A stretch of DNA of 64,000 nt from Mytilus californianus (Eukaryota): positions 37,448,001 to 37,512,000 of the forward strand of contig NW_026262679.1 in NCBI RefSeq assembly GCF_021869535.1, read 5' to 3'. Position numbers and translations under genes: made by a program. Below are positions 1 through 64,000 of this stretch, one piece after another; position 1 is the stretch's first letter, and every line of letters starts with the position of its first letter. The notes under the pieces were generated by a model. The model was not told where the DNA came from and did no database searches. It saw only the letters and a program-made list of their open reading frames with translations.

Positions 1-645
1 ACAAAATGGTGCAAAAACTTATATAACTGAACACACAACAATTCATTAATTCACAATATCACATGATAAAGTTGTAAGTTGGAATTACCTGGCTGTTAGC
101 TATAATACCTACTGTAAATTCACATATTTTTTATTTATTTTTGTGAATCTTCAACAACTGATTACAATACAAGATTAATAAATGTGGACTCTTGACTTCC
201 TGTACATGTTGTAGTAGAATGTTAACCTGTGAGTTTTAATTTTTGTGATTTTCAACAAAGTCACTTTTTCCACTTACCAGTAAATAATAATTTAGCAATT
301 ACTTAATCCACAAAATTTGTTTTTGGATGAAAAATACACAGAAACATTCTATTCAATCGAATGAAAGTTTGAAACTACTGTCCTTTTTGTCAAGCCTGCA
401 TTGAAGGTTGTAGAAGTAAGATGTAGCAATTCTACATCACATTGGTGTTGTCAACATTTAGGTTCAGATGCTTTATTAAGACATCATTAATCTTGTCGAA
501 ATTCCTGGAATTTTAACTTGGACATAAGCTTTTTTGTAATCTTTTCTTTATGATAAATGGACTAATTTTTTTTTTGCAGTTAGCAGACATATTATAATAG
601 TTCACACATGTCTTATAGATAGAAAAGCTAACAAATAAGTCATAC

Positions 646-807
646 CACTTCCAAAGCAGGAGATGCTAAGAGTACCAAACTGATGAAGAACATCATCAGT
701 CCATACTGTTCTGTAACTTGTTCTTCATGTACCACAATACGAACACAATACCAGTGATTTACTAATAAAAATGTTGATCCAAATAACACCTGTAGCAATG
801 GTTTACT
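646..807 (-). CDS. SLC50A1: SWEET coding exon 4 (162 nt)
   Basis: atttcag|AGTAAACC...GAAGTG|gtatga; SKPLLQ...EQYGLMMFFISLVLLASPALEV; phase 0-0. Confidence 0.85.
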
Positions 808-3800
808 CTGAAATATCAATTGGAAACAAGGTTAACTTTCAAAGTTGTGAATATTTCAATAACCTATATATAATAATCCATTCTGTATATCAAAATTTAC
901 ATGAAGTTGGTTATAATGAAGTTCTTTTTCATCCCCAATCCAGGAAGTTTGCTTTATTCTCACTAGCAAAATGTGTCTAATCATGGAACTTAAGTTAATT
1001 CTGATATGTCTGACTGGAAAATATAATTTTATTCATGAACGAACACTGGATGACTCTGACAGGCAAAATATAATCTAAGGGGCCATTTAAATTACATCAT
1101 TATATGAATATTTTTTCTGGAATACATTATTAGCAATTATGTTTAATAGTTGCATTACCCTTTTTAATTTTTTTTATGCCCCCGCCCTAGTGGAAGGGGC
1201 ATTAAGTTTTACCCTTGTCCGTCTGTATGTCCGTATGTCCCAAAATAGCTTTCCGTTCTCTAACGTTAGTTTACCTCAACGAAATTTTATGAAACTTATA
1301 CACAATGCTTATTACCACAAAAGTCAGATCAAGTACAAATTTGGGTAGTGTCACTTTTACTGTTCATGAGTTATGTTCCTTTATAACATTATATGCAAGC
1401 GGGGGCATCATCTGTGTCCCGTGGACACATTCCCCATTTATTTTTAAATATGAAATTAAAAAAAAAACATAAAAAATTACCAAAAAAGTTGGCATTCAAA
1501 GTTTTAATCTCTCAAATTTTTTGAAGATGAGTTTAGTTATTTCACTTCCAAAAAGGCAAACAGCATGCATCAATTTGTCAGATAAAGAACTGTGTGTAGT
1601 AGATTTTGTCTTCTGAAATGTTTAAAACTTAAGGCTTTCAACATACAGCCTTTATCTCAAAGTAAGAAGAAGTAGTAGTAAATTTTGTTTAGAGTCGGAC
1701 AAGATATGTACAAATCAACATAGTAAACATGAGCTCTGCTCAGTACAGAGGTTGGAGCAAACTACAGTCAGGATATTAAAACAATACTTTACCACATTTT
1801 ATATTACATAAAATTTCAAAACAACTACAGTAAGCTTAGTCTAAAGAGATGAAATAAGTTCCTAACCGTTTTAAGTATATAAACAAGCTCAGAAAATAAT
1901 TCCTAAAGTATAGTATAAAATATATCATGAAGTTTAACTAACTTACCTTGGATTTAGTCATGGCAATGTATGAGACTACACCTACAGCACTCATGATCAT
2001 GGCTAAAAGGTTGATGTATAGTAAGGTAGCATTAGATATCATTAAACCATAAATTGTTCCCACCACACCACTGTAATAAATCAATTAGTTGATGGTAATA
2101 CATGAACTACACCTTGACTTGTTCCCACTACACTTCTATGGTTAAATATATATAATTATTGGCTGTATCAAAGAAAACAGTTGATGAAAGACCAAACTGT
2201 AATGGCCAGTTAACTGGACAACTAGTAAACCATAAATTGTTCCTAGCTGTTAAGTGTGTGGTAATGGTGGACACCAGTACACCATGGGTTTTTCTTGCTA
2301 CACTACTATCTGTAATAAGTCATTCATACTGATGTAGTGTGTAGGCTTGTACATGTTGTATGCAAATATTGGCAAAACCGCAAAATTTTAGTTTTCTGTA
2401 ATCTACAAAAATTGGTACCCATAAAAACAAATGAATCTACAGTAAGCTATCAGATTATTGAATAGTCTTGGTGTTCCTTCTCATGGTAGCTTACAAGTGG
2501 TAATGAGTTCCATCCCATACTGGGTCAAATAAAAGACTTTTGCTTAAAATTGCTGCTTCTCTGCCAAGTACAACAAAGCAGATTTAATATGCTTTTTTCT
2601 TATTAACTTGAAATCATCCTGAAAATTCAAGCAACATTTCCCACTAGATATATTATATACTTTTAGGAGCTTGAAATATTGAAATACAATTTTTATGGAT
2701 ATCTGTAGATGATTATTATTTTTTTCAAAGACAGATTTATTTCCCGTGTGATTTACAAGGATATATATGTTAACGTTTTCTTGGCTAAGTCAACATGTTA
2801 AAGGTCCTTGATATAAGTATGTATGTCCTTTGCTTATCATAGCAAATAACATGATTTTCATAACTTCTAGATTTTTTATTATATCTATTTTCTTTATCAT
2901 TTGTTAATCCTTATTATTAAAATCATTCTTGATTTTTCCACATCAGAAAACATAAAACTTTATATTTCTACTTTATATTTCTAAAACTGTATCCAAAAAC
3001 CTTTACCAGGAGTATACATTTAGTATGAATCACATTGACTTCCGAGAATTGCTATGTCCACTAACTGACATTTAGGTAGACTTTTTTTACATTGCACAAG
3101 GTCATGTTTTTCTCTGACTATTAATGACGTTTTAACACTAAATCTTTTTTGATATTTAGTCTTAGACACATGATTTTTTTTATTAGTTGCTATTGGCTTT
3201 GAACAAGCTTTCAGTAACTGCAAGTACTCTCAGATCTGTACTTGAGTTTTTTGTGTTTTTGTTAGGGTTTTTATGTGCTTTGTATTGATCTGATGAGTTT
3301 TCAACTGATTTTTACAGTTTTTTCTTATGTCATACTGTTACACCACTGTCCCAGGTTAGGGGGAGGGTTTGGCGCCAGCAAACATGCTTAACCCGCAACA
3401 TCTGTATGTGCCTGTCTCAAGTCAGGAGCCTGTATTTCTATCAGTGGTTGTCGTTTGTTGCTGTATATCATATTTCTTTGTTTGTTTATTGCTTTGTACA
3501 TAAATCAGGCCACTAGTTTTCTCATTTGACTTGTTTTACATTTGTCATTTCCGAACCTTTTATAGCTTACTATGGGGTATGGGTTTTGCTCATTTTTGAA
3601 GGACATAGGTGACGTAAAGGTGTAATACCACCATTGATTTTCCCCTATTAGTCTTTGTTAAATTTGCACTTTTCAAAAAATTGTGCAGAATTTATCTTTG
3701 TTTCAAATAAAGAAATACTTGGCATGTGTAAAGTTTTATCCTGTCCAGTACTATAGACAAAATTTCCCCCCCCCCCTTTTTTTTGCTTTTGTGCAATACA

Positions 3801-6800
3801 CTATGCTGTTGCAAATTTCCCCTCCCCCCTCCCAAAAAAAAAATTTACCCCCCCCCCTTTTTTTTGCAAAAAAAAAATATTTGAAGAAATTTTCTTTTTA
3901 ATTTCTGAAATCTGAAATGAAAAAAAAAATTGCCCCCAACAATTTCTTTTTTAAATAGATAATTCAAAAGCAGTGTAAGGGAGGTAATCCAACATTGTAC
4001 AATTTTGTTTTTGGATTACCTCCCTTACACTGCTTTTAAATTGTCCATTAACCAGGAAACCCTTGTTTTTTCCCCTTTTTTGCCCCTTATTCCTTAACGG
4101 TTTGAGCCATAACCCCCAAAGCCAATCCTAACCATCCCTTTGTGGTATGGAAACTTGTGGTATAATTTCAGAGAGATCCATATACTTAAACACAAGTTAT
4201 TGTCTGGAAGTTACAAAAATGCTTATTTTTGGCCCCTTATTCCTTAACTGTTGGTAACATAACCCCCAAAATCAATCCCAACCTTCCTTTTGTGGTATTG
4301 TACCTTATGGTAAAATTTCATAAGAGATCCATTCACTTAAACTAAAGTTATTGTGCGAAAACCAATGTGTCTTCGGACGCCAACGTCATACCAATATACG
4401 GTCGTATAAAAAATAAGGGTGCTTTGAAACACCCAAGATATATGTTTATGACTCAGAATTTTTTTACTGCAATGAAATGTAGGATTAATTTCCTACAACT
4501 GTCAAATTCAAGGGAATATTTTTTTTCGACCCTTTTTCGTATGCAACCGGATGTGACGTACTATGATTTGGTGGTATTACACCTTAAGCAAGAGCAACAC
4601 GAACTCCTTGTATACAAAACTGAACTTATATTTCAAGTTTATATAACAACTGCAAAATAAGGGTTTGCTCATTTTTGAAGGTCGTACTGTTTCCTGTATT
4701 TTTCCACATCTTGTCCTCTGGTGGATAGTTGTCTCATTTGCAATCAAACCACCTCTCCTTATTTTTATATTTATACTTACTTCATCATTCCAAGAAAAAA
4801 AAAAATAAAAGGAACATTTTTAGTGATACCAGTCTTTATCATATGGATACATGGTGGTCTGAAATTTAAAAAAAAATGAGGAATTCATATTCAGTTGTAT
4901 ACATTAATGAATAATCATATTTTGAAGAGAGATTTTTGGTAGTCTCTGATAAATTTATTACAGTATTTTTAGACTCTGAGTATAGGTTAAAGTTTCACAT
5001 TTTGAACATAAAATGTGCAGGTTAACCATAGGTGTAAGAGATTTATCATTGTCCTCTCCAGAAACTCATTTCCAGAATCATTAAGTTTTACTCTCAAATT
5101 ATAATTTGAAGCAAGTTTAATTTCCCTTGTCGGAATAAAAACTTCTTTGCAGCTATGAAGCTGAACGAAAAGTCATATTAAGTGGGTTTTAATCCCTGTT
5201 AATTCAAAAATAATATTTGGGTTATATAAATATAACAAAAGTGCACATGCTGAAATGTCTCGCCTGTTTTACTTATCATTGAATTTATATTGAAAGTCTG
5301 TAATATGAAGGTTTTACTACAAGTATCACATAAACTTAACATTGACCAATGAACCATGAAAATGAGGTCAAGGTCATATGAACCCTGCTAGACAAATATG
5401 TACACCTCACAATTATTCCATGCACTAAATATAATTGACCTATATTGCTTATATCTGTGAAATAACCATACTACAAAAACTAAAAATTGTCCAGTGAACC
5501 ATGAAAATGAGGTTAAGGTCAGATGAAACCTGCCAGACAGACATGTACACCTGACAATCGTTCCATACACCAAATATAGTGGCACTGTTGCTTACAGTAC
5601 CTGATAAATTATTAAGACCAAATCACAAAAAATAAACATTCGTTCAATGAACCATGAAATTGAGATCAAGGTCAGATGAAATCTGTCAGTCAGACATGTA
5701 CCCCTTACAATCATTCCAAACACCAAATATAGTTGACCTATTGCTTATTGTATCTGAGAAATAGACCAAACCACAAAAACTACACATTGTTCAATAAACC
5801 ATGAAATTGAGGTCAAGTTCAGATGAAACCTGTCAATTACATGTACCCCTTACACAGGCACTTGTCTCAGAAAAAAAATTTCCTATATACCTTAATGTGT
5901 TATATTAAGGTATATAGGAATTTCTTTTTCTGAGACAAGTGCCTGTGACCCCTTACAATCATTCCATACACCAAATATAGTTGACCTATTGCTTACAGTA
6001 TCTGAGATACAGACTTGACCACGTAACTTGATCACTGATCCATGGAATAAGGTTGAGGTCAGGTGAACCTGACGGACATGTAGACGTTGCAAGAAACCCA
6101 TATACCAAATATAGTTATCCTGAGGATTATAATTACTCATAATAAGTGAGTATTTCACTTAACAAAAAATTGTAATTTTTTTTCAAGCAGTCACTGAACC
6201 ATGAAAATGCGGTCAAGGACAATGTACATATATGACAGACTGAAACTTCGTAACATATAAGGTATCTGCAAACAACTGTATGAAGCATCCAGGTCTTCTA
6301 CCTTCTGAAATATAAAGCTTTATAAACAAATAGTTTACGCCTTCGCCGCCGCCACCGCCAGATTTTAATATCTATGTCTTGCATACTGCGACTTTTGTTG
6401 CAGGCAAAGAAAAATATTATTTCTTTAACTTTAAACGATCTAGTAATTAACATGATTATAAACATGATAAACATGATAAAGCTGGGAATGTTTGTAAATT
6501 AAAGTAACACATTGTTTTATTATAATTGAAGTATCATTACTCAAAATGACAATTAAAACAAATATATACAAATATATAAAAACTTGAGGGAACAAACATT
6601 TAACTTCAAGGGGGGATATGGTTTTTTATATATATTCATGGTTTAAATTTTTTTCATCAGATGGACACATCTATTCTTTTACTGATTTTATGAACGTAAT
6701 CCACTCTAATCTTAATTGAATAGAAATGGCAGTTTTCATTTGGAAAATCAGTAGTTCTCATTCATATTTTAAATGAATGTCCAATTTTCTACCAGAAAAA

Positions 6801-7680
6801 TAAATCATTTATTTTTTCAAATGTTTTAGACTTTTTCAACTCGCAACTTGACTTTTGTAACTTTCAACTTGCTTTCTTAACTCTCAACTCAACTTTTGTA
6901 ACTTGCAACTCAACTTTTTTAACTCACAACTCGCCTTTTATAACTCACAGCATGACTTTCGTAACTCACAACTCTACTTTAATAAATTGAAACTCGACTT
7001 TTATAAATTGAATAGCATCTCCACTTTTATAAATCTCGATCAACTCGACTTTTATAAATCCCAACTCAACTTTTGTAACTCACAACTCAACTTTTATAAC
7101 TCGACTTTTATAAATAGCAACTCCACTTTTATATAAATCTCAACTCGACTTTTGTAACTCACAACTCAACTTTTGTAACTCACAACTCAACTTTTATAAC
7201 TCGACTTTTATAAATAGCTGAACTCCACTTTTATAAATCTGAGAACTCGACTTTTGTAACTCACAACTCTACTTTAATAAATTGAAACTTGACTTTTATA
7301 AATAGTAACTCCACTTTTATAAATGTCTACTCAACTTTTATAAATCACAACTCAACTTTTATATCTCACAACTCGACTTTCTTAATTTGCAACTCTGTAC
7401 TCAACATAACTTGAACTGATAAGGTAAATCTCTGCAGTATTAAGTGGCTGTAGTCAAACAGGTATATTATAGAGCATGTAGTTAATGGCTATATATTTTC
7501 AAGGATATTTTGGTACTTAGACTGCATCTCACAAGATCCAGACATAAATGTAACCAACTGTCATTGATATTTACATATATTACTTCTGTTCCAATAATTG
7601 TCTTGAACTTACATGCCACTAGCTAACGCAATTACTGTTAGACCTTGTGTTAGTTTCTCAACAATTACAAACGTGTCCAT
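646..7680 (-). CDS. SLC50A1: SWEET1/SLC50A1-like sugar transporter (MtN3/saliva family); spliced, 3'-incomplete in the window
   Basis: Four GT-AG-flanked exons (7680-7613, 4858-4781, 2070-1947, 807-646; 68+78+124+162 nt) join in frame with phases 2,2,0. They give 144 aa: MDTFVIVEKLTQGLTVIALASGIPPCIHMIKTGITKNVPFIFFFLGMMNGVVGTIYGLMISNATLLYINLLAMIMSAVGVVSYIAMTKSKSKPLLQVLFGSTFLLVNHWYCVRIVVHEEQVTEQYGLMMFFISLVLLASPALEV. The MtN3 pattern (TM1 SG/P, YG, IN, QxGL...ASP) resembles human SLC50A1 as recalled. I found no convincing further exon in 1-645. Confidence 0.85.
1170..1437 (+). mobile_element. Helentron/HINE-like non-autonomous element (one core unit)
   Basis: T-run, ATGCCCCCGC...GCGGGGGCAT subterminal IR, GTCC microsatellite, 3' hairpin TGTGTCC-cgt-GGACACA; same family as 38504-39575. 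Confidence 0.7.
1947..2070 (-). CDS. SLC50A1: SWEET coding exon 3 (124 nt)
   Basis: ttattacag|TGGTGTG...TCCAAG|gtaagt; GVVGTIYGLMISNATLLYINLLAMIMSAVGVVSYIAMTKSK; phase 2-0. Confidence 0.88.
3270..3615 (+). mobile_element. SINE-like dispersed repeat
   Basis: Shares the catg(c/t)ttaaccc...cctgtc(c/t)caagtcaggagcc domain with 43060-43110 and, reverse-complemented, 47180-47240. Confidence 0.5.
3617..4413 (-). mobile_element. Composite repeat (HINE-like 3' part with two ~165-bp units; perfect 27-bp hairpin at 3966-4037)
   Basis: Duplicated ttttgccccttattccttaac...cataacccccaaa units at about 4078 and 4227; poly-C and poly-T runs. Confidence 0.5.
4781..4858 (-). CDS. SLC50A1: SWEET coding exon 2 (78 nt)
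   Basis: aaatttcag|ACCACC...ATGAA|gtaagt; PPCIHMIKTGITKNVPFIFFFLGMMN; phase 2-2. Confidence 0.85.
5233..6414 (-). mobile_element. Helentron/HINE-like element in reverse orientation with ~130-150-bp internal repeats
   Basis: End ...cgacttttgttgcaggcaaagaaaaa; repeated unit aaccatgaaa(a/t)tgaggtcaaggtcagatgaaacc...caccaaatatagt (about 5-6 copies); hosts the 95-bp hAT MITE. Confidence 0.65.
5853..5947. mobile_element. 95-bp hairpin hAT-type MITE
   Basis: 44-bp arms with 2 mismatches and a 7-nt loop; exact 8-bp TSD ACCCCTTA at 5845-5852 and 5948-5955. Confidence 0.85.
6834..7410. repeat. Degenerate ~21-bp minisatellite (aactcacaactcaacttttgt-like), with higher-order units
   Basis: More than 20 imperfect copies of caactc(a/g)actttt(g/a)taa in SWEET intron 1. 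Confidence 0.85.
7613..7680 (-). CDS. SLC50A1: SWEET first coding exon (68 coding nt)
   Basis: ATG GAC ACG...GGC AT|gtaagt; MDTFVIVEKLTQGLTVIALASGI; phase 2 matches the next exon. Confidence 0.8.
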
Positions 7681-8135
7681 TATGATTACTGATCTACACC
7701 AGCTGGTTATTAACTTTATTACATAGTTAACTTATACCTTTACTTATCAGGATTACCTTAAATGTGCCAATAACTTGAATAAGAATCTTAAAGTTTTCAA
7801 AAGTTTACATTTTCTAAGTTAAGCCGTTTGAAATGTGACGGATATAAAGAATTATTTCATGTGTTATTTTACTTGCACATATTTTTATTGTGAAGTAGAA
7901 AGAGCTAGAGGAATGGGGAAAGTATAGTTATTTTAGTAAATTACGGTATGCAAATTCCGGAAATGAATTCTCTGTCCGACGTTGATAAAGTTTACTTCAT
8001 ACCCATTTGATCCAGTATGCGTTTATAGACAGCCAAATACACATTAAAAAATAAGTTACCTGTACATATTCAAAAAGTAGGACGCGGTCAGAAATTGATA
8101 TCATCGGCTCATATGAAGATAAAACAGAAGGCACA
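7681..8135. promoter_or_regulatory. Probable bidirectional promoter / 5'UTR region shared by SWEET (-) and TM6SF1 (+)
   Basis: The two start codons diverge and are only 455 nt apart (7680 and 8136). The interval is locally CpG-richer. A minus-strand donor (ATGG|gtatga) at 8003/8002 suggests a short upstream SWEET exon. Confidence 0.6.
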
Positions 8136-8334
8136 ATGGCATTAACAAGATTTCAGGTGTCATTCCTTGCTGCATGTTTAGCATTTCCCATTCTGCTGTT
8201 GATGAAACTGATTGGTGGAGTAGACAATGCAGCAGCAGTATTCGCAGTTGGCATCGTGTCTCTGCTTGTCGTTTTCCTCGTACCTCGGTTGTATTTCCGT
8301 GACGGTCCACCAAAACATGACCCATTTTACAACG
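8136..8334 (+). CDS. TM6SF1: TM6SF1 exon 1 (199 nt)
   Basis: MALTRFQ...RDGPPKHDPFYN G|gtaaat; two hydrophobic helices; phase 1 donor. Confidence 0.9.
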
Positions 8335-11300
8335 GTAAATATTTCTCATCTCATTATAGGATGTATTTTTTTCACGGTTTCATGTCTCTACGGCCCCAAG
8401 TTGATCTGGCACAAGTCCTGATTTCAAGTTCTGCTTGCAGATAATTCTTGAGATGTTTATTATTTATGTTGCTTTTGTTTGCTCTGGTCTAGCATGTTTT
8501 ATTTCATTTTAAATTTGTTGCTAAATTTTTATTGCATGCTATGTAAGTGAGATTTAACTTCGTATAACAGGTTGTTTTATATGTCAAATTAGACTGTTTT
8601 TATGTTATGTATATGTTTTTATATTCGGTCAAAAGCTCCTTAGAGCTTGTGTTGTGTCTTTTAACTTATGCCGAATCAAAATAAAGTTTTCTTATCTTAT
8701 CTTATCTTATGGTCCACATTTAAACTAAGGTCGATTTAATAGGCCCCTAGATAAAAATACCTATGATTCTGGGTCCGTTCGCCCAAAATTATGTTGCTCC
8801 CATTCACGTTAGCCCCCTTTTGCATTCGTATCCCACACGTTCACACCCTTTTATTGGTTTTGTGTTGAATAAAGTTTTAAGGTTCATGTGGACCCTTTGG
8901 CTAAAATGGCTGCATTTTCACCTCATTATTTACTCTGAGTACAGACAAACCTGTGTATCTGGAAAAATGTTAAAGCATAGCATGCCCTAGATAAATAAAA
9001 TTCAAATATATTTTATGTTTTAGAAAATTAAAAACTTAACAGGATTTTGCAGTGCACTTTTTTTCATTCCTCCAGAAGGTGCTAAAAAAAACTAAGTTGT
9101 GAAAGAGGTTTGAGAACTTCCCCACAGGTAAAAATTGAAATGAACTGTATTGATTGACATGGACAATAGATGGACAATAGATACCTGACAATAATTGGTG
9201 ATTTAAACTGTGTACCTGAGGGACCATATCAAGTGAAACTCAACTGTTTGTTAATTTTATCATCTTCTACAGGGACGAAAAAAAGTGCACTGCAAAATCC
9301 AGTTAAGTTTTAAATTTTCAAAAACATACAATGCATTTGAATTTTATTAATCTAGGGCATGCTATGCCTTAAAACTTTTTCAGATACACAGGTTTGTCTG
9401 TACTCAGAGTAAATTTTGAGGTGAAAACGCAGCCATTTTAACCAAAGGGTCCACATGAACCTTAATCGTGTTTAAGTTTACAATTGCTATAAATAAGTTT
9501 TTCCCATTGTTTTGAATTAATAATAATACTTTATTCCGTAAGCAAATACAACTCATAGGATTAAACAGATACACAAATTATACAATTTACATATACATGA
9601 TATACATATACAGCATTAATGTCATAAACAGTTTCTAACATATAGCGGAGTTTGGCATACAATTTACATTGGTAATAAAAGTACATAACAAAAATCAAGT
9701 GTTACGAATTTTCTCTGTTTCATAAAGGTATTTACCCAGCTTATTTAACTCCTTAATATTTCTTACAGATAATAACTGAACTAGTTTGAAAGTAGATGGG
9801 TTTCTAAAATAATATATCTTAATATATTTACTTCTGACATATACATATTTATCACATTCTAATATAAAATGATATTCGTCTTCGATTACTTTCTTATCAC
9901 ACATAGTACAAACACGGAATTTCTGGAAATATTAAAGTATCTTCCAGTTTCTACATTAAGTGAATGTGAATTGATTCTATATTTAGTTACATATGACTGG
10001 AATAAACTGTTCAATGGTAGATTCAAATAAAATTAAAATTGCAAAGTATGTCCATCATGTATATATTGATACAAATTACATATTGAAGTATTTTCAAAAA
10101 ATGACAAGCCTTCAGCTATATAATTATCAACAATTCTTTTTTTTAAATTCATACAAAAATAATTGACTATTTCCAACACTTTGTGCTAACCATATATCAT
10201 TAAATCCATACCTGTTTAGTATGTCTCTTATCTTACAACTCCAGTTGAGTTTATCATTCGGTTTAACAAAACTAGATTCGTACATATCTTCATAAATACT
10301 CTTCAATATACAATTATTAGATTCTAATAACTTCAACCAATAACGAACCATTCTTACATATCTATTTGCATACAGTGGTAAACGCCCAAGTTCAAAATAC
10401 ACCATATGATATACAGTTCCTTTTCTCACTTTCAAAATTCTTTTTAAATAATACAAATGAAGCGTTTCTATATCAGCTCCCTTATGAAAACCCCATATTT
10501 CACAACCATAATCCACAATACTTGTTACATATGTATCAAATAAGGATATCAAAGTCTCAATGTTATAACAATCATCATAAATCTTACTTAATAAACAAAA
10601 TGTAGCCTTTCTACCCTGTTCAGAAAGTGTTTTCTGTGTTACAGTAAAAGTACCGTTATAATTTAATAACAAACCAAGATATACAAACTGATCACACATT
10701 TCTATCATTTTACCATTCAAATACCATTTCTCATTCTCTTTGAGTACACCTCTGTTACAAAAAACAACTATTTTGGTTTTTCTTAAATTAATGTCAAGAC
10801 CATTCTTGTATGAACTATCATATACAGTGACTATCATTTTTTGTAATTCAGAAATACTTTCGCTGAAGAGAACTGTATCATCAGCATACATAAAAAGATA
10901 AATATTTAACATTTTTACTTCATATGGTTCTATTCCTTGTTTAATTAACTCAATTTCTATGTCATTTACATAAATTGCATATAAAAATGGAGATAATGAT
11001 TCGCCTTGCATTAGGCCGACATTACAATGGAAAAAATCTGAAAATTCACCATCTAATTTAACACAAGTTTTTAACTTACAATACATTGATTTAATAAGAT
11101 TCAATAGGTTTCCACTAATACTGCATTTTAACATTTTTTGCCATAAAACATAATGTGACACACTGTCGAAAGCTTTGACAAAATCAATAAAACAACAATA
11201 TAGACGTTTTCCTTTACGAATACTTTTTGATACAACAGAATGAAGGGCAAAAATGGTGTCGTGTGTACCATATCCAGGTACAAACCCAAACTGCGCATCA

Positions 11301-14300
11301 GTCAATATACTGTATTCTTTGCACCACTTTAATAGTCTTGTATTAATGACAGAAGTAAACAATTTCCCAACATGAGACACAAGCGAAATTCATCTGTAAT
11401 TTCCTGTATCATCAACTGGACCTTTTTTAAATAGCGGAACTAAATCACTCTTGACCCATATTTCTGGAAACCACCCGGTAATAAGTATTACGTTAAAAAG
11501 TTTACATAACAGTGTCAGTAGGGTTAATTTACACTCCTTCAGAAATTCATTTAATAAATTGTCATAACCTGTTGCCTTTTCTGTTTTCAATTTTTTAACA
11601 CAAACATCAATTTCTTGTTCCGTAAAAGGTCGGTCCAATTCTTCATAAATGACTTCATTTTTGTATTCTACTTCTGGTCCGTCATCAATTTCTTCTTTAG
11701 AAACTAAGTTTTTAAAATGCTTCAAAAATCATTTAATTTTATGTTGCTTTGTATGGCCTTTTTTCGTTTTCTGAATTTTCGATAAAAGTACTTTGGATTC
11801 GTTTTTCTTATAGAACTCAACATGTTTCCCCTCTGTTTTTTATATCGTCTTTTTAAACTATTTTCACTTCGTTTAAATCTTTGTTTAACGAGATTTAAAA
11901 TAAGTCTGTTTTCTTCACACTTACTTTGGTTAAAATGTATCAACGAGCGTCTATATTCTATATACAATTGTTTGCAGTCATCGTTTATCCACGGTTTATC
12001 TTGCCTTATATTTATAGGTTTATAAGTTCGCTTTGAGCTGTTACAATAATCACATTTTAAAGTTTTCGTCACTTCTGTTTTTGTATATTTATTGACAATA
12101 TCTGACAGACACGAATTAATATTGTTCACAATTTCGTCGATATTCCTTGGCTCATCGGATAAACTATTCATCAGTCCATTAATTTTATTGGAATTTGCTG
12201 CAAGGTCCCTTTTAACGTCATCTTTAAACCCTTCATTCCATTTATAACAATCATATTTTACAGTTTTACAAGTACATATTTCATTTAAGGTTAATCCTTT
12301 TAGTTTAAATACAACTTTTAACGGTGCATGACATGAAAAAGTAGTAAAATCACCAATGACAAAATCATTAACAATAGAAAATGAATCACGAGATAAAACA
12401 GTCAGGGATATAACTCTATAGGGTTATTACAGAAAAATAACATACATTTGTTATTGTGGACTAAAAAATCAAAGAACTGTGATAACTTATGCATGTTATA
12501 TGTTTCAAAGGGACAATATACATCATTAGTTTAGTTAAAATGTATAAAAGTTCTATTGATACTACTTTTGTCTATATGTATACTTACTATTGAAAGATAT
12601 AACAGTTCATAGTTTGCCAATTTTGCATAGTACACCTATATGTTATTACAGAAAAAATATGCCTGTAATAACTAAAGGGTGTTATCACAGCTTCTCTATA
12701 TCACTTCAAAGCAATGGCTCAGACATACATCATGCTTAATTACAATGTATTTTAATTTATTGTAAGAAATAATGATCAGAGCATGTAATGAGGTTCTGCG
12801 CAAGTTTCTCAGTAATTCCCCAGTGTCTTATATAATAATTTAAATTCCTTTAATAACTGAGCCTTGTTATCACAGCTAAGTTTATCCCTTAATAACCTTG
12901 TCTCATTGATTTACCATGGTTAATCAAAAATGTATATATTTAATTAAAAAATTAGTTATTAAGGCTATGCATTTAGTTTCTGCGCAGTCTCAAGAGATCC
13001 CTAGATGCCACTATAATTGAAATAATTTTACAAATAACAAATATATGTTATTACAGATTTAGAAAATTTAAGGAATAAAGAGTAGACAACTCATGAAAGT
13101 ATCTGTAATAACACACGCAAGTTATTTTCTGTAATAACCCTATAGAGTTATATCTCTGACTGTAAAAGCAAATAATCAATTATGCTACATCCATTCTTAT
13201 TTTGAAATGTAAAAGTTTCACTTTTTTTCCCAAAACGACCATTACATACTCATATACCAGATGATTTACACAAGTTTAAAATTTTACGACCAAACGAATT
13301 AGCCGGCTTTATGTCCTCTGTTGTTCTTTCACTTGGCAAATCAGGTTCATAATTAAGTAAATCAGTTTCATTGAGATTAAATATATTTAAATTGTCTTGC
13401 ATTATGAAGTCATTTTCTCTACCTATTCTTCTGTTGAGGTCACCAATCACTGCAATGTTACCTAATACACTATAATGTTCTACTTGTTCCTGCAAAACGT
13501 CAAAGACATCCAAGTCATATTTTTTATAAAAAACATTATTATCAGGAGGTATATATATAGCACATAAATATAAATCTTTACTATCAAACATAATAACATT
13601 GCTTATTTTTAACCATATCATACTATTGGCACAACAATTCAATACTTCAATATACGGATTTAACCACTTTCTATAGAAAACAATTACTCCTCCTCCGTTG
13701 CACTTGTCCCTATAAACAAACTTCTTATCATAACCATTTAATTCAAATTCCGTCTGGCATTTGACCCAGCACTCATTAAAGCATACAATATCACAATTCG
13801 TTATTTCCTGTAAAAATTCTTTGTCTTTTAATTTCCGCAACAGACCTTTAGAGATATTCCATGAGCACTCATTTAATGAACATTTATTACACTTATCACT
13901 TTCAACAGTAGTACAGCCATTCCCCGCAAACTCCTATTCCTGCCACAACTTTCTTTCAACGAACAATTTATCTCCTACAAAATATGCCTCTGTATTTTCT
14001 TTCCTTTTTTTCCTTCATCACCGGGATCAATTTTTTTCGTTTTAATAACACCTCTGTCGGGTACTGAGGACTAATTCCAAAACTTGTTTGTTTTAAGCGA
14101 CCCGAAGCTTTTCGTACCGTTTCTCGATCATCGAAAACAGCAAATTTTACCACTATTGGTCTCGGTTTTTCGGCATTCATCTTTTTCCTACCAAGTCTAT
14201 AGGCTTTTTCGAGTTTTATGCACGTTTTAGCGTCTTTGATATTCAACCTTTGCTCAAGAAAATCTGTAATAATGTTGATGCAGTTTTCCAGAACTTTTTT

Positions 14301-17300
14301 TTCCGCCGCATTCGCCTCCTCAGAATCACCCTGTGCCCTGTTTATTCCAAAGATTGCAAAGAACAGTAGATTATTGCTAAAGTTTTGTTTTTCAACGTCG
14401 ACGAGTCTATTTTTCACATTTAAGTTTACTGTTTTGGAAGTTTCTATGCTTTCAGTCACCTTTTCAAGTTTCTTTTTAATAGATTGGTGTTCATCCTTAA
14501 TATCGGACATAAATTGGGCACTATGTTCAAGCGTGCTTATTCTGTCTTTGCAGGATTTAATATCATATCAACATCAACAGCACTAAATTTCAAATCGTAT
14601 TTGTTTAATCGCTCTTCAATAGAGTCTAGCTTGTTGAGTTTAGTTTCGATCGAATCAACATTTTTACACAATTCATTTAATATCATCTCAATTCCGTTTG
14701 TTGCTAGATGAGGCGGCAGGGGTGGGGGTGGCGGTGGTGGACTCGGGTATTGTTGAAACTGATAGGGCTGGCCATATAACTGGAAATTTGGTGTACTTAA
14801 TTGAATGGGTGTTTACTGACTAAACCCTTGATTAATTGAATTGTTCATGTTTGTATTTTGATCGTTATGAATAGTAGGTGAGTTGTTGTAAAGACAAGAG
14901 AATGCCTCACTTAGTGTATCTGTTAAAAATACCTTGTTTTTGTCACCCTTTATGTCACCTGAACACTTTTTCTTGCCTTTTGTAAACAAAGAACTGTCAC
15001 TTGTCGAGCCTTCAGATGAAGTATTTCCTTTAGTACGATTTTGCCTCTTTCGTTTTTTGTCTTTTTTGTCTGTCTTATTTGGCATCACTAATCACAAATT
15101 TAAATCCAGTTAAAAGTAACTAATGCTGCATATTCACAAATTTTACGCATTTTTATATCATAATTCAAGAGCGAAATTTTTCACTGCCATTCAAACTGGT
15201 GCATGCGTATGATTAAAGTGACATACTAAAAACGTAAACAGGTTTCCTGTAGTGTTTTATTGTTTAATTGAATATTTTGACGAAATGAATCATGAATGAA
15301 AAATTGTCATGAGGCGAAAGATACTAAATCTTCAATGAGTTTACTCATACCAAGCTATAAACTTCATGTAGTATTTACATCAACGCTAGTTATAAAAGAA
15401 CAATTATACCAAATTTGGCTTTGTAAATACCAATCAACTAATAACAGTAATCATACATAATTAGCATTTATAAATAGTCGTCAAATCACAATAATAAAAT
15501 TAAAAAAATTCTAGACTTTTTAAAGAAAATTTAAATATTTTGATAAAAACATCTAAAAAATATCTAATAATTCAACCAGTATTTGAATAAAATTAGGGGG
15601 TGAATGTGTGGGGTGTGAAGGTGTAGGGTGCGAAGGTGTATTGAGAGCCAATGGACCTGATACCAATACCTACAACGGATAAAAATGATATCTGTTTCAT
15701 TAAGTTGTTTATAAGTAAACAGTATATCAAATTTGGAACATTCTACAGAATTCTTTTTAAGGTTCATCAGGAGGAATTAAAAAAAAAAATGTGTTAACGC
15801 CACAAAATCATGAAAATTACAGGCATACAAATGTACCTGTAAGCATTTTAAGGCATGACAGGAACTAGATATTTAAAATTTAAATGTATTTATTTTATGT
15901 TTCAGAAAATTATAAACTTATGTTGATTTTGAGATTCCTCTTTTTTTCCATTCCCACTGAAGGTGCCAAAATAAAAAACACCTGAATATCATATGATAGG
16001 ATCCACTCATTTAAACAGTTTTAATCCCCAAATGTTGTGTAGATATCTTTTGTCCATGTCAATCAAAACAACTCACTAAAAATAATATTATTATGTAGGG
16101 GAACATCTCAAACTTTTTCCAGCATATTTTATTTTGGCACCTGAGTGAATCTCAAAATCCAGAAAAGTTTATGATTTTCTGAAAACAAAAAATATATATG
16201 GGTAAAGCCAAAAAGGTGCTCCAAATTGGTCAAATAACCATCTGAAGCTTAAATCCCAATTTTAAAATATTTAATATATGTTATTTGATTACAACTTGTT
16301 ATTGAGCATCAGTGACATGATGAAGTAGAAGATTTGATAAATATCAAATATCCGCTAATTCAATGTGTCTTGTTATTGAAGTTTGTCAAACGTAGATCTG
16401 TACGTTCCTGTGTCCCAAGCGTGACATGGAAATCCCCTTCTAACAAAAAATATACCTGGTTGTTTTTATGGGCAAAAGAAAAACGGAAAGTAAGTTAAAT
16501 CGTCAGAAAAGTGTTGTTGCACTATAAATCCGTCAAAGTTTTGCGTGAACTGCAGTAAAATTAATCAAAGAAACGATTATTTCGACAGGGTTAGTAATGT
16601 TATATTGACAATAGACTACTATGGTAAAAATAACGCACGGGGTTTTCCGCGATATCGTCATCTGCGGAACATTTGATTGGTTCCTGTCATATTCATGCGC
16701 CGTCGTATCTCGGCTGTTTCAAATAGTTCTAATTTTGGTTTCGTATTCCGTTTTATGAGAAGCATAGAATGGCAAGTTTGTAATGTCAAAATAACGTATA
16801 ACGTACGTAAAATGTTAATTCCTTATTATTAACGGAAAGAGTTTATCCAGGGAGAAAAAAATACTTTGTTTCATTTCAAAATTGCTATATATACGAAACT
16901 AAATGTAAGCATCACTATCATTCATGGATGAAAATGGAAGAAGAACTCGATGGTAAGTTTTTAGCAAAATGTCAAACTAATAACGACCAAGGCGTCAAAC
17001 AAAGTATAACGACCAAACCATTCTGTCAAATTGACACTGTTTTATTTAATTTTTGCCAAAATAATATGCTTAGAATGATAAGAACTAACGAATATAACGC
17101 ATTCAAGCACCCAAGTCAAACCATTCGTTCACTTTTTACGGTAACATCGATATGACCGTTACTTGACCAATTTTGTCAACCCAGTCAATATAACACCTAG
17201 GATGTAGATGATCTTTGTAGAGATATACTGCACCATTCTTTTCATTTAACTTCTATTTCAACTTACAGATAATAAAGGGGGAAAGTTAATATACATTTAA

Positions 17301-20300
17301 AAAGGGTGAAGTAATTTTCAGTGCTTTTTCACAGGGTGTTAGTTGACAATTATATGCATAGTCAATATAACCAGGGTCATTAAGAGAGTTAGTTGACACC
17401 TTAATGTAAGGGTCAATATAACTCCTACTCCCTCAGTAGTCCTAAAGCTACTATTACTACTGAAATATGTTGACTTTGGCTTTTAGCCTACAAATCTCTT
17501 GTACAATAAAAAAATCAAGCCTTTTAATGAAATTGTAAGCATATTTCCTGCTTCTTTGAAATAGAGCATACGTTGACAACTAAAGGTTTCAAGTCAATAT
17601 AACCATGGTCCAAAAGAGAGTTAGTTGACACATTAATTTTATAGATGTAAATACAGCCTTTTATCAAAAGAACATCAACAAAAAACAAGAAAACAGAAAA
17701 TTGTCACAAGACTATAACATGCAAGTTTCTGTCTTGAGACGGTGCAACAAGTTTGTTTTTAAGCACTCAACCTCCCCATACCCTTGAATTTGACAATAAA
17801 AACATGAATGTAGACACAATGCAAATCAATGTGAAGTGGATACTTATTTCCAATGCTGTTTTCAACATTGGATAACATACAACATCATAAACATAAGAAG
17901 ATGTGGTATTATTGCCAAAGAAACAACTCTCCACCTAAGACCTAAAGAAGTAAAAAAAAACAATAATAGCCTATAAGGTCACGTTATGGCCTTCAACATG
18001 GAGCCTTGACTCACATTTTCATTCATTTCAATTTAAAATCATGTATAAAACTATTTTAACTTTATTTATTTGCTTTTCAGATCTTTGAGATAAATCAACT
18101 GAGTATGAACAGTGGAATAGACAGCAGAATGAACTTTAAAATGTTTTTAATTTGTTTAAATAAATGATTTATGGTTTGATTCTTGAATAGTGGTTTAATT
18201 ATTAGTATTGTCATACATTAATCATGTTAATGTGTTTTATACTTTAGTTTCAAAAGTGTTGATTTAATAAGCTCTTGAAAAAAAATTGTTGAAAACAGTT
18301 GATCAATAAAGTCACCATCTGACATAGCCAAGAGTATCATAACTGTACATATTAAATGAGCAACCTTTGACCAAAGTACAAAGTCAGTTCAAGTGAGCCT
18401 AATTAACAATACTCCTAAATACCAACAGTAAACAATATGTTCCCCTAAATACTGTGAGTAACTCATTAAGTGTCTGTTTACCATCAGGCTAAGCTAACTC
18501 TTGCAGTGCACCGGATAGTTTTATTGGGTTAAAAGTATGTCGGTTAAAAGCTCATTAGAGCTTATGTTGTCTCTGTTTGTATACCTTGCCGACTCTAAAA
18601 TAAAGCTTATTTATTGGGTTTGAGTTGTTATTTAAGGTTTGTTCTTTTCTTGTTATTTATCTTGATTTCTCCTCTCCCTTTTGGATTTGTGAATTAGTGC
18701 ACCTTTATTTTTCTTGCATTCTATAGTTGTCACTTTGATCTGATAGATCTCAGATAGTTTTGGTTATGAGCTTGTGACTTCATTATTAGCTGAACAATAA
18801 TGAACATGAACCCCTGCATGCAAACAAGAATTAAGTTTATATCAAAATAAACATAATGGATCAAACTCTTTGTGTTCAGATGTTACACCAGATTTCCTGT
18901 TTTATTTCAGTAAGTTACTTGACATTGTGTCAATATAACAACCAAAAGACGGTAGTGTTGTGAGCAATATAAGCATTCAATCATAATTTGGTAAAATGAA
19001 AAATAACCATCAGTTACCTAGACAATAGTAGAAAAAAAATCTTTAATAAAAATGATTTTGAAAAAGGTTAAATTTAAACACTATTCGTCAATATAACCTA
19101 CATGTAAGATATGGTATACAAGATTTATAGTCATCTTCTTCATTTAGAAGATTAAGCTGTATTGGATAACTTTTCCCCTACTTAAAAAATCAGCTAGTGT
19201 TGCCCCCCCTGTTTTTTGAGTGGCCTGTTTTAAAATTAAGGCAGAAAAACTATCAAAAAGGGTTATTGTCAAAATAACATACATTGAATTTGGATTTAAT
19301 TATGTCAACGAAGATCTTGGTTTACAACAACTACATAAAATATTTCATTTGAAATATAATAATTATGTTTACAAATATAATTGCTGTTCAAAAAACGTTT
19401 TACACAAGTTACTAGAAGAAAACTTTATTTTGGACATCTATAACATACTGATCTTGCTCAGAGCACTGACATTTCAGAACATCAGGGATAAATCTGTGAA
19501 TTGGTCTATGATATAATGATGTTGAAAGATATTATGTGCAGCTAAGTATTGATACATTTCATTAATCCCATAAGAAACTATTTAAAACAAAAGATGCGCT
19601 ATTGTCAATATAACTTACACAAAATATACAAGGAAGGTCAATTTTACAAAAACATAGCAAGACCAGGGATTTCAAATAAAAAGAGGTAGTAAGATACAGA
19701 TGGTTGCTAACAAAATAATGTGAATTGATAGAGATATCAAAAACTTCAATTTTATATCCTAATGTCACACTTTCCAGACCACCTTTATGGCTTTACCCAT
19801 ATATGTATTTAAACTTTGATTATCTAGTCACTGTCAAGCCTTGAAAAATTACCAGTTGCACAGGTATGTGACAGGTTTGTCTGTTCTCAGAGAAAATTAT
19901 GTTGTGTAAACATGGCCACATTTTTCAATTCTTTTTATAAACCTTTCATTCAACATGTTCAATGTGAATCATTTCCGATATAAAGCCCAAGAAAGAAATA
20001 AATGATTTTGGACATATTGTTTTACCAATGTCTGTAGATGTCTCGCATAGGGTACATGATTTATCCAGCTAACTCATGGCTCCTCCGTCAGTTTTCAAGC
20101 TAGATCCTTATACATGTACATGTAATATGTCACAGGTGTTACCTGATGAGCTCCTGAAGGTTTGATAATATTTATTGTTGCATGTTTTTTTTTTATTTGT
20201 CCTCATACCTTTGGTAATCAGATATGAAAACTTGTAGGAAATCATATGTCCCTCAGATACAAATTTGCCAAAAACTATATGCTCTTTTATGATGTTGTAT

Positions 20301-23300
20301 TTAGGAAAAATCCTTAAAAGGAAGGTCTTTCACTACATTAGCAGTGTGACCCAAATCAATTCTTCTACCATTTATACAGAATGTTAAGGTACACATACCT
20401 GCATACCATGTATACTAAACATGCTGAAGGTGTGAACATTACCACAATTTCGATTTCCTTAACATTTTTCACAGATGGCAAGATAAAGTTGTCATTTTTG
20501 TGAAATTATTCATGCTGAGCACTTGTTCACTTCACAGAATTTTTAATTATTACATGTATATCTTATTCATTTGAACAATGAAATTGCAAGCTCTACGAAT
20601 ATGCAGCTATGCATAAAAGTTGTTTGTCATTATTATTTTTAATGGTACATGTATGACATGCAGAACAATAGATCTTATATTTTTTAATTTATACATTTCA
20701 GTTTGGAGTATTTTCCTTTTTGCTTCTTTAGTGGATATCACTGTTGCCTTAGAGAATGATGGTTATATTGAGAAATACATGCATTTCTACCTCCTGCAGG
20801 GAGAACCTTATCTGAAAACTCCCTTTGGAACTATGATCAACTACTGGGATGGTGTAATACACTTTGCTTTGGTTTTATTTGTCTTGTCAAGGAAAAGTTA
20901 TGAGTAAGTCAGTCAAAGCTTGGTCAAAATGACACTTTACCATGTCTGCATCAAAATGAAATTAAAACTCAGTTGAGTAAGAGTAATGTATTTTTTAAGT
21001 TTTTTTCAGCAATATCTTGGGATATATTCTTTGAATAGAAGGAGCTTATACTCTCTATATGAAAATGTATATACATTGTACATATACATGTATGGCATTC
21101 AATTCATTACAATATTCAATATATCTGATATATTCAAGCAAAGGAACAAACTTCAGGGTGATTCAGAGCTTGACATGTGAAAAAGACAATTAACTGTGGT
21201 CTAAGACAATTTGTTGGCTTGTAGATGTTTTGTGTTGCTGTGTTGCTGCATGTCTCTTTGACATACCTACTTCTCAACTTCTCCCTAATTCATCATGGTC
21301 ATTGTGATTAATGTCACTGACTCATATGAAATCAATATGCAATAAGAGTCATTACAGTATTAAAATAGTAGAATCTTATTCACAAGAGAGGTACATGTAG
21401 CTTAAGTCAGGTACCACTGTACTCCATATATGTTGTGTTTGCATGAATAATACATTTCTTATCACATATCTAACCTTTGATGTGGATGTCCTTCTCAATA
21501 TCATAGATTCTATCTGCTTATAACATTTTTTTTCCTATTATGACTACATGCATGACATGTACATGTACTTGTACCTGCATGTCTAATAATTCACTGTTAT
21601 CTTTAATTACTCATCATGGCCATATATTTCCAATCATCATGTAAGTTTCCTCTACTGACTACTGTTGATTTGAAAATTATTTTATATAGTTAAGATAGGG
21701 TTTCTCTAGTTACTGTGGTCTTTCCTCTTTTCCATTGTTCAAAATTTCCACGCTTTGTATTTTTTCATAAAAGTTGTCTATCAAATTTTTTTTATTAGAA
21801 TTTGATAAAATGTGAACAATAAGTACACATGTACATGTATGCAACTGCATTTTAGTTTTGAAGTTGTATTACCAACTGAAAAGAAACAACAACCTTCAAA
21901 TTTTGAAACAACAGCATGCACCTCTGTGCATATGCATTAGAATTGACCTCAGTTGTTTCTATGTTTACATGCTGAAAATAATAATTTATGCATGAAAATT
22001 AGTGTAAACAGTTTTATATGTAAGTTAAAGGTACAGAATATGTACATTTTTACTTCTGGTTGTTCAAGGAACAGATTTGGTTTAATGAAAAACTCCTTTT
22101 CTTCTGTGATCTTCATGATCTTGGCCAATATGGTTTGTACCCTCACAGTATGTTTAGTTTTCACATATTGTGCATAAAAAGAATATTTTTGTGTCTGAGT
22201 GGAATTATATATGAGCTTAAACATCTCTATTCCAACCTGACCTTATTTTTTTGTAGCATGGAGTATTCTTTTGTTTTCCTCCATGGTTGATGTAGTTATT
22301 GCCCTTGAGAATGATGGTTTTCTAGGTAGATATCTACATTTTTACCTGTTGCAAGGGGAACCTTACCTGAAAACTCCACATGGGACCTCTATTTGTTATT
22401 GGGATGGTTCAGTACATTTTGCATTGTACATGTTTATCATGTCAAGAAGTAATTATAAGTAAGTATATATATTAAAGTGTACAACATACAAAACCAGATG
22501 TACCTTTTACATGTTTTATGAGAGAAATTATTTCAGTTCTGAAATTGTTTCATGAAAAGCTTTATATCCTTTATAATTGATATAAATCTTTGTTGATCTA
22601 CTTTTTACCTCATTATTACAGATTAAACTGGGTTTGGGAAACCCCTTCCCAATTTTATTTTCAGGGTTTTTTGCCTTTTTGAGGGTCAATTGGTTGCAAA
22701 TGCTTTGACAAATATTAGATTTGTGTTACAAGTTTTTCAACAATATAGGTTGGGAAAAAAATTTCCCCTCTCCCTTCCTAAAGACCAGTTGTGAATGGGG
22801 ACTGCCCTGTCCTTTAATTTTCTGTATGTGATTCAAAATTGGTTTTATTGGTTAAAATACCTTAAACAAAACCAGTTTATATAGGTTATATATATGTATT
22901 GAAAACACCTATTGAAACTTTTCTGAATGAATTTTTAAAAAGTGTTTTCTGCATTATTAAGGTCTTTTTAAGTTTCTGCTGCCAAAAGCACCATGCTCCT
23001 TTCAAAATCTGACAGAAAAACTAGTCAGTATTCTGAATAATTATCAGGTTTATTATACAGGTTTCTTGGACCCTTTAGTCATGTTAGTTATTTTGATTCT
23101 GAATACATTGTTGACAAACAAAAACAGGATTTTTTTATTACCAAATACATTGTACCGGTAATCAGGAAAAATACAGTAATAAAACTTCTTTTAAGTAGAA
23201 ATTTTGCATGCTTGTAAATTTAGTTGTGTGATAGAAAATGTAACATATGGAAAGGGCATTTATGTGCATGAAAAACGTGAAATTCAATTACGATTTTACA

Positions 23301-26300
23301 ATGAACAGGAATTGTTTTAATTTTGGGTTTATGACTGTGTGCATGAAAAAAAGCCAAATAAATGTGTTACAGCATGAAAACACATGGATTTAAACTGGCA
23401 ATCATGTTAAGTGAAAATAACCCCTTTAACAACCTTGTTGAAATGTCTTGGTAGCAAAATTGCTTGAATAGAACAATGCAACACAAACATTCATACATTT
23501 CCTAACTAATAATATTTTACAGTTTTTAATTTGGATTTGTTTAATTTTTTTGTTATCAAATTTATAATTCTTTGTGTTCATGATATATGTGAAAAATTTC
23601 ATTAATTTTGTTTGCTGACATTTTATATTTGTGTGTTTTTACATCTATTATTGATTCAACAAAATTGTGAGAGTGTAAAGTATTGGTCACAGAAGAAGTT
23701 TATTGAAATTGACATGAAATGTACAATTACACTAAAAAAGGGTGAAACTAGGAAAGTGTAGCAGCAATCCTCAAAAAGAAGCGTTTCTAACCTATACATG
23801 TATTTTCCATGCATGTCAAGTTTAAATTGAACATCATTTCTCAGATACTAAGCATGCTGAGTGACCTACATTTTAAGCCTTTTCACACTGAAGTTAAATT
23901 TCACTTTTATAATTATTTCAAGTATCATACTGTAAATTCAGAATTTTTGCAATGTTTTTATTATTGGTAAAATTACAACAACACAAGCTCTCGTTTTAAT
24001 TCCAATGACATAATTTGATTGCAGCATTACCTGAAATTGCGATAATATAGATTGGCGTTCGTGTAGATTGTCCAACAATCGCAATAATTTCTGATTTTAC
24101 AGTATTAGGTTTATCAAGCCAGTATGAGAATACACCTTATCGCTATTTAGTCCAATCCGGAAAAAAAAGTCACTTAGACAACTTCCTGTTTGTGTCTTCC
24201 GGCGCCAAAACAAAGGTCATCAGTAACGAGCTGAGGGAAGAAAAATTTAGAAAGCAAACACTTTGAAACTTTGATTATGATCCACTTTTTTTGAAACTCA
24301 AATTAAAGTAAAAAAAATATTTTGTTTGAAGTGTTTACAATGGTTTAAACAGGTCTCTTTAAAAAGTATTATGCATGATACATTGTTTAAACAGGGCCCA
24401 AGATGATGATAGCAATAAGGTGTATGAAGCAGCTTTAATTTGATAGATTGCTGGTAATTCTGTTGTTATATTGTTGTCTCAATCAAACATGACAAATTGA
24501 TTCTATATCATACATTTACATTGGCAATGGACTTTCTTCTCAATAATTCTGTAAATTTTTGTACCACTGCGAGAATGACTAGACTAAACAAAGCTATAGA
24601 GTTGATTTTAATTTCAGTGAGGAATATAGACTGGCTTGTTTGTTCTGGTGTGGTTCTATCATAAACAGTGTAGCAGTGCTGGTACCGGGAGGAGCAATAG
24701 GTAATTTAATAAAAACTAAATTTATATTGAAAAATAAAATGCAATTGCACAAAATAAAATGTCTACACATATTTAAACAATTAAATTTATGTTTTAACTC
24801 CTACATCTAAAGGCACAAGTTACTTAATGGTTAGGTTACTGGCCAGTCATGTCAGTGTTACCATTTTGTTATTAAGGAAGTTCTTTCTTCCAAAAATATT
24901 TAATGCAGTAATACACAATGCCCTTCATATTACATCTGCTTATTTTCCTTCATAAATAACATGTTCTTGCTCAAATCTGCACAATCTTATATCGAAAGCT
25001 GTTTATATGTGCCATCCTTTTTGTCATTTTGTTATTTTGTCATTTCATATATTCATTTACTTTATGCTTGATTTGAAAACATATTTGTATAGATGGACTC
25101 CCATAATTTTCTGAATTATATTCTTTTTTTTTTATATTTTTGCAGGGAAATTTGGTCCAAAATGGTCTATTCTTCTAAATGTGCCATATGTAGTTATACC
25201 ATTATACATCCTCTTCAAAGTATTGAGTTCACATTCGGTAAGTTTAGTGTGTTAATAAAAATTCTATGGAAAATTGTACTCTAATAAATTTTACAGCTAC
25301 ATTTCTTGTCAGATTTTTATGAGACTTTAATCAAAGGTGTATATCAGCAATGTCTTGGACGAGGTTTGATAATCTTGATAATATTTTACAGGATTTTCGC
25401 ACCTTGGAAATATAAAAAGTTATGGAAAATCACATTGTAGCTATTTCATGCTTACATTTTTTGTGGGATATTTATGGAAAAAGAAGGTAAATAAATTTTA
25501 AAAAAATATATTGGGAGTTATTGCTCTTGGACAGATAAAATATGTACATTGGTGGTGGACATTTGAAAGCTGTTCTGTTATTTTTAGGTAAATAAAGGCA
25601 ACAGTAGTATACCCCTGTTCGAAACTCATAAATCGATAGAGATAAAAACAAATCTGGGTTACAAACTAAAACTGAGGGAAACGCATCAAATATAAGAGGA
25701 GAACAACGACACAACAAAAACACAACATTAAAATGTAACACACACAGAAACGAACTATAATATAACAATGGCCATTTTCCTGACTTGGTACAGGACATTT
25801 TAAGAAAAAAATGGTGGGTTGAACCTGGTTTTGTGGCATGCCAAACCTCCCGCTGTTATGGCAATGTAAAATATAACATTAAAATGACAACATTACATGA
25901 CATGACTACAATACAAATAAATGGGAGAACATATAGGACAAAGAAACACACGAATAATAGCTAACAAAAGGTACTAGGTTTAGAATTTAATACGCCAGAC
26001 GTGAGTCTCGTCCACACAAGACTGGGACAAGAACATCCTTATTATTTAGAATAATATATACTATTGCAAACAGTAAATTTTATAAAATGACTATATAATA
26101 GATATACATGATAAAACCGAAGTGGGGACTAACTACAGAATAAAAACGGATACATTACATAAAACAACTTAATCTAACACATAAAAATATACAGCCGAGT
26201 TAGCCAAAGCCTCAACGCACAAAGTGACGTCACATTTGAAATTCTAAAAAACACACAAAGTGACGTCACATTTGAATTTGTAAAAATATTTCCCAAAAAT

Positions 26301-29300
26301 AAGATAGAATTAGGATTGATTCAAGATTAGATCTGTAATACTGACATTACATTTATTAATAACAATGAAAATTACAATACTATTAATATCAAATTGTGGT
26401 AGTAATTAGATAATTAATTGTATTATCTAGCTATGTCGGTGTTTCTTCTGAATCAAACTGTAAACCAAATATATCTTATAAATTTTGTTGAACCAAACTA
26501 AAATTTAATAAATGAAGGGGGTGATTAAGTATCTTTACCATAACACACGAATATAACAAAAAAGACGTTAAGACATTTGACAAAATCCGACGAGACTAAC
26601 AAATATAACATCAAAATTAAATATATGAATTTGGGATTGAAAAGTACCGTGAAACGTCTTATAGCAATGCGGTTTCACACTCAGCAAAACAGTCACGTTC
26701 GGTAATTAAAAGATCAGACGACGTAATGACAAACCACAATCTAACACGTGGTAAAAATGTCCTTAGTTAGTTTGGACAAAGACACATCGTATGGTTGAAT
26801 TGAATGTGAATTATATAATAAGAACTTGAATGAGATTTTTGTTGAACCTCTGAAATTTTGTTTAGGAAGAGAGTCATCACTATCAATCATTTTGGAGGCA
26901 GTAACATATAGGTAAAGTCTGACTGTTGTTTTAGATTTTTTTTAAATCAACAACATTGTCAACCCTTCATGAAAATGTATACTTGCACAAAGGCTTTTTT
27001 ATAATAAAAAGACAGAGCAAAGTTTTGAAAATATTTTTTTTTTCATTTTTCTGTATTATACTGATAAATGGACAAGTGTTTTGCAGTTAACATTTAGATG
27101 CAGTCTGTGAATACATTTTGTAGATGTCAATAACTTTGTCAAACCTTCCGGGTATGTTATGAATCTTGGACAGAAGCCTCTCCAAGATCAAGACTCAACA
27201 TATGAACAAAAATGTTTGATATTTTATAATTTTTTTCCATATTTTACTGATAAATTGACTTAGCTTTTGGCAGTCAATATTACACTTTTACTTGGGCAGC
27301 AGCTATAGAAATTTTTTCTTCAAAGCTGTAATGTATTTATATATCTATGTATATAAATTGTTTATGAAGAAAACACTATAAAAAGATGAATGATTGATTA
27401 TACATTTCTGGGGGAATTAAATATATCATAAAACAGATAAATGTTTGTCCATGACAGTCAGCTCAAGTTTGGAAAAAAGGCAGGACAATGCAGCAAACAG
27501 TCTTAATATTCCAAGTTTTGAAATAATTTGCATTTATTTTTTAGGCAAGCAGGAGAAATGTGTTGACATTCATAGGGACCAGAATGAAAAAAGGACCAGT
27601 AGAAATGTTGTTTATTCTTTTCTTTGTGACTTGCATTGTAATTAATGCATTCAGAGCTGCTGTAAGTTATTGTAATTAATGCATTCAGAGCTGCTGTAAG
27701 TTATTGTAATTAATGCATTCAGAGCTGCTGTAAGTTATTGTAATTAATGCATTCATATTAGGAATTATGTTATTGAAACATTAAAAGAAAGTTTGTATAT
27801 GAAATAAATGGGTTAACAGGTTACTGGAAGACAGAAAAAGGATGGAGAGAATGGGGGTGTGACAACAAAATGATATATTTGTCTGATTCCTTTAAATCTG
27901 TCCATTATGGGCTATATGCATGTTACATATTGTTTAGTAAGTTACAACAAGTATTTATATTGTAAGATCTTACTATATAAATCCTTGGTTACAATGTTTA
28001 TATTAATGTATGCCTATGATTTATTGATGTTGAAAAACATCTTAATATGTGCTTGAGTTATACATGTTATATCTAGATCTCTTAACATGGAACTAGCATA
28101 TTTTTAAGATTGTACTATGAAGAAGCGAGACAGCTAGTTTATATACAGACTAGTAATAACTACAATATTTGCAAAATATTTCAGCAAGAAGAATTCACTT
28201 TGATCATGACCACCAATAGATATATTTTATTAATTTGACTGTACATGAATTTTTGTTCAAGCTGCCTTTGGAGATAATTTTTCAGAGATAGGACTGTATA
28301 AAGATATATATGTCATTAAAAATTGAACTAAGCAATTCCTTACATCATTAAGTAACTCATGATTGATGGTTACTGATTGTCATACACTTAATATCTATCA
28401 CATGAAAACCAGTATGTTAGTGACCCTCCTTTTCATTAGCATTGGAAGGATTTTAAGTCTGAGTCTGTTGTACATAACAAAAGTTTTGATTAACCTTTTG
28501 TTTGTAAACATTTTTGCAGATTTACTTTTGTTATGATATGAATATAGAAGAAAAATAAATGAATTTCTTACAATTTGTTGGTGTTTCAGAGAAACATAAA
28601 AATAAATGAATCCATGATAATTTTTTTTTTTGAATAGAATTATCAAAATCCATTCTGATTTATCTCCAGGTTACCTTAGGCTGTAAAGCAGAGATGGCAG
28701 AGAACTACCTCAAAGATTTTGAACCTTTCCTAGCTGAAGATACATCTTTTCCAAAGATGCAGGTAATAAAATTGATAATATTTGTACTGAAATTCAAGTT
28801 TCTTTTCATTAACTTTGATATTGTTTTCAGTATGAATTGGCATCCTTTTCAAATTTAAAGTGGCACCTTACCATTTCAGATCTATTCATTGATTATAACC
28901 CTTTGTAAGTATGAATAATATCATTTCATGTTATGACTTTCAGAACCCAGTTGTTCATCTCTCGGTTAAATTTTAACCAAGGGTTAAATATCATAACCCG
29001 AGGTTACTTTCTGTTGATCGTCCTGTGGTTAGATTTAATCCTTTGTTAAATCCTTGGTTAAATGATTCAGATTTAACCTTGCTTCGGCCCTCTGTTAAAA
29101 TTTTAACCAAGGAATAGTGTTGTCTAAATTACTATTCCCTGTTTATAACTAGACTTGAAAGGTCACTAAATTTTGATACAACACCTTCCTCATTTTCGAC
29201 AACCATTAGTAATAAAAAAACTGATTATTATGTTTTACAGTCCTTCCCCCTTTTTAGCAACGAGGTTTACGTTCAAAGTGTCTACCTAACAAACATTTTT

Positions 29301-32300
29301 AAATCAACAATTTTTTTTACCCTGTCATCTATGTCAATAAACAAATTAAATCAACAAAATTAAACATCTTTTAGAATCTATAAATAAAAACATTTTACAA
29401 TCAACGCTCCTTTTTGTCGAGCCTTCGACTTTAGTCGAAAAAGCGAGACATAGCGATCCTACATTCCGTCGTCGTCGGCGGCGTCCACAAATATTCACTC
29501 TGTGGTTAAAGTTTTTGAAATTTTAATAACTTTCTTAAAACTATCCTTGATTTGTACCAAACTTGGACAGAAGCTTGTTTATGATCATAAGATAGTATCC
29601 AGAAGTAAATTTTGTAAAAAAATAAATCCATTTTTTCCTTATTTTACTTTTAAATGGACTTAAGATTTTCTGCCAGGAAACAACACATTCACTCTGTGGT
29701 TAAAGTTTTTAAAATTTTAATAACTTTCTTAAACTATTTTGGATTTGTACCAAACTTGGACAGAAGCTTGTTTATGATCAAAAGCTAGTATCTAGAAGGA
29801 AATTTTGTATAAAAAATCAATCCATTTTTTCCATTTTTTACTTTTAAATGGACTTAGATTTTCTGCCAGGAAACAACACATTCACTCTGTGGTTAAAGTT
29901 TTTAAAATTTTAATAACTTTCTTTTACTATTTTGGATTTGTACCAAACTTTGACAGAAGCTTGTTTATGATCAAATGCTAGTATCTAGAAGGAAATTTTG
30001 TTTTCTTCCAGTTAACATTACATTCAGTCTGCAGTTAAAGTTTTTAAACATTTATTAGATTCATAAACTATCCTGGATTTTTACCAAACTTGGACAGAAG
30101 CTTCTTACAATCAAAAGATAGTATCAAGAGGAATATTTTTATTGATTTACTTCCTCATTTTTGTTGAGCCTGCGATTAACAGAAAAAGTAGGCGAGACAC
30201 TGGGTTCCGCGGGAACCCTTACGAATTTTTTAAATAAAAAGGTGCTATCTGTCACGTCCGCGTTGTTGTTTTACTATGTAATGAATTTAGACGTAAAAAA
30301 ACGTATTGTTTTTAATAAGGAACTGTATTTATTAACCAAAATATTTTTCTAGGACCAGAGAAAAGTGTTGATAATTCTATATTTTGATAAAAATGAACAT
30401 TCACTGAAAATTTAACAATGGGTTAAGTAACCAAGGTTTAAAAAGAAGTTGAACAACCTAATTTTAACCCTTGGTTACGTAACCCTCAGTTAAAAGATTT
30501 AACCCAGCTGGGTTATATTTAACCAAGAGATGAACAACTGGTACCAGGGGGTATAAGGGAATATGGGGTCCTTAAAATAAATAGATTTTGGTGTCGCTGA
30601 TACTCATTTTTTTTGTCCAGATGACTATTTGGTGTCTGTGTTGTATTGGAAAATGTTTTAAAGGAAATATTTGTATAGTGATTATTCTGCCAAAACACCA
30701 ATAAGTAAATGAGTAAATAGTCTAGATAAAAGATATATTGAAAAGAGACTTTTAATAATAACTTTAAAACACAGTTTTTGTTTGCATTTTAAAAGATATT
30801 CATCAGAAATCATGGGCATCATACACTGATTGAAATTATAAGTCTGTTCTGGCACAAAACTTGTACTGCTAAGCAATGGTTGGCATGTACTCATGTCATG
30901 TTAGTTTGGTATCCTTTAATGTAGATGCTCAATGAAATGCAAATTTTCTTAATAGACAGGTTATACATTCATTAAACATGAGAAAGACAAACTACAATCA
31001 TGAATGTTTTTTTTTTATGCCCCACCTACGATAGTAGTAGGGGCATTATGTTTTCTGGTCTGTTCGTCCGTCCGTCCGTCTGTCCCGCTTCAGGTTAAAG
31101 TTTTTGATGAAGTTGTAGTCCAATCAACTTAAAACTTGAGTTTTGACCCCAATTTCATGGTCCACTGAACATAGAAAATGTGGGGCAGCCATGTACTATG
31201 GACACATTCTTGTTAAATTTTCATTAATTCTTATTTTCTATTGTTTTAAAATCATATTTTTATATATATTATATGTCATAAGTATAAGAGTTAAATGTAC
31301 ATGATCAATGTAGCAGTTGTATTTGTATTACTTCCCCAATTTATTTCCTGAAAGTCAAGGAAATAAAGATAAGTATATCTGCTTTCTATATATATCTGGG
31401 TTTTTTACACTCCTTAAAAAGCATGTTATATAAGGGCTTTTCAGAATTGTACACTAGACCTATGTGATATATTAATTTCTTTAGAAAGTAATGAATAGAT
31501 ATAGGAGTGAATTTGATTGTCATTTTCCTTTACGATAAGCCTTCCATGAACCAATAAGGACCTGTAATAAAAATAGTTCAGGAAGTACTTGAATGAGACA
31601 AAAGAATTGACATTTAACCAAAGTTTAAGTTGAACATAGTTTTGTCTGTCCCAATAAAAGTGCATGTTTTTTATATCAATCTGTCACATAAAATTAAATT
31701 TGAATGAACACTAAGGGAAATGACATAATGAATGCCTTTGAGGGCATGGAAACATATTATTTTTGTTATAAATTACTTCCATGTATTTTGTATGAATTAA
31801 AGTAGATATTAGGCATTCATCAATGAGACAGCGCACAACAACACAAAAACAACTGGAACAACTTCTAGAAAACACAAGCACTGACATGGTTCATGACTTA
31901 CAGACATGAAAATGTGGCATGTAGATTTAGTATTTTTTAAATCTCAGTCCTCCCACGTTTAAACTTGATCTGTGGAATTAGGAAAAGGTACATAAAAAAT
32001 TGTACAATTAAAATCAGTACAAGATAAGCACTTTATTCTATGATATTGGTGTAACAAACACAAGATCAAAACATTAACAAACAATTCTATAACAAAGAAT
32101 GTTACATTTCCTGAAAGTAAGTTATAGTACTTAACCTGCTGATGTGAATCTTTGCCATCCTACACTATGTAGTAGACATAGAATGATAGAAATAAAAGTT
32201 TTAGTTTTATACTAGGTCAATACATTGCTCTGGTTAACAGCCATAATTTGAGATTTTGGTCAACACTTACATGCATTAATATTCATACCCATATCCGTGT

Positions 32301-35210
32301 ATGGTTATACCTCTGAGAATGCCACATTTAAATATGGTCTATGTGACTGCAATTTTTTTTGCCAAATACTATCATGTTTTCTATTACATATTTAGCTGTT
32401 TTCATACATTTGTCAGTTTTTGCAACAAATTAAATTCCCTCTGACAAAACTACTGTATATAGATCTTTCAAATTTTGACTTAACAGCAGTATATAGGTAT
32501 GGGGGAGTCCATCTGAACCTCAAGTTTTTATAAAGCTTCTTTTATTGAATTTATTTTGTTGAGAAAGAGAAGAAAATAATAGTCTTTCGAACAAAAAGAC
32601 TATTTTCACATTGACAGCACATTGTACATGAATGAGATATAATCACATTCACACCATAAAGCCATTAAATGTAATTGAATATTCTGCACTTTTCATGCTT
32701 TACCATGAAATAATGTAAAAATGCAGAAAGACCCTCCTCCTAAATGATTGAAATCTATCATGATTTAGATGGATGATGCCATAAATAAATTACGAGTGAT
32801 GAAATGAAGTTTGGTATATTTTTTCAGATGTTGGTATACCTTTTTTACTTCTTGCCTTATTATGTGTATGCCATCTATAGACTTTTGTATCCAGCACCAA
32901 GTAATGGTTTGATGAAAGATTTGGCTGTATTTCATGCTGGGGCTGCTGCGCAGGTGAGATAAGATATTTGTATCATGTCCTCAATAGGCCCATATTTAAT
33001 TCAATAAATATATTCTAGTATGTCTATGTTTATTTTGGAGATCAAAGTAGACTGTCAAATGATTGGTATTTCCACTGTGACTAACTTTGACCTTCTTATC
33101 ACAGATTCACTCCAATGAATTACAATTTATGGAGGAACTTTACTTTACGAATATGCAATGAAACATTATTGGATAAAAAATTTCAACATCCTTTATGACA
33201 AACAGGACAGCTTTTAAGTTCCTATTGTTTATTTCCTTTTTTTGATGGTAATGATTGGTCAGCTCCTTCATATTAAGCATTCCTTTTTTGGTCATATATG
33301 GATATGTTTGCAATAATGCACCAGATTTCAATGAGCATTATATTTCATTACTTAAAAAACTTAAAGCAGGGATGTATTTATGTTATAAATTTTGAGGACA
33401 CTTTCACTTGATTTTATCACATATATAGTGATTTATGTTTCCACTTACAAAGATTTAAATAAAAAGTGGTTTTGCAGCCCTACCTTTTATATGGTATTAT
33501 GATTAATGAAATAAATAAGAATGGGAATTGCCCTTCAGCTGTTTCTTTTTTCTTGAAATACTTATTTTAAAAGGTATAATTAAACTGGTGCAAAAAAGTT
33601 TCTTCAAATTTCTTTGCTGTTATGAAATTCTACACATAAATTGGCTTTGGGCATTGCATATGATCCACTTTTCCTGTACTGTTTCTGAAATTTCTTTTAA
33701 AAAATCTACTGGGAAGTAATGCAACTGATATAAGAGTGTAAGAAGTCACAATTTCACAATCAATTGATTAAGTACTTTGATAATTTTTTACAAGGTATCT
33801 TGCCTGTTTGGATCTGTAAAAGGGAGAAAGTTGAGTATTAAAACATTAGTTTCACATGTAAATATTTTTGGCCAAGTGAGTGGTTGTTAGAATATGATGT
33901 TGATGGCATATTTTTTATAGTCTCTGTTATCTTAATTTGTTTACACCAACTAAGGAGGTTATTAAGGGCTTGACATATGTTATAGACACATGTTTAATGA
34001 TGAAGACCATATGTTGTCCTGTAGATATCTTTTGTAATTTTGGTTACTCAGTTGGTACTAAGGACTTGAACGCCACATTTTCTTTTACTGTAAATTCCAA
34101 AAAATTAATATGTTCATTTACTATTGCAAATCCTTGACCTCTGGCAAAAATGCAAAATCTAATTAATGTGATTTCAAATGTTTAGAAGGAAAATCACTAC
34201 TGAAATTATGAACACAAGTTTTTCTTTTTGCAAACCTGATGCTTTCGCATTCTTATAAGAACATCACATTGATTTCTAAAGTTACAGTATTTGTATTTCA
34301 AAAAGGTAAACAATTCTAACTTGCCTGCTAGCCAAATGATATCAGGAAAGAAATGAACAAAAAGCTAATGACTAATAATATGTTCAAAAGATTTTATCAG
34401 CACCTATAATTTAAACATAATCTTAATGATTGAATGTTTATTGATGTTTGTGCAACACAGTCCAGACAGATAAATAAAATTTACATAAATTAATGGAGAG
34501 AAAAAAATGTATTTGATAAATTTGATTTATTTGAATACTTAAAAGTTATTTTCCCATTATATAAAATGTTGGTAGAAAAAGTTTACATATAGTTTGAAGT
34601 GAGACTAGTTAATGAAGAAATTTTGACCATTGGTGTATTTTTATTTTTTTATTATGCATAATTAGTAAGTCCATAGCATAAAATTAAAAAACAATGTTAA
34701 AGGAGAAATATAAATAACCATGAAAACTTCCACAGTTTATCTTGCTGTGTTCTAGGAATTACTCTACATATTTAATATATGTTCCATTTGAATTATTATT
34801 TGTCCTGAATCTTTGATATTTTTTATAAGAAATGCTGACAACACTTGCAGATGTAAAAGTTCGAGCGTCACTGATGAGTCTTTTGTAGACAAAACGTGCG
34901 TCTGCGGTACTTCATTTCAATCCTGGTATCTATGATGAGTTTATGAAAATTTGTTTTTTTCTAGGCCCAATTTGTGTACCTGACAACAGCACAACATAGT
35001 AGGACAGCAGCCAATTATCGTATCCCATCTACACCAGCAGCCCAGTATTGTTTCTGGATTATCAACATTGCTTTACTTGTTATACCACAACTGTTTGCCT
35101 ACAGGTGTATAACAGGACCTACAAAAACAGAGAAAATTTCAAATGAACCAGTCAAGGAAGATAACTCTTCAAGTCATCCATCATACAATCTTAGAAAGAG
35201 AAAACAGTGA
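8136..35210 (+). CDS. TM6SF1: TM6SF1-like transmembrane 6 superfamily protein (two EXPERA domains), 8 exons, 385 aa
   Basis: Exons 8136-8334, [20702-20903 OR 22257-22458], 24618-24700, 25146-25237, 27545-27661, 28670-28762, 32828-32953, 34965-35210. All are GT-AG and sum to 1158 nt, in frame to TGA. Motifs match vertebrate TM6SF1 as recalled: PPKHDPFY, ALENDG, GEPYLKTP, ICYWDGSVH, FWCGSII, GKFG..W..LLNVPY, EPFL....FPKMQ, HAGAAAQAQF, HSRT, PQLFAYRC. Confidence 0.93.
8440..8710 (+). mobile_element. 3' end fragment of a LINE-like element with a (CTTAT)n tail
   Basis: aagctc-ctt-agagctt stem, then AATAAA at 8680-8685 and cttatcttatcttatcttat; related ends at about 18540-18610 (+) and about 40505-40590 (-). 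Confidence 0.55.
8881..9471. mobile_element. MITE with long TIRs and TTAA target duplication (Kolobok-like)
   Basis: ttaa|GGTTCATGTGGACCCTTTGG...CCAAAGGGTCCACATGAACC|ttaa, with about 190-bp imperfect inverted arms. A TTAA TSD with RR..YY termini is the Kolobok pattern. Confidence 0.8.
9518..15200 (-). mobile_element. Near full-length, disrupted non-LTR retrotransposon (ORF1 plus APE endonuclease-RT ORF2; RTE-X or CR1/L2-like, clade unresolved)
   Basis: ORF1 pieces at 15085-14813 and 14510-13968 (RLG...RPIVVKF). APE motifs at 13840-13250 (DIVCFNECW, IYIPP, GDLNRR) and SIIDY...SCHAP across the MITE. RT at 11380-10127 (FIDFVKAFDSV, QGESLSP, YADD, KTK). C-terminal EDEYHFILEC at 9904-9695. AATAAA plus a (TTA)n tail at about 9535-9518. 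There are several frameshifts or stops, and no TSD was identified. Confidence 0.9.
12399..13162. mobile_element. 764-bp non-autonomous DNA transposon (MITE) nested in the LINE endonuclease
   Basis: TIR of about 43 bp (cagtcagggatataactctatagggttattacagaaaaataac / gttattttctgtaataaccctatagagttatatctctgactg), flanked by the direct repeat TAAAA. Removing the element and one TSD restores the in-frame ...SIIDYLLLSRDSF...SCHAPL. Confidence 0.88.
15761..16248. mobile_element. Older relative of the 8881-9471 MITE (TTAA TSD)
   Basis: Starts ttaa|GGTTCATC and ends ...GAAGC|ttaa. The internal inverted arms (15891-15977 vs 16125-16192) resemble 9001-9090. Confidence 0.55.
20702..20903 (+). CDS. TM6SF1: TM6SF1 exon 2a (202 nt, first of a duplicated pair)
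   Basis: tttcag|TTTGGAG...TATGA|gtaagt; VWSIFLFASLVDITVALENDGYIEKYMHFYLLQGEPYLKTPFGTMINYWDGVIHFALVLFVLSRKSY; phase 1-2. Confidence 0.88.
22257..22458 (+). CDS. TM6SF1: TM6SF1 exon 2b (202 nt, second of a duplicated pair)
   Basis: ttttgtag|CATGGAG...TATAA|gtaagt; AWSILLFSSMVDVVIALENDGFLGRYLHFYLLQGEPYLKTPHGTSICYWDGSVHFALYMFIMSRSNY; phase 1-2. Confidence 0.88.
23930..24102. mobile_element. Short TA-TSD MITE, also present in the duplicate at about 59913-60104
   Basis: ta|CTGTAAATTCAGAA...TTCTGATTTTACAG|ta. Confidence 0.6.
24618..24700 (+). CDS. TM6SF1: TM6SF1 exon 3 (83 nt)
   Basis: atttcag|TGAGGAA...ATAG|gtaatt; EEYRLACLFWCGSIINSVAVLVPGGAIG; phase 2-1. Confidence 0.9.
25146..25237 (+). CDS. 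TM6SF1: TM6SF1 exon 4 (92 nt)
   Basis: ttttgcag|GGAAA...CATTCG|gtaagt; GKFGPKWSILLNVPYVVIPLYILFKVLSSHS; phase 1-0. Confidence 0.9.
25585..26770 (-). mobile_element. Retroelement-derived insertion in TM6SF1 intron 4 with a truncated hammerhead half at 25991-26023
   Basis: The minus strand reads agtcttgtgtggacGAGActcacGTCtggcgta...aattctaaacctagtacct, matching the 3' half and downstream context of the two hammerheads above. Confidence 0.55.
27545..27661 (+). CDS. TM6SF1: TM6SF1 exon 5 (117 nt)
   Basis: tttttag|GCAAGC...GCTGCT|gtaagt; ASRRNVLTFIGTRMKKGPVEMLFILFFVTCIVINAFRAA, which resembles the RRPFDL...FRGL segment; phase 0-0. It is also conserved in the downstream duplicate. Confidence 0.85.
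27635..27755 (+). repeat. 34-bp tandem repeat (about 3.5 copies) spanning the exon 5 donor
   Basis: Unit attgtaattaatgcattcagagctgctgtaagtt, identical at 27635, 27669 and 27703, plus a partial copy at 27737. Confidence 0.95.
28670..28762 (+). CDS. TM6SF1: TM6SF1 exon 6 (93 nt)
   Basis: ctccag|GTTACC...ATGCAG|gtaata; VTLGCKAEMAENYLKDFEPFLAEDTSFPKMQ. Confidence 0.9.
28946..30543. mobile_element. MITE with TIR CCAGTTGTTCATCTCT, split by a nested HINE element
   Basis: ccagttgttcatctctcggttaaat at about 28947 vs atttaaccaagagatgaacaactgg at about 30517-30541; both ends are rich in TTAACC/GGTTAA subterminal motifs. Confidence 0.55.
29411..30230 (+). mobile_element. Helentron/HINE-like element, second family, with ~195-bp internal repeats
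   Basis: tttttgtcgagccttcgac 5' end; 3' aggcgagaca plus hairpin gggttcc-gcg-ggaaccc; cactctgtggttaaag units at about 29476, 29690 and 29883. Confidence 0.75.
31011..31214 (+). mobile_element. Short HINE-like element
   Basis: tttttatgcccc...ggggcat 5' hairpin, gtcc repeats, 3' ggacacattcttgtt end. Confidence 0.55.
32828..32953 (+). CDS. TM6SF1: TM6SF1 exon 7 (126 nt)
   Basis: ttttcag|ATGTTG...GCGCAG|gtgaga; MLVYLFYFLPYYVYAIYRLLYPAPSNGLMKDLAVFHAGAAAQ. Confidence 0.9.
34863..34908 (+). ncRNA. Degenerate minimal type I hammerhead ribozyme (PLE/retrozyme-associated)
   Basis: gcgtca-CTGATGA-gtct(tttgt)agac-AAAA-cgtgc-GTC; GAAA is mutated to AAAA and the 3' strand of stem I is degraded. Confidence 0.65.
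34965..35210 (+). CDS. TM6SF1: TM6SF1 exon 8 (terminal coding exon, 246 nt including stop)
   Basis: ttttctag|GCCCAATTT...CAGTGA; AQFVYLTTAQHSRT...PQLFAYRCITGP...YNLRKRKQ*. Confidence 0.9.
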   Translation, partial: AQFVYLTTAQHSRTAANYRIPSTPAAQYCFWIINIALLVIPQLFAYRCITGPTKTEKISNEPVKEDNSSSHPSYNLRKRKQ

Positions 35211-35335
35211 AAACAAATGGCTTAAATCATATATTGTAGTTTTAACCAGGTTTTTTTAGTGTAAAATTAAACCATATTTTTTACCAGCTTTTGTTATCTT
35301 TTTTATCTTTGCATAACAAGTGTTTTGACTTTGAA

Positions 35336-36168
35336 TTTTTGTCGAGCCTTCGACTTTTGTCGAAAAAGCGAGACATAGCGATCCTATATTCACTCTGTGG
35401 TTAAAGTTTTTGAAATTTTAATAACTTTCTTAAACTAACCTGGATTTCTACCAAACTTGGACAGAAGCTTGTTTATGATCATAAGATAATATCCAGAAGT
35501 AAATTTTGTAAAAAAAAATTCTATTTTTTCCGTATTTTATTTATAAATGGACTTAGTTTTTCTGCCAGGAAACATTACATTCACTCTGTGGTTAAAGTTT
35601 TTGAAATTTTAATAACTTTCTTAAACTATCCTGGATTTCTACCAAACTTGGAACGAAGCTTGCTTATGATCATAAGATAGTATCCAGAAGTAAATTTTGT
35701 AAAAAAAAATCATTTTTTCAGTATTTTACTTATAAATGGACTTAGTTTTTCTGCCAGTTAACATTACATTCACTCTGTGGTTAAAGTTTTTAAAATATTA
35801 ACAACTTTCTTAAACTATCTTGGATTTGTACCAAACTTGGAAAGAAGCTTGTTTATGATTAAAAGCTAGTATCTAGAAGGAAATTTTGTTAAAATTTTGT
35901 TCCATTTTTTCCGTTTTATTACTTATAAATGGACTTAGTTTTTCTTCCAGTTAACATTACATACAGTCTGCAGTTTAATTTTATAAAACATTTATTAGAT
36001 TCATAAACTATCCTGGATTTTTACCAAACTTGGACAGAAGCTACTTACAATCAAAAGATAGTATAGAGAGGAATATTTTTATTAATTTTTTTCCTCATTT
36101 TTGTTGAGCCTGCGATTAACAGCAAAAGTAGGCGAGACACTGGGTTCCGCGGAACCCTTAAGAATTTT
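35336..36168 (+). mobile_element. Helentron/HINE-like element (same family as 29411-30230), just downstream of the TM6SF1 stop codon
   Basis: Same termini and ~190-200-bp internal units at about 35391, 35582 and 35791. Confidence 0.75.
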
Positions 36169-38503
36169 TTTATATTGTAGTTAGTTGTTTTCTTTAGTTG
36201 TGGTAATTTTTTGCATGGGACTAGCCTATACTTATGAATGAAGATTTCATTTGTAGTTGACATTTATTTTGTATTAGGAAGTTGTGACTTCAAAACAAAT
36301 CTTAGAGACTGATACTTTTCTTCTTTTGAAAATAAAGGCCAATGGTAAATTTTGGCTGATTTTTAAATTTAATCCAGAAAACGAAAATAAAAATAGCTTT
36401 TGCAGTTTTAATATTCTTCTAATTACTTTTATTAAGATTTAAATATGATTTTCTATATTCTTTTTAAACATATGAAAATATGGAATTGGAAAAAAGCTAA
36501 ATGTTAAATCTATTTATAACAAATACGTTTTTTTTTTTAAATGTGAAATGAAATATATAAATACCATGTATTATGATATGGATAGTAGAGATATTAGATA
36601 TAGTATATCATAAGACTATAAAAGTGTTATTGATGCTGAAATCCTGGTACTATGTGTCAAATTTATCATACATGCAGTATGATATTTTCATATTTTAATT
36701 TTACAAATGTTGGAATTGAAACAAACAATACTCTTACTTATAATTATGTATTTTTAAAAAAACTTGATGATAAGAATATGAAGACAATCACAATAAATTT
36801 GATTATTAGATGAATACATAGTATATATTATTGCTCATTTGAAGAATGCATGACATATCCCTGTGCAATCAAGGAAAAGATTGGGTTTCTTGAAAACATT
36901 ATTTTTTAATATGTGCCAAATACATATTTTATGACCATTTTATGCATAAAAAGTCAATAGTTAATCATAAATGCACATAAGACTTAAAATTTTAAAAATT
37001 TTAACCATTTATTTCATCACCATTTTTTTTAACCAATAAAGTTTGCTACAAGAATGTACTTTCTTCAGTTGTTATTGATTATTGTGTTGAAAGATTGTGT
37101 TACTCTTAGAATTACGGAAAGAAAATGTTTTTTAAAGAAGTTAGTAGTATGTGTTAACTGATGGTTTATGAATCCATCTAAATATCTTAAGGTATTGTTA
37201 AAAATATCTTTCATATGGTCTCCATTGGAATACCAATCATATGAAGTTATACTTTATCTCTAAAATGAGCATTAATATTATCAAGCAAAAACAGTAATTT
37301 TCTAATCATTTCTATATCTGTCCAATAAGTGCATTTCTGGAATGTTTTATCACTGGAAAGGGAATGTAAAACAACTCCAGCACATAAACTCAAATAAACA
37401 GAAAACCAATTGATTGAATCACACAATTTCTGATTGATAAGATCATTTGGTAATGAAGTAAACCCAAATAGAGGAGTCAATAGAGACAAACCGACTTTTG
37501 ATGGAATATTTCTTGTCTTACCCAAAAATGTGGGTGTTTTTTTACAATGCATAGATAGTTAATACAACCACTATTAAGTTCAGCTATGGCACAATATTTA
37601 TCAACTAAGGGTTATTAAAATAACTAACTCTACGGTTGTAAAAGTGCAGGCGTCTTGAGGAAACGTGGTTGAACAATTAATTGATGCAGATATAACAGGA
37701 AATTTATCTCTTGGTTTCTCTTGATATTAAGAAGAAAAATTATAATGAAAATACCGAATTCCAAGGTAAATTCAAAAAGGGGAAGTTCATAAAAACTGAC
37801 AAAATCAAACGAAGTCAACACAAATTTGGAACCTTGTGATATACTTGTTAAAATGTATTCATCTTCAATGCAATCTTATTATATACTACAAAGATTGTTT
37901 ATAGGATGACACTGAAATTATATAAAGATACAGCAATAGTTCAATCAGTTCAAAGAATGCATCCAGTATTCATAAACCTGGTAGAATGCTATATGTGGTC
38001 TTGTTTGATTTCACTTTTTATTCTTTGGTCTTGAAAAGGTAATGTATGGATTCTGCTTCAAATGAATACAAAACAAGTAGGCCAATTTGATTGCACAATT
38101 AGAACCCATTTTGGATGATGGCTGATAAATTGTAGGTTTCCAAAGCACTTTTATGGATTTACAGTCATTGGGAGTGCTCACAGCCATGGATTTATAAGTA
38201 CCGAAATACATGAAGAGATATATGACCAAAAGGGACAGAAAAATAATAGCCAAATAACCTAAGGTCTACTTTGCATGAGGAAGTTGAAACCTTAGTTTCT
38301 TAATAATTAATGAATTTATATACAGATAATTGAAGAAAGGTATGTTATTAATCATATCAGTACTTAAGCACTGACTAATGAACTGATGATAATCTCTGGG
38401 ATTAATAGTCTACAACACTCCACAACATTTTCAACATTTTGAATGTATCGTCCTCCGTGCATCTTGTTGATTGAACAAAACAAATTTTGTTTTACAATTT
38501 CTA

Positions 38504-39575
38504 TTTTTATGCCCCCGCCGTAGCGGAGGGGGCATTAAGTTTTACCCTTGTCCGTCTGTACGTACGTACTTCCGTCCGTACGTCCCGAAATTGGTTTCCG
38601 TTCTCTAACTTTAGTTTGCCTCAACCAAATGCTATGAAACTTATACACAATGCTTATTACCACAAAACACAGATCAAGTTTGAATTTTGGTGGCGTCACT
38701 TTAACCGATCTAGAGTTATGCCCCTTTATAAAAGGAAATATTGCAAAATATTTAGTTTCCGTTCTCTAACTTAATTTTGCCTCAACCAAATGTTATGAAA
38801 CTTATACACAATGCTTATTACCACAAAACACAGATCAAGTTTGAATTTTGGTGGTGTCACTTTAACCGATCTAGAGTTATGCCCCTTTATAAAAGGAAAA
38901 ATTGCTAAATTTTTATTTTCTTCTAAATATCAAGTTTATATAATATATTTTTAAAATTGGAGTTATCTTCCTTTGACCATGATTATAGTTGAATCAACTA
39001 CAATCAATGCTTTATACAATGCAATGTTTAATTTAGACTTCCACTGATAAAACACAGATCAAGTTGAATTTGGGTAGTGTCACTTTAACCATTATTGAGT
39101 TATGCCCCTTTATAAATAGAAAGATTGCAAAATTTTTTAGTTTCCATTCTGTAACTGAAGTTTTCCTCAGCCAAACATTACGAAACCTATACACAATATT
39201 CATTACCACAAAACTCAGTAAGGATCAAGTACAATTTTTTTGTTTCAGTTCTCTAACTTGAGTTTGCCTCAACCAAATGTTATGAAACTTATACACAATG
39301 CTTATTACTACATAATACAGATTAAGTACGAAATTAGGTGGCAACACTTTTACCATTCTAGAGTTATGTCCCTTTATAAACATAAAAATTGCTGATTTTT
39401 TTTAGTTTGTCTCAACCAAATGTTGTAAAACTTATACACAATGCTTATTACCACAAAACTCAGATCAAGTTCAAATTTGGGTAGCGTCACTTTTACCGTT
39501 CTTCAGTTATGTCCCTTTATAACTATATGATATGCAAGCGGGGGCATCATCTGTGTCCACATGTGGACACTATCC
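38504..39575 (+). mobile_element. Helentron/HINE-like element with about 6 internal tandem core repeats
   Basis: Same termini as 1170-1437; repeated core cctcaaccaaatg...cttatacacaatgcttattaccacaaaac(a/t)cagatcaag... Confidence 0.75.
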
Positions 39576-39721
39576 ACATTTATTGTAGTATCTTTTAATT
39601 GAGCTTGTTGGATAGTAGTGGAGTAGGTCTTCAGAATTTTTAAGAATCCACAACTGATAAACACCACAAGGTTAATAACCTCATCACAATACTTTTCAAG
39701 ACCATTTGTTTCTGTAGAAAG

Positions 39722-40710
39722 TAGGGATGTCAACGAGTACTTGAGTACTGGAGTATCGCTCGGTAGTACCGAGTATCGAATACCAAAATGATACTCGACT
39801 AATCGGTTTCCTGATAGAATGTTGTTGCTTTTTTAAGCTTCCACAAAAACATATGTTTATTGAGAGCGCCGGCCTCCCGGAAAATTAAATGTTTACTTAA
39901 TTAGAATTAATTAAAAATTAAAATTTGATTCGAATGTTTGCGTTTAACTGTCATTTAAAATTCCTCCAAAGAGAGGTAGACTATGAAAAAGTGCATTTTT
40001 CCAAGGCTTACACTTTTAGCTAATTAATCTTAGTCATTATCCCATCCTGTATCGTCAGAGCATATATTTTCATCAGCAGGACTGTTAGTTATCTAACAAA
40101 TTTGAGAAATCGCCTCGTCCCAGAAAAAGTTGACAAGATAACACTTTTAAATAAGAACATATCCGTTGCACCCTGTGTCATGTGTGTCGACCCTCAGAAA
40201 ATGATTAAAGGCATCAGTTAGTTATAATCATCACCCCTTTGTTGATCATTAAATGTGTTTTTACGGTTCCCAAATACTGTTGTTTGAGTAATCAATTTTC
40301 TATAGATATTGATTAATTACCTGATTAGGTTATTGCCAGTTTACATAATTAGTACATGTAATCAGAGACATATATATGTCTCTGATGTAGTAAATGAGCT
40401 ATTAATTATAGTATAAAATGCCTTGGACTATTATCTAGTCTAGGTAATAATGTTGAGGGTTTTACGTTCATAAGACAACGACCCACAATATATAAAATGG
40501 TAAGTTAGTAAGTAAGTAAATTTTATTTAAAGTCGGCATATATATACATAATAACAGACAAAACATGAGCTCTGGTGAGCTCTTTAACCGACTAATGAAA
40601 TAGTTGTGTGTTTCCATTTTGTAAATGTTTTACCGAGCGAGTACTCGAGTATCGCTCGGTAACTCCTACGAGTACTCGATTAGTAAATCTTCACCGAGTT
40701 GACATCCCTA
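39722..40710. mobile_element. 989-bp non-autonomous hAT-type element
   Basis: TIR TAGGGATGTCAAC / GTTGACATCCCTA; exact 8-bp TSD GTAGAAAG at 39714-39721 and 40711-40718; subterminal CGAGTA(C/T) repeats at both ends. Confidence 0.9.
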
Positions 40711-41859
40711 GTAGAAAGTATCTTAAAATGACGTTTAGTGGAACATCTAGACGAGCCTGCTAAATATTGTTTATACAGATATTGTGAAGTTTGTGGAGTA
40801 ATATATTAAGAAGAGACATTTTCATCCTCTTATTTAAAGTTTATACCCAAGGAGGAAAAGGCGGATGTGTGGCTTTTTTCAAATTTCATCTTTTGTAAGT
40901 GATGTAGGTGTATAAGTGGAGTTCCAAAATTTGCTGTTAATTTGAATTTTTTTAGGTTGACAATCCAAACACAATATTGTTTGAGGCCTTTTCTGCTGGA
41001 TCAACAATGTATTTTCCTAAATAGATGATAACACATCCAGTATCTCGGACTTCTTGAAAGAACAAGAGACACATACTCATAAGAACATCGCAGTTTTTGA
41101 GGGGGGATATCAACAAAGATACCAGGCTTACTAGATGCGAATATCGTCGACAAAAGACTCAGCAGTGGCGCAGGAATCAAAACAGTTAGAAGGCCAAATC
41201 AAATACAAAATCAAAAAATACATTGAACACTACAAAAAATCCAAAAAAGTTGTACCAAAAATGGCGAAGGCCATCTATGCCTTGGGTAGAAAAACCTCAG
41301 TGTTTCGAATAATTCTACATTTTATATACAGTAAAAGTACAGGGAAAAGGCCGCATTAATGATAATTCAGTTCAACACAGGAATGGTGACCACTGAGCTA
41401 GTGATACAATTACCCCCTTCCCCCGGGAAGACACAGTCCACCAGCAGTTGCATCGACTCTGTGGATGTAAAAACTCCCCAAAGTCTTTTGAACGATGAAT
41501 TGCCCCGTTTAATGAGAGTTGTCACTAGCTTTGTCTTTTTTCAAGGTCCTTGCTCCTAATTCAACACGTGATAATATCTTCGAACATTTGTGTCCTCTTC
41601 TGTCATCTCTATTGGTCTTTGGAATGTAATCTGTTTATACATATGTTTAATGTCTTTCCCTTTCTCTAAACAATGATTCGTTCCACGTTTTCTTCTGTCT
41701 GCATTGTGTAAATGATTAGCTCATTAGCAAAGACCCTTTCGTCAGAGCACTGGATTTAGTTGTAAAAGCTAAAATGAAAAAGTAAGGAGTTATCTCCCTG
41801 ATTTCTTGATCTTTTGAACTGCACAATGCATTGAATACTATATTAATGCATAATCTGCC

Positions 41860-43330
41860 CTTGAATTTTTACTTGATAACATTTTTGTTCGCTTTGGAGA
41901 TTCCGTATATCGTCAAGTTATCGCAATTCCAATGGGGACTAACTGTGCACCACTTATTGCGGACCTGTTTTTGTATTGTTATGTGTTACAATTTATGACT
42001 AAAATCAGCAAAGACCCATCGAAACAACATCTGATACAAAAATTTAACAATACTTTTAGATATTTGGATGATATATTGGCTCTCAATAATGACGACTTCA
42101 GTATGTATACTAAAGAAATTTATCCTGTTGAACTTACTTTAAATAAAGCTAATACTAACAATGACCACTGTCCTTTCCTCGATCTTGATATCTATATCAT
42201 TAACGGGAAGCTTAATACAAAAATGTATGATAAAAGAGATGATTTTTCATTTCCTATCGTTAATTATCCATTTTTAGATGGTGACGTTCCCTTGTCACCA
42301 TCTTATGGTGTTTATATATCTCAACTTGTACGATTCGCTCGTGTATGTGACAACGTATTAGATTTTAGCGAGAGAAATTTATGTATTACTGAAAAATTAT
42401 TACACCAGGGTTTTCGATATCATAAACTAGTCAAAACATTTACTAAATTTTATCATCGGTATAAGGACATCATTCGTAAATATAACTCAACATGCAGACA
42501 TCTTATACGTTCGGGTATTTCACATCCAATCTTTTATGGTAATATTCTTTACAAAGCACAAAAATGTCAGTATTCACCTCAAATCTAACGAAACCTTTAA
42601 ACAGACTTATTAAGAAGGGATATAGTTACGATACTGTTGTCAGGTCATTAAAGATTGCATATTTTGGCTTTAATATTGATTCACTTATAGGGTCTTTGCA
42701 TCGGAATTAAACACATTTATTCTAAAACCAATTGTTGGCATGACACGGGTTATGTTCTTCTTATATATTTTATGACGGTATAATACTAAACCCCTAACAG
42801 GAGGGATTGTGCCTGATATTCATATGATGAAGACATAATCTTTCAATCAGTTAAATTGAGGTCTGGAGCTGGCATGTCAGTAACTGCAAGTAGTCTGTTG
42901 TTATTTATGTATTATTGTCATTTTGTTTATTTTCTTTTGTTTCCTATTCTGACATCGGACTCGGACTTCTCTTAAACTGAGTTTTACTGTGCGTACTGTT
43001 GTGCGTTTGTTTTTTCTACATTGGTTAGAGGTTTAGGGGAGGGTTGAGATCTCAAAAAACATGTTTAACCCCGCCGCATATTTGCGCCTGTCCCAAGTCA
43101 GGAGCCTCTGGCCTTTGTTAGTCTTGTATCATTTTAAAATTTAGTTTCCTGTGTATAATTTGGAGTTTAGTATGACGTCCATTATCACTGAACTAGTATA
43201 CATATTTGTTTAGGGACCAGCTGAAGGACGCCTCCGGATGCGTGAGTTTCTCGCTGCATTGAAGACCCATTGGTGGCCTTCGACTGTTGTCTGCTCTATG
43301 GTCGGGTTGTTGTCTCTTTGACACATTCCC
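41860..43330 (+). mobile_element. 5'-truncated Penelope-like retroelement (RT C-terminal half plus 3' region)
   Basis: LDNIFVRFG...IPMGTNCAP...FRYLDD...FLDL...YDKRDDF...YGVYISQL (ORF 41932-42588). No GIY-YIG follows the RT. A long 3' tail contains the cctgtcccaagtcaggagcc repeat domain. Confidence 0.85.
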
Positions 43331-44314
43331 CATTTCCATTCTCAATTTTATAATATATAAAATTACTGCATTGACGAATGAAAAAAAGGTAAAAGAAAGT
43401 AAACATCGTCTTCGAAATTAACAACACATGTTCTCTCTGTCTATCCGAAGTATGAAACCGTATGACTATACATAAATTCAACTAACAGATCATGAATTAC
43501 GTAGTTGCATTTAGAGCATTTACATTGACTCTCAGTATAATACTTGTATCTTTAATATTCAGATTGAAAATAAATTCTGGACATTCACTTATCAATGATA
43601 ATACTTTGTAAATGGTTCACATCATTGCTGTTTAAAGATCACATATCTGATATTTTCCGGAATTTGAACTAACTGCTTTCCTCGACCGAACACTTTTTTT
43701 TTGGTAAAATAAGTAAATCCGCCTTGTTTTCAAACCCAAGTGCTTATCATGCTGGAATTATTTCTTTTGTTTTATTTGTGGAGAAACGAGTTTCCATTTC
43801 TGAATTATGGATATGATACAAATCGACATGATAAATAGAAAAAAAATTGTAGGTATACATCTGAATCAAGAATTTGTACGTTCGAACATATGTTAATTAT
43901 AACATGTATTTAGTTAGCTCAAGAGTTCAGTTTCACAACTGTTTAAATATCCGTTTTTATGAAACTGTAAACAATTGTTTTTCACTTATTTTCAATAGTC
44001 TTCGATCTATTTTCTAATATGAACAAAAGGATGGGGATATCTTTCAAATGGAATTTTATATCACTTTCCCAGTAACAGGACATTTTTCTCTTTACTTTTG
44101 AATTAAACTAAAAAAGAAGGTATTCAAAAGTCATCCCTGATGAACGAAAGGCAAAGCGTATTTCTTTCACTGTTTTCTTTTTAAAGATAAAATCATATTC
44201 GTTCATGTACATCTTCAACATCATATTATGTTTCACTTACATGCATCAAATCATCACAGATAAGTTAAGCATATCTTACAAAGAATTATGTGTCAGGCGA
44301 AGTTAAATCAATAT

Positions 44315-45544
44315 AGTATATATAGAATAATGGCATTTTTGTTTTTGATACCGACTTTATCTGCAAGAATATCAAGCAAGCCCACTATAATTTCCATTAT
44401 ACGACGATTCTAGAAAAGATTTATTTGATGAAGCAAAGCATTTTAAATTTGATTTTAAGTCTTTTAAGGATTAATATTAATTAGTTCTTTTAATTACTGA
44501 TATTAATATGATACGTTGCAGATTCCAAATCATGTTATCTTATCTTAAATTAACGTAGAAATATTTTATACAATATATATATACTAATTTTTTTTTGCAA
44601 TGACCTTATGTTACAGTCTCTTATTATCCTCCAAAGAATAAATGTTATCTATCTAATATCATCATTGGACACTTTATGTAATGTTGTTTTGTTTACTATT
44701 GAGAGGTGAGATCTAAATGATGTATTGAACTGAATTGAATATATCATAACTGGGGACATTTCTAACTTATTCTTCCGATTTGTCACACTGACTTCCAAAA
44801 TACTTATTGTTTTTTTATTTATCCATTGGATGAATTATCAAAACATCTAATAAACACACCATTTGACAAAAATATTCCTAACACGCATTTATTACAAATA
44901 TGTTTTTGACGTCTCCTTCATTGTCATTTATCAGTATATATAGAATAATGGCATTTTTGTTTTTGATACCGACTTTATCTGCAAGAATATCAAACAAGCC
45001 CACTATAATTTCCATTATGCGACGATTTTCAACAAGATTTATTTGATGAAGCAAAGCATTTTAAATTTGATTTTAAGTCTTTTAATGATTAATATTAATT
45101 AGTTCTTTTAATTACTGATATTAATATGATACGTTGCAGATTCCAAATCATGTTATCTTATCTTAAATTAACGTAGAAATATTTTATACAATATATATAT
45201 ACTAAATATTTTTTGCAATGACCTTATGTTACAGTCTCTTATTATCCTTCAAAGAATAAATGTTATCTATCTAATATCATCATTGTACACTTTATGTAAT
45301 GTTGTTCTGTTTACTATTGAGATTTAAATGATGTATTGAACTGAATTGAATATATCATAACTGGGGACATTTCTAACTTATTCTTCCGATTTGTCACACT
45401 GACTTCCAAAATACTTATTGTTTTTTTATTTATCCATTGGATGAATTATAAAAACATCTAATAAACACACCCTTTGACAAAAATATTCCTAACACGCATT
45501 TATTACAAATATGTTTTTGACGTCTCCTTCATTGTCATTTATCA
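44315..45544 (+). repeat. Direct tandem duplication, units of 618 and 612 bp
   Basis: agtatatatagaataatggcatttttg...ttgtcatttatca occurs at 44315-44932 and 44933-45544, differing by scattered substitutions and a short indel. Confidence 0.92.
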
Positions 45545-45870
45545 ACTTATTCTGTCTTATTTTTCAATTAGTTTAATTTCAAGTTGTAACTTTTCATGTT
45601 AGGAGAACATTTCTTTCGTTTATGGAATAGTTTTATGTAAATTATAGGTACCAGACCTTTGAATCTCATGGGTATTTATAAATACTGAAATATAATAAGT
45701 TCAAAGTCAAAAATGATATTTTATGTTGCCATATTTCATTAGTCTTTTACTTCGACTGGACCGGTACCTCTGTTGTTGGACCATCAATCCCCGAAGGTAC
45801 CATTCACTCAGCAGGCTCGGTAGGTACTGACATAATTTAAACGATACATTGTGTTTATATACATTGTATA

Positions 45871-46008
45871 TAGTCAAACCTGCTATAAAAGTCACCTCTA
45901 TTTAGCAAAAAACTGCCTTGCCAGGTCACCCTCTTCTCTTCCCACTGTAGTAATACCTATGCATTTGAACCTCATTCCAAGTGTGAGCTTTATATACAGG
46001 TTTGACTG
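45871..46008. mobile_element. Short Tc1/mariner-type MITE
   Basis: ta|TAGTCAAACCTG...CAGGTTTGACTG|ta; TA TSD. Confidence 0.65.
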
Positions 46009-46889
46009 TAAGTAATATGATATAAAAAAAATGTAATTAAAATGTACAATTATATATTGGAGACAATAGGTCGCCTCTCCCTTTTTTTTTTATAAAATTG
46101 TAATAAACTATTTATATAAGTATAAACGTCCGACCTTTGTTATATTTATATTCATTTGATGGTTACAGGAAATATCAATTAAAGTAGAGATCCGGGGAAA
46201 TATATAAAAGCCATGCTTGAACCATAATTGCTTGTTCCTATTCAACGTCCTGTTTCACTTTTAAGACATATAAAATGATATGGTTTCCCATCGCACAGCA
46301 CGGAACTAAAATTTTTGAAGTCCAAATTTATAAATCATGTTAGAGTGTAAAAAATCCGTTCAACCTTAGTTTTAACACAGTAAAATAATTTTGAGAAATA
46401 GATATATATATATAAACGTTTGTCGTGGTAACTTTAATCAAAATATTTCCCCCTGAAACCAGTGACCAATTTCAAAATTAAATATTTATGTTTTTAAGTT
46501 CTTGCCAACAAACCAACATTACCGACTTGGCCAAAATAGAACATCAGGTTTAAATGTCTAATATTGTTTTGCAATATTTGTCAACTTTTATGAAAGCTAT
46601 AACAGTTAGACAGGAACTGTAAACAATGAATATTATCAGCAATACAGGAGTTGAAAAATTGTCGAATTACAGAAACCATCTATTAATTACTTGATAGACT
46701 AATAACCCTACATACACAGTTTTTGACATTTTGACTTAAAGACCACAAGAACTGAAAACGGGAAAATATGTCAACAGAACAAGATCTACAAATATTCCAT
46801 TATGGGTTTACTATCACATGTCTCTTTTTAAAAAACATTTCTTTTGAGGGACATTTCTAAGTTCTTGTTTATTTTCTTGAAAACTATGA

Positions 46890-48010
46890 TAACTAGACAG
46901 GATTGTAAACATAATATCAAAATAAGAAGATGTGGTATGATTGCCAATGTGAGAAAACTCTCCACCAGAGACCAAATGACATAGAAAATAACAACTATAA
47001 GTCACCGTACGGCTTTCCAACAATGAGTAAAACACATACCGCATAGTCAGCTATAAAAGGCACGAAATGACAAATGTAAAACAATTCAAACGAGAAAATT
47101 TTAAAAAGGCCTGATTTATGTAAAAATCAATGAACCAAATACAAATACGATATAAAGCAACAAACGAAAACCACCGAATTACAGGCTCCTGGCTTGGGAC
47201 AGGCACATACAGAATGTGTCGGGGTTAAACATGTTAGCGGTGACCTAACCCTCACCCTAACCTGGGACAGTGGCGTAATAGCACAACATGAGAACAAACT
47301 ATAAAATCAGTTGAAAAAGGCCTAACTCATCAGATCCATACAAATGCAGAAAAACAAGTAACAAAAATACATACCGGACGTAGCAGGTAATCTATGAATC
47401 ACAACAACAACAAAAAAGACACTTAGTACAGATCTGAAAGTACTTGCAGTTACTGACAGCTAGTTCAAAGCCAATAACAACTAATAAAACAATTCTGTAT
47501 CTTAGACTAAAATAGCAATCAGTACACATCCAATGGATTTTAGTGTTAAGACGTCATTGACAGTAAGAGAAAAACACGACTTTGTGCAATGCCAAAATAC
47601 TGGTATCGACAGATTGTAGAACTATGAATGTGCATATGTATCTGTATATAACAATAATATTAGTTTGGTTTTAATTTCCTGATAACAAAATCAATATTTA
47701 TACAAATAAAACAATATTCAAAGATCTAGTGAGAGTGTTGAATTAGCAACCTTTTAAAATAAGTTTACTTAAAGGATCGATAAGTTTACCCAGATCGTAT
47801 CTAAATTTACGGGCTTGGTAAACAACAGCTCCGTAAAAAATAGGATGTGCTATCCTATCCCGTTTAAATTAAGTTCTCTACACTGTTTAGCCAAACTTCC
47901 AAACTAGATATTTGTATCTATGTGAAAATTTAGTAAAAGTTTTAAGTAATTTTTGGTAACGGAATCCATGACTTAATAATTTACCAGTAATACATAGAAT
48001 ACGTTCATTA
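46890..48010 (-). mobile_element. Decayed Penelope-like 3' fragment plus tail
   Basis: The minus strand of 47700-48010 translates to ERILCITGKLLSHGFRYQKLLKTFTKF...HPIFYG (with stops), homologous to 42370-42560. It is followed by the same tail family. Confidence 0.7.
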
Positions 48011-48142
48011 TTTTCAAAATTTTATAACAGCAAATTTGTTATCTTTGATTATATTCGCTCTTTTGAGAAAACCTGTCGGAATTTTGAATCCTCAATTCTC
48101 TTCAAATTCGTACTTTATTTGGCCTTTTTAGCTTTATTGATT

Positions 48143-48188
48143 CGAGCGTCACTGATGAGTCTTTTGTAGACAAAACGAGCGTCTGGCC
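48143..48188 (+). ncRNA. Degenerate minimal type I hammerhead ribozyme
   Basis: gcgtca-CTGATGA-gtct(tttgt)agac-AAAA-cgagc-GTC-tggc; stems I and II can pair; GAAA is mutated to AAAA. Confidence 0.7.
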
Positions 48189-49158
48189 TCCAATATTTTA
48201 ATCCTGGTATCTTTAATGACTTTATTGAAGGTTTAAAATGAATAACAGCAATGCAGTAAAAGTTGTTTGGAGATTAGTGAATTAAACATCATAAGGTATC
48301 AACAGTGTATTTATTCTAAAAAATATATATATGAGTTCCTACGAGCCTGAATATGACTCCTCTTGCAAAAATAAGCCATTTAAGATTAGTTTCCACTTTT
48401 CTCTTATGAAGCAAAAAGATTGAATACTTCATGAATACAAAAACCATATTTACTGTGTAACTGGTAAAATCAAAATGTTAAAATCCGTAAAATCGATACG
48501 ATAATACGAAACCAAGACAACCTTGAAGAAAACAAAAACTGGTAAACAAATCATCACAAAGACGTGCGTTTATAATATATAAAAGGCAGATACCGATTTA
48601 AGTGCATACAATCCGTGTTTTTTTTTGTTTGAGACCACTGCAATAAAGTGTGAGAACCAAACTTTAAAATTTTTCAGTAGCACATATACTTAATTACAAC
48701 AACCGGAAAATTAACTCCAGGCAATGTGAATATCCTAAGGAGGATTTATTTATAAATCTTGGATGTGCACATCATTTGATACGCATGTATGTTTTGTATT
48801 TGCCTAGTAAGTCAAAGTTTAAGCTTCATCGATGAATTTACATAGAAAACGCTCTTTTGTCGCACAATATTTAAGCGGAGTATAGCAAAGTAGTTCATAA
48901 AAAAGGTGGACACGGATAGCAAAAGAAGAGTGATGAAAGATGGAAAAAAGATAACGAGGAATAAAAATTCCACGAATATGAGCCTCGATAAACGGAAGCG
49001 GGTGACACAAAGGGTAGAGAAAAAAGTCTTCACTCTTTAACAATAAACTTTGGTGGATAGTTGTCTCATTGGAAATCATACCATATTTATTTATTTTTGT
49101 TTGATATCCAAGTTACTTTGGTTTCACATTAACTAATTAACATATGATCATTTGTAAA

Positions 49159-49638
49159 TTATGATTTAATACTGCTTCCAAACGCTGTAATAAAAACATT
49201 GAGAATTGTTACTGCAATTACACAAACTGTTGCTACTATATCAATTTTGTATATTTTCCAACAGCAACAGCTCGGTATATCTGCAAAACAGTTTGTACAT
49301 ACTGCAGATTTTGCACTGACGTTAGATGATGTTTGATTCACGGTTGATTGCGATTTAGTTTTGTTCTCATTTGCATGCTGTCGTTTGTTCTGAGCTTGTT
49401 TCTCTACTATAAGCAAAGCATAGAGCAAAAAAGCACTTATCAGGTGGAACGATATAGAGGCAATAAGGAGACCAACAAGGGCCATATAGTATTTATTATC
49501 CGTAGAATCTAAGACTGATCTCAGCTGAGATACGTTTGCCATCAGTAAGGCAACGTCATATAATCCTTTTGTAACGTCACGTCGAGATTGGAATTTGTTT
49601 GAAACACTGGTATTGGAACTACTCTCAGTTTCATCTTC
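49159..49638 (-). CDS. Ninjurin terminal exon containing the whole ninjurin domain (480 nt)
   Basis: Open frame from the acceptor at 49639-49641 to TAA at 49159-49161; ninjurin signature motifs. Confidence 0.92.
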   Translation of the reverse strand, partial: EDETESSSNTSVSNKFQSRRDVTKGLYDVALLMANVSQLRSVLDSTDNKYYMALVGLLIASISFHLISAFLLYALLIVEKQAQNKRQHANENKTKSQSTVNQTSSNVSAKSAVCTNCFADIPSCCCWKIYKIDIVATVCVIAVTILNVFITAFGSSIKS

Positions 49639-52600
49639 CTGAAATCAGAGAAAAGATGACGTTCAGACACTTCTATTTAAAAAAAAATGATCTTTCGTCT
49701 AACTAAAGACGCAGGTTATTAAAATATTGAAATAACCTATTATCAGTACTCTTAATTCAACATCTATTTTATATTTTGGTTCAGGTTATTGATTTTTTCT
49801 CAATTGACCACATCATTTTCAAGTAATGTCCTTTTAACATATTGTTAAATAATTAATTGAGTATAACTTAACAATTATAAGGATATATACATTTTCTTAA
49901 AGGGGCATTAGCTACGAATTAGTAAAAAAAAAAAAACCGAAATTTTTGTTTTGTTTCAAACATTTATCAAAGCGGAATATAGTAATATCATTTTGCTATT
50001 AGCAGTCAGTTTGGTTCAATTCGTTAAATAAGCTAAAAAAAATCGCTAATGTATTATTGGCTTGCGAGTCAATAAATTCAACTCATTTGAATCCGTATTC
50101 ATGTAACCTTTAATTTGACACGTGTTTGTCTGTTTATTTAAATTTATATTTATATTTATATTTATGCTTATATAGGGTAATATAATCGTCGGCAGTTTTC
50201 GGAGGTCATCTCGATAGACAATTAGATGGCGTCTAGTCTAAAATACGCACAATATGCTCTTACATTTTAACTAGTCCATGGACTCTTAATAGTTTTTTTT
50301 TACTATTGTAATTTGAATTTACGTTTTAGTATGTTATAAATTAAATATGAGAATTTGGGTCAAATTTGTGAACATGAATTAACAGCTAATCCCCCTTTAC
50401 AAATAATCATATATAGCCGTACTATACAGCGTAGCAAGGAATACATAGCATTACAGTACTATTCCGATGCACTAATTCATCTTCATGTCTTTTGTGCGGT
50501 AATAAAATATCATGGATGTTACAACTTTTGGTAAATATCTGTAATTCAATTAATAAAATCATCCAGGTTTTTGCAATTTGGCAATATTTCTAGAATTTAA
50601 GATTTCCAACGACCTCTCTTTGTTATTGATGTTGAAATCCACCTTTTTCATATTCAAACGCCACTGTTGAATCTTATCTAAACTGAACATGCTTCTAGTA
50701 CACTTGATTAACAGCCTGGTATCTTTTATGTTTTTTTCTCAAAAACAAAGTTTTTTTGTGTTAAGGTAGTTGGGATGTCTACATGATCGACGATAGATTT
50801 TTCTTAAACTTTTGTAAAAGACTTCTGGGTCAATGTTCTTTCAAATTTCAATATAAAAACAGGGGGTCACGGTCCTTGTTTTTTCGTTAAAATACAATGA
50901 AATTAACGAAATCGGGGTTATTTTATATTGGTTATATAGGGGAAACTTAATTTTTCCTTATTGAGGAAACATTAAACGATAGAATTGGCTAAAATTCAAT
51001 GAGAGAATTGCTTTTTATTAATACTACTGAAATATCGAATAAAAATAGGGGGTCACGAGGTTATTTTCTTTAAAAATCCAAAAAGCACAAATTGTTCTAT
51101 CAAATTCAGTATAATTATCTGCCCTTGATTTTAAAAGATTTTTTCTGACAATTTAAAAAACACTTTACGACATTTAAGTTTTTGAATATAATCTTTAAAT
51201 TTCAAGTTTTAGATATTTTTGTTGTTTCATGAATGATACTTGGGTAAAATATTTTTAAACAAAAAGGTATTTTTGCAACATGACCAGAATGGATGCGCAG
51301 AAAAAGACACCTGATCCACCTTAAGTCCTTAGATTGGAAAATAATTTCTAAAGAATCGTTCTATTATGAAACACATAAATTTCATGTTTTTTATAACAAA
51401 GCAGCCCACAGGTGAATCTCTTCATATGACTGAATTTGTATTAAAAAAAGTTAATGAGATAACAATGAATAATAAAGCGTACGTTAAAGAGATATATCTT
51501 GTCATTTGGTCGTTGGAAACACATGGCATAAATAGTCCAGATTTAAAGTTATTGATATCATAAAAATGTTCCTTTTCAGAAACATTATAACTATCGATTG
51601 TTTCTCGTGCGTTTGATACATGTTTTGTGAGGGAAAAAATATTTCAATGCGGTTACACAATCCATCTAATACTATACAATTATAGCCTTTGTATGAGGTC
51701 GATACGAGGTTATATCGACCTAAGAGAAGCATATTGACTGAGGACGAAGTCCGAGGTCGATATGCTTCTCTGGGTCGATATAACATCGTATTGACCTCAA
51801 CCAAAGGCTACAATTGTTATATTATTAATCAACAACTATTTCATGAACAATGTAAAATTGGGGATTTCTAGAATCTATTTTTAGTAACATGCTGTATGCT
51901 CTGTGCAATATGCTGTTTTTGACCTACGAAAAGCTAAACACAACAGTATTGGTGTGCAAACTGAGCAAATACAAATGTACATGTGATCAAGTTTTAACGA
52001 ATCACAAATCCTTAAAAATATTCGGTTAATAATATAAACTAATATCCTGTAACAAACAATTCCATTACGGTCTGTAATAGGCATGTTGCTTAGGAGGTAG
52101 ATGCTATACGCGTACAGTATACATAATTTAAACACGCATACGTTTTAAGGATCGATACTTACAATCAGAGTTCTTGGGCTTTCCTCTTCGTCTTTGCCTT
52201 CAGGGGGTGGTTTCTAAAATTCATAAGAGTATATCAAAAACAAAGCACTTTAATGCAGCAGAGTTCCGAAATATCGTCCCTTTCTTTATGTAATCTTAAG
52301 CCACTATATTTAACAATACATTGAAAATTCAAGAGATAAATGATTCTGAAGATTTTTTTTAAATTTCTGAACGATAGTTTAAACAAATTAAAATGAAAGA
52401 GTTTGATGTTTAAATTATTTTTTTTAGTGTCACCATTTGTGATTTTTTTTGGATAAACATGACAATAATAGCAATAAAATCCATATTACAATAGCTAATT
52501 GTATTAAATTGAATAGATATCGTATTGGTTTTCGCCGCTTTTCCATTTGAAAAAAAGAATTTTGGAAAACCTTGTAGTTTTTTCATCACAAACTTTACAG

Positions 52601-55132
52601 GTGTTATAAAATGTTTTGATCATATTACAAACCATCGAGGTTAATTTGAACACCATATGACTTTTCGGAAGTTAAAGAAGAAATATTTGAACATTTCAGC
52701 TAAATTTCGTTTTGATTTATTATTGTCCCTCATTTCAACATACGAGTATAAAATGCCAAAATGAGAAACCATTAATATTGCATAATAAGAAAATATAATA
52801 TTACACCTATAACTCGGACATGCATGATATATTATACAGATTAATACATGGCCATTTTCGTATCGGTCCAGGTATCATCCCTTGGCCCCCTTTATCAGCC
52901 CGAGACGTTAGTCGAGGATGATACCCGGGCCGAAATGGAAACGGACATGTATTAATCTTTTTATCATTTACAACCGATGTAGAAACGCACTCAGGCTGAT
53001 AACCCCATATCAGCCTAGGTGTGAATTTATGGCTTGTTTACTTCCGCTTGTTACACATATGCAAAACTGTCATAATAATGCTAAGTATATGATAAATATC
53101 GGTAAAATGAAGGCAGTTTACTTCACTTAATGTTTAATAAGACAAAAAAGACAAAGATGAGAATAAAATTAGTTGGAATCTCATGAATTACAAACGGACT
53201 AACAACTAGTACGTTAGGGTTACAATGTCTTGTTATGTATTCGTCACTTAATATACGATTCCAAAGTCATATTCAATATTAAGTACCAAAGCTAGAACCA
53301 TATCGAAATAAGTAATAATATTAGCTGTATAACACAATGTACGTATGCGCGAACTATCTGGTACGCGTTGAATGAAAAGCTAAGATATTCTGCGACCAAC
53401 CATGTATTAATATTGAATTTAAACTGAAAAGAAAACTCCTTAAATTTGCTATCTGTATTATACACTATTTATCAATGTGTTGTTTGTCTTTTTCTTGTGT
53501 ACCTGATTATAGGCTTCTAATAGAAATCGGGAAGACATTTCAATCGCTTTGGTGTATCAATATTGATAATACTTAAACTTATTTAATGGTTCAAGTCTAA
53601 AGTATACATTTTTTCGATTGGGTGAAAAAATGCATTACTATAAATTGGTTGAATGAGTATAGTTAATAAAAGACAGAACTCACCATTTCAACTTTTGTAG
53701 AATTGTTATCAATTGACGACTGAAAAATTTAAAAAAGATCACATATTGTTAATATATCAAAAGGGGAAAAGTAAACACACAACTAATTGTAAAATATGGG
53801 ACATACTTTTGACGGTCACGCTTTGTCTCACTACTACAGACTCTCACAAAGATATAAACGAGATGTGAACATTTGTTAGAATCTTGATTTTGTTTTCCTT
53901 TAGTTCTGTAACTAACACTAAGAGATAACATCACTCCATACATACAACTTAAGCAACGAGTTAATGCAATATTGTTGACCTCCATGGTCCACATCGCCCT
54001 TCAAGGTATATATACATACAAATAAACAAGTCTAAATTGAAAACAATGTTCAGACCTATGATTGCGTTGGATAAAAACCGCAATTTTTATACGAGATATG
54101 AGATATTAATTGTCGAAATCCGGATATGGTGTACTAATTTTTGCACCTTTTGTTTGCGGTATACCATCTTTTTCCGCAAGTTTATTGTTTTCTGTTTGAT
54201 ATCAAATTAATATTTAAGATCCAATTTATTACATCTGGTGATCATTTTATTTGGCAATCGGCAATGGCAGTCAGCAGGGTTTAAGAACATCCGTTGTTCG
54301 ACCTGCTAGTCAAATGCGTTTTGTTAAAATATACTTTGTCACTTTTTTGGTCTTTTTGGAAAATGGTGTTTGTGCTGTATTTAGACCGCTATACATACAT
54401 ATATATATATAGATATATATGTACTCGTAATTCGATGCTTGCAAAGATGCATCATGTAGCGTGTTATTGCTTTCATATCATATAAGCAAGTATATATTGT
54501 AATGTATTCCCATTGCCTTGTTGACACTAATCTTTAATGGAGTAAAGTTCATGCACAAAATTGTAATCGTCATAGAAAATTGTGAAAACTTGCAACTTAA
54601 CAAGTATATTACTCAAATATAAATTCTTTCCCTGTCTTCATATATATGTCAAAACATTTTTTTTATATATTCATAAGAATTCAACTTTGAAGAGACTAAA
54701 TTAAGTATGAAACTTACATTTCGGGAGTGTAATTCGCTTTGATAACCGCCATCATCTACTTGTTTCTGTAACAAAGGATTACATCAACTGATAAACAACA
54801 AATTTCAAAGTTTATCTAAAAATATTCAGATAACGGTTTGGTATGATTAAATAAATGTATACATCATTAATATTTTAAAAATTCGGCGCCCTCATACCTG
54901 GTTTAACAAAATGCCTACAACGATAAAATAGGTAAATGTTACGTTCTCTACAATATGATGATATTGGCATTTTTTTCTTCTTCTATACACAATCATTGTT
55001 TTACGTAAAACTACTGCTTCTGCTTTTCGTGTAAGTAATTATGATGAAGCTCATAGTAAACATTGATTAAAACATACAGATAATGTAAATATTTCTTACC
55101 AAAGGAATACTTTCATGTATAGAAGTAGCCAT
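49159..55132 (-). CDS. Ninjurin-family protein, about 203 aa, 4 coding exons
   Basis: The terminal exon 49638-49159 (gatttcag| acceptor) encodes ...KFQSRRDVTKGLYDVALLMANVSQLRSVL...TM1...ATVCVIAVTILNVFITAFG, the ninjurin signature (DxALLMANxSQL and NxFITAFG). Upstream phase-0 exons: 55132-55100 (MATSIHESIPL|gtaaga), 54765-54718 (KQVDDGGYQSELHSRN|gtaagt), 52213-52163 (KPPPEGKDEEESPRTLI|gtaagt). The upstream exons are less certain, and orthology to NINJ1 versus NINJ2 is not resolvable. Confidence 0.85.
49901..50396. mobile_element. MITE, TTAA-target type (Kolobok-like), in a ninjurin intron
   Basis: ttaa|AGGGGCATTAGCT...AGCTAATCCCCCT|ttac. Confidence 0.6.
50765..51319. mobile_element. MITE, TTAA-target type (Kolobok-like), in a ninjurin intron
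   Basis: ttaa|GGTAGTTGGGATGTCT...AGACACCTGATCCACC|ttaa; imperfect TIR; internal repeat aaaa(c/t)agggggtcacg. Confidence 0.55.
51675..51818. repeat. Palindromic (foldback) element, ~64-bp arms
   Basis: acaattatagcctttg...gcatattgac / gtcgatatgc...caaaggctacaattgt around the spacer tgaggacgaagtccgag. Confidence 0.8.
52163..52213 (-). CDS. Ninjurin N-terminal micro-exon (51 nt)
   Basis: aattttag|AAACCA...CTGATT|gtaagt; open in phase 0. Confidence 0.6.
52839..52957. repeat. Palindromic element
   Basis: gattaatacatg...ggtatcatcc / ggatgatacc...catgtattaatc around ccgagacgttagtcgagg. Confidence 0.65.
54718..54765 (-). CDS. Ninjurin N-terminal micro-exon (48 nt)
   Basis: tttgttacag|AAACAA...CGAAAT|gtaagt; open in phase 0. 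Confidence 0.6.
55100..55132 (-). CDS. Ninjurin probable first coding exon (33 coding nt)
   Basis: tgcatag|A ATG GCT ACT...CCT TTG|gtaaga; phase 0. Confidence 0.55.
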
Positions 55133-55669
55133 TCTATGCAACTAAATGTGAAAATTAAAGAACATGTGCAAGCTCATTTGCTTAAATACACTTCAATAAT
55201 TTCCCTTTGTATTGTTTTTTCCAATTTTCCATTCATAAAAATTCTACTTGACCCAAATATGTACATCGATTTCCTGAATACTTGGAAAAAAGAGTGGATG
55301 GGTTAATTTTTGTTTTATCGAAAATCAAATAAATGATTCTGAATTTTTTATTGAACTTTTGTTGCATTTATTTCAGTTCCAAGGAACAAACTTTAATTGA
55401 ATAATTTCTTACCTTTTAACGTATCATTACTGCTATGACTTACAACCACTAACTGTCTATGGTTTTGTTCTAACTTTAAATTGGCAGTCCAATTGTATGC
55501 ATAAACTATATTTTCACTTTGTGCCACTTGACTCAAGCTACCGAACAATTTTAGCGAAAATTAACAAGCAAACAACGAAGAGGTATAACTAAAAACCACA
55601 ATTTCACATAAGAGGATCGCGTATTTTTTTAGCTAGCGAACAATTATGTATATGTATATATGTTAGTTT

Positions 55670-56140
55670 ATTTTGGACCAATTTATAGAGATTGTGACGG
55701 ATAACAACTATATAGGTGACGTAGAAAAGGCATTGGCGTATTCTTAAGGAAAACTCCAGAATGGTTTATGTTCGAAAATCTGATGTTAGGGTAAAAAACT
55801 GAAATTGACAAAACGAAAATAGGGAATTGGCGTACTTTAAAATGATTTCGGACGATTTAATAAAGATTGTAACGAGCAACGACTGTATAGGTGATGTAGA
55901 GGAGACACTGGCGTATCTATTAAGAAAAACTCTAGAATGGTTGATGTTCTAAAATCTGAAGTTAGGTTTAAATAACTGAAATTGCCGAAAACGAAAATAA
56001 GGGAGGGGGGTTGGGCGGTTGGCATACCTTAAGTTGATTTTTTGACCAATTTATTGAGATTATGACGGGCAACCACTGTATAGCTGATGATGGGGAGACA
56101 TTGGTGTATTGTTTAGGAAAAACTCCAGAATGTTTATGTT
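55670..56140. repeat. Diverged ~175-190-bp tandem repeat (about 2.6 copies)
   Basis: Unit ...gagattgtgacgg...tataggtga(c/t)gtaga...ggcgtat...gaaaactc(c/t)agaat at about 55670, 55846 and 56039. Confidence 0.75.
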
Positions 56141-59100
56141 TATATTTTCATGTTTGAAATTTTAATAAAAATCGTGTTTTTATAAACATATTTTACGAAT
56201 TGCGTCAATCAATACATGAAAATCAAAGTTTTACACTAGTCATGATCTGCCGTCTTTACTTTTGCGTCGTATTTCTAGCCATTCTAAAGCTCGTGCATTC
56301 AGTAAGATTTTGTAAATCGATGTCGGCAGTTAAAATTGTTATATTTCATCAGTTATGTTGTAGTTGATATAAACCTTATAAAAATGCAGTACTGTAATAT
56401 GTTTTCAGTTTTGGTGTTGATTTGTTGGAATTTAAAGTAATGAATCGGAGATTAAAAAAAAATAAAATTATTGAGTTAAAAGAACTAAAATAACTCGTGA
56501 CATTTAAGAATAGTAGAAACGGAGGAGGATTAGTCAATCATATCATTTGGTTCCAATTTTTTTTTTGGGGGGGGGGGGAGGGGGAGGTGGAATCCTGGAG
56601 TTGACTGATAATATAATAAATAAAATAGTTCAAGAAGACTAAAGCTTGTTTTGTTTATATGTAAAGGATTTAATTTTCGATTCTTGTAAAATCAATTGTT
56701 AATGGATCTCGATCAAGAGCTCAAAACTAACGCACAATGCTGTCAATCATTACACATCAAATGTAATCATGAATGGATTTTCCCATGGTCGCTCAGTAAG
56801 GTCACCTGTGTTTACTGTTACGATATTTCCCGCCATATGAAAATCTCGTGCAGTGGACAAAATTGATCGCAGCTATTTTTAGCATTCAATATTGTGAGTG
56901 AAGTCAAGTTCAAGTTCAACCACACGCTGTTGATCACTGATATGTGTATCATGGAATTGTCTTTTCACGGAAAATATTTTTTTTAGATTGCTGTCAAAAA
57001 TACAACATACAAGTTTACATGCATTGTGCGTAAATAAATATTATGAAATTAAGAGTCAATGCAGCACCATTAAATATTTAAATGGGAGTAATTACATTCA
57101 TCAAACGATTTAATTGAATGCTTCTAGTTTTAATGTCCAGTCATGTCTGTGGCAATTATTTCATGCATATTTAACAAAAACAAACATATCAAAATAAATA
57201 TAATGCCCGAGAAGAATCGTTATCTTCTTCTAGTGTTATTATTTGCGTTCTATTTTAGTTACATTATATCACCAACTTTCGGACAATATTTCTTTAAAGT
57301 AAAACGTAAATTCACAACTATAAAGAATCATCAAACTACTAGTATACAAGTATTGCTCACTGTAATTTAATTCCAGAACGGACCCAATACAGACTGAATA
57401 TTAAATACAAATGTAGTGTGGTTAAATATAGAAATATTTTGTATATGACCGTCAAACTTAAATTTATGCAGCAGCACTTTGCACATCATTCTGTTAATCA
57501 ATGGATGTACGTGGACAATAAATAAGTAAAACAAAAATAAACTTCCAGAAATAAAAAGAAAATATGTTTAAAAACTGTATGCCAACAAATACGAAAAAGA
57601 TACAAAACAAAAAAAAACAAGGAACATAAAAAAAAAATTATTTTGAGGAACCAAGAATATAATCAGCAGTTGAAATATAAAATGCCATAATTAAAAAAAT
57701 AGGCTATTTTTATTAAAACAAAGTTGACTCCACTACTTTATATTTTATGTCAAATACGATATAGAACTAATCAATAAAGTGCATGGTAGGTTTAAATCAC
57801 AGTTTACCTGATTCTGAAATCAGTGAAGCGTAATTGTCTAGTAGCACGGATTAAGATGAAAGGACAATTAAATTACCATTCACACCTGGATCTGTTGATT
57901 ATTGACCAAACTACCTCCCATAAAATTGTCGGATTATTCATTTCTGACATGTCCGAGTCCGTTATGTATAATAATAAGTCTCTACCTGTACTGTATGTAC
58001 ACATTTTGCCTCATAATTTAATATCAGTACTTCTTATAATGCCCTCAGTATATTCATTATATATAGTAAAAATAAAACTGGCCTACCAAAGGAGTAGTTT
58101 CATCGCTTGAAGTTGCCATTCCGTGCGATTGCGATGGGTAGTAAAACGGAAATATTTAAGGTCATATACAAAATTTTCTTATATATGCATTTATATACAC
58201 TCCCTCTAAATTGTGTTTTCCAATTATCGATTCATTCAAATGCTCGTGACCAAAAAAGTTACGTTCATTACTGAATTCCTGATAAAATAAACTATGGTGT
58301 TAAATGCTTTCGTGTCGTTTTTTGTTGTTGAATAATGTTCGATTTCAATGAAAAAAGAATGTGCTGAATTGCTCTATAGTTTTTTTACTATAATCTCTTT
58401 GACTGATTGGAAAGCCAAAATAACAAACTAACAATGGTTTTGGTGTAATTGTAAATATTCTTCAATATGTACTTTACCAGTTAAGCATGATCGTTCGAAA
58501 AGAAGTTTCATATACTACTATTTAATTGCTAGTCTAGAAATTTAAACAAATTAGTATATATGCTATGCTTTCGAATGGTATACGGTAGAGCTATGTGTTA
58601 CATTGGTGCGTTTAAAAGGAACTATATGCATGATATATCAAAACTTCCCAATTCTATTTTCAGGGGTTTATAAATTGAATAGGGTTTTCTGCCTATTTGG
58701 GGGTCAGTTGATTGTAAATACTTTTGATTTATTTAATTCATGTACCAAGTTTTTTATCAATATAGGTGGAAAAAATATCTCCTCTACATTCATATTCCAG
58801 TTGTAAATGGGGACTGCCCTGTCCATTCAAAATTGGTTTTAATGGTTAAAATACCTTCAACAAAACCAGTTTATATAGGCTATGTATTGGTAACACCTAT
58901 TGAAACTTTCTGAATTAATTTTTAAAAAGTGTTCTCTGCATTATTAAGGTCTTTTTAAGTTATTTCTGCCAATAGCACCATGCTCCTTTCAAAATCTGAC
59001 AGAAACACTAGTCAGTATTCTACATAATTATCAGGTTTATTATATAGGTTTCTTGGACACTTAAGTCATGTCAGTTATTTTGGTTCTGAATTTGTTGACA

Positions 59101-61509
59101 AACAAAAACAGGATTTTATTACCAAATACATTGTACCGGTAATCAGGAAAAATACAGTATTGTGGAAGATGAATTAAACTTCTTTCAAGTAGAAAATTTT
59201 GCATGCTTGTAAATTTAGTTGTCTGATAGAAAATGAAAATATGGAAAGGGCATAAATATGCATGAAAAACATGAAATTCAATTACAATTTTACAATGCAC
59301 AGAAATTGTTTTAATTTTGGGTATATGACTGTGTGAAAGAAAAAAATCTGAATAAATGTGGTACAGCATGAAAACACATGGAATAAAACTGGCAAGCATG
59401 TTAAGTGAAATAGCCCCTTTATCAACCTTGTTGAAATGTCTTGGTAGCAAAATTGCTTGAATAGAACACTGCAACACAAACATTCATACATTTCCTAACT
59501 AATAGTATTTTACAGTTTTTTATGTGGATCTGATTTATTTGTTTGTTATCAAATATAAAATTCTTGGGTTCAGGATATATCTGAAGAATTTCATTTATTT
59601 TGTTTCCTGACATTTTATATTTGTGTGTTTTTGCAACAATTATTGATTCAACAAAATTGTGCCAGTGTAAAGTATTGGTCAAAGAAGAAATTTATTGAAA
59701 TTGACATTAAATGTAGAATTACACTAAACAAGGGTGAAAGTAGGGGAATGTACCAGCAATCTCCAAAAAGAACCGTCTCTAATCATTACATGTATTTTCC
59801 ATGCATGTCAAGTTTAAATTGAACTTCATTTCTCAGATACTAAGTGATCTACATTTTAAGCCTTTTCACACTGAAGTTAAATTTCACTTTAGTAATTGTT
59901 TTAAGTATCATACTGTAAATTCAGAAATTTTTTGCCAATGTTTTTATTATTGTGAATATTGCAACAATACAAACTCTCGTTTTAATTATAATGTCATAAT
60001 TTGTATGCAGCATTTCCTGAAATTGCGATAATATAAATTTACATTAGAGTAGACTGTCCAACAATCACAATAATTAATGCTCACAATAATTTCTGATTTT
60101 ACTGTATAAGGAAAGTCAATATAAGAATGAAGCAGCTTTAATTTGATAGATTACTGGTAAATCTGTTGTTATATTGTTGTCTCAATCAAACATGACAAAT
60201 TGATTCTATATCATACATGTACATTGGCAATTGACTTTCTTAATAATTCTGTTAAATTTTGTACCACTGCCAAAATGACTAGACTAAACTATAGAAATGA
60301 TTTAAATTTCATAGGGATATAGACTGGCTTGTTTGTTCTGGTGTGGTTCTATCATAAACAGTGTAGCAGTGCTGGTATCGGGAGGAGCCATAGGTAATTT
60401 AATATAAACTAAATTTGTTGAAAAATAAAAAATAATCTGCACAAAATAAAATGTCTACACACATTTGAATAATTAAATTTACATTTTAACTCTACACCTA
60501 AAGTCACTTACTTAATGGTTAGGTTACTGGCCACTGTTATCCTTTTAGTATCATGAAATTTTTTCCTCCAAAAATATTTAATGCAGTAATGCACAATGCC
60601 TTTCAAATAACAACAGCTTATTTTCCTTTATGTATCATGTTCTTGCTTATATCTGCTCAATCTAATATCGTAAGCTTTTTATATGTGCCATCCTTTTTGT
60701 CAATTTTATCATTGACATACATGCATTTACTTTATGCTTGCTTTGAAAACGCGTTTGTATAGAACTTCTTGGATTCCTGTATGTTTCTTAATTATGTTCT
60801 TAGTTTTTTTTGTTTTTTTTTTTGCAGGGAAATATGGTCCAAAATGGTCTATTCTTCTGAATGTGCCATATGTAGTTATATCATTATACATCCTCTTCAA
60901 AGTACTGAGTTCACATTCGGTAAGTTAAGTGTGTTAATAAAAATTCTATGGAAAATTGTACTCTTAAGTAATTTTACAGCTACATTTCTTGTCAGATTTT
61001 TATGAAACTTTAATCAAAGGTGTATATCAGCAATGTCTTGGACGAGGTTACATAATCAACTATTTTTACAGGATTTTTGCACCTTGGAAATATAAAAAGT
61101 TATGGAAAATCAGTTAACATTTAGATGCAGTCGGTGATTACATTTTGTTGATGTCAATAACTTTGTCAAACCTTCATGATATGTAATGAATCTTGGACAG
61201 AAGCTTCTACAAGATCAAGAATCAACATCTGTATAAAGTCAGGACAACCATGACAGTGGAGAAAACAGTCTTATTTTCCTAGTGTATAAATAATTTGCAT
61301 TTATTTTTAGGAAAGCAGGAGAAATGTAATGACATTCATAGGGACTAGAGTGAAAAAGGGACCAGTAGAAATGTGGTTTACTCTTATCTTTGTGACTTGC
61401 ATTGTAATTAATGCATTCAGAGCTGCTGTAAGTCATAATCTTATTGTAATTAGGAATTATGTTATTGCAATATTAAAAGGAAGTTTGTATATGAAATAAG
61501 GGCTTTTCC

Positions 61510-61980
61510 ATTAAAACATGCATGTGACCATGGGAAGGCACTTTGAAATCTCTACTGGAAGTACACCACTAATTAATGGCCCCATTGCTTTCTATGTTAA
61601 ATTCCTCAATTTCAAGTGGTCACAGCTCTTTTATCTTAAGTTCAAATAAAGTGACAATCATTGCATGTCAAAGCAACACCTTCTGGTGTCTTGTACTGAA
61701 AAAATCAACATACCTTTAATGGCATATAAGAGAGAACTGGTTCCCGGAACTTCGGATGTACCAAAACAGGTACCTCCGATCTGACAAACAGGCAAAATGT
61801 ACCCTCCTTTTAAAATTTCATGCCATTTTTTTATTATTCAAAATTATCAATCAAAAAGTTTTCTACAATGACCACCAGGGTATCAAGTACAGTGGAAATG
61901 TAATTGAAGTTCTATATTTGTCTCTAAAGGTGGTTACCCCATGATTAAAGTGCCATCCCTGGGTACCATGTATGGTTTAA
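61510..61980. mobile_element. MITE-like insertion specific to the duplicated TM6SF1 copy
   Basis: Absent from the homologous site near 27810; imperfect IR ttaaaacatgcatgtgaccatgggaaggcacttt / aaagtgccatccctgggtaccatgtatggtttaa. Confidence 0.5.
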
Positions 61981-62112
61981 ATGGGTTGACAGGTTACTTG
62001 AAGACAGAAAAGGATGGAGAGAATGGGGTGTGACAACAAATTGATATACCTGTCTGATTCCTTTAAATCTCTCCGTTATGGGCTATATGTATGTTACATA
62101 TTGTTTAATTAA

Positions 62113-62275
62113 GAAATAATTCGTTCATGCCATGCTCTATGCTTATTTTAGCATGGGTAGGCATTGTATTTGTCAACATCTTTATACCGAGCGTTAGAGA
62201 GTTGTGATATGTTGACAAATATAATGCCTAATCATGTTAAAATAAGCATAGAGCATGGCATGATAAAATAATTTC
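62113..62275. repeat. Palindromic element at the start of a ~0.5-kb insertion
   Basis: tcatgccatgctctatgcttatttt...tttgtcaaca / tgttgacaaa...aaaataagcatagagcatggcatga around ccgagcgttagagag. Confidence 0.8.
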
Positions 62276-63021
62276 GATTCTAATAGGAAAATTTAGAACT
62301 TTTATCCTCTGAAATGGACCTACAATTCACGTTCGAAAGCAGGCAGCCATTTTGATTTGATAAAGCCAAAACGATATATAAAATTAACCGTTGCATTATA
62401 GAAAATGATCAGAAACATGTACACTTTCTTTTAGAATGATTTTATGTAATTTCCTAGCGAACAAAATCAACAAAAATGTCCATTTTGATCTCCGGCGTTG
62501 TTTAAAATACAACTGACGTTGGAATTTCAATTGTGACGTCACTCAATCACCTGTAACCCATGTTTTATTCGAATTAGAACATGGCTGTGTCTCCAAAGCA
62601 AAAGAAGAACGTCATTTTAGAATTAGTTGCAATGTTTATGTGAACATATGCCTATGATTTATAGATGTTGAAAAACATCTAAATCTGTGTTTGAGTTACA
62701 TCTAGATCTCTTAACATGGTATTAGCATATTTTTAAGATTGTACTATGAAGAAGTGAGATAGCTAGTTTATACAGACTAATTATAACTACCATATTTGCA
62801 AAATATTTCAGCAAGAAGAATTCATTAAGATCATGACTATTAATTGATAGATTTTACTAATTTGACCGTACATGAATTTTTGTTCAAGCTGCCTTTGGAA
62901 AAAATTGTTCAGAGATAGGACTGTATAGAGAACAAATATAGCATCATATGTCATTAAAAATTGAACTAAACAATGCCTTTTATCATGAATTAACTCTTGA
63001 TTGATTGTTATTGATACACTT

Positions 63022-64000
63022 AAAAGAGGGACGAAAGATACCAGAGGGACAGTCAAATTCATAGATCGAAAAGAAACTGACAACGCCATGGCCAAAAATA
63101 AAAAGACAAACAGACAAATAATAGTACAGATGACACAACATAGAAAACTAAAGACTAAGCAACACGAACCCCACCAAAAACTGGAGGTGATCTCAGGTGC
63201 TCCGGAAGGGTAAGCAGATCCTGCTCCACATGTGGCACTCGTCGTGTTGCTTATGTTATTACAAATCCGGTAAATAGTCTAATTCGGTAGGTCACATTCT
63301 TGAAAAGGGAAGGGTATTGTAGTTACGACATAAGGAACATATCCGATATCATCTGTGAAACGGTTATTCCATAACGGTCAACCAACTCGTGGTGGCGTCC
63401 GTAAAATTTACGAAGGGATGATTTCAACTTCACCATTTGGAACCCTTGGTTTAAAAGCTTCCTTGTGAGCAGCAATCCTCTATCAAGGAAATCATGATAG
63501 GAAATACAAGCCCGGGAATATCGTATCAATTAGGAGATATATACTCCGTATGCAGGCGCTGCTGGAATGTTGCTACATAGAAATAGAAAGTTCACAATTG
63601 GGAAGCTGAAATCATCTCTTTTGTCGTAAAGTTTTGTTTCCAACCGACCCTCATTGTCAATTTCTAGATGTAAGTCAAGATATGAGGCAGACTTAACTGT
63701 ATCTGTAGTATCCTTTATCTCTAGTTCGATGGGATAGATTCGTTCAACATAGTCACAAAATTTTGTATTATTTAGTGAGAGAACATCATCTTTATAGCGG
63801 AACGTAAAGTTAAAGGATATTGCTAACTTCTTATCTTTCTTCCTAAGAAGTTGCTGTATGAAGTCAGCCTCATAATAATAAAGAAACAAGTCGGCAAGAA
63901 GAGGGGCACAATTGGTTCCCATTGGAATTCCGACAGTCTGTTGAAAAACACGTCCTCCAAACGAAACAAATATGTTGTCAATCAAGAAATCAAGCATCTT
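63022..64000 (-). mobile_element. Penelope-like retroelement RT, running off the window end
   Basis: LIDNIFVSFGG...GIPMGTNCAP...FRYKDD...SYLDL...YDKRDDF...PAYGVYIS* (63997-63530), continuing as MIRYSRAC...QGF (63529-63323). Confidence 0.88.

Follow-up and report, generated by a model that had tools for sequence, protein, structure and literature searches.

A conserved pair of alternative exons exchanges part of the first predicted EXPERA repeat in a mussel TM6SF1 homologue

A gene of the mussel Mytilus californianus carries two neighbouring, homologous exons of 202 nt, which raises the question of whether this animal makes two proteins from one gene by swapping them and, if so, what keeps both out of the same productive mRNA. 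The original prediction, made from the DNA letters, was of an ancient duplicated exon pair in TM6SF1, used in a mutually exclusive manner and exchanging half of the first EXPERA domain. We examined the locus in the window, the whole 64,000-nt stretch of genomic DNA in which it lies, and find that the pair exists as described, is expressed and has been conserved among mussels. The full reading that we consider very probable is that the exon was duplicated in tandem in a mussel ancestor, that each productive mRNA takes one copy, that reading frame and NMD act as a filter, and that the swap tunes the surroundings of a pocket in the protein.

Results

Gene structure and anatomy of the exon pair

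When the exons in the window are spliced with the upstream alternative exon (2a), the product is exactly RefSeq XP_052100340.1 (isoform X1), and with the downstream one (2b) it is exactly XP_052100341.1 (isoform X2), so that the predicted end of exon 1 (8334) and start of exon 3 (24618) were right. The features are as follows.

8136..8334, + strand: exon 1, coding part; ATG at 8136, TM1-TM2, ends in phase 1, donor GTAAAT; RefSeq-exact chain
20702..20903, + strand: exon 2a; 202 nt, isoform X1 residues 67-134 (V WSIFLFAS...SRKSY D)
20904..22256, + strand: intron between 2a and 2b; 1353 nt, U2-type GT-AG
22257..22458, + strand: exon 2b; 202 nt, isoform X2 residues 67-134 (A WSILLFSS...SRSNY N)
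24618..24700, + strand: exon 3; acceptor common to 2a and 2b, start of TM5
25146..25237, + strand: exon 4; RefSeq-exact chain
27545..27661, + strand: exon 5; RefSeq-exact chain
28670..28762, + strand: exon 6; RefSeq-exact chain
32828..32953, + strand: exon 7; RefSeq-exact chain
34965..35210, + strand: last exon, coding part including the stop codon; RefSeq-exact chain

The two isoforms have 385 aa each and differ solely at 24 of the 68 exon-2 residues. The exon 3-4 joint is listed in contigs as 24698>25144, which with the cut moved by +2 is 24700>25146. We also noted a repeat-like transcribed segment within the 2a-2b intron, at about 21494-21824.

Exons 2a and 2b share length and phase and are both open; an AG after a pyrimidine-rich tract precedes each, and GTAAGT follows each. 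Since both are open only in frame 2, both are entered in phase 1 and left in phase 2. They are identical at 138/202 nucleotides and at 44/66 residues encoded by whole codons, or 44/68 if the split boundary codons are counted, both of which differ (V/A and D/N). Synonymous differences are present within the invariant HFYLLQGEPYLKTP block, and a tblastn search with a relative's protein matched both exons (1.5e-33 and 5e-30), a similarity far beyond chance. The intron sequences flanking 2a and 2b, compared over 300 nt, aligned no better than shuffles (z 0.7 and 1.3), and relics of the duplication sought there were not found. In all these respects (lengths, splice sites, open frames, 44 identical residues, synonymous changes and non-aligning introns) the pair is as originally described. 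The diagnostic residues are A74, K91 and N113 in 2a and S74, R91 and C113 in 2b. The earlier suggestion that 2b is closer to vertebrate TM6SF1 around the YWDG motif holds in that its version, ICYWDGS, is the motif of human TM6SF1, but the scallop and oyster outgroups carry N at that flanking position, like 2a.

The protein and its putative pocket

By homology the gene is a TM6SF1 homologue, as had been proposed: a phmmer search of PDB chains aligned residues 10-357 of the mussel protein with human TM6SF1 (10up_A, E=4.2e-68), the NCBI name of the identical protein is 'transmembrane 6 superfamily member 1-like', and the precomputed Pfam assignment is PF26083 TM_Tm6sf2. The Pfam EBP/EXPERA family aligned at residues 239-352 with 21.7 bits, under its cut-off of 25.7. 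The 66-aa translations of 2a and 2b gave no Pfam matches because the pieces are too short. The AF2 model (pLDDT 84.9, pTM 0.85) has 10 long (TM) helices, with exon 2 covering helices 65-85, 94-105 and 107-129. Foldseek, run against a PDB copy that predates the TM6SF1 entries, matched the sigma-2 receptor and EBP only, with poor E-values and high probability or TM-score (7m94_A, probability 1.00, TMt 0.72; 7mfi_C, 0.98, 0.74; EBP 8w0r_A, probability 0.91). Taken with a preprint on the human protein (bioRxiv 10.64898/2026.04.01.715928), the model assigns TM3, the loop and TM4 to exon 2, that is, the predicted first half of EXPERA repeat 1, in agreement with the domain half originally named.

Human TM6SF1 is reported in a 2026 preprint to be a cholesterol-binding lysosomal protein whose pocket, in TM1-6, is formed partly by TM3 and TM4 and has a core of F72, N77, Y95, residue 115 and H119 (bioRxiv 10.64898/2026.04.01.715928). 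In our alignment these residues correspond to mussel F73, D78 (human N77), Y96, D116 and H120, none of which differs between 2a and 2b. Given this unchanged core, the swap would tune the surroundings and not act as an on/off switch for sterol binding; as judged from sequence, it may act on the surroundings of the pocket or on a lipid- or partner-facing surface. The N/C113 difference is one turn of the helix away from the D116/H120 part of the pocket core.

Possible differences between the isoforms include sterol preference, such as cholesterol versus the dietary phytosterols of filter-feeding bivalves, and compartment or partner binding. Vertebrates have two genes, TM6SF1 (lysosomal) and TM6SF2 (ER). 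That mussels, with a single TM6SF gene, obtain by exon swapping two functionally distinct sterol-handling proteins, as vertebrates do with two genes, is a parallel that we consider rather doubtful.

Both exons are spliced into RNA

Junction evidence came from assembled RNA contigs, which drop rare forms, from two studies (runs X1 and X13). The 2a>exon 3 joint (20903>24618) was found at contig depths of 21.3 (run X1) and 18.5 (run X13), and the 2b>exon 3 joint (22458>24618) at 9.94 and 8.75, respectively, a 2a:2b ratio of about 2:1 by contig depth. In a further run analysed as raw reads (X21, gene depth about 1), one read crossed 20903>24618. In runs X1 and X13 each alternative exon lies inside a 261-nt unitig, with 30 nt on its left and 29 nt on its right, and from the common 30-nt left flank and the identity with RefSeq we infer that M. 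californianus joins exon 1 to 2a and to 2b. No 2a>2b joint (20903>22257) was present in the contigs of these two runs. Sequence words of exon 2b were found in 20 runs from about 10 studies, and some runs had none although they belong to studies otherwise having 2b.

Full-length exon 1-2b-exon 3 transcripts exist in two relatives, Y and Z, the transcript in relative Z being of 2b type, and two full-length transcripts of relative Y (P0177 and P0180) have 14 differences in exon 2 and one elsewhere. Thus, 2a and 2b are alternative exons, each spliced to exon 3 in RNA.

Exclusion is leaky and is probably policed by the reading frame

As predicted, the length of 202 nt is not divisible by three, and including both exons or neither therefore leads out of frame into an early stop. 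Splicing in silico placed the stop 10 codons into 2b, after 144 codons, when both were included, and in exon 3, after 81 codons, when both were skipped. Double-inclusion transcripts do exist, by observation or annotation, and come from three species. In M. californianus, RefSeq X3 corresponds exactly to the downstream ORF in a transcript with 2a+2b, RefSeq X3 of M. galloprovincialis has an N-terminus that reads from 2a into 2b out of frame, and contig L003 of a third species (relative X; Logan runs SRR34486192, SRR34486194 and SRR34486202) contains a precise 2a|2b junction. The two exons in L003 have no common exact run longer than 22 nt, which excludes a chimera of the k=31 assembly. Exclusion is therefore leaky, and since the double-inclusion forms are out of frame, the rule of exactly one exon per mRNA holds for productive mRNAs only. 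The predicted mutually exclusive use stands insofar as each exon joins exon 3 in two studies, and falls short where both are joined together.

Several known mechanisms of exclusion were considered. Double-inclusion transcripts mean that the 1353-nt intron can be spliced out, and the corresponding intron is about 3.7 kb in M. galloprovincialis; steric hindrance, already dismissed in the original prediction on the grounds of intron length, was rejected. So was U2/U12 incompatibility, every site being GT-AG and the donors of 2a and 2b both GTAAGT. A search for docking/selector complementarity, which had been suggested, gave nothing above background when the window and the corresponding M. galloprovincialis locus were compared. 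We scanned 190 aligned 30-nt segments of the two species for duplexes, about 18,000 pairs in all (null 0.1% quantile, -20 kcal/mol); the top pairs were exon-exon or inside the null expectation, and the inverted repeats in 20300-24700 were AT-rich or short. One element of the intron, near 21690, can pair with the core conserved in both exons (-23.6 and -22.0 kcal/mol) but was not accepted because other intronic windows pair equally well (-23.5, -22.9 and -22.7 kcal/mol). We favour a model in which frame incompatibility and NMD would act as the filter, with the products of double inclusion and skipping presumably decayed, and in which the 2a:2b ratio would be set by trans-acting splicing factors.

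Selection and origin of the pair

The two copies of M. californianus differ with a dN/dS of 0.15 at a saturated dS of 1.66. Between M. californianus and M. galloprovincialis, dN/dS is 0.17 for 2a and 0.08 for 2b, and 2b, the more constrained copy, is the same in 64/66 residues between the Mytilus species, while the aligned blocks of the two species, mostly intron, are merely 70-82% identical. None of the ratios, a check proposed with the original prediction, is near 1, and by these ratios both 2a and 2b are under purifying selection. The M. galloprovincialis assembly has the same exon order, 202-nt lengths, phase and splice sites.

M. edulis and M. galloprovincialis carry both exon types, as do at least two species that are more distant, mussel-like and likely mytilid. 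A second search by sequence words of the 2b region brought up no further relatives. Exon type fixes A/S74, K/R91 and N/C113 in every species compared (at least four lineages). The first two nucleotides, CA in 2b versus TT in 2a, are common to Mytilus and relative X, and the 2b transcripts of relatives Y and Z have V, not A, at the first split codon. The oyster and scallop loci have one exon-2 copy each, which indicates that the duplication is specific to the mussel lineage and not ancient across animals; the word "ancient" in the original prediction was an overstatement. In an exon-2 tree of 68 columns, in which all supports are moderate, mussel 2a and 2b together form a clade (84/93) and so do the 2b exons of all species (83/88); a tree with 2a as one clade is unrejected (p-AU 0.12), yet it is not the best tree.

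One observation fits less easily. The two copies of relative X are the same in 55/66 residues (dS 0.67), far more alike than the Mytilus pair, and its 2b matches Mytilus 2b in 49/66. The closeness of this pair needs gene conversion or unequal rates and weakens the single-duplication reading. The scenario that we favour is that coding exon 2 of a single TM6SF1-like gene would have been duplicated in tandem in a mussel ancestor, after the split from oyster and scallop, and that both copies were kept.

Discussion

How else might the pair be explained? One copy, most plausibly 2b, might be a tolerated minor or noise exon with no role of its own, such that the gene effectively makes one protein. 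The twofold excess of 2a in runs X1 and X13 points this way, as do the annotation of M. trossulus, which has 2a only, and the runs without 2b words. However, 2b is the copy under stronger constraint, set amid far more divergent, mostly intronic sequence, and it keeps S74, R91 and C113 in four lineages; its depth, about half that of 2a, is no mere trace, and full-length 2b transcripts occur in relatives Y and Z. We regard a noise exon as very unlikely. A regulated unproductive-splicing switch, in which NMD substrates tune output and the protein difference is secondary, seems to us slightly less probable still. It would account for the double-inclusion transcripts of three species and for the early stops that follow double inclusion and double skipping alike, but it does not need open frames with isoform-specific residues under purifying selection in both copies, and the contigs of M. 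californianus runs X1 and X13 lack a 2a>2b joint.

We give the least credence to independent duplications in separate mussel lineages, or to a tandem arrangement that is an assembly artefact. An independent origin draws on relative X, in which 2a and 2b resemble each other more than X-2b resembles Mytilus 2b, and on the 2a-monophyly tree that escapes rejection where supports are moderate. Against it stand the saturated dS between the copies, the type-specific residues common across species, the CA start of 2b in Mytilus and relative X and the clustering of all 2b exons; the matching arrangement in the M. galloprovincialis assembly speaks against independent origin and artefact alike. A single tandem duplication, with one copy per productive mRNA, remains the reading that we prefer.

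Homologous exon substitutions are rare and, where studied, mark sites at which protein function is tuned. The TM3/TM4 pocket helices of the preprint are those that the exon pair exchanges. The pair thus offers 24 natural substitutions that have passed selection and surround a pocket core that does not vary, and mutagenesis of TM6SF1 and TM6SF2 could be guided by them. Beyond this, the locus is a clean case of an exon pair that is specific to one lineage, is probably policed by the reading frame and leaks detectably. Its scope is limited to mussels and to a familiar type of splicing, and the functional difference between the isoforms is put forward from residue comparisons. The pair was put forward as not known to have been described, which is true of the searchable literature; automated NCBI annotation already has both isoforms in M. 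californianus, M. edulis and M. galloprovincialis.

Among known systems, the locus resembles Dscam, 14-3-3 zeta and ATE1 (PMC6071210, bioRxiv 10.1101/2020.06.04.134791) in having alternative homologous exons with a long intron between them, but differs in that no conserved complementary pair rises above background in the window and M. galloprovincialis. It resembles those mutually exclusive exons that are kept apart by reading frame or NMD, in that the length is not a multiple of three and both or neither breaks the frame. Like the human tandem duplicated exon substitutions (PMC9741552, PMC8373072), it combines a homologous exon swap with purifying selection; most of the human events are reported to be ancient (PMC9741552), and the mussel pair differs in being lineage-specific. 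For vertebrate TM6SF genes, the searchable literature reports no exon duplication or homologous exon substitution. The mussel protein is like human TM6SF1 (PDB 10up, 11br) in its full-length homology, ten predicted TM helices, two EXPERA repeats and conserved equivalents of F72, Y95, residue 115 and H119, and unlike it in having D at human N77.

Further parallels are the duplicated exons of oyster alternative oxidase (PMC5589949) and the COQ-2 pair of helminths, molluscs and annelids (PMC7434440). The mussel pair stands apart from these in its gene family, TM6SF1, in a duplication restricted to mussels and in visibly leaky exclusion. As in alternative oxidase and COQ-2, adjacent homologous exons of equal length and phase are used one per productive mRNA, a homologous segment near a ligand site of a membrane protein is all that distinguishes the isoforms, and both copies are conserved in related species.

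A homologous pair of second exons in a TM6SF1-like gene

The homologous exon pair originally observed stands. Exons 2a and 2b both have a pyrimidine-rich tract and AG immediately upstream and GTAAGT immediately downstream. Frame 2 is the only open frame in either exon, giving entry in phase 1 and exit in phase 2 for both. At the nucleotide level the two are identical at 138/202 positions, and 44 of the 66 whole codons specify the same residue; the codons split at the exon boundaries differ too (V/A and D/N). Synonymous differences are present within the invariant HFYLLQGEPYLKTP block, and the intron flanks (300 nt) align no better than shuffled sequence (z = 0.7 and 1.3). Equal length and phase, synonymous change and unalignable flanks were all seen as the original prediction had claimed. 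With a relative's protein as query, tblastn matched both exons (1.5e-33 and 5e-30).

Coding exons of the TM6SF1-like gene (window positions, + strand)
8136-8334, +, exon 1
20702-20903, +, exon 2a, 202 nt, AG before, GTAAGT after
22257-22458, +, exon 2b, 202 nt, AG before, GTAAGT after
24618-24700, +, exon 3
25146-25237, +, exon 4
27545-27661, +, exon 5
28670-28762, +, exon 6
32828-32953, +, exon 7
34965-35210, +, exon 8

A profile of both exons searched against a library of 1.84 billion proteins retrieved TM6SF-family proteins, the closest named ones being Mytilus "transmembrane 6 superfamily member 1-like". Since the chain with 2a is identical at every residue to M. californianus XP_052100340.1 (isoform X1) and the chain with 2b to XP_052100341.1 (isoform X2), the window holds the M. 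californianus TM6SF1-like locus. The NCBI pipeline predicts both isoforms in M. californianus, M. edulis and M. galloprovincialis; in the latter two, isoform X1 is likewise of the 2a type and isoform X2 of the 2b type. We found no mention of a TM6SF exon pair in the searchable literature, so the claim that it was undescribed holds there but not for automated annotation. The M. edulis protein P0168 (CAG2257700.1, 435 aa) joins part of 2a (residues 68-116) and the whole of 2b (residues 118-183), and its gene model is a mis-annotation of the pair.

Both exons are used, and their exclusivity is leaky

Reads and contigs of four sequencing runs (X1, X2, X13 and X21, labels unrelated to those of the isoforms) were mapped to window 20400-25400. 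Runs X1 and X13 belong to separate studies, and in both of them 2a and 2b occupy separate 261-nt unitigs, the exon spanning record positions 30-232. Both predicted junctions to exon 3 were found in these runs: 20903>24618 from 2a (depth 21.3 in X1, 18.5 in X13) and 22458>24618 from 2b (9.94 and 8.75). We infer that the unitigs form a k=31 graph bubble between the shared end of exon 1 and the start of exon 3, for which the expected layout is 30 nt on the left and, on the right, 29 nt plus a shared final A; the exon 1 side is itself inferred, as the left flank falls outside the mapped stretch. Run X21, the sole raw-read RNA run, had sparse coverage of this gene, with one read across 20903>24618, and run X2 gave unspliced or genomic pieces. 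No 2a-to-2b joint (20903>22257) was listed for the four runs on this stretch. At least 0.82 of the sampled 2b words were present in 20 runs (4 of them recorded as RNA) from ~10 studies; some sister runs had zero 2b words, which hints at variable 2b use.

Transcripts carrying both exons were nevertheless represented elsewhere. M. californianus isoform X3 (P0163, XP_052100342.1; MTWSILLF...) is exactly the product of an ORF whose ATG spans the final four bases of 2a and which continues into 2b (window 20900-20903, then 22257 onward), and M. galloprovincialis isoform X3 (P0165, XP_076101558.1), with N-terminus MVPYTLLWFYLFCQGKVMTWSILLF..., likewise runs from 2a into 2b. These RefSeq proteins are downstream ORFs of out-of-frame 2a+2b transcripts and no true isoforms. 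In species X, a more distant mussel-like relative, contig L003 joins 2a precisely to 2b, with exon 3 next; as its two exons share no exact run >22 nt, it cannot be a k=31 assembly chimera. As predicted, including both or neither exon breaks the frame: with both, a stop follows 10 codons into 2b (144-aa product), and with neither, a stop falls in exon 3 (81 aa). Given double-inclusion transcripts and this frame rule, the predicted mutual exclusivity is taken to hold for productive mRNA only, and is not strict.

As to mechanism, the intervening intron of 1353 nt rules out steric hindrance, in agreement with the original prediction, and U2/U12 incompatibility is ruled out because every splice site is of the GT-AG kind, with GTAAGT-type donors. 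There is no support for competing RNA pairing: neither inverted-repeat searches nor a two-species duplex scan revealed conserved complementary (docking/selector-type) elements above background. Instead, frame incompatibility would police the choice, with out-of-frame forms presumably removed by NMD and the 2a:2b ratio set by putative trans-acting factors.

The pair arose before the sampled mussel lineages diverged and is under constraint

At the M. galloprovincialis locus (L006), the two exons keep their order, their 202-nt length and their splice-site motifs; the intron between them is ~3.7 kb there vs 1.35 kb in M. californianus. Intron 1 measures 12.4 kb in M. californianus (8335-20701) vs ~1.2 kb in M. 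galloprovincialis (L006 3199-4424). Proteins of species X, Y and Z, likely mytilids, are 75-77% identical to that of M. californianus and contain the exon types: species X has 2a in contig L004 and 2b in L003, the species Z transcript is of the 2b type, and full-length species Y transcripts P0177 (2a) and P0180 (2b) show 14 differences within the exon-2 region and 1 elsewhere. Across all species, each exon type has a fixed residue at three positions (A/S74, K/R91 and N/C113).

In a maximum-likelihood tree of the 68-residue exon-2 segment, with only moderate supports, all mussel 2a and 2b sequences formed one clade (84/93) without scallop, oyster and Aplysia, and all 2b sequences grouped together (83/88); a 127-row tree was concordant. 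Genomic loci of Saccostrea and Pecten have a single exon-2 homologue each and lack a second copy. Together with the mussel clade, this places the duplication after the oyster/scallop split and before the sampled mussel lineages diverged. The duplication is old, yet not "ancient" on a metazoan scale. The species X copies are closer to each other (55/66 residues, dS 0.67), which implies gene conversion or unequal rates. In the Pecten maximus locus (L014 7011-7356), an intron adjoining the real exon has four short tandem matches to scallop residues 258-281, which may be repeated exon fragments.

By the Nei-Gojobori method, dN/dS between 2a and 2b is 0.15 (dS ~1.7, saturated). The M. californianus and M. 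galloprovincialis orthologues give 0.17 for 2a, with 62/66 identical residues, and 0.08 for 2b, with 64/66; alignable blocks of the two loci, mostly intron, are just 70-82% identical.

The exons exchange TM3, a loop and TM4

The mussel protein aligned with the solved human TM6SF1 structure (PDB 10up, 11br) over residues 10-357 (E=4e-68). Its AlphaFold2 model (pLDDT 84.9) has ten long helices, and Foldseek matched it to the sigma-2 receptor and EBP. Residues 67-134 correspond to TM3 (helix 65-85), a loop containing short helices (94-105) and TM4 (helix 107-129). As the EXPERA repeats of human TM6SF1 comprise TMs 3-6 and TMs 7-10 (bioRxiv 10.64898/2026.04.01.715928), the claimed swap of half of the first EXPERA domain was right.

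In the human protein, a cholesterol molecule is reported to be enclosed by TMs 1-6, with F72, N77 and Y95 as pocket-lining residues, and N77, residue 115 and H119 are counterparts of the EBP catalytic triad (bioRxiv 10.64898/2026.04.01.715928). By alignment, these correspond to mussel F73, D78, Y96, D116 and H120, all five the same in 2a and 2b. The preprint writes 'Glu115', and we counted position 115 of 10up_A as the Asp of the YWDG motif; its V19, F23, I42, F72, N77, Y95 and H119 all agree with 10up_A numbering. Around the five core residues lie 24 differences. Judging from helical periodicity rather than coordinates, those at positions 74, 81, 113, 119, 124 and 127 may point towards the pocket.

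Positions differing between 2a and 2b
TM3, 7: 67, 71, 74, 76, 79-81
Loop, 5: 88-91, 93
TM4, 9: 108, 111, 113, 118, 119, 124, 125, 127, 128
Linker after TM4, 3: 131, 132, 134

Other features at the locus

A recent partial tandem copy of the gene is also present.
60293-61436 and beyond the window end (G000:C99:37512441-37512578), copy of exons 3-5 (and 6)

It is 93-94% identical in nucleotides, intron flanks included; its exon-3 acceptor is altered, and a genome search found no counterparts of exons 1, 2, 7 and 8. It is likely a pseudogene fragment. Intronic segments 23907-24407 and 25243-25400 show RNA contig depths of hundreds to >1000, with many loose ends and internal joints, and short inverted repeats (23927-23946/24086-24105, 24130-24146/24409-24425) flank high-depth segments; the segments resemble copies of abundant transcribed MITE/SINE-like repeats. 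Segment 21494-21824 of the 2a-2b intron, probably a dispersed repeat, has RNA contigs at depth 4-16 that carry numerous mismatches, and a loose end lies at 21668; the segment overlaps an element at ~21690 that is complementary to the core conserved in both exons.

Comparison with known exon substitutions

The pair is chiefly of value as a set of natural variants surrounding the newly defined TM6SF1 cholesterol pocket, and as a clear-cut example of leaky, frame-policed exclusion. A TM6SF family member of this class is new to the searchable literature, though predicted by automated annotation. The pair is a typical homologous exon substitution from tandem exon duplication, a well-documented class with bivalve examples in oyster AOX (PMC5589949) and COQ-2 (PMC7434440) and human ones as well (PMC9741552).
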